Below are positions 1-64,000 of a DNA stretch of 64,000 bases, one piece after another; the stretch's first letter is position 1; each line of letters starts with the position of its first letter. Below the pieces are notes generated by a model, which was given only the letters and a program-made list of their open reading frames with translations, was not told the origin of the DNA and did no database searches. The position numbers and the translations under genes are program-made. The stretch spans positions 2,067-66,066 of the forward strand of contig JAKAFY010000006.1 in the NCBI GenBank assembly GCA_021817785.1, read 5' to 3'. This stretch comes from a bacterium. GTDB taxonomy: Bacteria > Patescibacteriota > Microgenomatia > UBA10105 > UBA927.

Positions 1-1351
1 GGTAGGCTGTCATTTTCCGATCCAAATCGCTCTGCAGCCGCTTCTTTTCCGGACCAAGCTTTACTTTTGTGGCAGCTTCTTCCAGATCAATCATGTCAAT
101 CTCTTTTTTATTTTCGCGTGCTGCCAGAATTGCCGATTCGTTTAACATGTTCTCCAAATCCGCGCCGGAAAACCCGACGGTCCGTTTGGCTACCCTGTCC
201 CAATCAACCGCCGATGCAAACGGTTTGCCGTGTGCGTGAATCCCGAGAATGGCTTTCCTGCCTTCCATATCCGGCAAATCGAGTACTACCCGTCTATCAA
301 ACCGTCCGGGCCGAAGCAATGCCGGATCCAGTAAATCTCCGCGATTTGTCGCGGCAACCAGAAGGACTGCTGTATTTGGTTCAAATCCATCCATCTCGAC
401 TAATATCTGGTTGAGCGTCTGTTCGCGCTCATCGTGACCACCCATGATGCCGACACTGCGCATCCTGCCGATGGCGTCAATTTCATCGATAAAGATGATG
501 GCCGGCGCGCTTTTTTTGGCCTGGGCAAACAAATCCCGTACCCGGGCGGCCCCTACTCCGACTAACATTTCCATAAATTCAGAACCAGCAATACTGAAAA
601 ATGCGGTATGTGCCTCTCCTGCCATCGCTTTGGCCAACAACGTCTTTCCGGTTCCGGAAGGCCCCACCAAAATAACGCCTTTGGGGGTTCGTGCACCGAG
701 CGCTTTATATTTTGCAGGATTTTTCAGAAAGTCGACGACCTCTTCCAGTTCTTTTTTGGCATCGTCTACCCCCGCCACATCTTTAAACGTTACCTTGGGC
801 AAATCCTTATTCCAGATACGTGCTTTGCTTTGTCCGAATGAAAAGATGTTGTCCTGTGCGCCTCTTGCTTGCCGAAACAAAAAGAAAAGGAACGCGATGG
901 TCAGGATAAACGGCAACACATTGGAGATAAGCCCGGCCCACATCGTTGCCGCACTCAAGTCTTTTACGTTGATGGAAACTGTCTTGGGGTCTACTCCGGA
1001 TTTTTGTAACACATCGACTAACGAGTCCTGCGACTCTTTGATAGCAGTGTATTTGGTGCCGTCTTTATCCGTTACCGTGAGCTTGGTGTCTTCTACATCA
1101 ATTGACTTTACCTTCCCTGCTTTCACGTCGTTTACTACAGTGGAAAGCGGCTTACTGGTCAGAAGCGATGCCTGGTTGCCGATGCTGCCGAGTATTGAAA
1201 ATATGATAAAGAAGACAAACAGACCGATGACAATATTTTTAAAATTCAACTGCATCTGCAACTGGAAGATTTTTTTGGATTTTTTCCCATTTTTGCCATG
1301 GGCGTGGCCGTTATCAGTATGTTTTCCCGGTGGTGTTTGTTTCTCTGCCAT
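1..1351 (-). CDS. ftsH: ATP-dependent zinc metalloprotease FtsH, N-terminal part; the C-terminus runs off the window start. The plus-strand ORFs listed here are antisense shadows.
   Basis: The minus-strand translation gives an N-terminal TM segment, a Walker A motif ([13 protein letters not shown]), Walker B (IIFIDEIDA), the second region of homology and then LGPEKK.. continuing off the edge. The ATG is at 1351. Confidence 0.9.
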
Positions 1352-1476
1352 ACGTTTATTAATGTCTATTCCCCGATAGGGAATTCTATTCTTATGATCG
1401 CCTGAGGGCGGCGGGTGGCCCGGCGTATTGAGCGTCAAGTATACCACGTTCACCGCTGCATATCACCTGAAGAATA

Positions 1477-3408
1477 TTAACGGATTTTCGCTCCAACTGG
1501 CATCCCGTCTCCGGAAATAAAGAGCGGCTTGGATGTATCCGCACTGTCTACGGCAAGGATCATCCCCTGGCTTTCCTCATCAAGCATTTTCCGGGGCGCC
1601 AGGTTGGTAATAAAGAAAAATTGCTTTCCGTTAAAGTCTTCGGGTGTATATCCAAACCCTCGCACGCCAGTGAATATAATCCTCGGTGTTTCTTCGGCTA
1701 TATCGACGACCAACCGGATGAGTTTTTCACTCCCCTCTTTATTTCGTGCTTCCAAAACTTTTCCCACCCGCACTTCCATTTTGGCAAATTCATCAATACT
1801 AATCGTCATTCTGGCCCGCTTCGCCTCCGCTCCAGCGAGGCGAGCTTGTCCAGAATCAGCCACCTTCGCATGCTTGTGTCCTCCTACTGAGTATTTCGTC
1901 GTCAATCCCACCGCTTCCCGTACGTCACCCATCGTTTTATCTGCCTTTGACATGGCGGCAGTGTATCCGCGCTGGAGTATGCCGCGTACCAATTCTGGAC
2001 TATTTTTCAGTTCTTCGTACGCTTTCCGTGCCGGCGCAAAGTACGTCATCAGGCTTTTAAATAAATAGTCCTTTACCTCAACATCCGACACCTTACCTGC
2101 TACATATGCCTTCTTGAGGGCGTCCACTTTTTTCGGCTCTCCGAAAAATCCAAGATACGTAAACACCATGTTCCCCTCTATATGTCCGGGGTCTGTCGCG
2201 TGCTTTCTCGTCGGATCGGTGTATGTACTGTTCACCTGTTTTCGCAAAACGTCTTCCGATTCAAATATGGAAATGATATTCCCAAGCGATTTACTCATCT
2301 TGCGTTTCCCGTCGGTGCCCAATACTGCCCCGACATCCTCCGGTATCATCGGCTCGGGCAACGTAAATATCTTCTTTTTGTATGTTCTGTTAAACCGCTC
2401 TGCTATGTCGCGCGTAATCTCCACATGCTGCTTCTGATCTTTCCCGACCGGCACAAAATCCGGGTGATACATGAGGATATCTGCCGCCATCAGAATCGGA
2501 TAGTTAAAGAGTCCGAGATTTATGTCGTCTTCCGCGACGTCTTTTTGCAACTTATCTTTGTACGCATGCGCGCGCTTGAGCAGCCCAAGTGGCGTGACAT
2601 TGTTGATGATCGACTGCAATTCCCCATGCAAACCGATATCCGATTGCCGATAAAACACTAATCGATCAAATTCTTCTTTCGACAAAAATCCTTTCAGGAG
2701 GGCGAGCTCATTGAGAATAAGATTCTCGATATTCGTTGCCAGATGCTTTTTGTCCTGAATCGTTGTCAGTCCGTGCATATCCGCGACAAACAGGAAACAT
2801 TCATTGGATTTTGCTATCTGAATAAACTGTTTGACTGCTCCCAAATAATTTCCGATATGCAGCGTCCCGTCCCCGCTTGGGGTGATACCCGATACGATTC
2901 GTTTATCTTTTACGTCTTTAGAGGCGATAACTGTATGAGTCGCGACAACATCACAAAAATCCACAAGATTAACTCCCGGCAATTTCTTTAAGTCGGCTGT
3001 CTTGTAACGAATGGTAACGAGTAGACTTCCAGATCCCGCATTGATATATTCTTTCTCAAATATTTTTTTATCGATGTATGTTGGTACATTCGGAATGTAG
3101 ACACTCGCTGCTCCACTCGGCACACCCGTTATATCAGCAAATTCTTCTTCGTTTGCCATCCGTAATGCAGTTACTCCAAGGTATTTCTTTACCTTCGTAC
3201 TATCTAGCTTTGTGTCTCCCCGTCGGATAATTGCCACAAAGCGATCATCAGCTTTCATGAGCAACGTCGCTGCCGCGTCACCCATACTAAATCCCAAATA
3301 TTTCTGTACCTCTGCGACAGAAATTAATTGCGGGTGTTCAAGCACCTGATGCTCAATTCCAAATTTTATTAACTGGTGAATATAATCCTGAACGGTTTTA
3401 TTATTCAT
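1477..3408 (-). CDS. trpS: Bacterial-type tryptophanyl-tRNA synthetase with an N-terminal YbaK/ProX-like deacylase domain and a C-terminal OB-fold tRNA-binding (Myf/EMAP-like) domain.
   Basis: Core motifs are TPSGDGTLHIGNYLGA (HIGN), YPILMAADIL, VPVGKDQKQHVEITRDIAERFN and KMSKSLGN. The first ~150 aa match the YbaK fold pattern (LLMK..RFVAIIRRGDTKLD..KKYLG..LRMA..EEF..TGVPSGAASV). The last ~100 aa (MEVRVGKVLEA...LIRLVVDI...NLAPRKM..ESQGMILA) match tRNA_bind. Confidence 0.85.
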   Translation of the reverse strand: MNNKTVQDYIHQLIKFGIEHQVLEHPQLISVAEVQKYLGFSMGDAAATLLMKADDRFVAIIRRGDTKLDSTKVKKYLGVTALRMANEEEFADITGVPSGAASVYIPNVPTYIDKKIFEKEYINAGSGSLLVTIRYKTADLKKLPGVNLVDFCDVVATHTVIASKDVKDKRIVSGITPSGDGTLHIGNYLGAVKQFIQIAKSNECFLFVADMHGLTTIQDKKHLATNIENLILNELALLKGFLSKEEFDRLVFYRQSDIGLHGELQSIINNVTPLGLLKRAHAYKDKLQKDVAEDDINLGLFNYPILMAADILMYHPDFVPVGKDQKQHVEITRDIAERFNRTYKKKIFTLPEPMIPEDVGAVLGTDGKRKMSKSLGNIISIFESEDVLRKQVNSTYTDPTRKHATDPGHIEGNMVFTYLGFFGEPKKVDALKKAYVAGKVSDVEVKDYLFKSLMTYFAPARKAYEELKNSPELVRGILQRGYTAAMSKADKTMGDVREAVGLTTKYSVGGHKHAKVADSGQARLAGAEAKRARMTISIDEFAKMEVRVGKVLEARNKEGSEKLIRLVVDIAEETPRIIFTGVRGFGYTPEDFNGKQFFFITNLAPRKMLDEESQGMILAVDSADTSKPLFISGDGMPVGAKIR

Positions 3409-3427
3409 ATGCCTCCTATAATTATAC

Positions 3428-4558
3428 TTAATCCAAATACGATTGTATCGGTCGAGTTAATAAATATACCTCCTTGTCTTGTGCTGCTATTTTTTTCTGC
3501 TGATGAGAGAAAACTACAGAAGTTATACATCGCTTCGCGATTTCCTTTAGTTCCTTCGTCAACAATTCTCCTTTTGTATATCGTGAATACAAATCCTGCA
3601 ACTCGCGGTCGCTTTCTAAGTATGCGCTCAAGAGCGCAAACACCGAACAGGCCTCCGGCACTGCACCGAATTTTCGATGTTCCTCGAGTGAACTGACAGC
3701 ACCCGTAAACGCAGAGGCGATCTTTTTTCCTATCACCTCCGAGGTGTCAGACAAATAAATAGCCGTTTCTGGTTTAGAACCGGACATTTTTTGTTCCGGA
3801 TCTTTAAGACTTGGGAGAAACCGCATGACAAGCTCCGACGGAGGTACCATCCCCATACGTTTTGCCACATCCCGGGCAAGCAAGATATACGGATGCTGAT
3901 CTATGCCAACCGGAATCAGGGTATGTTTCGGTCCGCCAAATTCCGGCAGCTGTGGCATAAGTATTTCTGCAAGCTGCACACACCCTCGATAAAATATCTG
4001 TCCCGGAGTAACAAGTGACTCTTTTCCAAACAGACTTTCCACTTCTGCCATTGAGACATATTTACTCAGCCGCATTGCAAACGGGTACAGCGTTGGGTAT
4101 TCCGTATCTACATAAATATGTGTGCGTTTTGGGTCAAATCCGAAGGCAATAATACTAGGCAATATTTCCTCATACGCTACGCGTTTACTCTCCCCCATCG
4201 TTTGCACTTTACCGTCGATATACGATTCGTCGTTCGTTAGAGGAATATATATTCGTCCCCCTAATTTCTGCAACGACAACAAGAGATCAAATAATATTTG
4301 ATGCCCAAGATGCAGTGTTGATGATGGATTCAATCCCGAAACCACTACGAATTCTTTCTTGTCAGCGATCAATTCCAAAATCGGTTCAAAGTCCAAGTGT
4401 GCGATCACTAAATCACGTTTGAGTTGCCGAAACATAAGATCATCCGGCAGATAAGCCTTAATCCTTCTCATATCAGTCAGACCGTTCTTCACACTTTGAT
4501 CCCGATAATATATTGCCAGCCTTTTTTTGATCGCTATTTTTTCCTGATATTCGTTCAT
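3428..4558 (-). CDS. Second tryptophanyl-tRNA synthetase, archaeal/eukaryotic type.
   Basis: GLNPSSTLHLGH, LTNDESYI, PVGIDQHPYILLARDVAKRMG, KMSGSKPETAIYLSDT and EEHRKFG...YTKGELLTKELKE align motif-for-motif with eukaryotic/archaeal TrpRS (GPSS..HVGH, AIDQDPYF, KMSAS). The start was chosen at MNEYQ, overlapping the stop of the upstream ORF. Confidence 0.8.
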   Translation of the reverse strand: MNEYQEKIAIKKRLAIYYRDQSVKNGLTDMRRIKAYLPDDLMFRQLKRDLVIAHLDFEPILELIADKKEFVVVSGLNPSSTLHLGHQILFDLLLSLQKLGGRIYIPLTNDESYIDGKVQTMGESKRVAYEEILPSIIAFGFDPKRTHIYVDTEYPTLYPFAMRLSKYVSMAEVESLFGKESLVTPGQIFYRGCVQLAEILMPQLPEFGGPKHTLIPVGIDQHPYILLARDVAKRMGMVPPSELVMRFLPSLKDPEQKMSGSKPETAIYLSDTSEVIGKKIASAFTGAVSSLEEHRKFGAVPEACSVFALLSAYLESDRELQDLYSRYTKGELLTKELKEIAKRCITSVVFSHQQKKIAAQDKEVYLLTRPIQSYLD

Positions 4559-5496
4559 ATGCCCTCCAATCCTAGTGGTGTATAGATACACTCACGAAGC
4601 TGACTCAGCGTGTCCTTGGAAATCTTCACACCAAGGAATTCCCGTGCCATTTCTGTAATGGCGTGTATATCTTTCACTGGATGGACGGTGTCCGGGTTTT
4701 CGGATTCAAACGATGTTTCAAGTAATTCCTTTGCCCGTATGAAAGATGTTTCTCCCAGGATGATGCGGAAGTCCTGCAGTTTATTACTCCCCGCCTTGTA
4801 CGGGGTCACCCCGTATTCCTCTATCTCTGGGTGCGTGAGAAAAAATGCGAAATTTTTTCCGAGCGGCTGAGTCGGCGTGAGATATATACTCTTTAATTTT
4901 CCGGGCATAATCTTTTCTCCGGCTTCGTCATAAAATCGCTCCCGTGGGGGTCCGATTTTCATATCAAATAATAATCCGGTCGCGACAGCATCAAGTGCAT
5001 ATCCAAACTTCTTTTTCCGTTCTTCTGCCAACTTATTTGGCAATATGGTTTTAGATAAGAGAGGTTCAATAACCTTTAAATCAACCTTTGCGATTTCGGC
5101 TCGGAGCTTTTTGTATTCATCGGTCATAAATTGTTCACTCATCAAACGAATCTTTATCGGTAATCGGTATACAGCAATGATCTTATTTAATAACTCGATC
5201 CGACTATTTAGTGACGACCTGATGTGCTCCCTCTTTTGAACTGTTGAGTCGTTCATAAACGATGCCGTATCGGCAACCACGACGGTAGCTACTGCTGATA
5301 GTTTTTTCTGAAGATTACTTAACGTAAAGTAATACTTCAGACAATCAATCGGCATACCAAACTCATCGACGGTTTCTCCGTAAAAAAGCCGTATCGGTTT
5401 ATGATTCAATTTAAAATCTCCAAGCGCACCATAGACTCCCCCGCTCTCACGTAGGAAGCGCGCAAATTCGTTCGTTATGACTTTTTGCCTTTTCAT
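4555..5496 (-). CDS. Hypothetical protein, possibly a catalytically degenerate class I (TyrRS/TrpRS-like) aminoacyl-tRNA synthetase paralog.
   Basis: A 313-aa ORF translationally coupled to the euk-type trpS. Its layout resembles the archaeal TyrRS Rossmann core (..VATVVVADTASFMND.. against ..IIILLADLHAYLN..). It has PIDC where HIGH would be and KIMPGK where KMSKS would be. The call is by eye only. Confidence 0.35.
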   Translation of the reverse strand: MKRQKVITNEFARFLRESGGVYGALGDFKLNHKPIRLFYGETVDEFGMPIDCLKYYFTLSNLQKKLSAVATVVVADTASFMNDSTVQKREHIRSSLNSRIELLNKIIAVYRLPIKIRLMSEQFMTDEYKKLRAEIAKVDLKVIEPLLSKTILPNKLAEERKKKFGYALDAVATGLLFDMKIGPPRERFYDEAGEKIMPGKLKSIYLTPTQPLGKNFAFFLTHPEIEEYGVTPYKAGSNKLQDFRIILGETSFIRAKELLETSFESENPDTVHPVKDIHAITEMAREFLGVKISKDTLSQLRECIYTPLGLEGI

Positions 5497-5547
5497 ACCT
5501 CCTTCTTTCTATGAACTATTTACTGGCCATTCTACGAACTAACTCTG

Positions 5548-5618
5548 TGGGATCACTAGGATTTGAACCTAGACTAAGTGTTCTGGAAACACTTGTGCTA
5601 CCGTTACACCATGAACCC
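5548..5618 (-). tRNA. tRNA-Trp (anticodon CCA).
   Basis: The reverse complement folds as a cloverleaf with acceptor GGGTTCA/TGATCCC (one U-U mismatch), anticodon loop TTCCAGA and T-arm CTAGG-TTCAAAT-CCTAG. CCA is not encoded. Confidence 0.7.
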
Positions 5619-6124
5619 AAGGTATTAACTTTTTCCTAAAAATCTCTCCAATATTGACCGCTCTCTTCCACATGGCATCATGTTTCTCTGGCCCTTCGTC
5701 AACCTGCTTGCGACCGGACATGTCTCTTGTATTCGACACAGTTGTACCAATGCTTTCTGAGCTACGACTATCCTTGGCTTCCCAAGCCTGGCATGTTCAG
5801 GTTGGGCGGCTAAAGACCTGATCCGTACATCAGCACACACTCCCACATCCTGCGATATCCCGGCAGCTAGCTTGCGACACTTATCTGTTTCCATTCTCGT
5901 TTGCGTCATATAAATATTGAATACACAACCATCAAAAAAGCCCTTGCACATCCCCAAGAGCCTCTTGTTCTGATGTTTTAAAACATCAAAACAAAACTCT
6001 TTAGAAATCTGCAAGGGCCTTTATTAGCGTTGTTATTCGCGCGTATTCACCTTTCTGTGAACCGTGAACCAATAACTATGAACTAATGAAGGGGTACCAC
6101 CCTTTCTTTGTTGTTCCGCCCACT

Positions 6125-6144
6125 AAAAAACTCCCTTTCGGGAG
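6125..6144 (-). terminator. Candidate intrinsic terminator, active on the minus strand.
   Basis: The minus strand reads CTCCC-GAAA-GGGAG followed by TTTTTT. Confidence 0.4.
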
Positions 6145-6402
6145 TCTGTCACTACTGAGGCGGAAAAACCTCATTATTGACATACTCCGACCTCGTCCAC
6201 CGTAGCTTATGCGAAGGTGGATTCGCGACATATGTTGACAGTCTTTTTACGGTTTCACCTCCGGATAAGACATTCTTTCGATAGCCCTATCAGCGTTTAG
6301 CTCTCGCTAATTGAGGAAATCCCAATCAATCCCCTCACCGCTTGTATTCACTTGTGAGGATATAGTATAGCACACCTGTCAAAATCACAACATATTTTGC
6401 CT

Positions 6403-6431
6403 TTGCTGAGCGTCATGCATTGCGCTATAAT
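6403..6431 (+). promoter_or_regulatory. Sigma70-like promoter for the downstream tRNA.
   Basis: TTGCTG (6403-6408), a 17-nt spacer, then TATAAT (6426-6431), about 20 nt upstream of the tRNA 5' end. Confidence 0.4.
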
Positions 6432-6451
6432 ACTCATGCACATTCATATAC

Positions 6452-6521
6452 CGCGGGGTAGTGTAAAGTCGCACAGGAGGCTCATAATCTCCTAGGCCGG
6501 GTGCGATTCCCGGCCCCGCAA
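6452..6521 (+). tRNA. tRNA-Met (anticodon CAT), with an initiator-like C1:A72 mismatch.
   Basis: Acceptor CGCGGGG/CCCCGCA, anticodon arm GGAGG-CTCATAA-TCTCC and T-arm CCGGG-TGCGATT-CCCGG. Confidence 0.7.
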
Positions 6522-6533
6522 CAGATAGTAAAT

Positions 6534-6559
6534 AGCGCCTATACAGGCGCTATTTTTTT
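6534..6559 (+). terminator. Intrinsic terminator after the tRNA-Met gene.
   Basis: AGCGCC-tataca-GGCGCT followed by ATTTTTTT. Confidence 0.55.
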
Positions 6560-7410
6560 ATCGATTCCAGCCATGATATGAGATACGTTCCGGTGCGCGC
6601 GCCAGGCCGCAGCCGAAGCAGGGTAAACCGATAATCCGGCGATTGTATGATCCCCGGCCGAGTCGTGGTAGCGGTCCGAAATCCTGCGGCAGATACGGCA
6701 ATTACCGCAGCCGAATCATAGGATCCATACGGATACGCAAAATCAATCACCGGTTTTCCGATCAGATGTTCTAATTGCGTTTTGCTTCCGTAAATTTCCG
6801 CGTGCAAAAGTTGCGGTGATATTCCTTTGAGACTCACATGGTGCACGGTGTGGGCTGCCACTTCCACTAGCCCGCTGGATGCGATATCCATCACTTCCTG
6901 TTTTGTCATATAGTTTGGTTTATCTAAAAATCCTGGTACCACGTAGGACGTTGCTTTCACATGATATTTTTGCAATATCGGGTAGGCATCCGTATAAAAA
7001 TCCCGATATCCGTCATCAAACGTAAAAACGATCGGCTTATCGGGCAATGTCCCTTTTCCGTCCAGATATGCCGCCAGATCACTCATAAATATCGGGGTAT
7101 ACCCATGAGACAGAAAGGTGGCAATTTGTGCATCCATCGTTTTCGGCAAAATATCCAGCCCTTCACGGATGGTGTCTTTCGGGTCTTTCACGATTTCCAC
7201 ATAGTGATACATCAGTATTGGCACGCGCACAGGCTGTACAAGCACGGGGCGCGCGGTGGGTGTGGGAATTGGGCGTTCTGTCGGGCGTATGAAAAGATAC
7301 GGAAGATGCAAAATGGTTCTGCCGCTTTTCGGCATCGTTACGATGCTCCACGTTCCTATCCCAAAACAGATACAAAGTATCACAATGCCCGCTGTTAATT
7401 TGGTATTCAT
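6550..7410 (-). CDS. Polysaccharide deacetylase (NodB homology domain, CE4), membrane-anchored.
   Basis: TFDDGYRD, HTVHH and an N-terminal TM segment. Confidence 0.85.
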   Translation of the reverse strand: MNTKLTAGIVILCICFGIGTWSIVTMPKSGRTILHLPYLFIRPTERPIPTPTARPVLVQPVRVPILMYHYVEIVKDPKDTIREGLDILPKTMDAQIATFLSHGYTPIFMSDLAAYLDGKGTLPDKPIVFTFDDGYRDFYTDAYPILQKYHVKATSYVVPGFLDKPNYMTKQEVMDIASSGLVEVAAHTVHHVSLKGISPQLLHAEIYGSKTQLEHLIGKPVIDFAYPYGSYDSAAVIAVSAAGFRTATTTRPGIIQSPDYRFTLLRLRPGARTGTYLISWLESIKK

Positions 7411-7515
7411 AGAGCAGATTATACCGTATCCTCACGCTTCCTGCGTTGCCTTTTCCTGGGTATTTTCGTAAAATGAAGCCTACAGCCCACCTTCGCTAAA
7501 GCTTCGGCGGGCAAT

Positions 7516-7587
7516 GCCAGCGTAGCTCAGTGGTAGAGCAGTGTCTTCATAAGGCATTTGTCGCAAGTCCGATCCTTGCCGCTGGCA
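7516..7587 (+). tRNA. tRNA with anticodon CAT (elongator Met or Ile2/lysidine type).
   Basis: GCCAGCG-TA-GCTCAGTGGTAGAGC, anticodon arm GTGTC-TTCATAA-GGCAT (two G-U pairs), T-arm GCAAG-TCCGATC-CTTGC and acceptor 3' strand CGCTGGC-A. Confidence 0.7.
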
Positions 7588-7637
7588 CCCGATCCCCTAC
7601 CGGTATTCGCATACCAAAAGCGTGTCCACATGGACGT

Positions 7638-9218
7638 TTAAAAATATCCGCTTCGTATGAGTTGTTGTTGCGTATTCCCATACGGAATCTGCATAAATGG
7701 TGACGGAAGCAACAGCTCGGGAACGGCCGCGCGTATCAGGACATCGCGATATTGTTTTACAATCTGCCTGTGGGAATTCGCTATATTATGTAATTCTTCG
7801 GGATCGCTTCGCAAATCATATAGTTCAGGCTTTTTTTGCGGATCCCGATACACAATCAACGCATAGCGCCGATTCTGGATAACAAACGTATCCTCATAGT
7901 TCATGGACACGGCATACGATTTTGCGCGATACGAAACGCCGGACAACAGCGGGATCAATGACATTCCCTGTATGTATTTGGGCGCAGCCCCGACAACCAT
8001 TGCGGCAATCGTCGGATAGAGATCGAGATTTTCGACTACTGTATCTACATGCCCTCCCCTACTGCCTGGATACGTTATGACGAACGGCACATGATATACC
8101 TCGTTATAAGGAGCATCCATATGGGAAAAGAGTCCGTGTTCACCAAATGCCTCTCCGTGCGCCGCCGTCACGATGATCACGGTATGATTGGCCACGTCAG
8201 GTTTCAATAAATAATCCACAAATCCTGAAAGGCGCGTATCCAATATGTGCAGCTTTGTCTCATAAAGCATCCGAAGGTATGCGACCTCCTGCGGATTATC
8301 TGCATGGATAAACTGCATGTATGGATCATATACGGTTTCCCACGAAAGCAACCGTTGCGTATAGTCATGATTATCTATAAGCTCCTGCAAATAATCCGCG
8401 ATTTTTTTACCACGTATTGAAGGGTCTGCCTGAAAAATTTCTGGGTGCTCCGCTATGGCAGCCGGTACGAATATTTGCCCGACGTGAGCAGATAAGTATG
8501 CCTCGCGGACACGCATAAATTCATCCGTATAAATGGGAAAGCCATCGGGCTTGGGCAAATTCCGGATTGGCCGTTCGGGCGGAACCAACAGGTACGGTAA
8601 ATGCAATTCCTCTGTATATGCGTGGAAAAACACCGGTTTATTTATGGCTACCGCCTGCTTATATTCGTCTATCCATATGTTTTCTGCCGGCGAACTCAAA
8701 TCTGTGTGGACATAGCCACGTAACCCTCCGTTACGTTTGGTTAATAATGCGTCATTATCGTCTCCGATATAATACGTGTCATACCCCTGTTGACCAAGAA
8801 ATTGAGCGAGGGTGACTGTCGTAGGAGAGAGGGCTCCTTCCTGCTGTTTCCAGACTTGATTGATGTTGGGGTATAATGACGTATAGGTAGACAAGGCGCT
8901 CGGCAACGTCCAAAACGATTGGCTATACGCTTGTGAAAACTGCACCCCCGCAGAGGCGAGCCTGCACAAATTTGGAGCAATCTCTTTTCCCTTCCCGTTA
9001 CAATCCAGCTCATCGGCGCGGAGGACGTCCAAATCCAGGATAACCACGTTGCAGTGCCTGCAACCGACGCGTGCGGCAGCGACATGCTCCACGACCCTGC
9101 GGCACATGATGGCTATGGAAATGAGGGCTGCACAAACGCAAATCAGCACCCCCGCTTTTTGTACCCCTGTCCATACCGCTGTTATGTTGTATTTCTTCGG
9201 GTATATAGGATTGTTCAT
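7638..9218 (-). CDS. Sulfatase-like hydrolase/transferase (alkaline phosphatase superfamily), membrane-anchored. It lacks the C/S-x-P-x-R formylglycine motif.
   Basis: VVILDLDVLRADELDCNG...APNLCRLA and a C-terminal HGEAFGEHG. TLPS sits where CTPSR would be. Confidence 0.7.
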   Translation of the reverse strand: MNNPIYPKKYNITAVWTGVQKAGVLICVCAALISIAIMCRRVVEHVAAARVGCRHCNVVILDLDVLRADELDCNGKGKEIAPNLCRLASAGVQFSQAYSQSFWTLPSALSTYTSLYPNINQVWKQQEGALSPTTVTLAQFLGQQGYDTYYIGDDNDALLTKRNGGLRGYVHTDLSSPAENIWIDEYKQAVAINKPVFFHAYTEELHLPYLLVPPERPIRNLPKPDGFPIYTDEFMRVREAYLSAHVGQIFVPAAIAEHPEIFQADPSIRGKKIADYLQELIDNHDYTQRLLSWETVYDPYMQFIHADNPQEVAYLRMLYETKLHILDTRLSGFVDYLLKPDVANHTVIIVTAAHGEAFGEHGLFSHMDAPYNEVYHVPFVITYPGSRGGHVDTVVENLDLYPTIAAMVVGAAPKYIQGMSLIPLLSGVSYRAKSYAVSMNYEDTFVIQNRRYALIVYRDPQKKPELYDLRSDPEELHNIANSHRQIVKQYRDVLIRAAVPELLLPSPFMQIPYGNTQQQLIRSGYF

Positions 9219-9265
9219 AGCAGTTGTGTAAACCTGCCGGCAAACGACGTACTAGACCCGGTTAC

Positions 9266-9619
9266 CTAATAAAACATGTTCCACCATCGTAGCCAATTCG
9301 GTGTGCGGGTATCGGAACGCGTATCCGCTCCTCCCGCTCCCTGGCCATTTTGAGGCAGTAAAATAATAGACTCTCCGTCTTTGACAAGCCCCAATTTATC
9401 CCTGGCTATCCGCTCGACGTATTCCGTGCTTTTTGTATCCTGGAGTTCCTGTTTCAGCTTCTGGTTTTCACGGGTAATCGTGTTGAGATCCTGTTGGCGC
9501 GTGGTGACGATATCTTTACGGTGCCACAAATCCAGAATCGTGCCTGCGGCGCTCAGGCACAAACCGAGGCTAACCAGAAATATGAGTAGCTGTACGATTG
9601 TATTGCGAAACAGATTCAT
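9266..9619 (-). CDS. Septum formation initiator (FtsB/DivIC-like) cell-division protein.
   Basis: A single N-terminal TM segment followed by a coiled coil (QKLKQELQD...) then ERIARDKLGLVKDGE. Confidence 0.6.
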   Translation of the reverse strand: MNLFRNTIVQLLIFLVSLGLCLSAAGTILDLWHRKDIVTTRQQDLNTITRENQKLKQELQDTKSTEYVERIARDKLGLVKDGESIILLPQNGQGAGGADTRSDTRTPNWLRWWNMFY

Positions 9620-9736
9620 GGTACTTGCGTATAGGTCTGATATATGATATTATAGGCTTTAAGAAACATAGGTCGCAACCATACTCAATCTCCTGCTGAA
9701 TTGAATATACCGGTCCGCGCACCGAATTTATCTATC

Positions 9737-10597
9737 ATGGCTCTCGAACTCAAACTTGCGCACAAACAATTTGTCGAATATCTCGAGTCCCGCAGACGCG
9801 CTCGCGCTACTATCGTAGCATACAGCAAAGATATAGAGCAGCTCATCCAATTCCTGGGAAATACAGGGAAAAAGGATATTGGCGCCGTCACCCGGGAGGA
9901 ACTTGAGGCCTTCTTAAAAAAACTCGCCTCCGACAGCTATACGCCGAAATCCATTTCTCGGAAAATCAACTCCATGAAGACTTTTTACCGCTTTCTCAAG
10001 GCATCGGGCGTAATCACTACGGACCCCGCTGCGGACATAGAGCACCCCAAATACGACATCAAACCTCCACGCATTTTATCCAAACTGGAATATCGGGCGC
10101 TCCGGGATGCATGCCGCGGAGATATCCGAACCCATGCCATCGTGGAGCTTTTCCTTCAGACCGGGTTAAGAATCGGCGAACTTGCGAATCTTACGACAGG
10201 TGATGTGCGTGAGACAGAGCTTCACATCTCCGCCCAGGAGGGCCATGAGGAACGCATGGTGCCTTTAAACCGGGCGGCCAAAGAAGCGCTTGCCAGCTGG
10301 ACGACAGTGCGCGGCAATGGCGTTAAGTCCAATGCATTGTTTATCACCAAAACCGGCCGGTCACTACTTATCCGAAACATCCGTACGGCAATCGACCGGT
10401 ACTTTAAAATTGCCGGCATTGAAGACGCCAAAGTCAACGATTTGCGCCACACATTTATCGCCCATCATCTCATGGCAGGAACACCTATTACTACGATCAG
10501 TAAATTAGTAGGACACAAACGATTGTCCACCACAGAAAAATATCTGGAATTTATCAAAGACAAACAGGTTGAACACGTCAAACTTGAAGAGCTGTAA
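9737..10597 (+). CDS. Tyrosine site-specific recombinase XerC/XerD family.
   Basis: An N-terminal core-binding domain and a catalytic domain with R..HxxR..Y (LRHTFIAHHL...TEKY). The start was chosen at MALELK. Confidence 0.8.
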   Translation: MALELKLAHKQFVEYLESRRRARATIVAYSKDIEQLIQFLGNTGKKDIGAVTREELEAFLKKLASDSYTPKSISRKINSMKTFYRFLKASGVITTDPAADIEHPKYDIKPPRILSKLEYRALRDACRGDIRTHAIVELFLQTGLRIGELANLTTGDVRETELHISAQEGHEERMVPLNRAAKEALASWTTVRGNGVKSNALFITKTGRSLLIRNIRTAIDRYFKIAGIEDAKVNDLRHTFIAHHLMAGTPITTISKLVGHKRLSTTEKYLEFIKDKQVEHVKLEEL

Positions 10598-10604
10598 TAA
10601 TTTT

Positions 10605-10785
10605 TGCTATACTCGTTTTAGAAAAGCGCTTGAGTCTTGCCAGTCACAAGACAAGCTTTCAGCTGAACCCAAAGTAAGCTGAACGGGAGAGTCCGTAACT
10701 ACTCACACAAGAAGCAAGTAAGGTGGTACCACCCAGACTTTCGCGAAAAGCTGGGTCCTTATATAAAACGGTACCTTTTTTTGTG
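10605..10785 (+). promoter_or_regulatory. Possible T-box riboswitch leader upstream of valS.
   Basis: AAGTAAGGTGGTACCACCC (10714-10733) matches the T-box consensus AATTAGGGTGGTACCGCGG at 14 of 19 positions, including the UGGN acceptor-pairing core. It is followed by a hairpin ACCCAG..CTGGGT and GGTACC + TTTTTTT (10771-10782). Upstream there are two GCUGA (K-turn-like) motifs. Confidence 0.35.
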
Positions 10786-10942
10786 GTTAAATAGCTTTAT
10801 GCCAGGTAGGAGAATTTCGACACGCTTTCGTTCATTGCGCGACGAATAGACTTCCTGGATGTTAATATAATGTTGTTATAGAAATAACGCTGAAATTTTC
10901 CAAAGCGCAAAAAACGCAATGGTCGAAATTTCACTACCTGGT

Positions 10943-13237
10943 ATGGATAAAAATTACGATCCGAAATTGACCGAGGAAGCTATCTACCGAATGTGGGAAA
11001 CCGGCGGATATTTTACCCCAACAATAGATCCCCAAAAAAAGCCGTTTACTATTTTATTGCCATTGCCCAATGCCAATGACCCGATGCACATGGGGCACGC
11101 CATGTTTACCGTGCAGGATATTTTAATCCGATATCACCGCATGATGGGAGACCCCACGCTTTGGCTTCCGGGCGGTGACCATGCAGGTATCGAAACGCAA
11201 TATGTTTTTGAAAAGAAATTAGCAAAAGAAGGCAAAAGCCGGTTTCAGTTCGATCGCGATACGCTCTACAACATGATTGCCGACTACGTCGAGCAAAATA
11301 AAAATATCAACCGCGATCAAATGAAGCGCCTGGGCTTTTCCATGGATTGGACACGATACCGCTACTCGCTGGACCCAAACATCGTTGCAACTGTTTTAGA
11401 CACATTCAAAACTATGTACAACGATGGCCTTGCCTATCGCGATGCCCGACTCGTCAATTATTGTACGAAAGACGGCACGGGATTTTCAGATCTGGAAGTA
11501 AAGTATGACGAACGCATAGACCCGTTATACTACATGAAATACGGACCGTTTACGATCGCTACGGTTCGCCCCGAAACCAAATTCCGCGATACAGCATTGG
11601 CCGTCAACCCGAAAGACAAACGATACAAAAAATACATCGGGCAAACGCTCGAAATCATGGGACTGTTGGGACCTATCCAGATGACCGTGATTCCGGATCA
11701 GGAAGTGGATCCCAAATTCGGTACGGGGATAATGAAAGTCACTCCGGCGCATGATCCGCATGATTTCGAACTTGGCAAAAAATTTAATTTACCCGTTACT
11801 CCGATTATCGACCAACGCGGAAAAATGGATTTTTCATGGTTCCTCTCACAAAACAATATAGAACCGAAATACAAAGAACGAGCAGAAAAATATCACGGAA
11901 AAAAGGTGGCAGAAGCACGCGCACTCATGGTAGAAGATCTCAAAGCGGATGGGCTATTGGTAAAAGTTGATGAACAATACACGCATCGGGTCGGAATGTG
12001 TTATCGCTGCGGCTCAGTCCTTGAACCCCTCCCTATCCCCCAGTGGTATATCAAAACAAAACCGTTAGCCAAAAAAGCTATCGAGGCAGTCAAAAAAGGG
12101 AAAACAAAAATATTCCCCAAAAAACGGTTTGAAAAAATGTATTTCGACTGGATGAACAATATTCTGGATTGGAATATCAGCCGCCAGATTGTGTGGGGAC
12201 CGCGAATTCCTATCTGGTACTGTCTGGATTGTAATCCTGATATTGCCCTTTCATTTTTAAATGCAGAACATGTGAAAATGTTTGGTACATATAAAGATTT
12301 TGCTTCTACGCATTCTTTTGACGAAATAAAACATGGCATCCAAACGCTTTCCGCACCTTTGAAAGCGACATACGCATTAACCGATGGAGCGTGTACGACA
12401 TGTGGCGGCACCCACATCCTACAGGAAACCGATACGTTTGATACCTGGTTTCTTTCCAGCCAATGGCCAATTACGACACTCGGGTTTCCGGATAGCAAAG
12501 ACTTTAACTATTTCTACCCAACATCAGTCCTCGACACTATGTGGGACATTCTTTTTTTCTGGGTGGCCCGGATGATGATGATGGGACTCTACAGGACCGG
12601 AAAAGTACCGTTTGAGGTCGTGCATCTCCATAGCCGCGTCGTGGACGCACATGGCAAAAAAATGGCCAAAAGCAAAGGCAACGTTATAAACCCCATTGAT
12701 ATGGTCGGCAAATACGGCGCGGATGCCCTCCGGTTTGCACTTATGTTCGGTGCCGCTCCGGGCAGCGATATTGCAATATCAGAAGACAAAATCAGAGGTA
12801 TGAGAAACTTTGCAAATAAACTATGGAATATCGGCCGGTTTATTCACATGAATATTGACGCCGCAAAGGCTGAAATTCCGTTCTATGACGATACACGCCT
12901 CCAGACAGTGATTGACGCCAACGATAAACAGATCATTTCCGAACTAAATACGCTGGCTGTCTCTGTGACGAAGAATATAAACCACTACCGATTTTCCGAC
13001 GCCGCCCAGTCGCTCTACGAATTTACCTGGCATCAGTTCGCTGATGTGTATCTCGAGAAAAATAAAGACCGGTTCAAAGCCGGGGACGCGCAGGCACTTT
13101 CTGTCCTGCGGCATGTATACATTATACTTTTAAAGCTCATCCATCCGTTTATGCCGTTTGTCACGGAAAGCATATGGGGCACATTTCCGCGGAAACACGC
13201 GGATCCGCTCATTATCTCTCATTGGCCTACAGTTTGA
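10943..13237 (+). CDS. valS: Valyl-tRNA synthetase (short form without the C-terminal coiled coil).
   Basis: MDKNYDP..EEAIYRMWE matches the ValRS N-terminus. Motifs PNANDPMHMGHA (HIGH-type), KMAKSKGN and the WYIKTKPLAKKA region are present. The ORF track begins at 10919, but MDK fits ValRS alignments better. Confidence 0.85.
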   Translation: MDKNYDPKLTEEAIYRMWETGGYFTPTIDPQKKPFTILLPLPNANDPMHMGHAMFTVQDILIRYHRMMGDPTLWLPGGDHAGIETQYVFEKKLAKEGKSRFQFDRDTLYNMIADYVEQNKNINRDQMKRLGFSMDWTRYRYSLDPNIVATVLDTFKTMYNDGLAYRDARLVNYCTKDGTGFSDLEVKYDERIDPLYYMKYGPFTIATVRPETKFRDTALAVNPKDKRYKKYIGQTLEIMGLLGPIQMTVIPDQEVDPKFGTGIMKVTPAHDPHDFELGKKFNLPVTPIIDQRGKMDFSWFLSQNNIEPKYKERAEKYHGKKVAEARALMVEDLKADGLLVKVDEQYTHRVGMCYRCGSVLEPLPIPQWYIKTKPLAKKAIEAVKKGKTKIFPKKRFEKMYFDWMNNILDWNISRQIVWGPRIPIWYCLDCNPDIALSFLNAEHVKMFGTYKDFASTHSFDEIKHGIQTLSAPLKATYALTDGACTTCGGTHILQETDTFDTWFLSSQWPITTLGFPDSKDFNYFYPTSVLDTMWDILFFWVARMMMMGLYRTGKVPFEVVHLHSRVVDAHGKKMAKSKGNVINPIDMVGKYGADALRFALMFGAAPGSDIAISEDKIRGMRNFANKLWNIGRFIHMNIDAAKAEIPFYDDTRLQTVIDANDKQIISELNTLAVSVTKNINHYRFSDAAQSLYEFTWHQFADVYLEKNKDRFKAGDAQALSVLRHVYIILLKLIHPFMPFVTESIWGTFPRKHADPLIISHWPTV

Positions 13238-13279
13238 TGCATCAGGGGAACTTTTAGATACGTACAGACAAATGTCTCG

Positions 13280-14311
13280 TTAGAACCCTGTGCCCGATGA
13301 GGATGCCGGCACCGCACTTGGAGAAACTATGGCGCTCGTTGGTAGCGCGGTTGATATGGTTGGTGTTGGAAAATTCGTCATAAACGTCCCCACTATCTTA
13401 TCGAACAGCGCGTCGTCTTTCGCAAAATCTGACGTAGTTCCGGCAGGCGCGAAGTGATTAAATTCTATTGCTAGCGAGTCATTGACCGGCACCAGTACGC
13501 CGCGCATTGCGGTAAAGGTATATCCCCCTCCGGTGCTTCCGGTAAAATTTCCGACATATTCATATCCGTATACGCCGCCGATCGTTGTCTGTTTCATGGT
13601 AAATTCTTTCCCATTCGCATCGGTAAGTATCGCCCCGCGGAAGTCCGGCAACAGTTGGCCTTTTCCCCGTGCCGCGACGGTAAATCGCGTTCCGTTCGGT
13701 AAATTCGTTCCCTGGGAGGGACAGCTCCCCCCGTCACACGTAAGCGGCGTTACTCCTGCAGGCAGCTTAAATGATATACCGGCGATGGCTTTTCTCGTTG
13801 CACCGCTTATAATCTGATTTGTCACCCATGTCGTATCAGCTGTTGCGGACGTCGTTGCCTGGGCTGGAGATGTTGTGACTGATTCAGGAAGAGGTATGGC
13901 TGTCGGGACCGCTACCTGTTGGGACTCAGCTGGAGTAAAGAAAGACCGCAACTGCATACTAAGCCACACTCCCAATCCGAATAGCAAAACGACAAAGATG
14001 ATAGTTCCGATATAATTTTTACCGGGTCGTTTCGTTTGTGGCGGCGTACCGTCGCGAGACGGCTCCTCCTGCTCACTCCGGGACGATGTGCTGGGCGCAA
14101 ATATTTGTGCGGCTTCCGGAACTACGGATGCAGAGGCAGACTGGGCTGCGATATCTTCCGTGGCGTCCGAACCTGCGGACTGGGATTCATCATGTTCTGC
14201 GACTTGTCCGGACGTAGGGTCGATAATCGGCGTTTCTTCATATGCCAAAGACGGCTTCGTGGGGGCATCGGATTCTGTCACAGCTGACGGTGTGTTGGCA
14301 GTGTCATCCAT
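13280..14311 (-). CDS. Hypothetical membrane-anchored protein with a disordered acidic N-terminus, one TM segment and an extracytoplasmic Gly/Thr-rich domain.
   Basis: Sequence composition only. Confidence 0.45.
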   Translation of the reverse strand: MDDTANTPSAVTESDAPTKPSLAYEETPIIDPTSGQVAEHDESQSAGSDATEDIAAQSASASVVPEAAQIFAPSTSSRSEQEEPSRDGTPPQTKRPGKNYIGTIIFVVLLFGLGVWLSMQLRSFFTPAESQQVAVPTAIPLPESVTTSPAQATTSATADTTWVTNQIISGATRKAIAGISFKLPAGVTPLTCDGGSCPSQGTNLPNGTRFTVAARGKGQLLPDFRGAILTDANGKEFTMKQTTIGGVYGYEYVGNFTGSTGGGYTFTAMRGVLVPVNDSLAIEFNHFAPAGTTSDFAKDDALFDKIVGTFMTNFPTPTISTALPTSAIVSPSAVPASSSGTGF

Positions 14312-14373
14312 AATTTCATTCGTATCCCGCCGTATGTTGGGATACCGACATATATAGATTTATTGTATACAAA

Positions 14374-15573
14374 TTACTTACGGACAAACAAGATGGCATT
14401 CGGAATATTCCGCCCGGGTCCCGCTTTATATCCGCCGCTCCATAGCGCAGTTGACCCGCCGTCATCCAAATTTAACGCATTATCCATTCCCAGTTCGTGC
14501 AATACGATTGCCGATTCCGCGACGGACGCGTTATGTACGACGCCGATGTACGCGACGGTACCTTTGTTTGCGACAAAGCTTCTGTTCCCCTTGTTTCCTT
14601 CTTTCGGTTCTCCCGCGCCGCTAAACACGATATTACCTCCGGAAACGAGCAGCGGTCTGTTGGCGATCAGACTGTCTGGGCTCGTGTCTCTCCCCCACTC
14701 AAGGGACTGACCGACAAACCGCAGGGAGCTCCCCAAAAATATGACTGCCGGCACTGTGCTATAGACGTTGTTTGCCGAATTAAAATACGTTTTATTCTTA
14801 TTCATGAGCAGCGTATCAAACGAATTGGTTTTTCCGGCGCATGATGGGTATTCCGCGGGACAAAAGTACGAGCCGTTCACTCCGGCATATGCTCCATTTC
14901 TGGCAACATAGTCGGAAAGCGGCAGCGTGGGGCAGTTGTTTGCGCAATCTGCACTGCTTGCTGTATCCACAATCACTTTCGTCGATGACAGATCCCCGGC
15001 AACAATGTCCACTACATACTGATTCCCGTCTGCTGTAACTTTCTGCCTCGAATACCCGGACGTCGGGGCGGTGTTGCTTTGCGTCACATTTGTGAGATTT
15101 ATTGCGGTCACCGTAAATTTCGCTTTCGCCTGGGCGATATTCGAGGAAAGTGTTTGAAGCTCAGCTGATGCGGTGGACCACTGTTCATGAGAAAGCAGGG
15201 ATAATATGTCAGCAAATTGTGTGTCAAGCGACGTTGTATTGGCACTTATCGCCCTTAGGTCGAGAAGCGTTTCATATGCGGAGAGTGCCGAGGTGTACGT
15301 CGTCTGTATACGTTTTATTTTTTCCGAAAGTTGTGCGTTTTTCACGTACTGGTCTTCATTTCGCACCGTGTTCAGCTCAGTCATCAGCGTATGTATCTCA
15401 AGTTGCAGCTGACTTTTTTGCACGATCAGCATCTGGTTTTGTCCCCGGATTAGCAACAGAGAAACCACGAGTATGATACCGGCGACAGAAACAGCGCTTA
15501 TGGTAACGATCGATACCCAGCGAGCAAGAATGGATCGCATTATCTGGTGTATGAGACGCGTACTGCTGTCCAT
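14374..15573 (-). CDS. Phosphodiester glycosidase (NAGPA-like) family protein, membrane-anchored.
   Basis: C-terminal LNLDDGGSTALW (the DGGGST-like hallmark). The start was moved to MDSSTRL to avoid a 170-nt overlap of an Arg-rich extension with efp. Confidence 0.55.
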   Translation of the reverse strand: MDSSTRLIHQIMRSILARWVSIVTISAVSVAGIILVVSLLLIRGQNQMLIVQKSQLQLEIHTLMTELNTVRNEDQYVKNAQLSEKIKRIQTTYTSALSAYETLLDLRAISANTTSLDTQFADILSLLSHEQWSTASAELQTLSSNIAQAKAKFTVTAINLTNVTQSNTAPTSGYSRQKVTADGNQYVVDIVAGDLSSTKVIVDTASSADCANNCPTLPLSDYVARNGAYAGVNGSYFCPAEYPSCAGKTNSFDTLLMNKNKTYFNSANNVYSTVPAVIFLGSSLRFVGQSLEWGRDTSPDSLIANRPLLVSGGNIVFSGAGEPKEGNKGNRSFVANKGTVAYIGVVHNASVAESAIVLHELGMDNALNLDDGGSTALWSGGYKAGPGRNIPNAILFVRK

Positions 15574-15620
15574 ATATCCAGTGTAAAAGGAAAAGAGAAG
15601 GTAAACAAGTCCGGATGCTA

Positions 15621-16184
15621 TTATCCCCGTTCGAGATATGCGCCGGTTTCCGGATCTATGCCGATCGTATCTCCCTCTTTTATAAAGAGCGGAACCGTGA
15701 TCGTCGCCCCCGTTTCTACAACGACTGTTTTGGTCGCACCGCTTACGGTATTCCCCTTGGCTCCTTCGGTCGCTTCCGTAACTTTCAGCCAAACCTTTTT
15801 AGGAAACCGAAGACCTACTGCATTTTCTTCAAACATCAACACCTGATAGGAATCGTTTGGTTTGAGATAGTTGATAAAATCACCCAACATTGTTGCCGAT
15901 ATCGTACACTGCTCAAAAGAAAAGTTATCCATGAACACATATCCTTCCCCTTCTTTATAGAGATACTGCATCTCCCTGGTTTCAATGGGTAATTCTTCTG
16001 CGGACTCGCCGGATTTAAACGTGAATTCCTGTACTTTCCCGCTTTTTAAACTTTTGAGCTTTGTGCGCACAAACGCCGATCCCTTCCCGGGATTCACAAA
16101 CTGCATATCGGTGATAAGGTGCGGCTCATCTTTAAATTCGATGAACATGCCTTTTTTAAATTGTGCGGTCGTTATGGTAGACAT
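15621..16184 (-). CDS. efp: Elongation factor P.
   Basis: VNPGKGSAFVRTKLKSL and the overall length and pattern. Confidence 0.9.
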   Translation of the reverse strand: MSTITTAQFKKGMFIEFKDEPHLITDMQFVNPGKGSAFVRTKLKSLKSGKVQEFTFKSGESAEELPIETREMQYLYKEGEGYVFMDNFSFEQCTISATMLGDFINYLKPNDSYQVLMFEENAVGLRFPKKVWLKVTEATEGAKGNTVSGATKTVVVETGATITVPLFIKEGDTIGIDPETGAYLERG

Positions 16185-16215
16185 AGAATGTGTTTTTCCT
16201 TTCGGAATGTGCCTA

Positions 16216-16800
16216 TTATCTCATATTTCGCTGTGCCTTCGCAATTGCCGTCCCGGTGATAAGGTAGATAATACTTGCATCAAGCGCAACGACATACAAA
16301 GGATATGCCACTTCAGAAGCGGACCACTGCCCGGCAGCCGCCAACGTACAGAGTGCGGCCATGACATCTAAAAAATAAAATGTCCAGACCTCCGTATGTG
16401 GCAGACGGTATGTTTTGAAAAGCATCGGCAGTTGTCCGACAAAATCCGCACCGATAAAAAATATGAGCCCGAGCAGCGGATCATTCGTCACGTTCCAAAA
16501 TAGAACACCTGCGACTGAGGTCAGAAGGCACAGGATATCAGACGCCGACCACCCTCCCATGCCCCGCCAGAGACTGAGCGCAAAAATAATACACGAGCCT
16601 CCGGCAAACACAACCGAAAGCCATACGGCCGACGTACTCCCCTGCGCGAAAAGCGACGCCATAGCAAGAACAGTAATAAGTGCCGTACAAAATCGCGTTG
16701 TGCGATGCGGCCTGGCGTCCCCGCGAACAATTGCCACAACATAGACGATGTACGAAATCAGTGCCAATATGCTGCTCATGGAAATAAGTACGGATCTCAT
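16216..16800 (-). CDS. Hypothetical polytopic membrane protein.
   Basis: About six hydrophobic segments. The call rests on composition only. Confidence 0.45.
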   Translation of the reverse strand: MRSVLISMSSILALISYIVYVVAIVRGDARPHRTTRFCTALITVLAMASLFAQGSTSAVWLSVVFAGGSCIIFALSLWRGMGGWSASDILCLLTSVAGVLFWNVTNDPLLGLIFFIGADFVGQLPMLFKTYRLPHTEVWTFYFLDVMAALCTLAAAGQWSASEVAYPLYVVALDASIIYLITGTAIAKAQRNMR

Positions 16801-17864
16801 GGGACATGAAACAATTCTTCAGACGGAAACAACATGGTGTCCTGCACACGCTTTGCATCGGCAAATAGCATGACAAGTCGATCAACGCCTATTGCTATCC
16901 CGCTGCTATCCGGCAATCCTGCTTTCAGCGCATCGATAAAATCATGATCATAATCATATATGGTTTTTCCTAACCGTTTGATCTCTTTAAGCTCGCTTTC
17001 AAAACGCGACTGCTGTTCTTTCCAGTCAGTCAGTTCACTATAACAATCTCCAAGTTCCAGCCCTTCAATATAAAACTCGAATCGCTCGGCAAACCGGGGG
17101 TCTGATTTCTTCTTTCGGGCCAGCGCTCCCATGACCCCGGGAAATTCATAGAGAATCGTCGGCTTTCCGCGTCCTAAATGCGATTCGATTTCATTAAGAA
17201 ATATCTGGTTATACAATTCCTCCCATGTTGTTTCCGCTTCTATCACATACCCTTTTTTTTGCGCGATACTCTTCGCATGGTCTTCCAGTAAAAACTCGGC
17301 AAAGTCCACGTGCGCCCACCGCAAAAATGCGTCGGCAACGGTTAGCCGCTCCCAGGGTCCCGCAAGATTCACGCGCGTTCCCTGATAGGATAATTCTTCC
17401 GGCCGCTGTGTTTCCATACCGGGGGTAGTCCGTTTTATGTAGGTATTGATAAAAACGAGCAACTCTTCACAATCAGACATGATATCCCGATAGTCGGCGC
17501 CGACTCTGTACCACTCTAATATCGTAAACTCCGGGTTATGCAGATTGCTTTGCGTCTCCATGTTGCGAAAGCTTTTCGTTACCGCGAAACAATTTCCTAT
17601 TCCCGCAACCATAAGTTTTTTGAGTGGTACTTCGGGAGATGTAGACAGGTATGCCTTCGTAGGATTGCGGTTTCGGTCAAAAAGCGTCGTTTCAAAAATA
17701 TCAAGATAACTTTCCGCAGGCGGGTGTGCGATCAGAAGCGGTGTTTCCACTTCGTGAAACTTCTGTTGGCCAAAAAAGATACGGATTGCGGCAATGACTT
17801 TTTCGCGGATAAAATATCGCTCCCACAGTTCCGGATGCGCTTTCAGCGTTTTCCATGTATTCAT
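16797..17864 (-). CDS. epmA: EF-P lysyl ligase EpmA (GenX/PoxA, a class II LysRS catalytic-domain paralog).
   Basis: SFRNMETQSNLHNPEFTILEWY (motif 2), GIAIGVDRLVML (motif 3), strong similarity across the N-terminal half, and adjacency to efp. Confidence 0.8.
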   Translation of the reverse strand: MNTWKTLKAHPELWERYFIREKVIAAIRIFFGQQKFHEVETPLLIAHPPAESYLDIFETTLFDRNRNPTKAYLSTSPEVPLKKLMVAGIGNCFAVTKSFRNMETQSNLHNPEFTILEWYRVGADYRDIMSDCEELLVFINTYIKRTTPGMETQRPEELSYQGTRVNLAGPWERLTVADAFLRWAHVDFAEFLLEDHAKSIAQKKGYVIEAETTWEELYNQIFLNEIESHLGRGKPTILYEFPGVMGALARKKKSDPRFAERFEFYIEGLELGDCYSELTDWKEQQSRFESELKEIKRLGKTIYDYDHDFIDALKAGLPDSSGIAIGVDRLVMLFADAKRVQDTMLFPSEELFHVP

Positions 17865-17880
17865 ATACGTATACCTCAGC

Positions 17881-18153
17881 TTATTTGGAGCGATGACGCC
17901 GGGAAGAAGAATGTTTTGCAGGTGATTCGAACGTGTGTGCTACAAATATAAGATATAGAATTTCAACAATTCCTGCCGTATGTACCACCAGAAAAAAAAT
18001 AAACCAACCCTTTTCCTCCCGCCTCGCGGCGTTCCAGAGAGCTAACCCCGTCCATACCACGGACCACGCTGCCAACAGAAGAAACCCTCCTAGAAATGGG
18101 TGATAGCCCCAGTTTGTATTTCCTAACCACCACGGCGTATTGTTATACATCAT
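17881..18153 (-). CDS. Small membrane protein (DUF5652-like).
   Basis: WSVVWTGLALWNAARREEKGWFIFFLVVHTAGIVEILYLIF pattern. Confidence 0.5.
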   Translation of the reverse strand: MMYNNTPWWLGNTNWGYHPFLGGFLLLAAWSVVWTGLALWNAARREEKGWFIFFLVVHTAGIVEILYLIFVAHTFESPAKHSSSRRHRSK

Positions 18154-18198
18154 ATGTAATACTCCAAACCGTCGTTCATGTCTGTCTTGCGATCTTTG

Positions 18199-18861
18199 TT
18201 ACAGGAACTTCATCACGGATGCTTTTTGACGGATACCCGCAAACCATGTCTGTAGTTTTTCGCTTACCGTATTGCTGATGATCATCTGCTTTGCCTCTTC
18301 TTTTAGTTTGGCGGGATCCGTCGCGGTCAGTGTCGCGCGGTTTGTTGCGATATAGGCGTTAATGTCGTCATCGGTAATCGTCAGCCCCTTCGTCAGCAGG
18401 CGTTCAACGGTTAACTGCACTTTTAACTGGTGGTCAAAATCCGTTTTGGTCAGCCCCTGGAATTTCAAAAAATCATCCAAACTGACATCGGTACCCAAAC
18501 TGGCTAACACTTCTTTTTGTTTTGCCGCCAAATCACTGTCATTTACGGTGACTCCGGCTTTTTTCGCTTCATTGGCGATAAGTTGTTCGCCGATCATTCC
18601 TTCAAGGGTTTGCTGACCGTATCGCGCGCGCAATGTGTTATTTAAATCCCAACTGAAAATTGGCCGGCCGTCTACGATCGCAGCGACCACCCAGCCTTTA
18701 TTGGCGGCGAACAGACCAGCAAAAAGTACCACAAGCACGCCGATTACTACCTTCCATCCGTACTTTTTCATGGAGGACGCTGGCTTTATGGGGCTTACAG
18801 GGTACTGCGGAGGCAGAGAGACGGCACTTACCTGCGTTTTTGCTTTCGTTCGTGTTGCCAT
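18199..18861 (-). CDS. SurA N-terminal domain-like periplasmic chaperone, membrane-anchored.
   Basis: An N-terminal TM segment and the SurA_N-like IVDGRPIFSWDLNNTLRARYGQQTLEGMIGEQLIANEAKKAGVTV. Confidence 0.45.
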   Translation of the reverse strand: MATRTKAKTQVSAVSLPPQYPVSPIKPASSMKKYGWKVVIGVLVVLFAGLFAANKGWVVAAIVDGRPIFSWDLNNTLRARYGQQTLEGMIGEQLIANEAKKAGVTVNDSDLAAKQKEVLASLGTDVSLDDFLKFQGLTKTDFDHQLKVQLTVERLLTKGLTITDDDINAYIATNRATLTATDPAKLKEEAKQMIISNTVSEKLQTWFAGIRQKASVMKFL

Positions 18862-18968
18862 AGTTGGTATGATCCTTTCCTAATAGTAATATTATAAATG
18901 TATACCGTAAAAGGATACCACAGATATTCCTGGTGTTCAAGCAGAGCAGCCATGATGATAATGTCAGG

Positions 18969-18997
18969 TTGACTTCGCTTACCTGCCATACTATAAG
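18969..18997 (+). promoter_or_regulatory. Sigma70-like promoter for the 19031 gene.
   Basis: TTGACT, a 17-nt spacer, then TATAAG. An inverted repeat GTAGACTacgAGTCTAC follows at 18998-19014. Confidence 0.35.
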
Positions 18998-19030
18998 TAG
19001 ACTACGAGTCTACGTTATTGTTTCAGAATT

Positions 19031-19591
19031 ATGAGCAAACATACCCCATTGTTGCCTGCACCAAAACATCGTCCGTTATTTTTCCCGCAGTATCACCGAT
19101 TTTTCCCCGCACCCGTATTTAAACACATCGTCCCCGTGTCTATCAGGGTTGTTTTGTGGATCGCCTTGATAGCGCTCGTTTGTGCAAATATGCTGTATTG
19201 GAAACCACGGTTTTCCCTGCGTCGTATCAACAGCGCTCTGACAGCCGTAGCAAAGATCCCTTTTGCCACTCGTTTTCTTCCGGCATATATTTTCCGAGGT
19301 TTATCATTCAACTTGGCCGCACAGCCCAACAATGTCCTGGGCGCAGAAACCCAATCCGGCGACTCCTCAGACACCCAGTCTCAATACGATCGTCTGATCA
19401 AACAATATGACTATTGGAAATCAGTCATCGCCCAACACCCCAATTATCGTGACGGATATTATATGCTTGCCACGCTTTCATACCAGCTTGGCAACTACCC
19501 GGACACACGTTCGTATATAACACGTGTTCAGGAATTAGACCCCAATTATCCGGGCATAGAAGTACTTAGTGCCTTGCTACCCAAACAATAA
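19031..19591 (+). CDS. Hypothetical membrane protein with a C-terminal TPR-like repeat.
   Basis: A TM segment, then a TPR-like YYMLATLSYQLGNYPDTRSYITRVQELDPNY. Confidence 0.45.
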   Translation: MSKHTPLLPAPKHRPLFFPQYHRFFPAPVFKHIVPVSIRVVLWIALIALVCANMLYWKPRFSLRRINSALTAVAKIPFATRFLPAYIFRGLSFNLAAQPNNVLGAETQSGDSSDTQSQYDRLIKQYDYWKSVIAQHPNYRDGYYMLATLSYQLGNYPDTRSYITRVQELDPNYPGIEVLSALLPKQ

Positions 19592-19627
19592 CGTATTGAC
19601 TACGACGAATGAGATATTCTAACGAGG

Positions 19628-20338
19628 TTAGGAGGGTTTTGAGGATTCCGCTGGTTTCTCGGCAGTTTTTTCTTCCGCTTTTACTTCTTCTGACGGAGTA
19701 CCTGCTCCCGCCGCCGGTGCAACTTCCGCTTCCGCTGCAGCCGCAGCTTCTGCTTCCGCAGCCGCCTGGGCCTCTGCTTCCTTACTGACTAATGCATCAA
19801 CTTTCACCAAAGCAACCTCTTTGTCCGTAAGAATTTCGACACCTGACGGAATGGAAAGCTGAGAAACAGTCACTTCCTGTCCGACCTCAGACAGCGAAGA
19901 GACATCAACGTCAATATGTTCCGGAAGGTCGGTCGGCAATGCTTCTACTTCTATTTCGGTAAGAAGTGACAGTAATACTCCCTTGCGTTCTGCTACCGCA
20001 GGAGATTCTCCAACGGTCACAAGCGGCACTTTTGTTTTTACTTTCTCCTTCAAATCGACCTGATAAAATTCTACGTGTAACAGACGCTCATCAACCGGAT
20101 CTATTTGCACATTGTGGATAAGCACCGGATGCGTCTCAGCTCCTACGGACAATTCGATAAGCCCGGTTTCTCCGGCTTCCTGAAATACTTTTTTAAAGTC
20201 CGCAGTGGCCACAGAGACGCTGAAGCTTGTGAGTTTTTTCCCATAGACAGTCGCCGGCAACTCTCCTGCCATGCGAAGGTGCTTAACCTTTCGCCCCAGA
20301 CTCTCTCGTTTTTTGCCATTTAGTGTATGTGCTTTCAT
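19628..20338 (-). CDS. rplY: 50S ribosomal protein L25 / general stress protein Ctc, with an acidic Ala/Glu-rich tail.
   Basis: MKAHTLNGKKRESLGRKVKHLRMAGELPATVYGKK and the beta-barrel region pattern. The start was chosen at MKAHT. Confidence 0.85.
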   Translation of the reverse strand: MKAHTLNGKKRESLGRKVKHLRMAGELPATVYGKKLTSFSVSVATADFKKVFQEAGETGLIELSVGAETHPVLIHNVQIDPVDERLLHVEFYQVDLKEKVKTKVPLVTVGESPAVAERKGVLLSLLTEIEVEALPTDLPEHIDVDVSSLSEVGQEVTVSQLSIPSGVEILTDKEVALVKVDALVSKEAEAQAAAEAEAAAAAEAEVAPAAGAGTPSEEVKAEEKTAEKPAESSKPS

Positions 20339-22857
20339 GGTTGTGACCGAAATAAGATACGCAGATGCGCGTCTGTCGTAAGATCTGTATTGTACTCGAG
20401 CGTGCCCGGTTTGGCAAGACCGCTGTCGGAAAGAGCTGTCCAGGCAGCGGGATAATGTATCACCACATGCCACGGATAAGAACTCATTCCCGCCTGTTTG
20501 CGGATAGTAAACTGATAGGACAACGAATCCGACAGGGGTTGCATGTGCCGGCGTGTATGGATGACAAGCTGATGCTCCGTACGCGGCGCAACGGCAAACG
20601 GAACACTGACGATTGTGGACGAACCGGATGCATCCGTAATCACATATGGGGCCGGAGGAGGAACAAGCTGTTTTATGGTGCGTTGCGGCACCGCCTGACC
20701 ATCGAAGGTTACCGATTGTACATCCGTATCTTTTGGATAATAGACGCGGAAATATGTCTGGTATACTCCCCCTCCGACATTTGGCTGTGTCGGGGTAGTA
20801 TTTTTAATCTTTACCGTGAGCGTCTGATCAATCGTGCCGTTATCTTGTATGTTGATATCAGATAACGCTTCATGAGTCACAAAATAATTTACTTTATTAA
20901 TGCCAAGATTTGCCTCGACAATCCCAAGTCCGTCACCAACACATGCAGATTCATGCACTATTGTTTGGCACAAAGCCATACGCATCCCACCGTCCCATCC
21001 CCATTGAGTGACGAGATGTTCCAGCGCGGGATCGTTGTAATAAAATTGTATATCCCGGGATTGGATAGAATCTGCGATCGACCGCAATAATGCCCCCGCC
21101 GAAATACTGGTATCCCCGGTCATGCGCAGAAGTAGCGCGTTCGTCAGTGCACCCAAAAAATCCTTCTTTTGTGTGGACCCCGGAAAGAAGTCCGTCTGTG
21201 TATATAATAATGACTTTGCGAAAAAGTTACTTTCCGATATGCGATCATTAAAATCGGATAATTCCACGGGGCCCAGAACATGGAGCAAATGGGTAACGAA
21301 CGGAAGACTGAGGGCGATCACTCCGTCTACCGGCTGTCCCATTTCTTTTTCGTAAAACCATCCCGCCTGTTTGCCGCTCACTGCAAAATCCGGATCCCAA
21401 TTACTGTCACGCAGATACCAGTGTTCCTGCCCGATGATTTCCCGGATAGGCTGTGGTGGGTCTATGTGTCCTTTCAGTTGCCCGTCGGCGTCATAGACAT
21501 CGAGGACATGCATATCATCCACTTTTCCGTCTATAAACGATACAAGCAGCATACTGCCGATAAACCCCCCGGTCGGCCGCAACTCCATACTGTTTTGTAG
21601 CAATACCAAATATGTTTGCCGTCGGCGGAATCCTGCCATCTGAGGATAGAGTGTTAATAGTCTTTCCGTGTACCGGATAAGCTCACGCACCCCGGTTAAT
21701 GCAGCAAGCCCTTTCTGCCCCAATGACCGGACACCCATGGTCTGAAACGGAAACCGCTGGGAAGATAATAATGAGTCCAATTCTGCCTGCACGAGGGCAA
21801 GATGCTGGGACACGCGGTTGACGTCACTGGTGAGTGCGGTGACATCGGATATCCCGGCGTCCGATGAGGCACTCTTGGGGAACAAAATAGCACTCCCTAC
21901 ATTTTTTGCATTTTGGAATATCGTAATGACGCCGGTTTCTGCCTGCGCCGCGTCGGACAGGACGGAAAGCAATCGGTCTTCATCTTCTGCATATCCTCCA
22001 AGCCCGATAAGGTGAAACGCCGGTGACGTCAGATCCAATACAATCTGAGCATTTTGTATATTCGCCCTGCTATACCGAAGACATGTTTCTGTCCAGGGGA
22101 TGTTACCCACAAGAAGCATTTTTGCACTCAGCGCGAGAAAACCGCCACTTAATCCCAATGATGTAAAAAATATAAGAAGTGGCAAGCCGCATATCGCGAG
22201 TAAACCAAACAACCACCGGACAACAATGCGATTGCCCTTCCGGGATTTTCTTTTTACTCCCACCCGCTCTGACCTGGAAAAGACCTGTTGCATGGTCTGC
22301 GCGATTCGTTTGGCATCCGTCGCCACTTGCGCAGCCCGCGCTGGCTGCGGCTCACGTGACGGTTCCTTCGGGATTACACTTACGTGCTTTAACGGAACTG
22401 GCTCTTTTCGGGCATCTATTCGATTCGGTTTTCCGGTAAAGAAAAATGAAAATATTGTACGCGTTTCTATATCGGTCAATGGATGCCCGTCTATAAGATA
22501 AAGTTTTGTCCCACCCGCGATAAGTGTAGAAAGACTGCTATCATCTGCTCCATAGACGACAGCGAGTTTTTTCTGTGCGGTAATAGTGTGGCGCGCGTAA
22601 ATTGCTTTCACGAACTCCGCATCTCCGATGGAGATATGATAAAGGAGCGGCGCTTGTGTAACGGTATTTACCATCACACGGCATCCATTGCGTTCCAGAT
22701 ATTCCCGCAATGGTTCCGCATAGAGTACATCCTGCGCCTCTATACAGGCTGCTGATGCTCCTTGGAAATCTCCTTCCGACCATTGTGCGCTTTGAGATGT
22801 CATAGAGGTGGATACCGGTGTTAGTTGTATTATGGCAAACACGAAAGCCGAAAACAA
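20335..22857 (-). CDS. DUF4012 domain-containing membrane protein.
   Basis: MELRPTGGFIGSMLLVSF (the RPTGGFIG hallmark) plus an internal TM segment. The start may instead be at MTSQS (22803). Confidence 0.65.
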   Translation of the reverse strand: MFSAFVFAIIQLTPVSTSMTSQSAQWSEGDFQGASAACIEAQDVLYAEPLREYLERNGCRVMVNTVTQAPLLYHISIGDAEFVKAIYARHTITAQKKLAVVYGADDSSLSTLIAGGTKLYLIDGHPLTDIETRTIFSFFFTGKPNRIDARKEPVPLKHVSVIPKEPSREPQPARAAQVATDAKRIAQTMQQVFSRSERVGVKRKSRKGNRIVVRWLFGLLAICGLPLLIFFTSLGLSGGFLALSAKMLLVGNIPWTETCLRYSRANIQNAQIVLDLTSPAFHLIGLGGYAEDEDRLLSVLSDAAQAETGVITIFQNAKNVGSAILFPKSASSDAGISDVTALTSDVNRVSQHLALVQAELDSLLSSQRFPFQTMGVRSLGQKGLAALTGVRELIRYTERLLTLYPQMAGFRRRQTYLVLLQNSMELRPTGGFIGSMLLVSFIDGKVDDMHVLDVYDADGQLKGHIDPPQPIREIIGQEHWYLRDSNWDPDFAVSGKQAGWFYEKEMGQPVDGVIALSLPFVTHLLHVLGPVELSDFNDRISESNFFAKSLLYTQTDFFPGSTQKKDFLGALTNALLLRMTGDTSISAGALLRSIADSIQSRDIQFYYNDPALEHLVTQWGWDGGMRMALCQTIVHESACVGDGLGIVEANLGINKVNYFVTHEALSDINIQDNGTIDQTLTVKIKNTTPTQPNVGGGVYQTYFRVYYPKDTDVQSVTFDGQAVPQRTIKQLVPPPAPYVITDASGSSTIVSVPFAVAPRTEHQLVIHTRRHMQPLSDSLSYQFTIRKQAGMSSYPWHVVIHYPAAWTALSDSGLAKPGTLEYNTDLTTDAHLRILFRSQP

Positions 22858-23004
22858 CCGAAATTACACATCGTGCAAAGTGCCAGACAGCAGTACCGTC
22901 ACATGAGGCAGAGGTACAAGAGCCTGTGCGTAGTAGGAACGTGAACGAGTGTGCGGTGACACCAGGTAAGCGCGGCAACATGTTGACCAAGAGAGAAAGA
23001 GGGA

Positions 23005-23454
23005 TCAGAGGTGTTCCTCATTATCCAACGCCTGATTCACGAAAAAATCTGCACGACGATTGAACTCCCGGCGGACCACGTGATAGGTAATGTCACCTCC
23101 GACGTCCTGTTCTAAGGAGCGAACGTGTAAAACCAGTTCTCGTAAGTGCGAATCCTTTATCTTAAATATCCCGTTAAGCTGATTGACCACCAACGTTGAA
23201 TCCAAATAAAATTTGATATGATGCTCCGCTCGTTCTCCGCCGATACGTGACAGGTAGTCTTTCATACTCAGAAGTGCTTCTATGACGGCTTTGTATTCTG
23301 CAACATTATTCGTCGTCTCCCCTATCGTCTTTCCGAATCCGATAATCTCTTTGCCCGTCTGTCCGGCATCCTCTACCCTTTCAACAGATATTCCGACCGC
23401 TGCCGGTCCCGGATTACCCCGGGCTCCTCCATCCGTATGTATAATAAAATTCAT
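23005..23454 (-). CDS. rnhA: Ribonuclease HI.
   Basis: IHTDGGARGNPGPAAVG, NNVAEYKAVIEAL and a C-terminal D..N..AD. Confidence 0.75.
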   Translation of the reverse strand: MNFIIHTDGGARGNPGPAAVGISVERVEDAGQTGKEIIGFGKTIGETTNNVAEYKAVIEALLSMKDYLSRIGGERAEHHIKFYLDSTLVVNQLNGIFKIKDSHLRELVLHVRSLEQDVGGDITYHVVRREFNRRADFFVNQALDNEEHL

Positions 23455-24743
23455 ATAGAGTTCCTTTCCTGCCGAAATTTATTCAAGACAAACAAAAAGG
23501 ATACTGCGCAAATACTTGCTTCCGATATCCCGGTTATCCATGCCGCTGCGATATATCCGAATCGCGGAATATACCAGATGTTCAAAAGCACATTTAGGAT
23601 CATAGCACAGCTATGGATAATCAACAGCTGCCATCGCATTTTTTGTGCAATCAAAATCCACATCAGCAGGGCGGACACAAAAAATACCGGCAGCCCCAAC
23701 AGTAAAATTTTCAACGGAAGAATACTTGCCGCAAAATCCGGCCGGATGAAACGCAATAACGGAGCCAACATCCAAAGCCCGCTGGCAATTATCACGGCAG
23801 CAAGAAGGAGTATCCACAGCGATTTCCAAAATATCTGTTCCGATGACCGGGCATCTTTTTGGCTCATCCGCACCAATATCGGGTAGACCGCATTGATGAA
23901 AAATATCGGGAGTACCAGTGGCAATTCAAAGACTTTATACGCCAATCCGTATATACCCACTTCTTGTGTTGATCGGGTCAAGGTCAACACCACGCTGTCG
24001 GAATGAAAATAAATGAGATTGAATAGCAGCGTAAGTCCCAGCGGCAGCGACGCGCGTACGTCGGCAATCATTGTGTTTGGCTGAAACTTCGGATTTATCG
24101 CCTCATGCAAAAAACGGACAAAATATAACGCGACGAGCGCGGTCACCAGACTGCCGGCAAAAAGCGACATGACGCCGACCATGGCACCGCTCAATGGGGC
24201 AATCATGATAAGGACCAGAGAAATAACAAGCATGATGATCGACCCTGCGTTCTGAGCTGCCGCCGATAAGTCGTACCGAAGCATCTTTTGGAACAGACCA
24301 TTGGTCGTCGTGATCGTCGCCTGGAAAATAATGGCGGGGGAAAGAAGGATGATACCCCAGCGGACGAGTGGGGTGTACCCCTGGAGAGAACTGTGGGGGA
24401 GCAGGGAAAGAATACCCAGTGCAGCACCTATGAGCACAAGGCTCATAACCAACCGCAAACCGAATAGCTGCTGCCATGAGGGCTTGTACAAAGATGTGGA
24501 TTGTTCCACAGATCCCTGTACGTACAATGCGTTCAATCCGAAGTCAGCGAACAAATAGAAAAATCCGATATACGTCGTAATTTTGACAAAGTCCCCGTAT
24601 CCGTCCGAACCAAAACGCCGGGCGATCAACACGCTCATCGCCGTCATCGCTGCCGTACTAATCAGCCTGCCGATCAGCTGGCTTATGGTATTTGTTGCGA
24701 CAAGGTGTCGGCCGGACCCTTTCGGAAACCATCTGGTAAACAT
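23451..24743 (-). CDS. MOP-superfamily oligosaccharide/lipid-II flippase (Wzx/MurJ-like).
   Basis: About 12-14 TM segments, the N-terminal pattern of polysaccharide biosynthesis flippases, and 4-nt overlap coupling to rnhA. Confidence 0.65.
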   Translation of the reverse strand: MFTRWFPKGSGRHLVATNTISQLIGRLISTAAMTAMSVLIARRFGSDGYGDFVKITTYIGFFYLFADFGLNALYVQGSVEQSTSLYKPSWQQLFGLRLVMSLVLIGAALGILSLLPHSSLQGYTPLVRWGIILLSPAIIFQATITTTNGLFQKMLRYDLSAAAQNAGSIIMLVISLVLIMIAPLSGAMVGVMSLFAGSLVTALVALYFVRFLHEAINPKFQPNTMIADVRASLPLGLTLLFNLIYFHSDSVVLTLTRSTQEVGIYGLAYKVFELPLVLPIFFINAVYPILVRMSQKDARSSEQIFWKSLWILLLAAVIIASGLWMLAPLLRFIRPDFAASILPLKILLLGLPVFFVSALLMWILIAQKMRWQLLIIHSCAMILNVLLNIWYIPRFGYIAAAWITGISEASICAVSFLFVLNKFRQERNSI

Positions 24744-24848
24744 GGCCCCATTGTAACAAAAAATCCGTATCAGAGTATCTGCCTACTGTAGGGTAATCCA
24801 AAAACAATATGCGCATGACGGCACGTCACTGTCCTAGACGGGACAACC

Positions 24849-26231
24849 TCACGATGAAACACGGTGGGAATACGAGAGCGAAAAGATAATCGTAAATAAC
24901 AGTTGTCCCTGCTGTAATGTTAACGGGTAATGATCAACAAGACCGAGGAGAAGGAGTCCCACAAATGACATGAGATACGTATGAAAACCGGCATTGTCCG
25001 GGTCTTTTTCATCCATTATGCGTACGACATATCCCTTTATGGTGAGAACCACAAGAACTAAAAAAGTAACACCTCCCACAAGCCCGGTTTCGGACAGAAT
25101 AAGAAGATAGATATTGTGCACCGGCTGTAAAAACGACACAGGGCGCAACACGTATATATCAGGTAAGTGGGTCAAAAAATTTCCCAGCCCGACGCCGATG
25201 ATGGGGGATGTCATCCACTCTGCCAGTGCCGCAGCATTAAGATGTGTCCGGATATCTATGCTTTCGTCATTCGGGATAAAGCGTCTGAGGACCAATATAC
25301 CCAAAACCGCAATCACCGTGATGCTGGTTAGAACTGCCGCACGCTTCAATAGCGGACTACGTATAAACATGTGTACATTGGATTTCGATTTCCTGCGTGC
25401 ATACTCACGTCGCATTCGGTTACCCATCAGCACTATGATTGCCGCCGCCCCCACAAGGACCGCACTTCTGCTCATGGTTATACATAACCCGATACTTCCC
25501 AAAACAAATACGGTCCACCCTATACGTTTCTTTAACGTTGTCATTCCCATATATTCCAGGCGCTTATCGCAAAGGGCGACATAGATAATAGGAAGCGTCA
25601 CCGCCAAAAACCCGCCGAGTACATTAGGGTGGGGGAACGTCGCATACGGTCGCAATACGAGCTGACAGCTAAAAACCGAGGTGATGCAGGCAGTCATCCG
25701 GGCGATACCGGGCGTTGATACAGAAAATGTGCGCTCGCCAATCCACCACAGCCATCCGCCAACAGAATGTTGAAGGATAAATTGCGCGATTGCTAGTATT
25801 GATGAATAGGCGACGGCGATAGACAATCCAAGAGCAACGAAATGAAATGGCGGTTTTGTGTTCACAACATACCAGCCAAGCAAAACAAACTCAACGAACT
25901 TCATCCAGTCATACATCGCGATAAAACGATTTGTCGCGAAAAATATATTAGCAAACACAAACACTGATACCGGAATCAAAAGTGGAATAATCGTACGTTG
26001 CTTTTTCCATGATTCATACTGCTTGCGCCATGATTCCTTTTCAGTGAACCATAAAAGCAAAATTGCGGCGACTACGATATCCGTGAAGTACACGGTCGGT
26101 GAAAAATAATCAATGCGTCTGCCCAATAGCGTTGACCACTCCGGCCAAAAATGAAGACCCAACTGAGTAGGAAGTAGGACGAGCAGAAGAACAAACAATC
26201 GTTGATGGAATGAGGGTGTATGTTGATTCAT
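24849..26231 (-). CDS. O-antigen ligase/polymerase family membrane protein (Wzy_C-like).
   Basis: A polytopic protein with MSRSAVLVGAAAII and a periplasmic loop. Confidence 0.6.
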   Translation of the reverse strand: MNQHTPSFHQRLFVLLLVLLPTQLGLHFWPEWSTLLGRRIDYFSPTVYFTDIVVAAILLLWFTEKESWRKQYESWKKQRTIIPLLIPVSVFVFANIFFATNRFIAMYDWMKFVEFVLLGWYVVNTKPPFHFVALGLSIAVAYSSILAIAQFILQHSVGGWLWWIGERTFSVSTPGIARMTACITSVFSCQLVLRPYATFPHPNVLGGFLAVTLPIIYVALCDKRLEYMGMTTLKKRIGWTVFVLGSIGLCITMSRSAVLVGAAAIIVLMGNRMRREYARRKSKSNVHMFIRSPLLKRAAVLTSITVIAVLGILVLRRFIPNDESIDIRTHLNAAALAEWMTSPIIGVGLGNFLTHLPDIYVLRPVSFLQPVHNIYLLILSETGLVGGVTFLVLVVLTIKGYVVRIMDEKDPDNAGFHTYLMSFVGLLLLGLVDHYPLTLQQGQLLFTIIFSLSYSHRVSS

Positions 26232-26286
26232 GTATTATGCTGGCGTACTTCCATAATACATAATACGAACACCAAAATACGAATCC

Positions 26287-26742
26287 TCACGACGCCTTGG
26301 GTTTTACCAGAAGCATCCGGCCGTCACCTTCTCCGACGGATTCCGTTTCTACCCGTTCATCGCCGGAAAGCGTCAGATGAATAATGCGACGCTCGGAAGG
26401 GGAGAGGCGGGACAGTTCAACCGGCCTGCCCAAGGCAAGCGCCCGATCCGCCGCACGCTGTGCCATATGCATCAGCGTTTCTTCCCGCTTCTCGCGGTAA
26501 TCGCCGACATTCACATACACTTTTACCCACTGGCCGATTTTTTTCGATATGATGATTCCGAGGATTAGCTGAAAACTTTCCAGCGTTTTCCCGTGATGCC
26601 CGATGAGAAGACCTGTTTCTTCCGTTTCGATGCGCACGCGATATGCCCCCGTTTCGTCAGTCGTCACCTCGACTGATCCGGTCACTTCCAATTTAGCCAA
26701 TAAATCTTCAACGATTTCCTGCACGGTTTTTGTTAGTTCCAT
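26287..26742 (-). CDS. jag: Jag/KhpB RNA-binding protein (KH + R3H).
   Basis: An R3H motif (RRIIHLTLSGDERVETESVGEGDGR) and a position downstream of yidC. Confidence 0.75.
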   Translation of the reverse strand: MELTKTVQEIVEDLLAKLEVTGSVEVTTDETGAYRVRIETEETGLLIGHHGKTLESFQLILGIIISKKIGQWVKVYVNVGDYREKREETLMHMAQRAADRALALGRPVELSRLSPSERRIIHLTLSGDERVETESVGEGDGRMLLVKPKAS

Positions 26743-26760
26743 AGTCTCTCCCTCCCTATA

Positions 26761-27579
26761 TTATTTCTCCGCATTGATACGGAGTTGTTGCATGATACCA
26801 AAAAGTCCGAAAACGTTCCAGTAGAGCGCGAGCCCCAACGGAAACTGATAGGCAAACACTCCGAACATCAGGGGAGTGATCATCACCATTTGTTTCTGCA
26901 TTTCCATGGCTGTATCCTCTGGAGTTTCTTTCTTCTTCTCCTGCGCCTTATCTTTCTGTGAACTGCTACTTGCTACCTGTTTACTCTCTGCCGTCTGAGG
27001 CAGCATGAGTTTGCTCTGCCAGTATTGTAATCCGGCGGTAATAACCGGAATGGACAATAACCACCACCCATGCGACTGCCACTGACTTGGTTTTATCCCC
27101 AAATTAAAGCCAAAAAATGTAAGGTCGAGCGTGGCGATTTTGAGTGCGGGAGAATACAGGACATGATTTATTTCCGTCGTTAACTTTGCAATATTTCCGT
27201 TTTGCAGCACCTGGTAAAACACATTATAGAGCGCGATAAGCATCGGCATCTGAATAAGAAGGGGGAGGCATCCCGCTGCGGGGTTGACGCCGTGCTCTTT
27301 ATACAAATCCAACTGCGCCTGCTGCAGCGCCTGTTTATTGTCTTTATGCTTTGCGGATAATGCGTCCAGGTGCGGCTTCAGTTGCTGCATTTTTTTGGCG
27401 GATTTTAACTGGGCGGCCATCAGAGGATAAAGAAGCAAACGGATCGCAACCGTCAGCCCGATCACTGCAAATCCCAATGGTCCGGGGGTGTGCATCCACT
27501 CAAAAAATTTATATAAAACCATCAAAAGATTGATGATTGGCCAGATAAGTAACTGATTCCAAAACGTCGGATTCGTCAT
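26761..27579 (-). CDS. yidC: Membrane protein insertase YidC/Oxa1 (short form).
   Basis: The 5-TM core pattern (..LIQMPMLIALYNVF.., GFNLG.., FPLGLALYWNVFGLF). Confidence 0.85.
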   Translation of the reverse strand: MTNPTFWNQLLIWPIINLLMVLYKFFEWMHTPGPLGFAVIGLTVAIRLLLYPLMAAQLKSAKKMQQLKPHLDALSAKHKDNKQALQQAQLDLYKEHGVNPAAGCLPLLIQMPMLIALYNVFYQVLQNGNIAKLTTEINHVLYSPALKIATLDLTFFGFNLGIKPSQWQSHGWWLLSIPVITAGLQYWQSKLMLPQTAESKQVASSSSQKDKAQEKKKETPEDTAMEMQKQMVMITPLMFGVFAYQFPLGLALYWNVFGLFGIMQQLRINAEK

Positions 27580-27646
27580 AAATTAAATAGTAAGGTTTCG
27601 GTATTATGTATTATGGTTTTTAGCCCTGATACTTAATACATGATAC

Positions 27647-27895
27647 CTATCCCAATGTCTGCGGCACCGGATCCCACCCACCTTTATTCCATGGATGGCA
27701 TCTTACTATTCGCCGTACACCAATCCATGATCCCCAGATTATACCATAGCGCTCGATGGCTTGATATGTATACTCGCTGCATGTGGGGCGAAACCTGCAC
27801 GCGCTATCGACCAACCACAACGACTTGAGTATTCCCGTGTCGGGGGAGAGATATTGCTGGTAAAATCGTATAGATCGAAGTACCACGTTTTTCAT
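27647..27895 (-). CDS. yidD: Membrane protein insertion efficiency factor YidD.
   Basis: [10 protein letters not shown]....[31 protein letters not shown]. Confidence 0.8.
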
Positions 27896-27972
27896 ATGAG
27901 AATTATGGTTTTAGAATTATGTATTATGGATTTTTTGACCCCTAATACATACTACCTATCCCCATATTCCAA

Positions 27973-28305
27973 CTAGAGCACACCTGCCTTATCTAACAGG
28001 TCATGTACTATCTTTTGCACCTCTGATAGCGTATCCGGCATTCTTCCCCGTACAAAAAATGCGGCGTCCGTGCCTTTGCGCAAACTGGGCAACAGCAATC
28101 TGATTGATTCACTGATGTGCCTTCGTACGCGGTTTCTTGCCGTTGCCCGTTTGTCGAATTTTATCGGTACGACTATGGCTGCCCGGAATATATCGAGAGA
28201 GGTAGTGTGTGTCTTTACCTCTACGGCCCCCACCACGCTGCGCGTTCCCTGGCGCAACACCGTCCGTAATTCGGGAGAAGGAATTCTATAAGGCTTCGGG
28301 AGCAT
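27973..28305 (-). CDS. rnpA: Ribonuclease P protein component.
   Basis: Length, a basic composition, RATARNRVRRHI, and a position between rpmH and yidD. Confidence 0.8.
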   Translation of the reverse strand: MLPKPYRIPSPELRTVLRQGTRSVVGAVEVKTHTTSLDIFRAAIVVPIKFDKRATARNRVRRHISESIRLLLPSLRKGTDAAFFVRGRMPDTLSEVQKIVHDLLDKAGVL

Positions 28306-28307
28306 GA

Positions 28308-28450
28308 TCAGCGTGAGATCGTCAATTTTTTGCGTCCGGTAAGTCTGCGACGCTTCAAGACTAATCGACCCTTGGCGGTTTTCATCCGTTCACGGAAGCC
28401 GTGCACGCGGATGCGCTTCAATTTCTTTGGCTGGTAGGTGCGTTTCGGCA
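28308..28450 (-). pseudogene. rpmH: 50S ribosomal protein L34 gene carrying an apparent 1-nt deletion in a homopolymer (frameshift as given).
   Basis: The minus strand from the ATG at 28450 reads [24 protein letters not shown]. The frame then shifts at the run ATGAAA|CC (three A where four are needed). The +1 frame continues ...[23 protein letters not shown] to the TGA at 28308-28310, which overlaps the rnpA ATG. The span is 143 nt, not a multiple of 3. Confidence 0.7.
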
Positions 28451-28478
28451 TAGCAACGGATAGTATACCAGAAAATGG

Positions 28479-29780
28479 TTATTTTTTCACCCACTCCTTA
28501 AACTGCTCCCCGCGGTCCGCATAATCGCGGAACAGGTTAAAGCTTGCCGAGGCGGGGGAGAGCAGGCAGATTTTCCCTTTTGGGGTATGCGTTTTTGCCA
28601 GCTTCACGGCTTCCTCCATGGTATGTACGTCATAATACGTAATGTGTGACAGGTGATGTGCGTCTGCCTGTATCACTGCATTCTTTATTTTCTTTCCGGT
28701 GTCAGGAAATAGGATAAGCGTCTGCACCAAACTGGAAAGTAGCCGCTTTCCCAATACGTCGTACGACAATCCGCGGTCAAATCCGCCGGCTATCAATGTT
28801 GCTACATCGGGGCCCAATGCATCCAATGCGTGCACTGCCGCTTCCGGTATGGTAGAGAGCGAATCATTGATATACCGTACGCCGTCATAGTCTCCGACCG
28901 GTTCGAGCCGGTGGGGAAGCGGGGTAAATGTGCGCAGTGCTTCGCCTATGTCAGAATCTGTTACGTTCATGCTGTGCGACACGACGGTTGCAGCGAGTAA
29001 TGAATGCGCGTTTCCCTGTAGCGCAATGGCGGACCGGTCTATGACCGCGCCCTGCAAACTCATTACTACGTTCCCTTCCATCCAGGCGTATGCGCCGTCT
29101 ATTTGTTTCTGACTGGTATACGGACGTTTTTGAGCAAGCGATGTATGGGCTATGTGCGCAAGACGGCTGTTTGACGTATCATAAATTATGATATCTTCCG
29201 CAGTCTGAAATTTCGTGATATTGGCTTTTGCCGCAGCATAGGTTTCGAGGTCAGGATAATAATCCTGGTGTTCCGGCACGATAGGTAGGAGTGCTGCAAT
29301 ATGCGGACTATACCGGATGTCGGTCAATTGATGACTGGACAATTCTGCGACAAAAATGGTGCTCTTCGACGCCCCTTCGAGATGGTCAAGCATGGGAATC
29401 CCTATGTTTCCGACGAGCCGCACATCAGGATAGTGCGCGGATAATATATGAGTGATCAAACTCGCGGTCGTGCTTTTTCCTTTCGTACCCGTGACCCCGA
29501 TTACCATACCCGGCACATGCGAAAAAAAGATATTTGTGGCGCTGGTGACATGTCCGCCCTGGCGTACGAATGCTGCTATTTCCGGTAGATACGGGGAAAC
29601 CCCGGGGCTTCTGATAACCGTATCGTACTCATGGAGCGTTTGCAGATATTGGTCGCCGTCTTTTGCATCGGTAACCCCGATTCGGAGGGAGGGATAGTGC
29701 TTGTGCAGCCACGCTTCAACGCTTTTACCCTCTCTCCCGTATCCTATGATTAATGCCGATTCCCCCTGTATTTCGTTCAT
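28479..29780 (-). CDS. murD: UDP-N-acetylmuramoylalanine--D-glutamate ligase (a MurD-family Mur ligase).
   Basis: A P-loop GVTGTKGKSTT and the Mur ligase central and C-terminal domains. The start was chosen at MNEIQG. Confidence 0.85.
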   Translation of the reverse strand: MNEIQGESALIIGYGREGKSVEAWLHKHYPSLRIGVTDAKDGDQYLQTLHEYDTVIRSPGVSPYLPEIAAFVRQGGHVTSATNIFFSHVPGMVIGVTGTKGKSTTASLITHILSAHYPDVRLVGNIGIPMLDHLEGASKSTIFVAELSSHQLTDIRYSPHIAALLPIVPEHQDYYPDLETYAAAKANITKFQTAEDIIIYDTSNSRLAHIAHTSLAQKRPYTSQKQIDGAYAWMEGNVVMSLQGAVIDRSAIALQGNAHSLLAATVVSHSMNVTDSDIGEALRTFTPLPHRLEPVGDYDGVRYINDSLSTIPEAAVHALDALGPDVATLIAGGFDRGLSYDVLGKRLLSSLVQTLILFPDTGKKIKNAVIQADAHHLSHITYYDVHTMEEAVKLAKTHTPKGKICLLSPASASFNLFRDYADRGEQFKEWVKK

Positions 29781-31198
29781 GGCAATGAAATGTTCTCCCA
29801 TGCATTCCGAAGAATTGCCGTGTGTTCCGGCGGCAGATTATACGTGCCTGCCCAAGTCATAATAATGTTCTCTTTGAGGTGGGCGACATCCGCCGGAGTC
29901 AAACGAAGGTCGCTTTTTATTTTAAGTAGTCCCTCCGGTACTTCCATCTGGTGCTGTATATACGTTTCGACGCTGAGGTAGACTGCCAGCTTTGCTTCGT
30001 CGCGGGTGCCCACACATTCAAATGGCTTTACTGGGGTAAGTCCCACGAGTTCACTCACATACTGCATAATAACCGGGTCGGTAAAATAATCCCGACCGAA
30101 TATGCGTAGCATGTCCTGATATGCCAAAAATGGAAACAGGATAAGATAGGTGAATGCGCATTTCGGACACGCGCCGCACCAAACACCGGTCGCACTTCCC
30201 GCATTACAGCTCCGGAATGATTGATAATATGCAGGAAATGCTGCGAACAACATGCCGATCTGGACATCATTGAGCGGCCGCAGAAAACTGAAATACGACG
30301 GCGAGGATGGAAGGAACGTTCCGCTATATGTCCGGAACTGCTGTTCGAACCGGAAACTTTTCGAATACTGATGATTGATTTCCATCCCGTGGAATATCAC
30401 GTTCCCTTCATTGGCGCTTTGTTCGTTCGACACTATCACGTTTTCATTGCCGTTCAGACGTCCTACCAGTACTCCCAAAAATGCGAGGTATGCGGAAAAG
30501 GGGGTGTGCCCGTTAAGATACCCTGCGGCATTAAGCTCCAATAATTTCGGATCAATCGTGCGCCTGACAATAATCGAATCCGAAAGACCCGCTGTGCGTA
30601 TGGTAGCAAGCGCTGCCGCCGTGGGGTTGAGAACCATAGTTTGGAGCGTCCTGTCGCTCTGTTTTAACATTCCCAGCGTTACCGCGCTATCTTTTCCGCC
30701 ACCGACCAATATTAGGTCGGAGGGGGTTGTATTAGGTATTACGGAAACATTATTTAATGTATCTGTAAGTCGATGCGAATCAGTCGAATCGTTTGCGATC
30801 TCAGCGCGGTATGCCGGAATAATTTTCAAAAAATCCGTTTGGGTGAAATCAATGTTGTTTCGGTAAAAAAATTCGCCGAGTCCGTGAATAAACAGGTCAT
30901 ACCAAAACCGGAGCTGCTCTTCGGAAAGCGGTCCTGCCTCGACCACAATCTCTCTGGGGCACGCCGCCTTCCAATAGCTTATCGCCTCTACTAATCCTAC
31001 ATTAAATATATATGGGGCAAGCGCGGATGTGTCTATATTTCCGGTATGGGGGATCGTGACGGTCGGGTGAAACGTGATGTCCGGTTCCAAACGAAAGTCG
31101 TATGTCACGACGATTGTATTGTCGCGGACTGTGAGATCGTATGATGTATAGACAAGCCGCGGATGTTTCAGACGCAACTGTTCGAAGGTCATCTTCAT
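29777..31198 (-). CDS. PP-loop (N-type ATP pyrophosphatase) superfamily protein with a C-terminal Cys cluster, function unknown.
   Basis: LILVGGGKDSAVTLGML (an SGGKDS-type PP-loop) around residue 160 and WCGACPKCAFTY (CxxCxxC) near the C-terminus. There is 4-nt overlap with murD. Confidence 0.55.
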   Translation of the reverse strand: MKMTFEQLRLKHPRLVYTSYDLTVRDNTIVVTYDFRLEPDITFHPTVTIPHTGNIDTSALAPYIFNVGLVEAISYWKAACPREIVVEAGPLSEEQLRFWYDLFIHGLGEFFYRNNIDFTQTDFLKIIPAYRAEIANDSTDSHRLTDTLNNVSVIPNTTPSDLILVGGGKDSAVTLGMLKQSDRTLQTMVLNPTAAALATIRTAGLSDSIIVRRTIDPKLLELNAAGYLNGHTPFSAYLAFLGVLVGRLNGNENVIVSNEQSANEGNVIFHGMEINHQYSKSFRFEQQFRTYSGTFLPSSPSYFSFLRPLNDVQIGMLFAAFPAYYQSFRSCNAGSATGVWCGACPKCAFTYLILFPFLAYQDMLRIFGRDYFTDPVIMQYVSELVGLTPVKPFECVGTRDEAKLAVYLSVETYIQHQMEVPEGLLKIKSDLRLTPADVAHLKENIIMTWAGTYNLPPEHTAILRNAWENISLP

Positions 31199-31236
31199 AT
31201 TGTATCAAGGGGATAGTATCATGAATCAAGGGAAAA

Positions 31237-31629
31237 TTACGCTTTCACCATCAATTTTGATTTTTTGATTAATCCATTGAGAATTTTATTTACGGAAACA
31301 GATTTAGTCGCAATCGCCATAAATTCCTCAGTAGTTATATATCCAACATCACGTGATATAAGCAATTGATTTTGTAGTTCAGTCACAGAACCCAACGACA
31401 CTGCGTAAAATTGCAGCTTCTCTTTCCAAGAATTCCGACTAAATCCTTCCGCTATATTTGAAGTAATAGATACCGCACATCTACGCATCTGACTGGTAAT
31501 ACCAAAAAGCTCATCCTTCGGGAAGCCTCGAATTAATTTATAAACGGATAAGACAAGTTGATGTCCCTCTTGCCAAGCAAATAATTGTGTAAATGAAGTA
31601 ATTTTTTCTGTTGTATTCCCTTGATTCAT
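31237..31629 (-). CDS. Four-helix-bundle protein (TIGR02436-like).
   Basis: The pattern FAWQEGHQLVLSVYKL...FPKDELFGITSQMRRCAVSITSNIAEGF. Confidence 0.6.
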   Translation of the reverse strand: MNQGNTTEKITSFTQLFAWQEGHQLVLSVYKLIRGFPKDELFGITSQMRRCAVSITSNIAEGFSRNSWKEKLQFYAVSLGSVTELQNQLLISRDVGYITTEEFMAIATKSVSVNKILNGLIKKSKLMVKA

Positions 31630-31654
31630 GCTTCTAGTTCCATGATTCTTCCCT

Positions 31655-33106
31655 TCACGGGGCAACTTCTGACCACGTAATCGGTAACTCCTGCATCGTT
31701 TCCGGCATGGTCAGCAGGAGTTGGGGATTATATTCAAATAGTTCCGCGGAGCTTCCCGCGTTGCCGCCAAAGGTATCCAGATCCCGGCTCAGGGTAAAGT
31801 TGTCCGCGATAAACATGCCTTTCCCGACAAATCTGGCTGCAGCAGCCGTCGTACTGGTCCCGGTATTAAATGTCCCGGTCGTAGTCGCATTGGATGCAAT
31901 ATAGACGCCCTCCACAACCGGGGCCGTGGACGCTGCCGTGGTTCCCACCGTAGGATCGACCGTAATATTGCCATTGACGATAAACGCCACAAATCCCGTG
32001 CTGTTTGGCACGATATTTATCTTCCCGCCGATTGTCAGGTTGCCGTTAACTAAAAACACGATATTTTCTCCCGCCCCTACAGACCAGTCGCCGGAGGTGG
32101 TCATATCGCCGGTAATATAGTAGGGGGTAGCTCTGCTTGCCGGCTTGGTCACCCCAAGGAGATTTGGAAATAACGCATTATCCGTTGCCGTGGGTGCGCT
32201 GAACCGGTGGTAAAAAAGGTCGTAATAATTGACGGTTGGCCGTGTCGCATTTGCCAACCAGTTTTTACTCGATACCAGCGTGCCCCCGTTGGAAAACGGG
32301 TCGCTGTCAAAGTCGTAGCTCGTGCCATAGGTGGCTACCCCCGGATACCCGCTGGCACCCACGTCGTTAAATACCCGGGGCGAGACCGCCGGGATATACG
32401 AACGGAGCGTGCCCGAGGCGTATGCATCGCCGCCCTGTGTCTGCACCCACGCCGTCCCCTTGGTATAGCCGATTTCCCATTTTATGGTGTCTCCGCCATT
32501 TGCTACTGCCGAATATCCTAAACCGACCAGTGTCCCGTTTTTATATTCACACGGACTGGAAACTACCCAGTTTGCACTCGGTGCTGTTGCCGTCAACGTG
32601 TATGATCCTGGTGTTACGTTAGAAAAGGTGAGAAGCGTCGCTCCGCTTTGCGTTTGCGGGGCAGGGGGATTCACGGTAAATCCGAAAATAGTTCCGGAGA
32701 CGCCGGTGCCCGCAAGATATGCGTTATGAATTGCTGTACACGAAGTATCCGACGGCGTCACCTGGACCGCGACAGCCTCAAGCGTTGCGGGTATTGCCGG
32801 CGTCGGCGTTGCAGTCGGTGGGGGAGGAGGAGGGGGACCGCCACCGGCACCAGTTGGCGCGGGACATCCGCCAGTATAACACGTGCCCAGGTTATCACAA
32901 ACCGTACACCTTGTTCCATCAGGCCAAAGCCAATAACAACATGTGGTTACCACCGTGGTGGATGTACAGGGATAACCAGGAACACAGGTATAATTTGTAT
33001 AACTACACGTCGTCGAATATTGACTCGAAAGACAGGCAGAAGCCTGCGGCACCCACACAAAACATGCCCCAAGAATAGCTATAAGGGTAACTAGAATAAT
33101 CTTCAT
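31655..33106 (-). CDS. Secreted or surface protein with a Cys-rich N-terminal module, a poly-Pro linker (GGGPPPPPPPTATPTP) and a Thr/Gly-rich beta-rich domain.
   Basis: A signal peptide plus the composition. Confidence 0.45.
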   Translation of the reverse strand: MKIILVTLIAILGACFVWVPQASACLSSQYSTTCSYTNYTCVPGYPCTSTTVVTTCCYWLWPDGTRCTVCDNLGTCYTGGCPAPTGAGGGPPPPPPPTATPTPAIPATLEAVAVQVTPSDTSCTAIHNAYLAGTGVSGTIFGFTVNPPAPQTQSGATLLTFSNVTPGSYTLTATAPSANWVVSSPCEYKNGTLVGLGYSAVANGGDTIKWEIGYTKGTAWVQTQGGDAYASGTLRSYIPAVSPRVFNDVGASGYPGVATYGTSYDFDSDPFSNGGTLVSSKNWLANATRPTVNYYDLFYHRFSAPTATDNALFPNLLGVTKPASRATPYYITGDMTTSGDWSVGAGENIVFLVNGNLTIGGKINIVPNSTGFVAFIVNGNITVDPTVGTTAASTAPVVEGVYIASNATTTGTFNTGTSTTAAAARFVGKGMFIADNFTLSRDLDTFGGNAGSSAELFEYNPQLLLTMPETMQELPITWSEVAP

Positions 33107-33107
33107 A

Positions 33108-33773
33108 TTATTTAACCTCTATTCGAAATGGCCACGCAAATATACCGTCATATAGATTGTTTTGTACGTCATTTTTTATACTAAGCAATCCATTCTCATT
33201 AGGCAATCCATTCACAAATCCTATTGCATATCTTAAGGTATATAAAGCCGTTAACAAATACGCATTTTCTAATGAATATCTGGTCGCGATCGAATTTTTC
33301 TTTAACTCATCAAAATTAATAGACACCCGTACCAGCAGCGTGTCAGCGTTAACTCTATACTCGCCTTTTCCCAAAAGAGCGGTGTCACTCGATACCACAC
33401 TTAACGGATTATCAACCGTGGGAACGAGGGAAAATATAATTTTGGAGATAGAGTAATGTTGTTGGAGTCCTGGAAAACCCCGATATGTTTTAGGATCTAC
33501 AATAATTTGATTATTAAATAATCCTAATTTAGCCATCATATAATCTAAATAGGTGGTATTGACGATCTTGAGCGAGTAACCCGGCACTTCATTAGTTACG
33601 CTATATCTAGCGTTTGCTATGCCATCTTGTGGTGTTTGTAAAAGAGTTGGAAATAATTGTTGTATCCAGGGGCTACGGAAAAAAACCAATGCAATAGGCG
33701 TAAACAACAACGCTATAACACTTATTCCCATACTAACCCGCTTTAGGCGTGATAGTGACATAAATATTCCCAC
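33108..33773 (-). CDS. Hypothetical membrane-anchored protein.
   Basis: An N-terminal TM segment and no recognisable motifs. Confidence 0.4.
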   Translation of the reverse strand: MGIFMSLSRLKRVSMGISVIALLFTPIALVFFRSPWIQQLFPTLLQTPQDGIANARYSVTNEVPGYSLKIVNTTYLDYMMAKLGLFNNQIIVDPKTYRGFPGLQQHYSISKIIFSLVPTVDNPLSVVSSDTALLGKGEYRVNADTLLVRVSINFDELKKNSIATRYSLENAYLLTALYTLRYAIGFVNGLPNENGLLSIKNDVQNNLYDGIFAWPFRIEVK

Positions 33774-33845
33774 AAATCAGCGTACGGGAAATTAACGAAA
33801 AATACAAGGTGGTTTATTTAACAATATAAAAACTCGTGTTTAGTA

Positions 33846-35837
33846 TTAAGGTCTAATAATTCTCACGTAGGGGGATGCTCCCGGAGTTTGACTTTTCGTT
33901 GCCGCAGTAACCCAAGGCGAGGGGTCTGTTGGAAAATTCCACATGTTTGCTTTAGTTAACACAGAATTCTCAACGATCGTTCCTAACGAATTATATATAC
34001 CATTTATAGTTGTGTTTGGGAGAGAAGGATCTTTTACTGCAGAAATGACGATCAAATTTCCTTTTTGATCCGTTGTTGCCGTCCAACGATACACAACACC
34101 ATCGTATTCTGTCTCCCAATAATTTGGGTGGGAAGCTGGATTAGCGTCTTCCCAATTCACTTCATAATATTTATATCCGACTTCGCGACTCGGTTTCCAA
34201 AAATGAGTGACGCCATCGGGTGTTGTAAAATTGATAACTACTGATCCGTCTCCATTCTTTATTCCAGTCAAGAAGCTCTTCCATTCATCAACACTTATTT
34301 TGCGCTGATCTTTTTGATAAAGTCGAGCTGCTAAACGCGTTTCAAAAAATGAAGTAAATGCATTTGATTTTGATTGCCATGTTGTGTAGATATTCGGCTC
34401 ATATGGATGTGTCAAGTTTATCCCACTCACACCAACGGGCTTATAATAATAAAATGGCACCATATTAGGATAACCATATATATCAAGTTCGCTAGCAACA
34501 ATTGGAATCCCTCCATTCAAACTACCTTCTGGCGTTCCTGATGTCACCCATTGATTTACATCCGGTGAAAATAATTGTTTTTCTCCGTCTACAATTTGCA
34601 TCTTCCATCCTGTTTCCGGATCAGTAGATTCGGTTGCCGTCGGTTCAACGCTCGGCACAACTGGCGCTTGTGTCGCGGGTTCGGCAGGTGCCGTCGTTGT
34701 AGCATATGGCTTCAAATCCTGTACGTTTAAAACGTCAAGGAGAGGCAACACCGAACCCATGAGGCCGTCAGGAAGCGTGTTCGTAGAGGTGTCTACAGAT
34801 ACGTTAGCGTTCAACAAAAATGGACCTTGTGCATCTCCTATATTCAGACCGGTAACATGTATCTTTCCGTCGGCACTCACATCATAGCTGGGTGCATTGG
34901 ACAAATCCATTGCATTTTGTGTAAGCGGCCATAATTTCCCGTATTTCTGGGCAGAACCGGCATCATTTTCCGGCGAAACGACAAATGCTAGATTGGATTG
35001 GGGGACGGCAAGCACAGTGACGTCACCCTGAAATGCTTTCAGCCCGTTTCCTTTGGGGATAGACAGCGCTGCCCGGCACATTTGCCAGGTTTCGAGTTTT
35101 TTAGCTCCCTGCATCACTTCTTCATATACAGGAAGTGTAGATAGGGTGGCTGACGTTAACGGCGTACAATCGGCATTGGTGAGCGAGGCGCCGCTCCATG
35201 TAAGACCATTACTGGTAAATGTGAAGCTTTTTCCTTGTGTATTAACAAAATTTTCCACATCGGTAATACTTGCTTTCCCGATCTCAATAGACGGAGCTGT
35301 GGTTGGGTTGATTGTGTATGAACCTATGTCAACCGGGGCGGGAGAACCCTCTGTTGGACGAACCCCTGCAAGAGTTGGTATAGCGGTGGGAACAGTGTTG
35401 CACGCCAACACTATGCTTGTCAGCGCGGCGAGAGTTATACCCGCCCTCAACCATTTTTTATTTAGAGAGGGGAGACCAAGAAATATCAGCCCCATCATAT
35501 TTGCAGTTTCGGCTGTAGGAAGTTTATTACTGCGTTCTGCTCTCGATGGAAATCCTTCCTTAAGGCGTCCGAGTGAGCTTCTGTGATAAGCAAGGTTATC
35601 AAAACTTGAGGCGGGGATTCTTATCCTACTTTCTCCATGCTTTATTTCAACAGTTTTTTGCTGTAAAAAACTTCTTGGTCGCAAATAATCGGGAACCTGC
35701 TGTGCATTTCCAGGCAAATTCGCGGCATGCTTCTGCGCGTTGTGCAAAATTGCATCGCCCCCTGCAGCGATCCCTGTGATAGCTAGTACAGTCGCTAACG
35801 CTCCGCGTCGCGTAATTTTCCCAATTTCTGGATTCAT
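33846..35837 (-). CDS. Large secreted hypothetical protein (663 aa).
   Basis: A signal peptide, an internal second hydrophobic segment and no recognisable catalytic motifs. Confidence 0.45.
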   Translation of the reverse strand: MNPEIGKITRRGALATVLAITGIAAGGDAILHNAQKHAANLPGNAQQVPDYLRPRSFLQQKTVEIKHGESRIRIPASSFDNLAYHRSSLGRLKEGFPSRAERSNKLPTAETANMMGLIFLGLPSLNKKWLRAGITLAALTSIVLACNTVPTAIPTLAGVRPTEGSPAPVDIGSYTINPTTAPSIEIGKASITDVENFVNTQGKSFTFTSNGLTWSGASLTNADCTPLTSATLSTLPVYEEVMQGAKKLETWQMCRAALSIPKGNGLKAFQGDVTVLAVPQSNLAFVVSPENDAGSAQKYGKLWPLTQNAMDLSNAPSYDVSADGKIHVTGLNIGDAQGPFLLNANVSVDTSTNTLPDGLMGSVLPLLDVLNVQDLKPYATTTAPAEPATQAPVVPSVEPTATESTDPETGWKMQIVDGEKQLFSPDVNQWVTSGTPEGSLNGGIPIVASELDIYGYPNMVPFYYYKPVGVSGINLTHPYEPNIYTTWQSKSNAFTSFFETRLAARLYQKDQRKISVDEWKSFLTGIKNGDGSVVINFTTPDGVTHFWKPSREVGYKYYEVNWEDANPASHPNYWETEYDGVVYRWTATTDQKGNLIVISAVKDPSLPNTTINGIYNSLGTIVENSVLTKANMWNFPTDPSPWVTAATKSQTPGASPYVRIIRP

Positions 35838-36126
35838 AACTAACCTATAGTATCACTATGACGGTATTGTGTCAAATTTCGTACACTTCAATGATATCCT
35901 ACAAAAATCCCGACTCGAGTCGGGAGGGTCAGAGCACGCGTTTCTGACTAATCGTCAGAATATTTTGCTGTATGGTATCGCACATCATGTACTCAGTATA
36001 CGCACCGTGTGTATATGGCTGTCAAGTGGACAGATCTTTCAACAAACACAACTCATAGTGGAGAATGTAACGCAGAAATTCGCATATCAAACTACGTTCA
36101 TACGATGATATCGTATAATACGGGAC

Positions 36127-36897
36127 ATGAAACAACGCGACGTATATCATTTCTGGGAACTGTTGTGGGAGATGACCGAAAAAGAACTCCGTGCGCGATA
36201 CAAGCACACAGTATTCGGCTTCCTCTGGCTGGTTGCCAACCCGCTTCTGCAAATGATGGTCATAGGATTTATATTTACCTTTCTTATGAAGGAGCCGGTC
36301 AAACATTATTATTATTACTTATTCTTGGGGCTTCTGGTGTGGAACTTTTTCTCGACTTCCTTGCTCAAAGCTACACCCTCGGTCGTATTTGAACGATCGC
36401 TTATTAAAAAAGCATTTTTTCCGCGCGCAGTCATACCAACCTCGATTGTATTATCCAGCTTTGTCCATTTTATCATCGCATTCATGCTGCTTCTTATCCC
36501 GACCTATTTTCTTCACACGTTTTCTGCCGTAACCATACCCTATACGCTCTGTGCGCTTGTCCTACTCATCACATTTACCACCACCCTAAGTCTTCTCACA
36601 TGCGCGCTCAATGTCCGTTTCCGTGATATAAATTTCTTTACGCAGGCACTTCTCATTCTCTGGTTTTATGCCACACCGATTGTGTACTCATTCAATCAGA
36701 TTCCGCGGAATTTATTGTGGGTATGGCGGTTTAACCCCCTTACGTCGGTGCTGCAGCTACTCCAGCACGCATTGTTAGGAGCTCCCGCGCCCGGGCCGGC
36801 AATGCTCATAAGCAACAGTTTGGTCATCCTTTGTATCGCTCTCGTTGGCATACGCACATTCCAATCGGAAAGCAAAACATTTGATGACTGGTTATAG
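36127..36897 (+). CDS. ABC-2 type polysaccharide/teichoic-acid export permease (Wzm/TagG-like).
   Basis: The 6-TM ABC-2 pattern and RYKHTVFGFLWLVANPLLQM. Confidence 0.8.
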   Translation: MKQRDVYHFWELLWEMTEKELRARYKHTVFGFLWLVANPLLQMMVIGFIFTFLMKEPVKHYYYYLFLGLLVWNFFSTSLLKATPSVVFERSLIKKAFFPRAVIPTSIVLSSFVHFIIAFMLLLIPTYFLHTFSAVTIPYTLCALVLLITFTTTLSLLTCALNVRFRDINFFTQALLILWFYATPIVYSFNQIPRNLLWVWRFNPLTSVLQLLQHALLGAPAPGPAMLISNSLVILCIALVGIRTFQSESKTFDDWL

Positions 36898-36917
36898 AAC
36901 GCCTTTTTTTAATTATT

Positions 36918-37637
36918 ATGACCACACCTATCGCAATCCGGCTTTCCCACATTTCCAAAAAATACGAAATTCATCATGAAAAGCCTACGCTTGTGGAAAA
37001 ATTCGTGCGTGGGAAAAACGAAACATTTTGGGCGCTTCAGGATATCAACCTGACTATCAAAAGAGGGGAACGGGTGGGGATCATCGGGCCAAACGGCAGC
37101 GGAAAAACAACGTTGCTGAAAATCATCGCCGGTATCACGGAGGCCACAGCCGGCACCACCCAAACACGCGGGAAAATAGTTTCGCTTATTGATCTGGGCG
37201 CCGGGTTCCACCCCGATCTTACCGGCGTCCAGAATATATATCTCAATGGCATGATATTGGGCCTGAAAAAGCAGTATATAGACCGTCAGTTTGATGATAT
37301 CGTTTCGTTCGCGGATATCCGGCAGTTTATCGACACCCCATTATTTACCTATTCAGATGGCATGAAGCTCCGACTTGGGTTCGCCATTGCCATCCATGCC
37401 GATCCCAAAATACTCATTCTCGATGAGAATATCGGCGTGGGGGATAACGATTTTCAGATTAAATCCGAACGGAAAATCCGTGAGCTCGTCCGGGGGGGAG
37501 TCACCGTGCTCATCGTCTCACAAATTGTGCCGTTTTTGGCGCACAACTGCTCCAGAATACTGTTTATGAAATCAGGCCGCATCGTACGGGATGGAGAATT
37601 GGACATTCTGAAACAATACCAACAAGGACGTATCTAG
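36918..37637 (+). CDS. ABC transporter ATP-binding protein (Wzt/TagH-like).
   Basis: Walker A GPNGSGKTT, a signature SDGMKLRLGFA and Walker B ILILDE. Confidence 0.85.
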   Translation: MTTPIAIRLSHISKKYEIHHEKPTLVEKFVRGKNETFWALQDINLTIKRGERVGIIGPNGSGKTTLLKIIAGITEATAGTTQTRGKIVSLIDLGAGFHPDLTGVQNIYLNGMILGLKKQYIDRQFDDIVSFADIRQFIDTPLFTYSDGMKLRLGFAIAIHADPKILILDENIGVGDNDFQIKSERKIRELVRGGVTVLIVSQIVPFLAHNCSRILFMKSGRIVRDGELDILKQYQQGRI

Positions 37638-38728
37638 TCGGACAACAACAATTTCATAGATCCAAAAAATGTTTCTTCTTCAGAACGAAACTTATCTTTG
37701 GTCAAATAGGTACGCTGATACTGTATAAAGTCGATATATAGATACCATGGATTAACAATCGGTTTCCTGAAAATAACGTCATGAACATACGTCAATAAAC
37801 TTCGGAATAGATATCTATATTCATAATGCTTTTCTTCACTATCGGGGGTGAAATGCACAAAAACGGGTTGGCCAGACATTTCTGGATGCAATAACCGATA
37901 TGAAGAGGGCAAGACGTTGATTACACAATTATTCATTGTCATCCAATACAACGTCTGCTCTAATAACTTGAGGGAATAATAATATTCCGGCCTTCGGTAA
38001 TAATCACGCGTCATTCGATCCTTCAGCATTTCAATGATAGCGTCTAAATATGTATTCACCAGACGTAACGGATTATTTTTTTTATATGATACGTTATAAA
38101 TGCATAAAAAACCGGAGTTAAATCTCTGATGGGTAAGACGCTTGTTCATAATGTGCTCCGCTTCAACCGTAGAAACTGCGGTAAAGTTATAATAGTCATC
38201 CAGATAGAGGCACGTTTCTTGTTTTTTATGTATCCAGTCATGAATCTCCTGCGGATAGGAAAAAAATAGTGTGTCGCAATCCACTACAATGTACCGATCG
38301 TATTTTTCTGCAGTAAACCGGGGAACAAAAAATTTTCGTCCAACCCAGCCGGTCTTCCACATATCTTTAAGGCGTGTATATTGTCGCAGTTGAGGAGGAG
38401 CCTTATGAACATCAGGATGAATATAGGTAACCGGTACCACGCGCTGTAACAAGTGCAGACACCATTTTTGCAGCCATGTCATTGCACCATCATCAATCAC
38501 AAAAAATTGAAGTTCGGAAATGTGGCGGGACAAACTCAATATCGAAAGTATTGCTAAAAATCCGCTGTATTTACCTGCTGCAATAAACACGGGAACCTCT
38601 GTTGACACCGTGGAAATATGCCGCGGGGCGCGTCCATACAACAGCGCGGTACATACAATAGCAGCGTTTACAACGCTTCCAATAATCCAATAATATATAT
38701 CCCGCGCTAATCGATATGTCCCATTCAT
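37634..38728 (-). CDS. Putative nucleotide-diphospho-sugar glycosyltransferase (GT8-like).
   Basis: VVDCDTLF (DxD) and FNSGFLCIYN (GT8-like NSG). An N-terminal TM segment. Confidence 0.45.
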   Translation of the reverse strand: MNGTYRLARDIYYWIIGSVVNAAIVCTALLYGRAPRHISTVSTEVPVFIAAGKYSGFLAILSILSLSRHISELQFFVIDDGAMTWLQKWCLHLLQRVVPVTYIHPDVHKAPPQLRQYTRLKDMWKTGWVGRKFFVPRFTAEKYDRYIVVDCDTLFFSYPQEIHDWIHKKQETCLYLDDYYNFTAVSTVEAEHIMNKRLTHQRFNSGFLCIYNVSYKKNNPLRLVNTYLDAIIEMLKDRMTRDYYRRPEYYYSLKLLEQTLYWMTMNNCVINVLPSSYRLLHPEMSGQPVFVHFTPDSEEKHYEYRYLFRSLLTYVHDVIFRKPIVNPWYLYIDFIQYQRTYLTKDKFRSEEETFFGSMKLLLSD

Positions 38729-40101
38729 ACCTTCGACGCAATCTTCCTGGTTAATTGTGCCATGACTGTATCCCTCCCGCCGTCGTACAGCGTCGTATTT
38801 TCCAATGCTTTCTCCCCATATGTATGTTTAAGCTGTTCGTACATCACCGTCCCCGGAAACGGAGCACACTGGGAAACCTGCACCTGTCTGTAAATATTTC
38901 CGTTTTCGGAAAACCCCATATCCGCCAATATCTTCATGTCCTTTTCGTGCATGCTGCGGGATTGCCCGGGCAGATCCATCATGGTGAATAAGCGAAGCAT
39001 AACATCCGGATATTTTTTTGATAATCTTCGAATCGTTTTTTTGAAATCACTTCGTTCCAACCCTTTCCCGACTCGTTTCAACACATCCGTATCAAACGTT
39101 TCTACGCCAAATCGCATTCCGACACACCCGGAATCAACCATCTTGTCAAAAAGCCAATCCGGGGACGTATCTAAACGACCCATCATCGTCCAGGGTAATC
39201 CGATATTTTTTAGTTCGTCGCAGAGCGCACTGATGCGATCCACCCCGATATTAAAGGTATCGTCATCAAAAAAAAGACTTTTATACCCGTATCTTTCGGT
39301 TACTTCCCGGATTTCTCTGGCTATAGCATGGGGCGAGCGAAGTGCGACGTTACGCATAAACATCGTCTGCGGCCATAAACAAAATGTGCACCGGAATGGA
39401 CATCCTTTACTTCCATACAGCTGCAATTGCGGTTTTGGAGTAGGCATCGTATGGTCAAAATATTGTGTCGCTTCCGGATAATCCCGATAGGGATAGGGGA
39501 TTGAATCTAAATTTTCCACAACCTGAGACTCGTATATGCCCGGCGTTCGTTTCTGTGCCATCCGTAATGCACTCTGAATATATTCGCCTTTGAGCAGATA
39601 TGTTACGAACGGATACTGTTTCCCCGCCATCTCTGCGTGATAGGTCAGATGTGAACCCGCCAGTGCAACTTCAGAAAAAGCTGCGATCTGTTCAGCTAAC
39701 CAAATATCTATATCAAATGTAGGCGTCGAGGTTTCTATAACGACGATATCCGGCGATGCTGCCCGAACATCACGCATGAAGTCGCGATACGAATGCTGCT
39801 CTTGTGCGACCGCGTCAATTAACGAAGCGTTGATATGATGTTTTCTCAAATACGAAACTGCATAGGCCATGATAAAAGGGAAGTGCAGGGGAGCAATCGG
39901 GGTATCTGACGTCCAGGGCCAGCGGGACCCTGCGCGCACTCCATAGCGGGCTTGTGGATCACGACCGACCTCCCACAGCTTATATAATAACCGGTTCGAG
40001 CGAAACCACGGCCGGAACATCAGCCCACGAGTCCGGAACGAATTCTCGGCTGAGGCGTGATCATACCGAACCACCGGTGGATTTACAAATAAAATATTCA
40101 T
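38725..40101 (-). CDS. B12-binding domain radical SAM protein.
   Basis: An N-terminal cobalamin-binding-like Rossmann domain (IVVIETSTP) and GSKGCPFRCTFCLW (CxxxCxxC) in the radical SAM core. Confidence 0.75.
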   Translation of the reverse strand: MNILFVNPPVVRYDHASAENSFRTRGLMFRPWFRSNRLLYKLWEVGRDPQARYGVRAGSRWPWTSDTPIAPLHFPFIMAYAVSYLRKHHINASLIDAVAQEQHSYRDFMRDVRAASPDIVVIETSTPTFDIDIWLAEQIAAFSEVALAGSHLTYHAEMAGKQYPFVTYLLKGEYIQSALRMAQKRTPGIYESQVVENLDSIPYPYRDYPEATQYFDHTMPTPKPQLQLYGSKGCPFRCTFCLWPQTMFMRNVALRSPHAIAREIREVTERYGYKSLFFDDDTFNIGVDRISALCDELKNIGLPWTMMGRLDTSPDWLFDKMVDSGCVGMRFGVETFDTDVLKRVGKGLERSDFKKTIRRLSKKYPDVMLRLFTMMDLPGQSRSMHEKDMKILADMGFSENGNIYRQVQVSQCAPFPGTVMYEQLKHTYGEKALENTTLYDGGRDTVMAQLTRKIASKV

Positions 40102-40254
40102 ACCTAACGGCTATTGTACTCGGTTACATGCACTGATTCTTTTTTATCATATCAGCCTACTGCCTGATCGCGAATTGCTCAATCTGCACAGACATCCTAT
40201 ACACAATAGCGTTTTTACCATGTAAGACATAGAATAGAGTGCACTATATTTTGT

Positions 40255-41187
40255 ATGCTATCCCCACGCATTTCCGTCTGCATCAACACCAGAAACAGAA
40301 CCGCTCAATTGAAAAAGTGTCTCGGTTCTATCCATCAATCCGTATTTCATTCATTTGAAATCATTATCATTGACCAATCAGACGCATATCTTTGGAATGA
40401 ACATGCATCTTTGGCGAGGCGATTCGATGCGCTGTATTTTCCTATCCCACCGAAGGGTGTGGGGGTTGCCAAAAATATGGCGATAAAAAAATCGTCAGGA
40501 AAGATAGTCGCTTTTACTGATGATGACTGTATCGTTGATAGCCATTGGCTCGACGAGATATGGCAGACATTTCAAAGGCATCCCAACGTTTCGGCTGTCT
40601 TTGGAAAAACGCTGCCCTATCAATCCTCCCGACACAAATATGAAATCTGTCCGTGTACCTTTACCCACAAACTGCCAGCACGTATTTCTCAACCGGGTGT
40701 TCATTACAAGACCATAGGGTTTGGGAATAACATGGCATTCCGGTCATCTGTTTTCACCTCCATCGGCATGTTTAAACCCTGGCTTGGTCCGGGATCTATC
40801 GGAAAAAATGCAGAGGACGCCGAATTCGCGCTTCGGTTGCTTTTATCCGGTAAACAAATTTTTTATACTCCTACGGCTCGAGTGTTTCACGCTAAATGGC
40901 TTACTGCAAAAGAGATGAGGGTCCAGGAACTGGCATACTCCTGTGGGGAGATGGCGTGTTACGGATATTTTTACTTTTCCGGACACGCGTTCGCAATTCC
41001 TATTATTCGTGCCAACATCCGCTCCAGCGTCGACAGCATAAAAAATGTCCTAAAGCGATTGCTCCTTCTCCGTTGGAATGATGCACTTATTGAAGATTTC
41101 CTCTATACCATTACGAAAATGGCATATCGCTTGTGGGGAGCGTTAATAGGATACTTATATGCGCGCATCGATCCGCTTTTACAGTAA
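40255..41187 (+). CDS. Glycosyltransferase family 2.
   Basis: ISVCINTRNR, IIIDQSD and FTDDDCIVDSHWL. Confidence 0.8.
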   Translation: MLSPRISVCINTRNRTAQLKKCLGSIHQSVFHSFEIIIIDQSDAYLWNEHASLARRFDALYFPIPPKGVGVAKNMAIKKSSGKIVAFTDDDCIVDSHWLDEIWQTFQRHPNVSAVFGKTLPYQSSRHKYEICPCTFTHKLPARISQPGVHYKTIGFGNNMAFRSSVFTSIGMFKPWLGPGSIGKNAEDAEFALRLLLSGKQIFYTPTARVFHAKWLTAKEMRVQELAYSCGEMACYGYFYFSGHAFAIPIIRANIRSSVDSIKNVLKRLLLLRWNDALIEDFLYTITKMAYRLWGALIGYLYARIDPLLQ

Positions 41188-41191
41188 ACGT

Positions 41192-41812
41192 TCAAACGCA
41201 TCGGGACATGCCATATGTCAATTCTCTATAAATCGCGTGTAATAAAAATATAACCGCCCGAGCAAATAACAACAGGTCGCTTCGCATATTTTTGTCTCGG
41301 GCATATGCGACATCACTTTTCATCCATGCAGTGAAATCTTTGTGATAGTCTCCCTGTAATATTGCCGGCGAAATGATTCCCGGCTTCACACATTCGCGTT
41401 TGCGCATCCATGGCTGCAGCCTGCGACATTCGGCAACGGGCAATGGCCTGGGACCGATTAATGACATGTCGCCGCGCAAGACGTTTATAAACTGCGGTAT
41501 CTCATCTAATCCCGTATGGCTTAAAAAGGCGCCAAGATAGGTAAAGCGCGGATCCATCCGGATTTTAAACGTTGGTCCTGAGGACTCGTTTTGGGACAAA
41601 AGGAACCGTTGCTTTTTTTCCGCATCTACCTCCATGGTGCGAAATTTATATAGATCAAACAATCTGCCCATTTTTCCTATCCGGCGCTGGATAAAAAGAA
41701 TAGGCAAGCCGCTGGTGACGAATACCAAAACCGCAATACCTATCTGAAGAGGAAGGGTGATGATAAACAACAATAATATAGCGGCACGGTACAACATATG
41801 CATATGAGACAC
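41192..41812 (-). CDS. Monotopic polyprenyl-phosphate phosphoglycosyl transferase (bacterial sugar transferase, PglC/WbaP C-terminal type).
   Basis: RIGKMGRLFDLYKFRTM and GLDEIPQFINVLRGDMSLIGPRP. Confidence 0.8.
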   Translation of the reverse strand: MSHMHMLYRAAILLLFIITLPLQIGIAVLVFVTSGLPILFIQRRIGKMGRLFDLYKFRTMEVDAEKKQRFLLSQNESSGPTFKIRMDPRFTYLGAFLSHTGLDEIPQFINVLRGDMSLIGPRPLPVAECRRLQPWMRKRECVKPGIISPAILQGDYHKDFTAWMKSDVAYARDKNMRSDLLLFARAVIFLLHAIYRELTYGMSRCV

Positions 41813-41958
41813 TGCTTATAGTAAGCTGATTTTAAAAAGTGCTCAAGTAGAAAACGGCTTTTATGTCAGCAACGCGCTTGTCTTTGCTAACGTTTATGTC
41901 GTATTTAACATACAATAGATAGATACTAGCGCGCGATGGAGTTCGCGCGATTTGCACC

Positions 41959-44901
41959 GTGTCACTACCCAAAATACCTATGCCAAAAAGTGGACGTCCG
42001 TACACCAATTTACTTCGCACATGGTATGTTGTATTGATTTTCGTAATTTTTTTCCTTTGTCTGATGCGTGTGTTCCATGAATCCTCATTCAACTCCCCCT
42101 GGTGGAAATTTACGACAGACGGAGAGCTTTATACCAGTCCGTCCATATATCAGGGCATGATCTATATCGGAGATAGTAATGGGCATGTCTATGCCATAAA
42201 TCAAAAAACGGGCAAACCAGTATGGACGCGCACTCTAGATCATGCTGTGACTTCTCCGTTTGTATTTGACCATAATATTACATTTTTTACGACAGACGAT
42301 GGCGCCCTGTACGCACTCCGCGCAACAACCGGAGAAGAGTCGTGGAGATTTTCTACCCCACAGGCATACAAATTTGTTGAGTCGCCAACTTTATATGGAA
42401 ATATGATATTGATAAGCGATGCCGGGGGCACATTGTATGCGCTACAGAAAACGTCCGGCAAGGTGATGTGGCAATTTCACTCCCGCCGTCCTCTTCAGGC
42501 GTCATTTATACAGCCTGATAAAACGCTGCGGTGGCGATTTTCATTTTCAAAATATGACGCCAATATTTTTTTTGCAGGCATGGATGGATATATATATGCC
42601 CTACAACTCAATACGGGACGGATTGTCTGGGAATTTAATACGGGCGGGTCAATTACGACCTATCCAGAAATCTCACAAGGGAAGGTATATATCGGGAATC
42701 AAATGGGGGACAGTTATGCGCTGGATCAGCAACATGGGCACGTAGTCTGGCACAGCAAAATACATAGTGCCGTGACGTGTCTGGTGCCGGGAGCGGGGAC
42801 ATATTCAGACGTATACCCAACACCATTCTCATTCATTGCGCACATTCTTGTTCCACAACGGAATATCGTTATACGGACAAGTTCTGACGGAGTGGTCACC
42901 GCACTTAATAGCAAGGGGAACAATCTCTGGACACAACAAATGAAGGTGGGGATTATACAGTGCCCAACAATCTGGAAATCATCAGTATTTGTCGCAGACA
43001 AGGAGACGCTCCGATCGTTGACCATAAACAACGGGCACACACAGTGGTCCGTCTCAACAAAAAATACATTTTTGTTTCCTCCATATATATTCACTCCGGC
43101 GTTTTATATAGATACACAAAAGAGCGTTGTAATGTTTAACACTCCGTTATTATTTGTCGCTGACTCACGAGGAGTTGTGCGGGCCATAAATGGGGCATCT
43201 GGAATAGAGCTGTGGCAAACACATTGTTCCGGTGCTGTATATCAACCTCCTGTCATCCGCGCAAATCGGTTGTATTATGCCTGTACAGACGGAGGGGTGT
43301 ATGCCGTCAATGCGTTGTCAGGAACATATGCTATTCGTCTATCTGATATTGCTGTCAGTCAATCCATTCAATCGGTAGCACACCGAGATATACAGGAATT
43401 TACTATTTCCCACGATGATCACTGGTACGGCAATCCGTATGAGGACGTTGCCGTACAGGCGGTGTTTCAACAACACGGACGAAACCCGATTACGATCGAT
43501 GGTTTTTATTATGACAAAAATACATGGAAAGTCCGCTTTAATCCGCCGGAAAAGGGTGTGTGGACATGGAAGCTCTTTTTTAAAACTCCGTTCGGCAATA
43601 TCCAACGAAATGGAAGTTTTATCAGTAACACTGATACCCATACTGCATTTCTAAAGATCAGCAAACAAAATCCCAGCCGTATAACCCTGGATAACCAAAC
43701 AATCTTTAATGGGCTCGGTATCGAAGACACAATCAAAGATACAAATGATAACGGGACGCCCCTCGATGACTGGAGTATCGGCACTGGTCATGAAGTTACC
43801 GCCACATCGTCGGAAAAAAAGGCGGTATCTATTCCCAATATACCCATATCACTTGATGCGTATGCGGATACCTATGCATCGAGCGCTGCGGGATTTAATA
43901 TATTCCGATGGAGCGTTAATAATGCATCGTTTAACCTTTGGGACACGTTTACTCCCCACAGTAAATATCTCGTACGCGAAGGGAAAGACGGCGATGCACT
44001 TGTCCAATCGCTTTCAAACCATGGTTTCCATATTTGGCTAACCATGTTTAACTTTGGTATCCCCTTTACAGACTCTCAATTACCCTGGGAAGTCAGCGCG
44101 GTACAACGATATATTCGATATGTCATCGCCCGATACGGCGCCTATACCAGTCTGTGGGAAATCGCCAATGAATCGTATGCAAGTGATGCCTTTGTCACAC
44201 GTCTTGCAAAAGAAATTGCATCCGTCGATTATGAACATCGGCCGATCAGCATGAGTTGGGAACACCCCTCTGTAACTTCCATAAATATCGTAGCGCCTCA
44301 TTGGTACAACACCGATGAACCCCAAAATGCCGATGTGGATATCGCCGGCGTTATCAGTAAATACACGCCGTTCCAAAAACCAGTTTTATTTGGTGAAGTC
44401 GGCAATACAACTCGAAATTGGGATCCAAATTCGGCGCTTATTATGAGAGTGAGGGGTTGGGTGGCATTTTTTAAAAGCGCAATTCTTGTCTTCTGGAATC
44501 AATCATCTAGCAAAGATTATTATAATCCGGATTATAAAAATGCCAATATCTATATTGGTTCGGAAGAGAGAGATTACATGAAGCAGTTAACAGATTTCAC
44601 CAGCGGAATCTCATTGTCCGCCAAAGAGGTACCTTTGACGACAAATTCCTCAGCGGTCCGTGCATACGGATTACAATCTGACAGAGAACTTATCGGATAT
44701 TTCTATCATTATCTCAATCCGTTTTCCCGCGTATCGGTATCCGTATCAATTAATTTGCCGCAACCGGCCGCGCTGACATGGATCGATCCTACAGACGGTA
44801 AAATATTATCAGAACAGCAATGTATGCGGGGATCACAGATCGTTACATCTCCATACTTTTTCGCGGATGTCGCTCTTCGGGCGCGATATATACGCAACTA
44901 A
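41959..44901 (+). CDS. Fusion protein: an N-terminal PQQ-like beta-propeller (BamB-like repeats) and a C-terminal putative glycoside-hydrolase-like (DUF5060/DUF4038-type) domain.
   Basis: Repeated G.VYA(I/L)...TGK..W motifs across ~450 aa (GHVYAINQKTGKPVWT, GALYALRATTGEESWRF, GTLYALQKTSGKVMWQF, GYIYALQLNTGRIVWEF). An N-terminal TM segment. The C-terminal region has W/Y-rich TIM-barrel-like motifs. Confidence 0.55.
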   Translation: MSLPKIPMPKSGRPYTNLLRTWYVVLIFVIFFLCLMRVFHESSFNSPWWKFTTDGELYTSPSIYQGMIYIGDSNGHVYAINQKTGKPVWTRTLDHAVTSPFVFDHNITFFTTDDGALYALRATTGEESWRFSTPQAYKFVESPTLYGNMILISDAGGTLYALQKTSGKVMWQFHSRRPLQASFIQPDKTLRWRFSFSKYDANIFFAGMDGYIYALQLNTGRIVWEFNTGGSITTYPEISQGKVYIGNQMGDSYALDQQHGHVVWHSKIHSAVTCLVPGAGTYSDVYPTPFSFIAHILVPQRNIVIRTSSDGVVTALNSKGNNLWTQQMKVGIIQCPTIWKSSVFVADKETLRSLTINNGHTQWSVSTKNTFLFPPYIFTPAFYIDTQKSVVMFNTPLLFVADSRGVVRAINGASGIELWQTHCSGAVYQPPVIRANRLYYACTDGGVYAVNALSGTYAIRLSDIAVSQSIQSVAHRDIQEFTISHDDHWYGNPYEDVAVQAVFQQHGRNPITIDGFYYDKNTWKVRFNPPEKGVWTWKLFFKTPFGNIQRNGSFISNTDTHTAFLKISKQNPSRITLDNQTIFNGLGIEDTIKDTNDNGTPLDDWSIGTGHEVTATSSEKKAVSIPNIPISLDAYADTYASSAAGFNIFRWSVNNASFNLWDTFTPHSKYLVREGKDGDALVQSLSNHGFHIWLTMFNFGIPFTDSQLPWEVSAVQRYIRYVIARYGAYTSLWEIANESYASDAFVTRLAKEIASVDYEHRPISMSWEHPSVTSINIVAPHWYNTDEPQNADVDIAGVISKYTPFQKPVLFGEVGNTTRNWDPNSALIMRVRGWVAFFKSAILVFWNQSSSKDYYNPDYKNANIYIGSEERDYMKQLTDFTSGISLSAKEVPLTTNSSAVRAYGLQSDRELIGYFYHYLNPFSRVSVSVSINLPQPAALTWIDPTDGKILSEQQCMRGSQIVTSPYFFADVALRARYIRN

Positions 44902-44907
44902 GCCAAT

Positions 44908-46074
44908 TTAATCATGTGCCCTTTCATAGCGTTCTATGACATCACTGACGGCGTCGATTTTATTTTTCCAGGAATTTTGCATAGCAATATGCCGCTGTTG
45001 CCTCCTATAGGAGGCGGGGAAGGACGTGTGCAGCCAGGCAGATATATGAGATTCCCAATCCTGAACGGTTTTTCCAATTCGCACATACTTCACAAACTTA
45101 CCGGCTTCGGCAATTGCCGTCGAGACAATGGGCTTTCCGGCATAAAAATATTCCATAAGTTTTGCCGGATAGGACGCGGCGTTTAATTGATAAGAGGTAT
45201 TATATGGAATAATGCAGACGGAAAACGACCGCAACACCGCAAAAAGGTCCCGCTGATTTATTGCATGACCATGACGGACATTCGGCAAAGACAATAATTG
45301 GTGCAAGTTAGTATTCGTGTGAGTTATCACATCTTGTCCGTCAGTGAGTATTGGTCCCCAAAAAACAAAATCCCATTGAGAATTGCGCCGTATCAGATCA
45401 TGTAATAACACAAAATCTAATCGGTAATTTAAACCGCCGATGTACCCTATGACCGGTCGTGCAACGTGATCTCGCCTGAAAACCGGACGGCGGATGGGGA
45501 GAGGGGGTGAGAATCCCAGCGGGACAATCGCTGCATCGGGTCTATCTGCCTTATGCAGGCGATATAATGTGTTGGAGTTCACCGTCATCACGGAAAAATT
45601 CCGCATAATATATTGTTCCTGTTGCCGGATAATTTGTTCATGGTCGGGCAGGAGAGAGGAATAATAGTCTACACAATCATAGACGGACATGTGGGGGAAC
45701 GGATAGTATCGCTCTGTTACTGCTATGCCGGGGTGGAACCCCCAAAGTATTATTTTTCGTCGGTACGGGTTTATCCGTAACATGGTCACAAGTATCAAGT
45801 GATTTAGGAAGCCGTTTATTCTCTTGATAACCGCAAATCTGACAAACGGCAACACGTCAATGGGGGTATAAAAAAATACCCCGTGATACATTGTGAGAAT
45901 GTGCGGTATTTTTTTCTTGCGCCTAATCACATCAGATAATTTGATGCGTTTATATTCACAGTACGCAGTGACGAGATTATGACGGGATAGTTCAAGGGCG
46001 GTCTGCCATTGATAGTCAGTGCTCCAGTTGAAATCGACGACGAAGGGAATGATAATAAAGCGATTTGTTATCAT
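44908..46074 (-). CDS. GT1-fold glycosyltransferase (TuaH-like); member A of a three-paralog family in this window.
   Basis: IGYIGGLNYRLDFVLLHDL, FVFWGP and YPAKLMEYFYAGKPIVST are shared with the 54703 and 56008 ORFs. Confidence 0.6.
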   Translation of the reverse strand: MITNRFIIIPFVVDFNWSTDYQWQTALELSRHNLVTAYCEYKRIKLSDVIRRKKKIPHILTMYHGVFFYTPIDVLPFVRFAVIKRINGFLNHLILVTMLRINPYRRKIILWGFHPGIAVTERYYPFPHMSVYDCVDYYSSLLPDHEQIIRQQEQYIMRNFSVMTVNSNTLYRLHKADRPDAAIVPLGFSPPLPIRRPVFRRDHVARPVIGYIGGLNYRLDFVLLHDLIRRNSQWDFVFWGPILTDGQDVITHTNTNLHQLLSLPNVRHGHAINQRDLFAVLRSFSVCIIPYNTSYQLNAASYPAKLMEYFYAGKPIVSTAIAEAGKFVKYVRIGKTVQDWESHISAWLHTSFPASYRRQQRHIAMQNSWKNKIDAVSDVIERYERAHD

Positions 46075-47569
46075 GCAATACCTAAGACAGCTTACACAAC
46101 CGCCCTCACGGAGTAAAGCGGGTCACTCTCATGAATCTGCTCTACTGCGGAATACCATTCCTCAATGGCTGATGATGCACGTCTTCCGAAGAAAAGAAAT
46201 GTTGGCAGTCCTCATGTTTTATGTTCTGCATTCCTGGATAAACACCAACCGATATTATCTTATCTTTCTTGGCGTGTATATGTGTGTCTTGTACATACTA
46301 TCCCGGAATATATATAAAACCGTTTGGATAGCACTAGCGTCATCATTCCCATTCCAACAAGCAAAATACTTTACGTCCGTATTTCATTCTTTTTACTATC
46401 CGAATGCCAGAATCGTCCCAGTAACATATTTTATATCGTATTCGGATGCGCTTATATTACTTCTTTTGTATCTGTTTATCCGACGCAGATCGAAATTTTC
46501 ATTATCGGTAGATATCCCTTCACTTTTTCTTATTCCTCTGGTTATTGTCGGTGGTATCGCAACATACATGTCCCAGTATTTTACAATCGCACTTTTTGGA
46601 CTGTATCAAGCAATGAAACTGTGCATAGTATACGTTTTGAGTCGTTTGGTGCTAAAGGAGAAATGGGGAACACGCACAACGCTTGATGTGTTTCTGTTGT
46701 TTGTACTCTACAACGCTATCCTCATCATCTTGCAACGAATAGCCGGCGGACCGCTTGGGCTGCCTGTTGAAACGCTAAACGCTTCATCGTTATACGGAAG
46801 GTATGCATTGGAATTGCGCTCGCTGTATCGACCAGGTGGATTTACGGACGATCCCAACGCGTCTGCAACTATTTTGGGCATGTTTATCCCTTTCCTAACG
46901 ATACTAGGCCTCACCCGCAATGCATTTCATAAAACGCTTGTCTGGATAACGCTCATTTGTGCCACAGTTGCACTGCTTTGCACCGCCAGCCGGTCTGTAT
47001 GGATTGTCACCACGATCCTTGTGGGACTCTCTGTTTATCGCATCTATCATTTGCGTCTGATACGTATCCCGAAATTTCTTCGCATACACGGCTATTGGAT
47101 AGGTATTCTTGTTACACTGTTTGCGGCTCCTCTTATATATCTCCGGATTTCAACCTTGCAACAGGCGTTTTCAGACACGGGAAGCGGAACGTTTCGGCTA
47201 ATCCACCTGAGAATCGCTGTCAATACCATGTTGTCATATCCGTGGGGTACGGGGCTTGGCACAACACCTCTCGAACTTATTAATCGATTCCCACCTGCCT
47301 ACTATATGTTTGATCCGTCAGAATTACACAGTATATTTGCCCAAATTGCTGCAAGTCTCGGTATACCCGGATTGTTGTGTTTTGTATTATTTATATATTC
47401 ACTCCTGAAACGACATATACAGTCATACCAGGAACATAAGACTCGCGTATTGCCCTATGCGATCTTCATGAGTATGATAAGCTACCTGATGACCGCGAAT
47501 TTCTATCCCTGGTTTCTCAATGTTCAAATCAGCGGTTTTTTCTGGATACTCGCGGCATATACAATATGA
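46073..47569 (+). CDS. O-antigen ligase/polymerase-like (Wzy) polytopic membrane protein.
   Basis: More than 10 TM segments and LCTASRSVWIVTTILVGL. The start is uncertain and was chosen to avoid overlap with the divergent GT. Confidence 0.55.
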   Translation: MQYLRQLTQPPSRSKAGHSHESALLRNTIPQWLMMHVFRRKEMLAVLMFYVLHSWINTNRYYLIFLGVYMCVLYILSRNIYKTVWIALASSFPFQQAKYFTSVFHSFYYPNARIVPVTYFISYSDALILLLLYLFIRRRSKFSLSVDIPSLFLIPLVIVGGIATYMSQYFTIALFGLYQAMKLCIVYVLSRLVLKEKWGTRTTLDVFLLFVLYNAILIILQRIAGGPLGLPVETLNASSLYGRYALELRSLYRPGGFTDDPNASATILGMFIPFLTILGLTRNAFHKTLVWITLICATVALLCTASRSVWIVTTILVGLSVYRIYHLRLIRIPKFLRIHGYWIGILVTLFAAPLIYLRISTLQQAFSDTGSGTFRLIHLRIAVNTMLSYPWGTGLGTTPLELINRFPPAYYMFDPSELHSIFAQIAASLGIPGLLCFVLFIYSLLKRHIQSYQEHKTRVLPYAIFMSMISYLMTANFYPWFLNVQISGFFWILAAYTI

Positions 47570-48390
47570 ATTCCATGACTAACGTCTTATCAAAAATGCG
47601 CATGATTGATTATATTGTACTGTTTTGTGTGGCATGCGCTATTATCATTTCTCTTTTGCTTTTTACCAGAAAACGGGTAACCATATATATTGATCTTACC
47701 TCGGTTCCGCAAGATTGGACTCCGAGTCCGTTTCCTCCGCAATATAACGAAATCAACGGGCTTCGCGTCGGCGACGCAACGTACGACGGGTTCGGACAAA
47801 AAACGGCGGTAATTACGAATGTGGAAAAAATCGATTGGACCGGTAACAGAAAATCCGTTCTCATTTCCGTTAAACTATCCGTTGTCCTAGACCCTAGAAC
47901 GCATCAGTACACGTATAACGATATCCCGATTTTGATCGGGGGGACGTTTCCGCTTTCTACCAGCAATATCACATTTAATGGACAAATCATAAATATATAC
48001 ACATCACCCGCTTCCCGTTATACGGATTCTCACCCAAAAAATGCAGAGATAACCGTCAACATGCGCAAGGTTGAACCATGGCAAGCGGACGCGCTGACAC
48101 AATTTGTTGAAAAGGACTCAAACGGAAAAATTCTTGCGCGCGCCGTTTCCACCGTTATCACCCCCGCTGAACTCGACGTGGCCACAGACAAAGGGGTAGT
48201 GTATAAAGGGTACAGCACGATATACAAGAATGTAACAATAACACTTGATCTTCATAACGTATTCTGTGCGAATGACACCTGTTATTTTAATGGGCTGATC
48301 CCGTTAAAAGTCGGCGGCACATTTTGGGCAGAATCTGACTCCACCGTGATATCCGACGGAAACATTGTTGCTTTTACACTCAAAAACTGA
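47566..48390 (+). CDS. Hypothetical membrane-anchored extracytoplasmic protein.
   Basis: An N-terminal TM segment and a beta-rich domain with no recognisable motif. Coupled to the upstream gene by a 4-nt overlap. Confidence 0.4.
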   Translation: MNSMTNVLSKMRMIDYIVLFCVACAIIISLLLFTRKRVTIYIDLTSVPQDWTPSPFPPQYNEINGLRVGDATYDGFGQKTAVITNVEKIDWTGNRKSVLISVKLSVVLDPRTHQYTYNDIPILIGGTFPLSTSNITFNGQIINIYTSPASRYTDSHPKNAEITVNMRKVEPWQADALTQFVEKDSNGKILARAVSTVITPAELDVATDKGVVYKGYSTIYKNVTITLDLHNVFCANDTCYFNGLIPLKVGGTFWAESDSTVISDGNIVAFTLKN

Positions 48391-48407
48391 TTTCCTAATT
48401 TATCATC

Positions 48408-49514
48408 ATGCGAGGACAAAGACATTCAACGGTAATGATTGTCTATTCTGACCTTGGAATAGGGGGGGTACAACGAAAAATTGTCGATATCGTAAACCGT
48501 CTCCATGAGCTACCACAATACCGCTCTTATACAGTAACGATCCTTCTTGAACGTGTGGGTGCAAACACCATGATAATGAATCTTCGTAATCCGAATGTAA
48601 CAATTCATGTAAAGCCGTTTGTGTTCATTCCGTTTTGGATGCATATTGCGTATTTTGCTCTTATAACGGACTCCGTGTGTATTCTTTCCTTCCTTGCGTT
48701 TCCTGCTGTCCATGTTTTTAAAGCAACACGGGTGTTATTCTGGAAAAAATTTCGAGTGATCCACAGTGAAGATGTGATCACAAGCCATGCATACAGACGG
48801 AATGATTTTACGGGGAAAATAAATTCTCAAATTCATGATGCACTCTCACGGGGAGATCAGATTATCGTCCCTTCTCGTCCCATCGCAGAGGACCTTATAC
48901 GAAGCTATCACATTGACCGTAAACGCATAACCCTCATTCCGAACTGGACCACAATATCCAGTTCCCAAGCGAAAGAACGGCACAAAACGATTGATTGTGT
49001 ATACGTTGGTCGATTTGATAAAGAAAAGCGTCTCCCGCTACTTATCTCTGCCATACGCCACATATCCCGCGTGTCCCTGATATCCTGCGTGCTCATCGGG
49101 GACGGAAAGGAAAAAAGTAAAATACAATCCATGATACATGCTTTACACCTGCACCAACGCGTGCATATTCACCGTCCCACCATGCGTATCGTAACCGAAC
49201 TTCAACGCGCGAGACTGGCACTTTATGCGTCTCAAAGCGAGGGGGTCCCCATGTTTTTCCTGGAAGCCATGGCAATGGGACTTCCGATCGTCACAATGGA
49301 TTTCCCGGGCGTAAAAGATATTGTCAAACATGGAAAAACGGGGTATGTTTGTACATCAGAACGCCAATTGGCCGAAAAAATACAAACGCTGCTCCAGAAT
49401 AATCACCTCCGCAAGAGCATGGGTGCATATGGACAGCGCGTGGCACGAGTCCGCTATACAGCCGCAAACATCGACCGATATCTCGCGGAGATGTTTATTC
49501 CGGCCCGACCATGA
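48408..49514 (+). CDS. Glycosyltransferase family 4 (GT1 fold).
   Basis: GIGGVQRKIVD at the N-terminus and the EX7E region EGVPMFFLEAMAMGLPIVT. Confidence 0.8.
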   Translation: MRGQRHSTVMIVYSDLGIGGVQRKIVDIVNRLHELPQYRSYTVTILLERVGANTMIMNLRNPNVTIHVKPFVFIPFWMHIAYFALITDSVCILSFLAFPAVHVFKATRVLFWKKFRVIHSEDVITSHAYRRNDFTGKINSQIHDALSRGDQIIVPSRPIAEDLIRSYHIDRKRITLIPNWTTISSSQAKERHKTIDCVYVGRFDKEKRLPLLISAIRHISRVSLISCVLIGDGKEKSKIQSMIHALHLHQRVHIHRPTMRIVTELQRARLALYASQSEGVPMFFLEAMAMGLPIVTMDFPGVKDIVKHGKTGYVCTSERQLAEKIQTLLQNNHLRKSMGAYGQRVARVRYTAANIDRYLAEMFIPARP

Positions 49515-50614
49515 AGACAAGACTCCCATCTGTTACGACCGTCATGGTGATTTTTTGGAATCTTGGCATGGGAGGCGTCCAGCAGAAAATGATGGATTTC
49601 TCATGGGTTGCGGCACAGGAACCGTCACCGGAAATATGGTTTCATTATGTTCTGCGTGACCGGCCAAAATTCCGTCTCGATCGTGAAATCAATCTAAAAC
49701 AAACCGTTCTTCATTATCGTCCGGGCATACAAAATGGGATATTCCACATGCCGTTTTCTCTTTTCGTTCTTTGGCAGGCGTATATACTGCGCCCCGCCGT
49801 ACTCCTTGCATTTTTAGATCACGCTTCGTTTCTTGCCATCCTCTCTGCCAAAATATTGTTTTGGCGGCGTATACGGGTCGTATTAAACGAGGACACGTTT
49901 ACGTCTCAATTCACGACATCATGGCTGAAACGAAAGTTCATTTCCGCATTGTACCCTTGCGCAGACATAATCATGTCACCGACCAACGCTTCAAAAAAGG
50001 ATCTTGTGCGCATCTTTCGTATTCCTTCTGAGAAGATAACCATCATGCCGAACTGGACTCTTCAAAAAGAGCAAAAACCGATGGTACGGAAATATGATTT
50101 CCTCTATATCGGACGGTTTGCCAAACAAAAAAATTTATTCTTCCTGCTGGACGTACTAAGCGATCTTATAAAATATGACGCGAGTATATCCCTCTGTCTT
50201 GTGGGGGATGGGCCGGAAAAAAATGTATTAATAAATGAAGTGCGCGCACGACATCTGTCCCGAAACGTTACTATTCGCCCTCCAAGCAACCAAATTTCAT
50301 CATATATGAGACAATCGAGGATTTTTGTCCTTTCGTCGCATTATGAGGGCATGCCCGTAGCTCTTCTGGAGGCGATGGCTATGGGGCTTCCTGTCATCAG
50401 TCGTTCGTATCCCGGCATATCCGAATACCTGACACACGGAAAAACAGGGCTCATCGCACGAACTAAACGGGAATTTGTACACCATGCGCGATATTTGCTT
50501 GATCACCCCAGGACACGCGCGGCATTTCAAAAACGCGGCATTCGGGATATCCGTAACCGATTTTCATACAACACGCTGCAAAAATATATAGAGACGATGC
50601 TACAAAACTCCTGA
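49511..50614 (+). CDS. Glycosyltransferase family 4, a tandem paralog.
   Basis: GMGGVQQKMMD and EGMPVALLEAMAMGLPVIS. Confidence 0.8.
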   Translation: MKTRLPSVTTVMVIFWNLGMGGVQQKMMDFSWVAAQEPSPEIWFHYVLRDRPKFRLDREINLKQTVLHYRPGIQNGIFHMPFSLFVLWQAYILRPAVLLAFLDHASFLAILSAKILFWRRIRVVLNEDTFTSQFTTSWLKRKFISALYPCADIIMSPTNASKKDLVRIFRIPSEKITIMPNWTLQKEQKPMVRKYDFLYIGRFAKQKNLFFLLDVLSDLIKYDASISLCLVGDGPEKNVLINEVRARHLSRNVTIRPPSNQISSYMRQSRIFVLSSHYEGMPVALLEAMAMGLPVISRSYPGISEYLTHGKTGLIARTKREFVHHARYLLDHPRTRAAFQKRGIRDIRNRFSYNTLQKYIETMLQNS

Positions 50615-51364
50615 AAACATATCGTGCACAAATTGTTTGGCTATACGCCAGACAAACTGTGCGTTCATTACCGTATACCGGTACCACAATCGCCTCGGCT
50701 CCTGAATAAACCGGTAGATCCATTCTGTTCCGCTCATTTGCATCCACAATGGGGCTTCTTTTTTCCAACCGCTTATAAAATCAAACGTCGACCCGACCCC
50801 CATACAGACTGCCGGAGGCAGCCGGTGACGGTTTGCGAGTATCCATCGTTCCTGATGCGGACACCCGAGCCCTATAAGGATAATATCCGGCCTTGTCAGC
50901 CATATGTCACGGATAATGCGGCGGTTGTCCGATATGGATATCGGCCTATCGGGAGTCTCCCAAACACCCACAATCGCTATCCCAGGGTATAACCGCATCA
51001 ATGCGGAAAGAATATCCTTGGACTGCCCCTGCTGTCCACCGAGAAGAAAGATAGTGAGATGACGTGCGACTGCGCGTTCGCATAATTTCCGTACTAACGT
51101 AGTACCATACACCCGGGTTGTCATTTTGCCATACAGCCGTCCAAGCCACACAAGCGGCATCCCGTCACACACAATGAGACCGGCGGTATTGACCCCTTTA
51201 AGAAGCCTCATATCACGCTGATAGGACATTAACGCGTATGCATTCACAAAACAGACAAAGGTGCTCTCTTTTCTTTTAATCCACCGCAAAATCGTTTGGA
51301 TCGCACCATCGTAATCCGTAACGTGAATGTTGGTCCCTAAAACGAGTAGTCGTTCATTTTCCAT
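50600..51364 (-). CDS. WecB/TagA/CpsF family glycosyltransferase (GT26).
   Basis: The pattern VNAYALM..., DGMPLVW, IFLLGG and GVGSTFDFISG. Confidence 0.8.
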   Translation of the reverse strand: MENERLLVLGTNIHVTDYDGAIQTILRWIKRKESTFVCFVNAYALMSYQRDMRLLKGVNTAGLIVCDGMPLVWLGRLYGKMTTRVYGTTLVRKLCERAVARHLTIFLLGGQQGQSKDILSALMRLYPGIAIVGVWETPDRPISISDNRRIIRDIWLTRPDIILIGLGCPHQERWILANRHRLPPAVCMGVGSTFDFISGWKKEAPLWMQMSGTEWIYRFIQEPRRLWYRYTVMNAQFVWRIAKQFVHDMFSGVL

Positions 51365-51378
51365 AGTCAGGCTGTTCC

Positions 51379-52491
51379 CTAATGATGCACTCTGGGGGTG
51401 CGCTCAACATACACATTTTTGTATTGCCGAAACATGCGCTCTCTTGTATAACGCAAGCGCGCAGTACGAATCGCTCTCTGCCCCATGCGACAGCGTAGTG
51501 ACTTAGACACCAAGAGTCGTCTGATCGCGTTCGTAAGCAATATGGGACGCTTCAACGGGACCACTATTCCTTCAGCGCCGTTTCGGACAACCTCCGTGTT
51601 CGCTTCTATGTTGCTGACAATGCAGGGTAATCCTGCCCGCATGGCCTCCAGAAGCGCAAGAGACATGCCCTCGTCCAAAGACGGAAGCACAAACATATCT
51701 GCCAATCCGAAATATCCACCGGTGGGTTGATGCTCCTGAATCATCACCCGATGATCTAATCCTAACATGCAAATAGTGCGCTGAACCTCATTCTTTTGCG
51801 GCCCATCGCCCACCAGGATGCAATAATACGATTCATGTATGTCTGCAAGCGCTGAAAGTAAATATGGGATATTTTTCCGGGGGATAAATTTCCCAACGTA
51901 CAATACGATGGGGATATGCGGCGACAATCCGAGTGCTGTTCGTAGTTGCTTGGTTTCATTGGCATTCTTCTGTTGGGTGACTCCGTTTGCGATACACGCA
52001 ATTTTATACTGAGGCACGCCAAGACGTGTTGCCAACTTCACCTGAATATGTCGGGCCACACAGATATTTATGTCTACCATATGACAGGATAGTACGTACA
52101 CAATGTTTTTCAGGAATGAATAAGGCTGTTTTTCCCCGAACAAATAATTATGCCGGACGGCAATATGTATTGGTCGGCAAAAAGGGCGGATTAGGAGCCT
52201 GCTTAGAAAAGCGGCGGCATCGCTTTTCAGTGCAGGAGTCTGGATGATATTAATGCGCTCCCGCACAAGCAATCCGGCAATACGGAATATGTCCAGCACC
52301 ATGATTCCGCTTGAGGCATAAAATCGATTGCCAAAACTACGACGGAAGTGTGCCGTCTGAGTTCCGGTGACTTTCAAGCTGTATCCATATACCCGGAATT
52401 CCGATCGGGAAAGTGACGCCGCAAGCTGAACGGCGAGCATATCGAAAGAGACGTCATCATGCTCATTTACGATGAAGAGTATCGATTTCAT
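51379..52491 (-). CDS. Glycosyltransferase family 4.
   Basis: EGMSLALLEAMRAGLPCIVS. Confidence 0.8.
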   Translation of the reverse strand: MKSILFIVNEHDDVSFDMLAVQLAASLSRSEFRVYGYSLKVTGTQTAHFRRSFGNRFYASSGIMVLDIFRIAGLLVRERINIIQTPALKSDAAAFLSRLLIRPFCRPIHIAVRHNYLFGEKQPYSFLKNIVYVLSCHMVDINICVARHIQVKLATRLGVPQYKIACIANGVTQQKNANETKQLRTALGLSPHIPIVLYVGKFIPRKNIPYLLSALADIHESYYCILVGDGPQKNEVQRTICMLGLDHRVMIQEHQPTGGYFGLADMFVLPSLDEGMSLALLEAMRAGLPCIVSNIEANTEVVRNGAEGIVVPLKRPILLTNAIRRLLVSKSLRCRMGQRAIRTARLRYTRERMFRQYKNVYVERTPRVHH

Positions 52492-52502
52492 ACAAATACT
52501 AT

Positions 52503-53492
52503 TTATCGAGATGGAACAAAATTCCAGCGGCGGTTTGTCGTTATTTCATGAAAAAGAACATCCGCGTACATACGGTGGGCGAGCGCGGACGGATGTTCTT
52601 CGAGGGAAGATACGTGGAAATATCTATCGGTATCCGAAAAATACTTTCCATACACCGGAGAATTTCTCGCGAGAGATGAAGAAAGTATATACAATCCGTC
52701 CCGCGCCAATGCCGTTTCATATATATGCGTGGTTGTATCTATATTGAAATAATCATCTGGGATAAAATATATCGCACGATCCTTTGGATAGGCGGCCGCG
52801 ACAATATTCAAAACACATATATTTGACGGGTTTGCATATGCTTCACGTATTTTTCGATTGTAATACTTCATTCCTTTATTCCAGTCGGCCGGACCAACAC
52901 CAGATACGGCATGACCCGTGGTTTGTTCGCAGGGTGTGATAAGCATGTCATATATCTTTTGATCATAATCGCGCCGCAAATTCAGCATAACGTCGTTGTT
53001 TACCGGTACAAAAATATATAAATCTATATGTTTATCACGTAAATATAGATATTTTGAATAATTTTCCACCATATCATCACCGGGTGAGGCGAGAGAAAGC
53101 ACTCGCGTTTTCCTCACTGCATTCAGCTTCCTCTCAAGCACCTGAGACACGGAATTTGAAAATAACACACCCTGACCCCACACATAGGAATCACCAATCA
53201 TGGCAATCGTAAACGTATGCGGGCGTGTATCGTTTTGAAGAGCTCTATACTCGGATGGGATACCGGACAGAAGTGATCGGTCGAATAATGGAATTACGTC
53301 CCAAGCCCTTCTCCCAAAATCAGTAAGCTCGGTATGTCCTCCGGGTATCCAATACCCGTATTCCGTACTTTTATAGTAAATCACTGTATCAAAAAAATAT
53401 GTTACACATACATAATATGCGAGTCGGCAGGCAATAATACTGGATACCAATATCAGTACCGTGCGCGTTACGCATTTCAGATATGTATTCAT
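52503..53492 (-). CDS. SGNH/GDSL hydrolase family protein, membrane-anchored.
   Basis: IAMIGDSYVWGQG (GDS block I) and an N-terminal TM segment. Confidence 0.6.
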   Translation of the reverse strand: MNTYLKCVTRTVLILVSSIIACRLAYYVCVTYFFDTVIYYKSTEYGYWIPGGHTELTDFGRRAWDVIPLFDRSLLSGIPSEYRALQNDTRPHTFTIAMIGDSYVWGQGVLFSNSVSQVLERKLNAVRKTRVLSLASPGDDMVENYSKYLYLRDKHIDLYIFVPVNNDVMLNLRRDYDQKIYDMLITPCEQTTGHAVSGVGPADWNKGMKYYNRKIREAYANPSNICVLNIVAAAYPKDRAIYFIPDDYFNIDTTTHIYETALARDGLYILSSSLARNSPVYGKYFSDTDRYFHVSSLEEHPSALAHRMYADVLFHEITTNRRWNFVPSR

Positions 53493-53522
53493 ATAAACTT
53501 GTATAAATAGCTATAGACACGT

Positions 53523-54542
53523 TCAAAGGGAGCGGATATATCGCATCAGCAACCGCGCCCTGTCATCAATAGACGCATATTTGCGCGCGTACCGTAGTCC
53601 GCGTTCGGCAATTTGTCTTCTTTCCTCCGGGTGTGCCAAATAATAGTCTATCTGCCGAATCATGTTACTACCGCCCCGAGTCACAACGACGCATTTCTTA
53701 AGTTCCGTGTCTTCTGACGGAATGTGATCGGTCATAAGAAACCCCCCGCATGCAAGCACCTCAAGAGTACGCAGGGTAATAACATCCCAATCGACAGTAT
53801 CTTTTGTCGCATAATTTATGTTAATTTTTGCAGAACTATAAAGAGGCGGGAGTTCGCGTTGAGGTATCTTGCCCCTGCATATAAAATATAAATCCATAAC
53901 CGACCTGCGGGCCTTATGACGCACTTTCCAATTCCTGAACGAATACCTCCAGTTATGCAGAAAAGGGGCTATTTCCTGTATATAATCAGGATGAGGCGCG
54001 TCGCTCCATTTCCCGAATAACCCGAAGTTATATCGCATAAGGGGCAGTAAATATGTAATTGTCCTCGCGGCTTCTTTAAAATCATTCCCTACAAATGTAA
54101 CATCAAACATATATTTCTTTTGTGGCTTTTGGGGTGAATATTGAAGAGTGTCTACCCCAAACGGTAAAAATGCCCCTCCATATCCATCTGACATCTGACG
54201 CTTTTGTAGCTTTTTTGATATAAATATATATCCGTCATACCGGTATTTACGCAGGTATTTTAGTTTTTTATAAGATCCTTCAAAATATGGGTTTTGAAGA
54301 TATAGGACATGTTTCGCTGCCCATTGAGCAACAGGCCGTGAATCGTTTACATAAATCATCACATCGACTGATTTTGTCGGTAAGTAATTCGGAGCGTATA
54401 ACGTGGCATCAACTCCGCATGTTTTTTTTAAGCTCGCGCAGAGGGATTCTATGTATATTTCATCACCTAATACGATAGCGTTTGCGTTCTGCAATGAATA
54501 TTTGGGCCATTTCATATAGAATCCGATCCGGAGTGTAGACAT
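53523..54542 (-). CDS. CgeB-like glycosyltransferase (Glyco_trans_1_2-type C-terminal domain).
   Basis: LRTLEVLACGGFLMTD and the surrounding pattern. Confidence 0.6.
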   Translation of the reverse strand: MSTLRIGFYMKWPKYSLQNANAIVLGDEIYIESLCASLKKTCGVDATLYAPNYLPTKSVDVMIYVNDSRPVAQWAAKHVLYLQNPYFEGSYKKLKYLRKYRYDGYIFISKKLQKRQMSDGYGGAFLPFGVDTLQYSPQKPQKKYMFDVTFVGNDFKEAARTITYLLPLMRYNFGLFGKWSDAPHPDYIQEIAPFLHNWRYSFRNWKVRHKARRSVMDLYFICRGKIPQRELPPLYSSAKININYATKDTVDWDVITLRTLEVLACGGFLMTDHIPSEDTELKKCVVVTRGGSNMIRQIDYYLAHPEERRQIAERGLRYARKYASIDDRARLLMRYIRSL

Positions 54543-54702
54543 GATAGTCTGATGAGGTTCTTAATACGTCATCATTTAGCGCAAGATACGAAATATATTG
54601 TTTGTATTTCTATATATCAACTCACCCGGAATATGGTGTGTCACATGTGCCGTGTAAGCGGATCTTTATGTGATGTATTATATTTTTTATCATAATGAAT
54701 AG

Positions 54703-55944
54703 CTAGACACGCATTATATTTTTCTCCATATATAAGCGGATTATTTTAACATGGTTTCTCCAGGAGTTCCGTTTCAAAAATGCCGTGGGGATTGGCGTTT
54801 GCCGTGTTCGCCGTTGCTTTAATGCGGCGCGCGCGCAACGCAAGTATTCATGCGTCGTTTTACCAACCCAGACAAGGGGCTTCATGATGCGGATCATTTC
54901 GATATCCGTGCTCACGACGGGGATACCAGCAGCAATATACTCATACACCTTTATGGGATTCGATCCACACACAAACCTCTGTGATGGATCATACAATACT
55001 AAGCCTACATCCAGAGACCGAAGTAGCGAATATATACGCCCGTGAGAAACCTCCGGGACATAATAAACATTCGGTAATGCCAATATTCGAAATAGGTTCT
55101 CATAAAATGCGTACATAACCCCCTGACGAGGAGAAAACTCATGTATTCTTCCGACTAGAATTATGTTCCACCGGGGACATTGCCTGGCCATCTTGTAGAT
55201 AAGCCGAAAATCTAATCTATGGTCTATGGAGCCCACAACACCAAAACGCGGGTGTGGACACGTCGCTTCCAGCATGTCTTCGTCTTGCGTTTTATAAATC
55301 GGTTCATGTTCATCTGCTCCCCAAGGGGCCAATAGGACGTTTTTTGAAAATCGGTGTACGTATCGGTAACTCAATCGGGAATTTACAACAACGAGGGATG
55401 AGACCCCAATCAATTGCCTGTCCGACTGTTGTATGCTAGCATTTTCCCTTCTGTCCGCAGACGCAACATGGTCAGGTCGATCATACACCCGCAGTCGTCC
55501 AAACTTCCTATACTCAGGGAATCGGATGGCATCATACGCAAAATACCAAACGATTGGGCGATGCAGACCAAACCGCAAGAAATATATTGTGCGAAATAAT
55601 ATGTACGTGACTTTCGTATTTAAATCCCGTATACATCCGAAGCGTTGAAGGGGTAATACAATCGTGGGGATATATACCACTGACCGGTCATAAAAGGGCC
55701 GCAGATACTCACGACGTGCATTACTATCGTGAATTAAAGTACGCCATGAATATGAAACAAACGGGTTATGGATAACTACCGTTGAATTGAGGGCTAATTC
55801 ATGACTTATCGCACGAACATACCCACAGGAATAATCCCATGAATCCTGAAATAATATGAGGACAATATCCTGCGTAAAGACCTCCGTAAAAACCCTATCG
55901 CCATCATGAGCATGCAGTATATCAAAACAGCTTGTACTGAACAA
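54703..55944 (-). CDS. GT1-fold glycosyltransferase, paralog B of the 44908 family.
   Basis: VVGSIDHRLDFRLI, IILVGR and IKVYEYIAAGIPVVSTDI. Confidence 0.6.
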   Translation of the reverse strand: MFSTSCFDILHAHDGDRVFTEVFTQDIVLILFQDSWDYSCGYVRAISHELALNSTVVIHNPFVSYSWRTLIHDSNARREYLRPFYDRSVVYIPTIVLPLQRFGCIRDLNTKVTYILFRTIYFLRFGLHRPIVWYFAYDAIRFPEYRKFGRLRVYDRPDHVASADRRENASIQQSDRQLIGVSSLVVVNSRLSYRYVHRFSKNVLLAPWGADEHEPIYKTQDEDMLEATCPHPRFGVVGSIDHRLDFRLIYKMARQCPRWNIILVGRIHEFSPRQGVMYAFYENLFRILALPNVYYVPEVSHGRIYSLLRSLDVGLVLYDPSQRFVCGSNPIKVYEYIAAGIPVVSTDIEMIRIMKPLVWVGKTTHEYLRCARAALKQRRTRQTPIPTAFLKRNSWRNHVKIIRLYMEKNIMRV

Positions 55945-56007
55945 TTTCTGTTCAGAGACATCGAGATGGTGCCAATCGGATATGTAGGCGCGATGTTCTC
56001 AGGTCGT

Positions 56008-57195
56008 TTATCTTCGTTTTTTGATGTGCGTCAGCCGCATAATACGGGAAACCTTTCTTCTCCAACTATTCTCTGAAGCTATGCGCCGCTGTTGTTTTAT
56101 ATATGTTATTGGCCACTGCACCAGGGAATAACGGGAGAGAATCTCCCTCCATCCGCGCACGGAATTGCTGCATTGTACGAACGGAGAGTACTTTTTTAGT
56201 GAAGGTATATCAGTGGACACAACCGGTTTGCCCGAGTAAAAATACTCAAATATTTTCATTGGATAACAGAATTGATTAAATTCCTGACGTGTATCGTACG
56301 GAACCATGCAGATAGCAAACAGGTTAAGAATAGCGGGGATATATTTCTGCTGAACACTCATTTGTAAAAAAAATACGTTTGGTAAGCGTGATAAATCTTC
56401 TACCAGTTTTGCCGTCGTACCCACTTTCAGGCCTACATGTTTATCCTGATCTGTTTGATCCGGTCCGACAAATACAAAATTATGATGTAAACATTTTTGA
56501 GCAACCCCCTTCACTAAGGCAAAATCGATTCTATGGTTGATGCCACCCACAAATCCGATTATGGGTTTCTGACTCAGCTCTTTAAATTGCTTCTGTAATG
56601 AATAGGGAAGTGGTAACGGGTGAATAAATTCATCGCGCCGAAACCCCTGAGGAACCAACGTTACATTTGGCGCGATGCTCGATACGTGATCTACGACTTT
56701 GGGTGAAATCGCCACCACCAAATCGCATGATCGAACGAGTAATTGTTCTCGGGAACGCATTTCCGCAGAAAGGATAAATTCCGACGCTGGAAAATAGTCT
56801 ACGACGTCATAAATCGAAAAATAATGTATTTTGAGGAGCTTGAATATGTCAAAATCGTACGGGTGAAAAAGCCATAAATATCTTTTATGAATGCGACCGC
56901 ACCATTGCATTACGTAGCTGACCATCGTAATAACATAGATATTCAATATAATATTTGCGGCATGGAACTTGGGAAGCGTACCCAATTCAAAGAGACTTAC
57001 CGGCTTAATAAAATAAAATCCGTATGGAGATTTGGTAACTGGAGATACTCCGAATAATAAATCGCGCAGAGTGACAGTCTCATTGATCAGAAAACACACA
57101 ACGAAATTTGACTCAGCAAGAATACGACCGGTTTCTTCCACAAAATTACATATTTCATCGCGCTTATCTCTAAAAATTAACAGATAAAAATCCAT
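56008..57195 (-). CDS. GT1-fold glycosyltransferase, paralog C of the 44908 family.
   Basis: VGGINHRIDFALV, FVFVGP and MKIFEYFYSGKPVVSTDI. Confidence 0.6.
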   Translation of the reverse strand: MDFYLLIFRDKRDEICNFVEETGRILAESNFVVCFLINETVTLRDLLFGVSPVTKSPYGFYFIKPVSLFELGTLPKFHAANIILNIYVITMVSYVMQWCGRIHKRYLWLFHPYDFDIFKLLKIHYFSIYDVVDYFPASEFILSAEMRSREQLLVRSCDLVVAISPKVVDHVSSIAPNVTLVPQGFRRDEFIHPLPLPYSLQKQFKELSQKPIIGFVGGINHRIDFALVKGVAQKCLHHNFVFVGPDQTDQDKHVGLKVGTTAKLVEDLSRLPNVFFLQMSVQQKYIPAILNLFAICMVPYDTRQEFNQFCYPMKIFEYFYSGKPVVSTDIPSLKKYSPFVQCSNSVRGWREILSRYSLVQWPITYIKQQRRIASENSWRRKVSRIMRLTHIKKRR

Positions 57196-57371
57196 AACCT
57201 ATGTAATGTAGGAATATGCTACAAAATACATACGACCGCAATATGTCGGTATGTAGCTTTCTGCTCATCAGTCTTCCATACATTATATCGTCTTTCAGAA
57301 GGCGTGGCGCGGATACTTTATACATGGGAATGCGTACTAAAAACGGGGTGCAGTGAAGAAGCTATATACAA

Positions 57372-58082
57372 TTATGGTTCCAACACTATTTCTTTATAGT
57401 GCCTATTGTTAGGATATATGAACGGAATTTGTGTCGTGTAACAGGCTAATAATTCTTCCTTATTCTTTTGGAAGGGAATCACCGATCGCCGCAAAGACAA
57501 TAAAAGGATGATATTCCGCACCGTCCAGTTAAATAGGGATAATGCATAAGGATAGTCCGCATAATATCCGACTTTCTCTTTCGGAAACACGGCCTCCGCC
57601 GCCAGACGCACTAATACGTGGTCTATGTGTCCGCCTATGCCCAACGGAATCAGAATTCTGTCGCATCGAAGATACTGCGCAAGGCTGTTTTCTATTTTAC
57701 GTAATAGCGCCATATCAGAAGAAGAGATCTTTCCTGAAAATAGCTGTTTGAATTTTGGATAGATCAGCTTATTTTTATACGTTCTGAATCCGCCGTCTGT
57801 ATATGACAAATGCTGCCACTGTACACCAAGAAGTCGCATCGCAGCTTTGTCCTCATTCCTTCGCTTTGTTTCAAACTCCCGGGGTGAAGAAAAAGATATC
57901 CCGGTGTATCTTCGTACATCCCGTGAAAGTGTGCTGGTGCGGAACGTGGTAAATAGCGTTACTATTTTTATCGCATACCCCTGCGACTTCCACATCTGTA
58001 TATGATTTGCTACGTCTAATACAGCATCGTCAAGATGCGGAGATAATACGATTATATATGGCGTCGTATCAACAGTTTTCAT
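57372..58082 (-). CDS. PIG-L/LmbE family N-acetylglucosaminyl deacetylase.
   Basis: VLSPHLDDAVL and GIGGHIDH. The start was chosen at MKTVDT because the upstream 57 codons are Cys/Met-rich and look spurious. Confidence 0.7.
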   Translation of the reverse strand: MKTVDTTPYIIVLSPHLDDAVLDVANHIQMWKSQGYAIKIVTLFTTFRTSTLSRDVRRYTGISFSSPREFETKRRNEDKAAMRLLGVQWQHLSYTDGGFRTYKNKLIYPKFKQLFSGKISSSDMALLRKIENSLAQYLRCDRILIPLGIGGHIDHVLVRLAAEAVFPKEKVGYYADYPYALSLFNWTVRNIILLLSLRRSVIPFQKNKEELLACYTTQIPFIYPNNRHYKEIVLEP

Positions 58083-58202
58083 ACACATATATACGCACAT
58101 CCAGACGACGAAACATCGAACGCAATCCGCAGTGTACAATATGAACTTCGGTTCTCGATATACCAAGAGACTAATAAGGCTAGGTATACTATAATACCTT
58201 GC

Positions 58203-58970
58203 ATGCAACACGCATATTATCATTATTGGCAGCTGCTCGTTCGCATGGTCCATAAAGAACTGCAGGTGCGCTACAAGCGCACCATCTTTGGGTTTTTATG
58301 GATTATCATCAATCCACTCATTCAAATGGCAGTCATAGGTTTTATTTTCCCTTTTTTCGTAAAAGAACAACTTCCATACTATTTACTATATCTCTTCACG
58401 GGCTTACTCACATGGAATTTTTTTACCTTGTCGCTGGGCAAGGCGACTTCGTCAATTGTATTCGAGACAGCTCTCATCAAAAAGGCGAGGTTTCCCAGGT
58501 CAATTATTCCACTCTCCATTGTTATTTCCAACGTAGTAAATATGCTGATTTCGTTTTTATTACTACTTATTCCAACAGTATATCTTCGTCTGTTTGCCAT
58601 TGTAAGCATCGGATATTTTTTTGTCGGACTCGTGTTATTGATAACATTTACGATAGGACTAAGCCTGTTTAGCTCCGCGCTCAATGTTCGATATAGGGAT
58701 ATCAATTTTTTTGTGCAAGCGCTTCTAATTGTTTGGTTCTATGCAACGCCGATCATGTACCCTATGCGCTTTATTCCTCATGCGTATGCCCCATTATGGT
58801 TTCTTAACCCTATGACGTCTGTCGTACAGCTGTTCCAACACGTATTTGCTTCGTATCCGCTACCGTCACTTCCGCTATTTGTCGTAAATACCATCACTGT
58901 GTTTATTGTCTTGGGTTTCGGCATTTTGACCTTTCGCAGAGAAAGTCAGAATTTTGATGATTGGTTATGA
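58203..58970 (+). CDS. ABC-2 type export permease (Wzm-like), a paralog of 36127.
   Basis: RYKRTIFGFLWIIINPLIQM and the 6-TM pattern. Confidence 0.8.
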   Translation: MQHAYYHYWQLLVRMVHKELQVRYKRTIFGFLWIIINPLIQMAVIGFIFPFFVKEQLPYYLLYLFTGLLTWNFFTLSLGKATSSIVFETALIKKARFPRSIIPLSIVISNVVNMLISFLLLLIPTVYLRLFAIVSIGYFFVGLVLLITFTIGLSLFSSALNVRYRDINFFVQALLIVWFYATPIMYPMRFIPHAYAPLWFLNPMTSVVQLFQHVFASYPLPSLPLFVVNTITVFIVLGFGILTFRRESQNFDDWL

Positions 58971-59686
58971 AAAAAATACTACAACCCGCCATATTGTTAA
59001 CGGATATATCAAAAAAATACGAAATTCATCACGAAAAACCCACATTGGTGGAAAAATTTATCCATGGGCGAAATGAGACATTTTGGGCACTCCAGAGGAT
59101 CAATATGCGGGTGTACCCGAATGAACGGGTGGCGATAATCGGCGCCAACGGATCAGGAAAAACTACATTATTAAAAATAATCTGCGGCATTGCCACCCCA
59201 ACCACAGGAGCGATTCAAATCTCAGGCAAAATCGTTTCGCTCATAGACATTGTTGCTGGTTTTCAATCTGATCTGACCGGATATCAAAATATATTTATAA
59301 ACGGTTTGCTTATAGGAATGACGGAGCAAGAAATAATGCACAACATAGACTCCATTATATCGTTTGCCGACATAAAACAATTTATAGACGTTCCATTTTA
59401 TACGTACTCAAGCGGCATGGCGCTACGATTGGGCTTTGCTATTGCTATTCATGCAAAGCCGGATATTTTATTAATTGACGAGGGGTTGGGGGTAGGGGAC
59501 AAGAATTTTCAAAAAAAATCGGAACGGGCAATCCGGACATTACTAAAAAAGCGCATTACAGTCATCATGGTATCCCATCAGCTAAATCTCATTAAGCACA
59601 TTTGCAATAGGGTTATCATTCTCAACAAGGGGACAATTACAGCAGACGGGCCAATCGATATTCTCAAACAGCACGGATACGAATAA
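58961..59686 (+). CDS. ABC transporter ATP-binding protein (Wzt-like), a paralog of 36918.
   Basis: GANGSGKTT, SSGMALRLGFA and LLIDE. SKKYEIHHEKPTLVEKF is identical to 36918. Confidence 0.85.
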   Translation: MVMKKILQPAILLTDISKKYEIHHEKPTLVEKFIHGRNETFWALQRINMRVYPNERVAIIGANGSGKTTLLKIICGIATPTTGAIQISGKIVSLIDIVAGFQSDLTGYQNIFINGLLIGMTEQEIMHNIDSIISFADIKQFIDVPFYTYSSGMALRLGFAIAIHAKPDILLIDEGLGVGDKNFQKKSERAIRTLLKKRITVIMVSHQLNLIKHICNRVIILNKGTITADGPIDILKQHGYE

Positions 59687-59692
59687 CAAACC

Positions 59693-60529
59693 ATGTGGAT
59701 TGCAAAAACCAATTTTGGTCTGAAACGTTTCGTAGGCATATTATTTCTTTTATCTGTTCTCCCATATATCAACCTCAGCGCGACAAACGGAAACACCTTG
59801 TTCTTTGCGATTCTTTTAATAACGTATATAGGTCTCGTTTTCTATAATGTTTATGACCGTGGACTTATCATTCGTATAAAGAAATTTTCTGTTGGCAAAA
59901 CAAAATATGAAGTACGTCTATGTATGTATTTTAAGTCATCACAACTAAGCACGAAATCAATTGTTATCACTCCCTCAGGAGCTATATTATCATCAATTCC
60001 GCTTGCAACTGGAGGGGAGTGGACATACTTTCCGTTTATTACGACGCTACTAAACAACCACCAGATCAAACGGGCGCTTGTATTGGGTGGCGGGGGAGGA
60101 GCAATACCATATATGCTTCTTCGTCATGGTATTTGTTTATCGGTTGATACAGTGGAAAAATATGCTTGCATGATTTCTATCGCCAAACAATATATGTTAC
60201 CAAAGCCGTTACCAACAGGATTACATCTTATCCATAATGACGCAAAAAAATATCTATCAAAAACAATAAAACCTTTTGATCTCATTATTGTTGATATATT
60301 TGAGGGAACTGTTCCTCAACTTGTGTGGGATAAACAGTTTATTAGCTCCATCAAACGATCTCTACGCAAAGACGGAATCCTCATAGTTAATTTCGGATTT
60401 AAGGAAAAAACGAATATTACAGAATTAGAACAATTGTATTCAAATACAATCTCTAATTTTTCTCTATACTACATAAACAACGCGATCATTGGTATTAGCA
60501 ATGCAACACCAACGTACGATAGAATTTGA
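59693..60529 (+). CDS. Membrane-anchored spermidine-synthase-like (class I SAM-dependent MTase fold) protein.
   Basis: Two N-terminal TM segments, then RALVLGGGGGAIP (a glycine-rich nucleotide loop) and LIIVDIFEG. Confidence 0.5.
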   Translation: MWIAKTNFGLKRFVGILFLLSVLPYINLSATNGNTLFFAILLITYIGLVFYNVYDRGLIIRIKKFSVGKTKYEVRLCMYFKSSQLSTKSIVITPSGAILSSIPLATGGEWTYFPFITTLLNNHQIKRALVLGGGGGAIPYMLLRHGICLSVDTVEKYACMISIAKQYMLPKPLPTGLHLIHNDAKKYLSKTIKPFDLIIVDIFEGTVPQLVWDKQFISSIKRSLRKDGILIVNFGFKEKTNITELEQLYSNTISNFSLYYINNAIIGISNATPTYDRI

Positions 60530-60532
60530 CCT

Positions 60533-61306
60533 ATGCAGACATTCCATATACCTATTGCAGGAACCGCATTTGATATCCAAACAGATGAAGCAGAAATTAT
60601 CCGCTTCATATCAAACGTATACGCATCTTCCCAACTGCCGATATTAAAAAACGATCCGCTGACAACAATTACTATCTCATACGGCCCCGCACATATAACG
60701 GTCGATATTACAAAAAAAATGGCACTTATTTTAACGCCAGAAAAATCCCCGAATTTGCCATTAGTGTTTGATATGGTACGGTCCGGAGTTAGTCAATTTC
60801 TTCCATTGCATGATGCGTTGCTACTCCATGCATCAGTCGTTGTATCAGATAATCAAGCATATATTTTTTCAGGACCGGTAGGTGCCGGAAAATCTACCAT
60901 ACGGAAGCTTCTTAATGCCAAGCCATGCTACGGTGACGACACGGCTGTCTTGAAGCGGGAAACGCATGGCTGGGTAGCATACCCATCACCACTCTACGAG
61001 TCGTCCCAACGCGTCTATGAAGGGAAAAAGGTGCCAATAAAAGGCATATATTTTATTTATCAAAATAAAAATCAGCTAACTCGACTTCCCTTATCAACTG
61101 CTTACATAGAAGTCGTACGTGGCCTCAAACATTATCTTAATGACCCCTTTACGATTCATTCTACTGGCGTTAACAATCTTGAAAAGCATGTTACCAATGT
61201 GACAAATGACTTATGCGAACAAATAGCGCGATCTATCCCCTGTTATTCTCTTGGATTCAGCAACAACAATCTTGCGTTTTGGGATTTGGTACGGTACACT
61301 CGCTAG
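60533..61306 (+). CDS. HPr kinase-related P-loop kinase (HprK C-terminal domain-like).
   Basis: LHASVVVSDNQAYIFSGPVGAGKST, the typical HprK-like block preceding the P-loop. Confidence 0.55.
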   Translation: MQTFHIPIAGTAFDIQTDEAEIIRFISNVYASSQLPILKNDPLTTITISYGPAHITVDITKKMALILTPEKSPNLPLVFDMVRSGVSQFLPLHDALLLHASVVVSDNQAYIFSGPVGAGKSTIRKLLNAKPCYGDDTAVLKRETHGWVAYPSPLYESSQRVYEGKKVPIKGIYFIYQNKNQLTRLPLSTAYIEVVRGLKHYLNDPFTIHSTGVNNLEKHVTNVTNDLCEQIARSIPCYSLGFSNNNLAFWDLVRYTR

Positions 61307-61307
61307 C

Positions 61308-61592
61308 ATGAAAAAATTAACGGTAAAAACAATTATTAAAAAAAATAGAGACGTGGTACAAAAAGAACTTAATGGCATTACGTATCTCATGAATCCTCAT
61401 GACAAAACCGTTCATACCCTGAACGAAACTGCTTCGTTCATCTGGAAATCATTTAACACACCGACATCTATCCAAATGATAGCGGATAAATTAACGTCCG
61501 AGTATAAAATAGATAAACACAAAGCGCTTGAGGATATTCTTGACTTTGTAGAAATGTATATTGATCATGACATGATTCTCGCTTCAACATAA
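61308..61592 (+). CDS. PqqD-family protein (RiPP recognition element-like peptide chaperone).
   Basis: ~95 aa with LNGITYLMNPHDKTVHTLNETASFIWK...SIQMIADKLTSEY...LEDILDFVEMYIDHDMI (the PqqD pattern). The start was chosen at MKKLT. Confidence 0.55.
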   Translation: MKKLTVKTIIKKNRDVVQKELNGITYLMNPHDKTVHTLNETASFIWKSFNTPTSIQMIADKLTSEYKIDKHKALEDILDFVEMYIDHDMILAST

Positions 61593-62341
61593 TGTCGTCA
61601 CTATCACATTGGCTGATTCTCCACAAAAAACAGGTTAAAAATACTTTGTTCGTCTTTGCACATCCCGATGACGAAGTTATTCATGGCGGAGCACTCTTAT
61701 ATTGGATGGCTGCACATAGCTTTACCCCGCACGTTCTCATTCTGACCCATGGGGAGAATGGAATAAATCGTACATATACAAATCGTAGCCGTCTCACAAA
61801 TATACGTCACAAAGAATTTATCGCCGTCATGAAACAGGCTCATATAATGCATGCCTCAATCCTACATTTACCAGACGGGGGGTTGATTGCATGCCAACGC
61901 GATACACGTTCGATAATCCACACCTACTGTCATGATCATCATATAGGGGCAATCGTCACCCACGACCCCACAGGGGGAACGGGTCATCCAGATCACATTA
62001 CTATTAGTTGGATATGCAAACAACTTGCCACCGCAAATAATCTTCATTTATTTTATTCGATAGATCCGATGATTCAATACAATAAGGATATAAAATATAC
62101 GCGGTATGAGCTAGCACTTTCCAAAAAAATGGTGCTGAAAAAGATTCAACTTCTTGAGATGTATGTGAGTCAAATTACCAAAAAAGAAATCTCTGCCATA
62201 ACGCTCCGGTTATTATTTACACCATACGAATATTTTGCATGTATTAAGAAAGGACCACGCGTCGCATTCAAATATACTCGGTTTCACCCAAGAGGATATA
62301 CGTTTGTACCTGATACACATACTCGTACTGTGCATGTTTAA
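61592..62341 (+). CDS. PIG-L/LmbE family deacetylase (second copy).
   Basis: FVFAHPDDEVIHGG and THDPTGGTGHPDH. Confidence 0.75.
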   Translation: MSSLSHWLILHKKQVKNTLFVFAHPDDEVIHGGALLYWMAAHSFTPHVLILTHGENGINRTYTNRSRLTNIRHKEFIAVMKQAHIMHASILHLPDGGLIACQRDTRSIIHTYCHDHHIGAIVTHDPTGGTGHPDHITISWICKQLATANNLHLFYSIDPMIQYNKDIKYTRYELALSKKMVLKKIQLLEMYVSQITKKEISAITLRLLFTPYEYFACIKKGPRVAFKYTRFHPRGYTFVPDTHTRTVHV

Positions 62342-62655
62342 TCGTTCTGGTCTGAGTCTCTGAAATGCGAAAAGGGGGACTCATCTCTAAATCCCTAGGC
62401 CACAGCCGCCGCCATGAGCGTTATCAAGGACCAATGAAGCAACGCTCTTTCGATAGAATTAAGCCGGGTTCTTTCCGCACCGAATAGATTCCTCTCATAG
62501 AGGGCTACATGATGGTCGCGGTTTCCGACGTCAAAATGGCAAGTTTCTCTATTTTTACTGATGGTTTCTGGTATTTTTTCATTCCGGCTGACTTTTTTAT
62601 TATTTTTTTCATCGTATATCCTCCTTGTCTATTAAATATAACAATTATTAAACGT

Positions 62656-63711
62656 ATGTCAACACTCCGCTTTCGGTGCTATACTACCCCAATCATGATT
62701 CGCCACACGTTATCAGTAATCATTCCGACTCGCAAACGAGCAGCCACACTTCAAAATACCTTGGCTGCTTTGTCGCTCCAAAATCCGAAGCCTCACCAGG
62801 TGATTATCGTAAATAATTGCGTTGATAAACAAACTGATTCGGTCGTTGCAGCGTTTACCAGTAGCTTGCCGATACAATATTATTCCGAGCTGCGAACGGG
62901 ACCGTCATTTGCGCGCAATACGGGGTTTCGACATGCTACGGGCACCGTAATTGCATTTTTAGATGACGACTGCGTGCCTGCAAAACACTGGGTCCGCGAT
63001 ATCCTGGCCACATACAAAACCAACGCATATCCTGACAGGATCTTCCAAGGATATTGCTCACACGTGTTCCCGACAACCAATATTCTCACCGATATGTTTT
63101 ATTTCCGAAATACATATAACATACCCAAAAATATTGGCGCCCGGCGCGGTAATACACTCCGTGTTATTGACTCGACGCTTGCCGGTTGTTGTTTCATGAA
63201 TCGAAACGTGCTTGATAAGATGCCGTACGTATTCGATACGGAATTATTTCCATTTATCGGTGAAGAAAGAGACTTCAGCGTACGAGCACAGCTTGCCGGG
63301 GCCGTCATAATGCAACATCCAAAAGTTGCGGTTGTGCACTATAAACAGGCGGCACGAAATCCGTTGAAATCTTTTCAAAACGCATTTATGGTTGGCAGAG
63401 CGTATAAAATCATGCAGCTCAAATATCTTCCATATTCACCAGCGAGGCAATTGTTTGGAGCAGAAGTCAAATCTTTGCCACATGAACCCCACATCATGGT
63501 ATGGCATCATATTCGCCTTTTTTGGGAGTTATATCATAATAAATCCGTATTCTGGAAATGCGCTGCATTTTCATTTGAGACAGTTAGGTCTCTTTTTTCA
63601 TTATTCGGCATGGCATATACTCAAATAGTGTTTGGCGGACGATTCAATGATCTGAAGACGACGCATTCATCCACAACACGACGCGATACGCTGTTGCCAA
63701 CAAGCGGATAA
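62656..63711 (+). CDS. Glycosyltransferase family 2.
   Basis: LSVIIPTRKRA and AFLDDDCVPAKHW. The start is uncertain (62656 or 62695). Confidence 0.7.
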   Translation: MSTLRFRCYTTPIMIRHTLSVIIPTRKRAATLQNTLAALSLQNPKPHQVIIVNNCVDKQTDSVVAAFTSSLPIQYYSELRTGPSFARNTGFRHATGTVIAFLDDDCVPAKHWVRDILATYKTNAYPDRIFQGYCSHVFPTTNILTDMFYFRNTYNIPKNIGARRGNTLRVIDSTLAGCCFMNRNVLDKMPYVFDTELFPFIGEERDFSVRAQLAGAVIMQHPKVAVVHYKQAARNPLKSFQNAFMVGRAYKIMQLKYLPYSPARQLFGAEVKSLPHEPHIMVWHHIRLFWELYHNKSVFWKCAAFSFETVRSLFSLFGMAYTQIVFGGRFNDLKTTHSSTTRRDTLLPTSG

Positions 63712-63991
63712 ACATAGAATACCCTCTGGTTTTCCGATACGTATAACGCACAATAAGTCTATGAATAAATCGTACACTTGGCGCATTCAAGCTATAGGTT
63801 TTACCAGCTATTGTAAGCCGCGTTGCTACGCCAATAATTGAACTTCTTGCAAGCCATCCGTCTGAATACCCCAGCGCATCTCCTTTGATTTCATATGTTA
63901 CAGATGGTTGCTCTTTTATGTGTACCACTCTGTGTCCGATAAGATCATTTCCCCGGTAGAATACAACGACATCGCCACATTGCGCGGTCAA
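63644..63991 (-). CDS. Possible signal peptidase I-like (S26) C-terminal fragment. The gene start lies beyond the window end.
   Basis: GDVVVFYRGNDLIGHRVV resembles the SPase I box. This is a weak call. Confidence 0.3.
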   Translation of the reverse strand: MTAQCGDVVVFYRGNDLIGHRVVHIKEQPSVTYEIKGDALGYSDGWLARSSIIGVATRLTIAGKTYSLNAPSVRFIHRLIVRYTYRKTRGYSMFIRLLATAYRVVLWMNASSSDH

Positions 63992-64000
63992 GTCATAATC

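Follow-up and report, generated by a model that had tools for sequence, protein, structure and literature searches.

We analyzed a 64,000-nucleotide stretch of a bacterial contig (the window), which carries a compact gene module. Around this module lies a 40-kb glycan locus rich in GT4, Wzy_C, and flippase genes. The DNA comes from a CPR bacterium, a relative of Candidatus Gottesmanbacteria that belongs to a candidate phylum and has a tiny genome. An ORF check of the window recovered every ORF named in the original prediction for this DNA with the same coordinates, and Pfam matches confirmed the Wzm/Wzt-like pair, the SpeE-fold membrane protein, the PqqD protein, the LmbE enzyme, and the family-2 glycosyltransferase (GT2). 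Two core genes had gone unrecognized there: a SipW-type peptidase gene, which is cut by the window end, and an NTP_transf_5 gene, which lies past it in L001, the locus that continues the window exactly. The features are as follows.

58203..58970, plus strand: ABC-2 (Wzm-like) permease, putative exporter subunit (PF01061)
58967..59686, plus strand: ABC ATPase (Wzt/TagH-like), putative exporter subunit (PF00005)
59693..60529, plus strand: SpeE-fold protein (SAM- or dcSAM-dependent transferase fold; PF01564, E 6e-12)
60533..61306, plus strand: HprK/PEPCK-fold P-loop kinase of the ScmC/HprK-related type, LppK-like (sub-threshold NCBIfam matches and predicted fold)
61308..61592, plus strand: discrete PqqD-family RiPP recognition element (RRE), LppB- and lasso B1-like (PF05402)
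61592..62341, plus strand: LmbE/PIG-L-family de-N-acetylase (PF02585, 77.7 bits)
62505..62612, minus strand: candidate precursor gene, 35 aa, MKKIIKKSAGMKKYQKPSVKIEKLAILTSETATIM (conserved small ORF)
62619..62662, minus strand: promoter-like and ribosome-binding signals of the candidate precursor gene (promoter scan and sequence reading)
62695..63711, plus strand: soluble GT2 (PF00535, 76.9 bits)
63644..64000, minus strand: SipW/archaeal-type signal peptidase I homologue, LppS-like candidate leader peptidase (TIGR02228)
L001 13567-14730, minus strand: NTP_transf_5 nucleotidyltransferase, the next minus-strand gene past the window (PF14907)

The gene order ABC_tran, kinase, PqqD, PIG-L, gap, and GT2 was repeated in L004, L005/L006, and L008, whose kinases are 39-46% identical to that of the window, and a kinase-PqqD-GT2 core recurred at approximately 25% kinase identity in L035 and L037; L007 is a truncated locus. 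The kinase-like/PqqD pair is syntenic in five lineages at kinase identities of only 25-46%, and because the gene order recurs in loci with such divergent kinases, the arrangement is no chance juxtaposition. Lack of conservation of the PqqD-like ORF or of its neighborhood had been named as an argument against a meaningful pair; both are kept in relatives. Eight independent loci extend far enough to reveal the position of a GT2 gene, and in each of them it neighbors the kinase gene or the PqqD gene.

The permease gene is the first of the plus-strand operon; its product scored 55.4 bits with PF01061 and 57 bits with the NCBIfam galactan Wzm model, far under the cutoff of the latter. In L001, L004, L005, and L008 the permease gene is found directly 5′ of the kinase operon, and in L007 it is truncated; the ATPase gene (PF00005, 76 bits; NCBIfam TagH/Wzt models, 162-175 bits, under their cutoffs) lies immediately 5′ of the kinase gene in L005, L007, and L008. 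The kinase and PqqD genes, described originally as overlapping at stop and start, are separated by one base (stop codon at 61304-61306, ATG at 61308); the overlap is instead a TAATG joining PqqD and PIG-L at 61590-61594. PqqD is followed by the LmbE/PIG-L gene in L001, L004, L005, and L008; L035 and L037 lack this gene.

The SpeE-fold protein has two N-terminal hydrophobic helices and scored 41-51 bits with the NCBIfam SpeE models, against cutoffs of ~250-300. Spermidine synthases read GGGDG at the dcSAM-binding motif, in place of which the Gly-rich motif is GGGGGA in the window and GGGGGS in L004. The gene was found only in the window lineage and L004 and is absent from L005, L008, and L035; it is an accessory gene outside the conserved core. 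Because of the differing motif and these absences, the aminopropylation suggested for this locus is a weak proposal. For the GT2 gene, sequence comparison indicates that the true start is probably the ATG at 62695 (MIRHTLSVIIPT) or 62656 rather than 62509: the long ORF from 62509 overlaps the conserved minus-strand peptide gene, and GT2 relatives are 303-328 aa in length. Its best NCBIfam match was MftF TIGR03965 (78 bits, sub-threshold), and a search for transmembrane segments in GT2 found none.

The peptidase, 152 aa at full length and extending to window-equivalent position 64102 in L001, matched NCBIfam TIGR02228 sigpep_I_arch with 44.6 bits (cutoff 51.85) and SipW with 24.8 bits. Its Ser/His/Asp motifs G[TI]SMxP, GHR[IV], and KGD are invariant, and in all of the close loci 2 kb separate its gene from PqqD. 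The NTP_transf_5 gene (PF14907, 64 bits; cutoff 31.2) is also present in L004, L005, and L035; in L005 the peptidase is fused to the C-terminus of NTP_transf_5, and thus the two genes are functionally tied to each other.

The kinase and its RRE partner

The 257-aa protein encoded at 60533-61306 is predicted to be the Ser/Thr kinase for the precursor peptide. A Pfam profile search gave no match for it, and its precomputed Pfam label is PF27840 'ScmC'. The best NCBIfam match was ScmC TIGR04249 (31.8 bits; cutoff 125) and the second was HprK_rel_A TIGR04352; among the TIGRFAM models proposed originally for this pair, TIGR04352 was therefore recovered, though sub-threshold (24.6 vs 200), and TIGR04353 and TIGR04355 gave no match at E <= 0.1. 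A Foldseek search of the PDB with the AF2 model (pLDDT 78.8, pTM 0.81) retrieved PEP carboxykinases at E 5e-8 and the HprK/P structures 1knx, 1ko7, 1kkl, and 3tqf at E 4e-5 to 1e-3; as judged from the model, the likeness to HprK/P is at the level of the fold only. His99, G119-K120-x-T122, and D135-D136 are invariant or nearly so among 80 family members.

The PqqD protein matched PF05402 with 55.8 bits (cutoff 23.4), the NCBIfam model lasso_PqqD_Bac over its full length with 38.9 bits, and ScmD TIGR04248 with 27.8 bits (cutoff 100). Its best relative in the PDB was PbaB1 (9x90_B, E 7.7e-5), and TbiB1 and LppB (9x8z_B, E 0.12) were also retrieved. In the crystal structure of LppB, residues L32, N33, Y60, D70, and F74 hold the YxxP motif (PMC13381572). 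These residues align with L38, N39, Y66, D76, and F80 of the window protein, and by this alignment the residues gripping the Tyr and Pro are kept. The earlier reading of the kinase/PqqD pair as a signature of peptide modification is supported.

A candidate precursor gene in the PIG-L/GT2 gap

The search for small ORFs around the module gave a divided result. The plus-strand 40-codon ORF at 62365-62487, originally put forward as a precursor, is present in the window, but none of the related loci has a similar ORF in the corresponding gap; the conserved candidate is the 35-codon gene on the minus strand (62505-62612), which was previously unnoticed. The PIG-L/GT2 gaps of L004, L005/L006, and L008/L029 each hold a homologous small ORF in the same orientation, so that its position is kept in four lineages, and L035 holds a more distant version of the peptide (...YQLPKEKIEKLEIYTYV). 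The motif common to the lineages is YxxPxVxIEKL[TA]xL[NT][TS][ED], which reads YQKPSV at its YxxPxV part in the window, followed by a Ser/Thr-rich tail of 4-6 residues. Over a block of 17 codons, 21-23 of the 51 bases differ between the window and the other loci, yet 10 of the 17 residues are identical, with seven synonymous codon changes, including a change from TCA to AGT at a Ser.

Upstream of the ORF, the minus strand carries a -35 hexamer TTGACA (62662-62657) and a TG-extended -10 hexamer TATATT (62640-62635), which matched at 11 of 12 positions in the promoter scan, with TG ahead of the -10 hexamer, and a Shine-Dalgarno sequence AAGGAGGA at 62626-62619. A comparable arrangement, TTGACA/TTGACG-N17-TATACT/TAATAT, lies 5′ of the peptide ORF in L004, L005, L008, and L035. 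The predicted cores comprise 5-7 residues, namely ETATIM in the window and EGSTS, EASTS, and DTVASSV in relatives, and the spacing from the Tyr to the hydroxyl residue is 15 in the window-type peptides. Residue 3 of the predicted core is Ser in L005 and L008, in agreement with the phosphorylated S3 of LppA (PMC13381572), and the window core E-T-A-T-I-M lacks Ser3.

Relationship to linear polyphosphorylated peptide clusters

Linear polyphosphorylated peptides (LPPs) were described in 2026 in Bacillus relatives (PMC13381572), with clusters of the type lppA-K-B-S-D-N in Paenibacillus alginolyticus (Popov et al., Nat Commun 2026, PMC13381572) that sit within polysaccharide loci. The HMM families that define them, TIGR04249/TIGR04352, PqqD, NTP_transf_5, and TIGR02228 (PMC13381572 Supplementary Data 2), are all present here. 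We therefore consider it likely that the kinase/PqqD pair belongs to an LPP-type RiPP cluster in a CPR bacterium. By analogy, the cluster most likely makes a small phosphorylated peptide, which is probably decorated with sugar. The module shares with LPP clusters a TIGR04249/TIGR04352-type kinase, a discrete PqqD RRE that keeps the Tyr-binding Asp, a SipW/TIGR02228-type serine peptidase instead of B2, an NTP_transf_5 gene, a short YxxPxV precursor whose Tyr is followed 15 positions later by a hydroxyl residue, and a location inside a polysaccharide locus without a cyclase. Of the two options offered originally, the evidence agrees best with a small modified peptide that leaves the cell through the neighboring ABC pair; the system had been called undescribed, but the same enzyme set and YxxPxV leader were published as LPP in 2026 (PMC13381572).

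In the mechanism that we infer, each step from homology and context, the 35-aa peptide would be transcribed from its own strong minus-strand promoter, and the discrete PqqD-type RRE would bind its YQKPSV leader motif and hand it to the HprK/ScmC-like kinase, which would place phosphate on a Ser or Thr of the short tail at the C-terminus. In LPP biosynthesis, LppK polyphosphorylates S3 of LppA and does not accept S3T (PMC13381572), and in phosphorylated or phosphoglycosylated lasso systems the RRE speeds the kinase (PMC8498205, PMC10368454), as for BsfK, which is accelerated by its B1 RRE (PMC13381572, PMC10368454, PMC8498205). The phosphate or a neighboring hydroxyl could then be decorated, with NTP_transf_5 and the soluble GT2 adding a sugar and the LmbE-type enzyme removing an N-acetyl group from it; the nucleotidyltransferase PsmN places hexoses on phosphoserine (PMC13381572, PMC10368454, PMC8498205). 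The SipW-like serine peptidase, presumably guided by the RRE, would take off the leader, as LppS cleaves only with LppB present (PMC13381572). Cleavage may occur after the conserved [TS], fifteen residues past the Tyr, on the analogy of LppA, in which the spacing from Y-16 to T-1 is 15 (PMC13381572), and would leave the core of 5-7 residues for export by the Wzm/Wzt-like ABC-2 pump.

Comparison of the peptides with the LPP leader consensus YxxPxVLxHQxIxFETxxS (PMC13381572) revealed that YxxPxV, a hydrophobic residue at +13, and Thr/Ser at +15 fit, whereas Ser at +18 occurs only in L005 and L008 and the central LxHQxI and FE are unmatched; after YxxPxV the leader reads xIEKL[TA]xL[NT][TS][ED] here and LxHQxIxFET in LPP. 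This departure counts against the LPP reading, as do the absence of Ser3 from the window core, given that LppK refuses S3T, a predicted core far shorter than that of LppA (5-7 residues vs the 45 of the characterized core; PMC13381572), and the type of exporter, which is an ABC-2 Wzm/Wzt-like pair here and MsbA-like (TIGR02203/02204) in LPP; no MsbA-type gene was found within 10 kb in L001, L004, and L005. Further differences from LPP clusters are the syntenic soluble GT2 and PIG-L deacetylase, the precursor gene antisense to the enzyme operon, and the host, a CPR bacterium here and Bacillota in LPP. Sequence identity between the proteins and their LPP counterparts is only 25-36% (25-36% for the peptidase and the SpI proteins listed in PMC13381572), and these counterparts are not specifically their closest relatives. 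Pairwise BLAST showed no preference of the peptidase or RRE for SpI sequences of SSN cluster 1 or for LppB sequences, the groups that are characteristic of LPP clusters. Neither protein is nearer to Bacillota LPP proteins than to those of other SpI/RRE clusters or to lasso B1 proteins, a further point against the LPP reading. LPPs have been called restricted to Bacillota (PMC13381572).

Alternative readings of the module

The surrounding 40-kb glycan locus, the PMT_2 or Wzy_C genes that border the module in several loci, and the usual role of Wzm/Wzt-type pumps in polymer export would also suit a system in which the kinase, GT2, LmbE, peptidase, and ABC-2 pump modify and export an envelope glycan or glycoprotein, with the PqqD protein and small ORF being incidental or regulatory; an example would be an amino-sugar polymer that is phosphorylated and deacetylated. 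In L009, L033, and L036, more distant kinase homologues are accompanied by a GT2, the peptidase, and a large membrane protein of GT-C-like or Wzy_C type, and no PqqD or YxxP peptide is visible on these short contigs; the kinase-GT2-peptidase trio may therefore act peptide-independently, but the PqqD and peptide genes may just lie outside contigs of this length. We regard this explanation as unlikely, because it leaves unexplained both an RRE with intact YxxP-binding residues and a conserved, promoter-bearing YxxPxV gene at a fixed position, a difficulty that equally affects the phosphorylated glycan polymer of the original prediction. In addition, the substrate of the same four enzyme families is a peptide in the characterized LPP and paeninodin systems, and the GT2 encoded here is without a membrane segment.

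A lasso cluster of the phosphorylated type, with cyclase and B2 located elsewhere or lost, would account for the PqqD protein, whose top matches in NCBIfam and the PDB are lasso B1 chaperones, and for the peptide, in which YxxPx[VL] and a hydroxyl residue 15 positions later correspond to the lasso Y-17/T-2 spacing. Phosphorylated and phosphoglycosylated lassos (paeninodin, pseudomycoidin, Bsf; PMC8498205, PMC10368454) share with this module the kinase, the B1-type RRE, NTP_transf_5, and the YxxPx[LV] leader motif, and their nucleotidyltransferase is sometimes fused to the leader peptidase (PMC8498205, PMC10368454), which mirrors the fusion in L005. However, the Ser/His signal-peptidase homologue replaces the cysteine protease B2, as in LPP, and the 10 kb to either side in L004 and L005 contain neither an Asn_synthase nor a transglutaminase-like B2 gene, so that the 20-kb contexts of these loci agree with the earlier statement that the module lacks a lasso cyclase and B2. 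An Asn_synthase-family gene does occur ~10 kb downstream in L001, but its product has strong GATase_6/7 matches, as AsnB-type enzymes do. Lasso cores have ~15 or more residues; they start with Gly, Ala, Ser, or Cys and carry Asp or Glu within positions 7-9. Here, 4-6 residues follow [TS][ED] and 10-12 follow IEKL, and the 5-7 residues past the leader (10-12 from IEKL) do not suffice to build both a 7-9-membered ring and a threaded tail. A lasso product is thus very improbable.

Comparably slight is the chance that the module is a SynChlorMet (TIGR04248-04251) cassette or HPr-rel-A (TIGR04352-04355) system, both uncharacterized, as defined by Haft's TIGRFAM models. Both combine an HprK-related P-loop protein with PqqD, ScmC was the best and HprK_rel_A the second match of the kinase, ScmD was among the matches of the PqqD protein, and radical SAM genes lie beside L035 and L037. 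The scores are nevertheless far below cutoffs (31.8 vs 125, 27.8 vs 100, and 24.6 vs 200), and the window module is without the radical SAM/SPASM pair ScmE and ScmF, the second HprK-related kinase B, and a TIGR04353 match. The same TIGR models generically catch LPP and paeninodin kinases (PMC13381572); TIGR04249 and TIGR04352 made 132 of the 152 'HprK kinase' calls (PMC13381572 Supplementary Data 2). A genuine HPr kinase/phosphorylase of carbon catabolite control, the refutation envisaged originally, shares the fold and P-loop architecture but has almost no likelihood, since the 257-aa kinase matched neither Pfam Hpr_kinase_N/C nor TIGR00679, differs in its N-terminal half, ranks PEPCK above HprK/P in the fold search (TM-scores to HprK/P 0.26-0.35), and is operonic with the RRE in every close relative.

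Mycofactocin clusters (MftA-F) likewise combine a small precursor, a PqqD-type RRE, a dedicated peptidase, and a GT2, which in their case glycosylates a product derived from the peptide. The module described here has no radical SAM enzyme corresponding to MftC, and neither its leader nor its peptidase is related to those of mycofactocin. The resemblance is one of logic only.

Gene order of the module and a candidate precursor gene in the PIG-L/GT2 gap

The kinase/PqqD module is read here as a RiPP cluster of LPP-like type, for which a precursor gene has now been located, and as related in kind to the linear polyphosphorylated peptides (LPPs; PMC13381572). LPPs have already been published; the part added here is a CPR variant with a fixed GT2, a deacetylase and a minimal core. 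All of the ORFs named in the original prediction, which had described an HprK-like kinase/PqqD pair in a glycan locus, were found in the window, and the region of the module carries the following genes.

58203-59686, ABC-2 permease and Wzt/TagH-like ATPase (Pfam and NCBIfam)
59693-60529, SpeE-fold protein (Pfam and NCBIfam)
60533-61306 (+), kinase-like protein, 257 aa
61308-61592 (+), PqqD-family protein (PF05402, 55.8 bits)
61592-62341 (+), PIG-L/LmbE deacetylase (Pfam and NCBIfam)
62505-62612 (-), precursor candidate, MKKIIKKSAGMKKYQKPSVKIEKLAILTSETATIM
ORF beginning at 62509, GT2 (Pfam and NCBIfam)
63644-64000 (-), SipW-like peptidase, partial ORF (full gene of 152 aa, seen in L001, the contig continuing the window)
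past the window end in L001, after the peptidase, NTP_transf_5 gene (PF14907, 64 bits)

The kinase stop and PqqD start, which had been reported to overlap, are separated by 1 base; the stop/start overlap (TAATG) is that of the PqqD/PIG-L junction. The GT2 is soluble, with no transmembrane segments. A second PIG-L/LmbE-family gene (57372-58253, -) lies divergent from the ABC-2 permease; its longest ORF has a long hydrophobic N-terminal extension, the gene as called in L001 and L002 encodes 236 aa, and it is not kept in the related loci L004 or L005.

A word-indexed search recovered only six relatives of the kinase. Comparison of L004, L005/L006 and L008 (L007 being truncated) revealed a common gene order of ABC-2 permease, ABC ATPase, kinase, PqqD, PIG-L, a gap of ~200 bp and GT2, followed on the opposite strand by a small S24/S26-like peptidase and then the NTP_transf_5 gene. 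PIG-L was fixed in the close lineages. Eight independent loci extend far enough to include the neighbours of the kinase and PqqD genes, and in each of them one of these two genes has a GT2 beside it. In L001 (4-bp overlap) and L004, the genes for NTP_transf_5 and the peptidase are separate neighbours; in L005 they form one fused 542-aa protein (12946-14574, -), which recalls the nucleotidyltransferase-B2 fusions of phosphorylated lasso clusters (PMC8498205). L001 matches window positions 50533-64000 base for base and runs on past the window end. Over 8 kb, L004 matched a MAG of Candidatus Gottesmanbacteria (L012) with 100% identity, and the TyrRS of the window was 67% identical to the one in this MAG; the host is thus a CPR bacterium of the Microgenomates group. 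Outside the shared order, a Wzy_C (O-antigen ligase/polymerase family) gene, with a DUF4330 gene after it, flanks the module in L001 (16063-18402, window-equivalent about 66.6-68.9 kb) and in the more distant L035 locus (613-2926), and L004 and L005 carry instead a PMT_2 (GT-C) gene beside NTP_transf_5; Wzy_C and PMT_2 are both membrane glycosyltransferase families. In L005, an ArsR-type HTH_5 regulator gene lies directly ahead of the ABC-2 genes.

Enumeration of the small ORFs of the PIG-L/GT2 gap in four lineages revealed a minus-strand ORF in all four, whereas the plus-strand ORF proposed earlier as a weak precursor candidate (62365-62487) had no counterpart in L004, L005 or L008. The counterparts of the window peptide are as follows.

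L004 (-), precursor candidate, MNKQVNSVKVKQVYKKPSVTIEKLTVLNTDTVASSV
L005 (-), precursor candidate, MTKKTTKKADTKKTYQAPRVSIEKLTLLNTEGSTS
L008 (-), precursor candidate, MTTKKQTKKEAAKKPYQAPRVAIEKLTLLNTEASTS

Over a conserved block of 17 codons, the window differed from the others at 21-23 of 51 bases, yet ten residues were identical and seven codon changes were synonymous, among them Ser TCA to AGT; such a codon pattern marks selection on a protein. The predicted expression signals of the window ORF are strong: promoter-like boxes (TTGACA, a 16-nt spacer and a TG-extended TATATT, 62662-62635) agree with the consensus at 11 of 12 positions, and a Shine-Dalgarno sequence (AAGGAGGA) lies six bases ahead of the ATG. 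Boxes resembling TTGACA/G-N17-TATACT were also present upstream of the other four peptide copies. Because the long GT2 ORF runs at its 5' end across the precursor ORF, the true GT2 start is probably 62695 (MIRHTLSVIIPT) or 62656, giving a length near the 303-328 aa of its relatives. There is a practical lesson in the position of the precursor gene, antisense to the operon and masked by an over-extended GT2 ORF call.

In DNA-pattern scans of 185,579 species genomes and the JGI metagenomes, true matches to the peptide motif came solely from the L008 contig and the Gottesmanbacteria MAG, and all the rest were due to chance; the exact peptide type of the window is therefore rare. The metagenome scan gave 19 stretches, of which the sole real one was L029 (the same as L008); the others from L013 to L031 matched by chance, within long ORFs or in unrelated genes. 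The four precursor peptides matched no NCBIfam family, and PDB sequence matches for the peptide and the peptidase were not informative. A further candidate, an ORF of 44/58 aa overlapping the NTP_transf_5 start in L001/L002, was rejected, being without counterpart in L004 or L005.

Comparison with LPPs and other peptide systems

LPP clusters were published in May 2026 from capsule loci of Bacillota, with a gene set of a SipW-like archaeal-type signal peptidase (LppS), a discrete RRE (LppB), an HprK-like kinase (LppK), an NTP_transf_5 protein (LppN) and an MsbA-like pump (PMC13381572). Their precursors, of 35-200 aa, carry the motif YxxPxVLxHQxIxFETxxS; RRE binding needs Y-16 and P-13, core Ser3 is polyphosphorylated by LppK, and LppS cuts after T-1 only with LppB presenting the leader (PMC13381572). 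The models behind the calls in Supplementary Data 2 of that study (TIGR04249/TIGR04352 for 'HprK kinase', TIGR02228 for the peptidase, PqqD for the RRE; PMC13381572) are the same as those giving the best matches of the window proteins. The window PqqD aligned without gaps with LppB chain 9x8z_B, and the LppB residues holding YxxP (L32, N33, Y60, F74 and D70, of which D70 hydrogen-bonds the Tyr; PMC13381572) align with L38, N39, Y66, F80 and D76, respectively. The conserved Thr/Ser lies 15 residues after the motif Tyr, the same distance that separates T-1 from Y-16 in LppA, the LPP precursor. The cores predicted at the LppA-equivalent cleavage bond are ETATIM (window), DTVASSV, EGSTS and EASTS; EGSTS and EASTS share Ser at position 3 with LppA.

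However, the host here belongs to CPR, whereas LPPs were called restricted to Bacillota (PMC13381572); the leader departs from the LPP consensus past YxxPxV, the predicted core has 5-7 residues, the pump is of ABC-2 rather than MsbA-like type, PIG-L is fixed in the close lineages and the precursor gene lies on the strand opposite the enzyme operon. The GT2 is also fixed here, in contrast to a total count of 19 for Glycos_transf_2 against 140-152 for core domains in the LPP set (PMC13381572). Moreover, neither the peptidase nor the RRE of the window showed greater similarity to LPP cluster-1 proteins than to lasso B1 or other SpI/RRE groups. We therefore file the module as a variant that would work like LPP, rather than as an established member of the Bacillota LPP clade.

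More distant loci retain parts of the module. The L035 cluster contains kinase, PqqD, GT2, peptidase, NTP_transf_5 and a B12-binding radical SAM gene, with a YxxP peptide (...YQLPKEKIEKLEIYTYV) directly upstream of the radical SAM gene (6606-8462, -); in L037, a YSKPKI peptide (MTSSHKKKYSKPKIKTRALF...) lies upstream of another radical SAM gene (5128-6330, -). Both clusters appear to be additional RiPP variants, not yet described, that share the kinase/RRE/GT2 core; a second PqqD gene is present in L037.

A purely glycan-directed role of the module keeps some weight. In a divergent kinase branch (24-32% identity; L009 4547-8072, L033 38-3511, L036 4257-7577), the kinases adjoin a SipW-like peptidase and a divergently transcribed GT2, with a GT-C-like multi-pass protein of ~400-460 aa and/or a Wzy_C gene as membrane partner, and neither a PqqD gene nor a YxxP peptide was visible; however, these contigs are short (5-9 kb). 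A lasso system is unlikely, as the conserved module contains neither cyclase nor B2, the core is too short, and the sole Asn synthase (in L001, 10 kb off) is AsnB-like with GATase domains.

Kinase family and SpeE-fold protein

The kinase had no match in the local Pfam copy and is labelled PF27840 'ScmC' in the protein database; its best NCBIfam matches, ScmC (TIGR04249, 31.8 bits) and HprK-related kinase A (TIGR04352, 24.6 bits), were far under the trusted cutoffs. With these cutoffs missed and the partner genes absent, assignment of the module to an SCM cassette or to HPr-rel-A fails; a literature search for ScmC/SynChlorMet returned unrelated acronyms only. The AlphaFold2 model (pLDDT 78.8, pTM 0.81) matched ATP-dependent PEP carboxykinases first (E about 5e-8) and HprK/P structures 1knx, 1ko7, 1kkl and 3tqf next (E 4e-5 to 1e-3), matches of a predicted structure that support a PEPCK/HprK-type fold. 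Among 80 kinase-family members, His99, the Walker A motif GxxGxGK[ST]T and the Asp-Asp pair D135-D136 were invariant or nearly so; thus the proposed label 'HprK-like P-loop kinase' is a fair description, and a genuine HprK/P is excluded. A full HMM search revealed a large broader family (11,619 50%-identity clusters at E <= 1e-3 and 34 at E <= 1e-30), with only four clusters above 260 bits. One member, on the short contig L032 (513-2633), precedes a gene for a 431-aa QueC-like (PP-loop ATPase) protein, in place of PqqD.

The SpeE-fold gene is accessory, being confined to the lineages of the window and L004, where its positions differ. Aminopropyltransferases have the motif GGGDG; the glycine motif here is GGGGGA/S, so the protein may have another activity, for instance that of a methyltransferase. 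The aminopropylation suggested in the original prediction finds nothing in its favor beyond the SpeE fold; overall, the observation made there was confirmed, and the interpretation is partly supported. As a separate observation, L005, of a lineage without the SpeE-fold gene, has an S-adenosylmethionine decarboxylase (AdoMet_dc) gene (387-773, -) ~9 kb upstream of the module.

Proposed pathway and other features of the window

For the LPP-like module, the most likely mechanism follows the published activities, which belong to homologues. The RRE would bind the YxxPxV leader and hand the peptide to the kinase, which would phosphorylate a Ser or Thr of the tail; NTP_transf_5, the soluble GT2 and the LmbE deacetylase would add and trim a sugar, the SipW-like peptidase would take off the leader, and the ABC-2 pair would export the product. 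LppN was inactive in a heterologous host, possibly for want of a partner outside the core cluster (PMC13381572). A bolder and fairly unlikely reading is that the module is a minimal LPP pathway in which GT2 is this missing partner of NTP_transf_5, with LmbE joining in the close lineages, so that the phosphorylated core would become a phospho-linked amino-sugar glycopeptide exported by the Wzm/Wzt pump, which is of polysaccharide type; if true, this would reveal the final chemistry of the whole LPP/phosphoglycosylated-lasso group. In the extreme version, the peptide would prime or anchor a glycan chain, yielding a ribosomal peptide-linked envelope polymer.

The locus is a phylogenetically remote and very compact LPP version, with a precursor of 35 aa. 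The GT2 and deacetylase in fixed synteny are specific candidates for the tailoring steps still missing, and the compact peptide offers mass spectrometry a far simpler substrate; the CPR variant could make the LPP end-product experimentally tractable. That a reduced-genome CPR bacterium retains about ten genes for a modified peptide inside an envelope-glycan locus fits the speculation that LPPs act with capsule or biofilm polysaccharides (PMC13381572).

Elsewhere in the window, the TyrRS (1477-3408, -; 643 aa) has an N-terminal editing domain (YbaK-like, PF04073) and a C-terminal tRNA_bind domain; its Gottesmanbacteria orthologue (466 aa) is without the editing domain. ARAGORN predicted a 71-nt tRNA-Met at 6452-6522 (+), where the Rfam tRNA model scored under its gathering threshold; the two methods agree on the other two tRNAs. 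Within or beside the large glycan locus are a 980-aa protein with a PQQ-like beta-propeller and DUF5060 (41959-44901, +) and a sulfatase with an SGSH_C domain (7638-9218, -); sulfatases also adjoin the L035 cluster.
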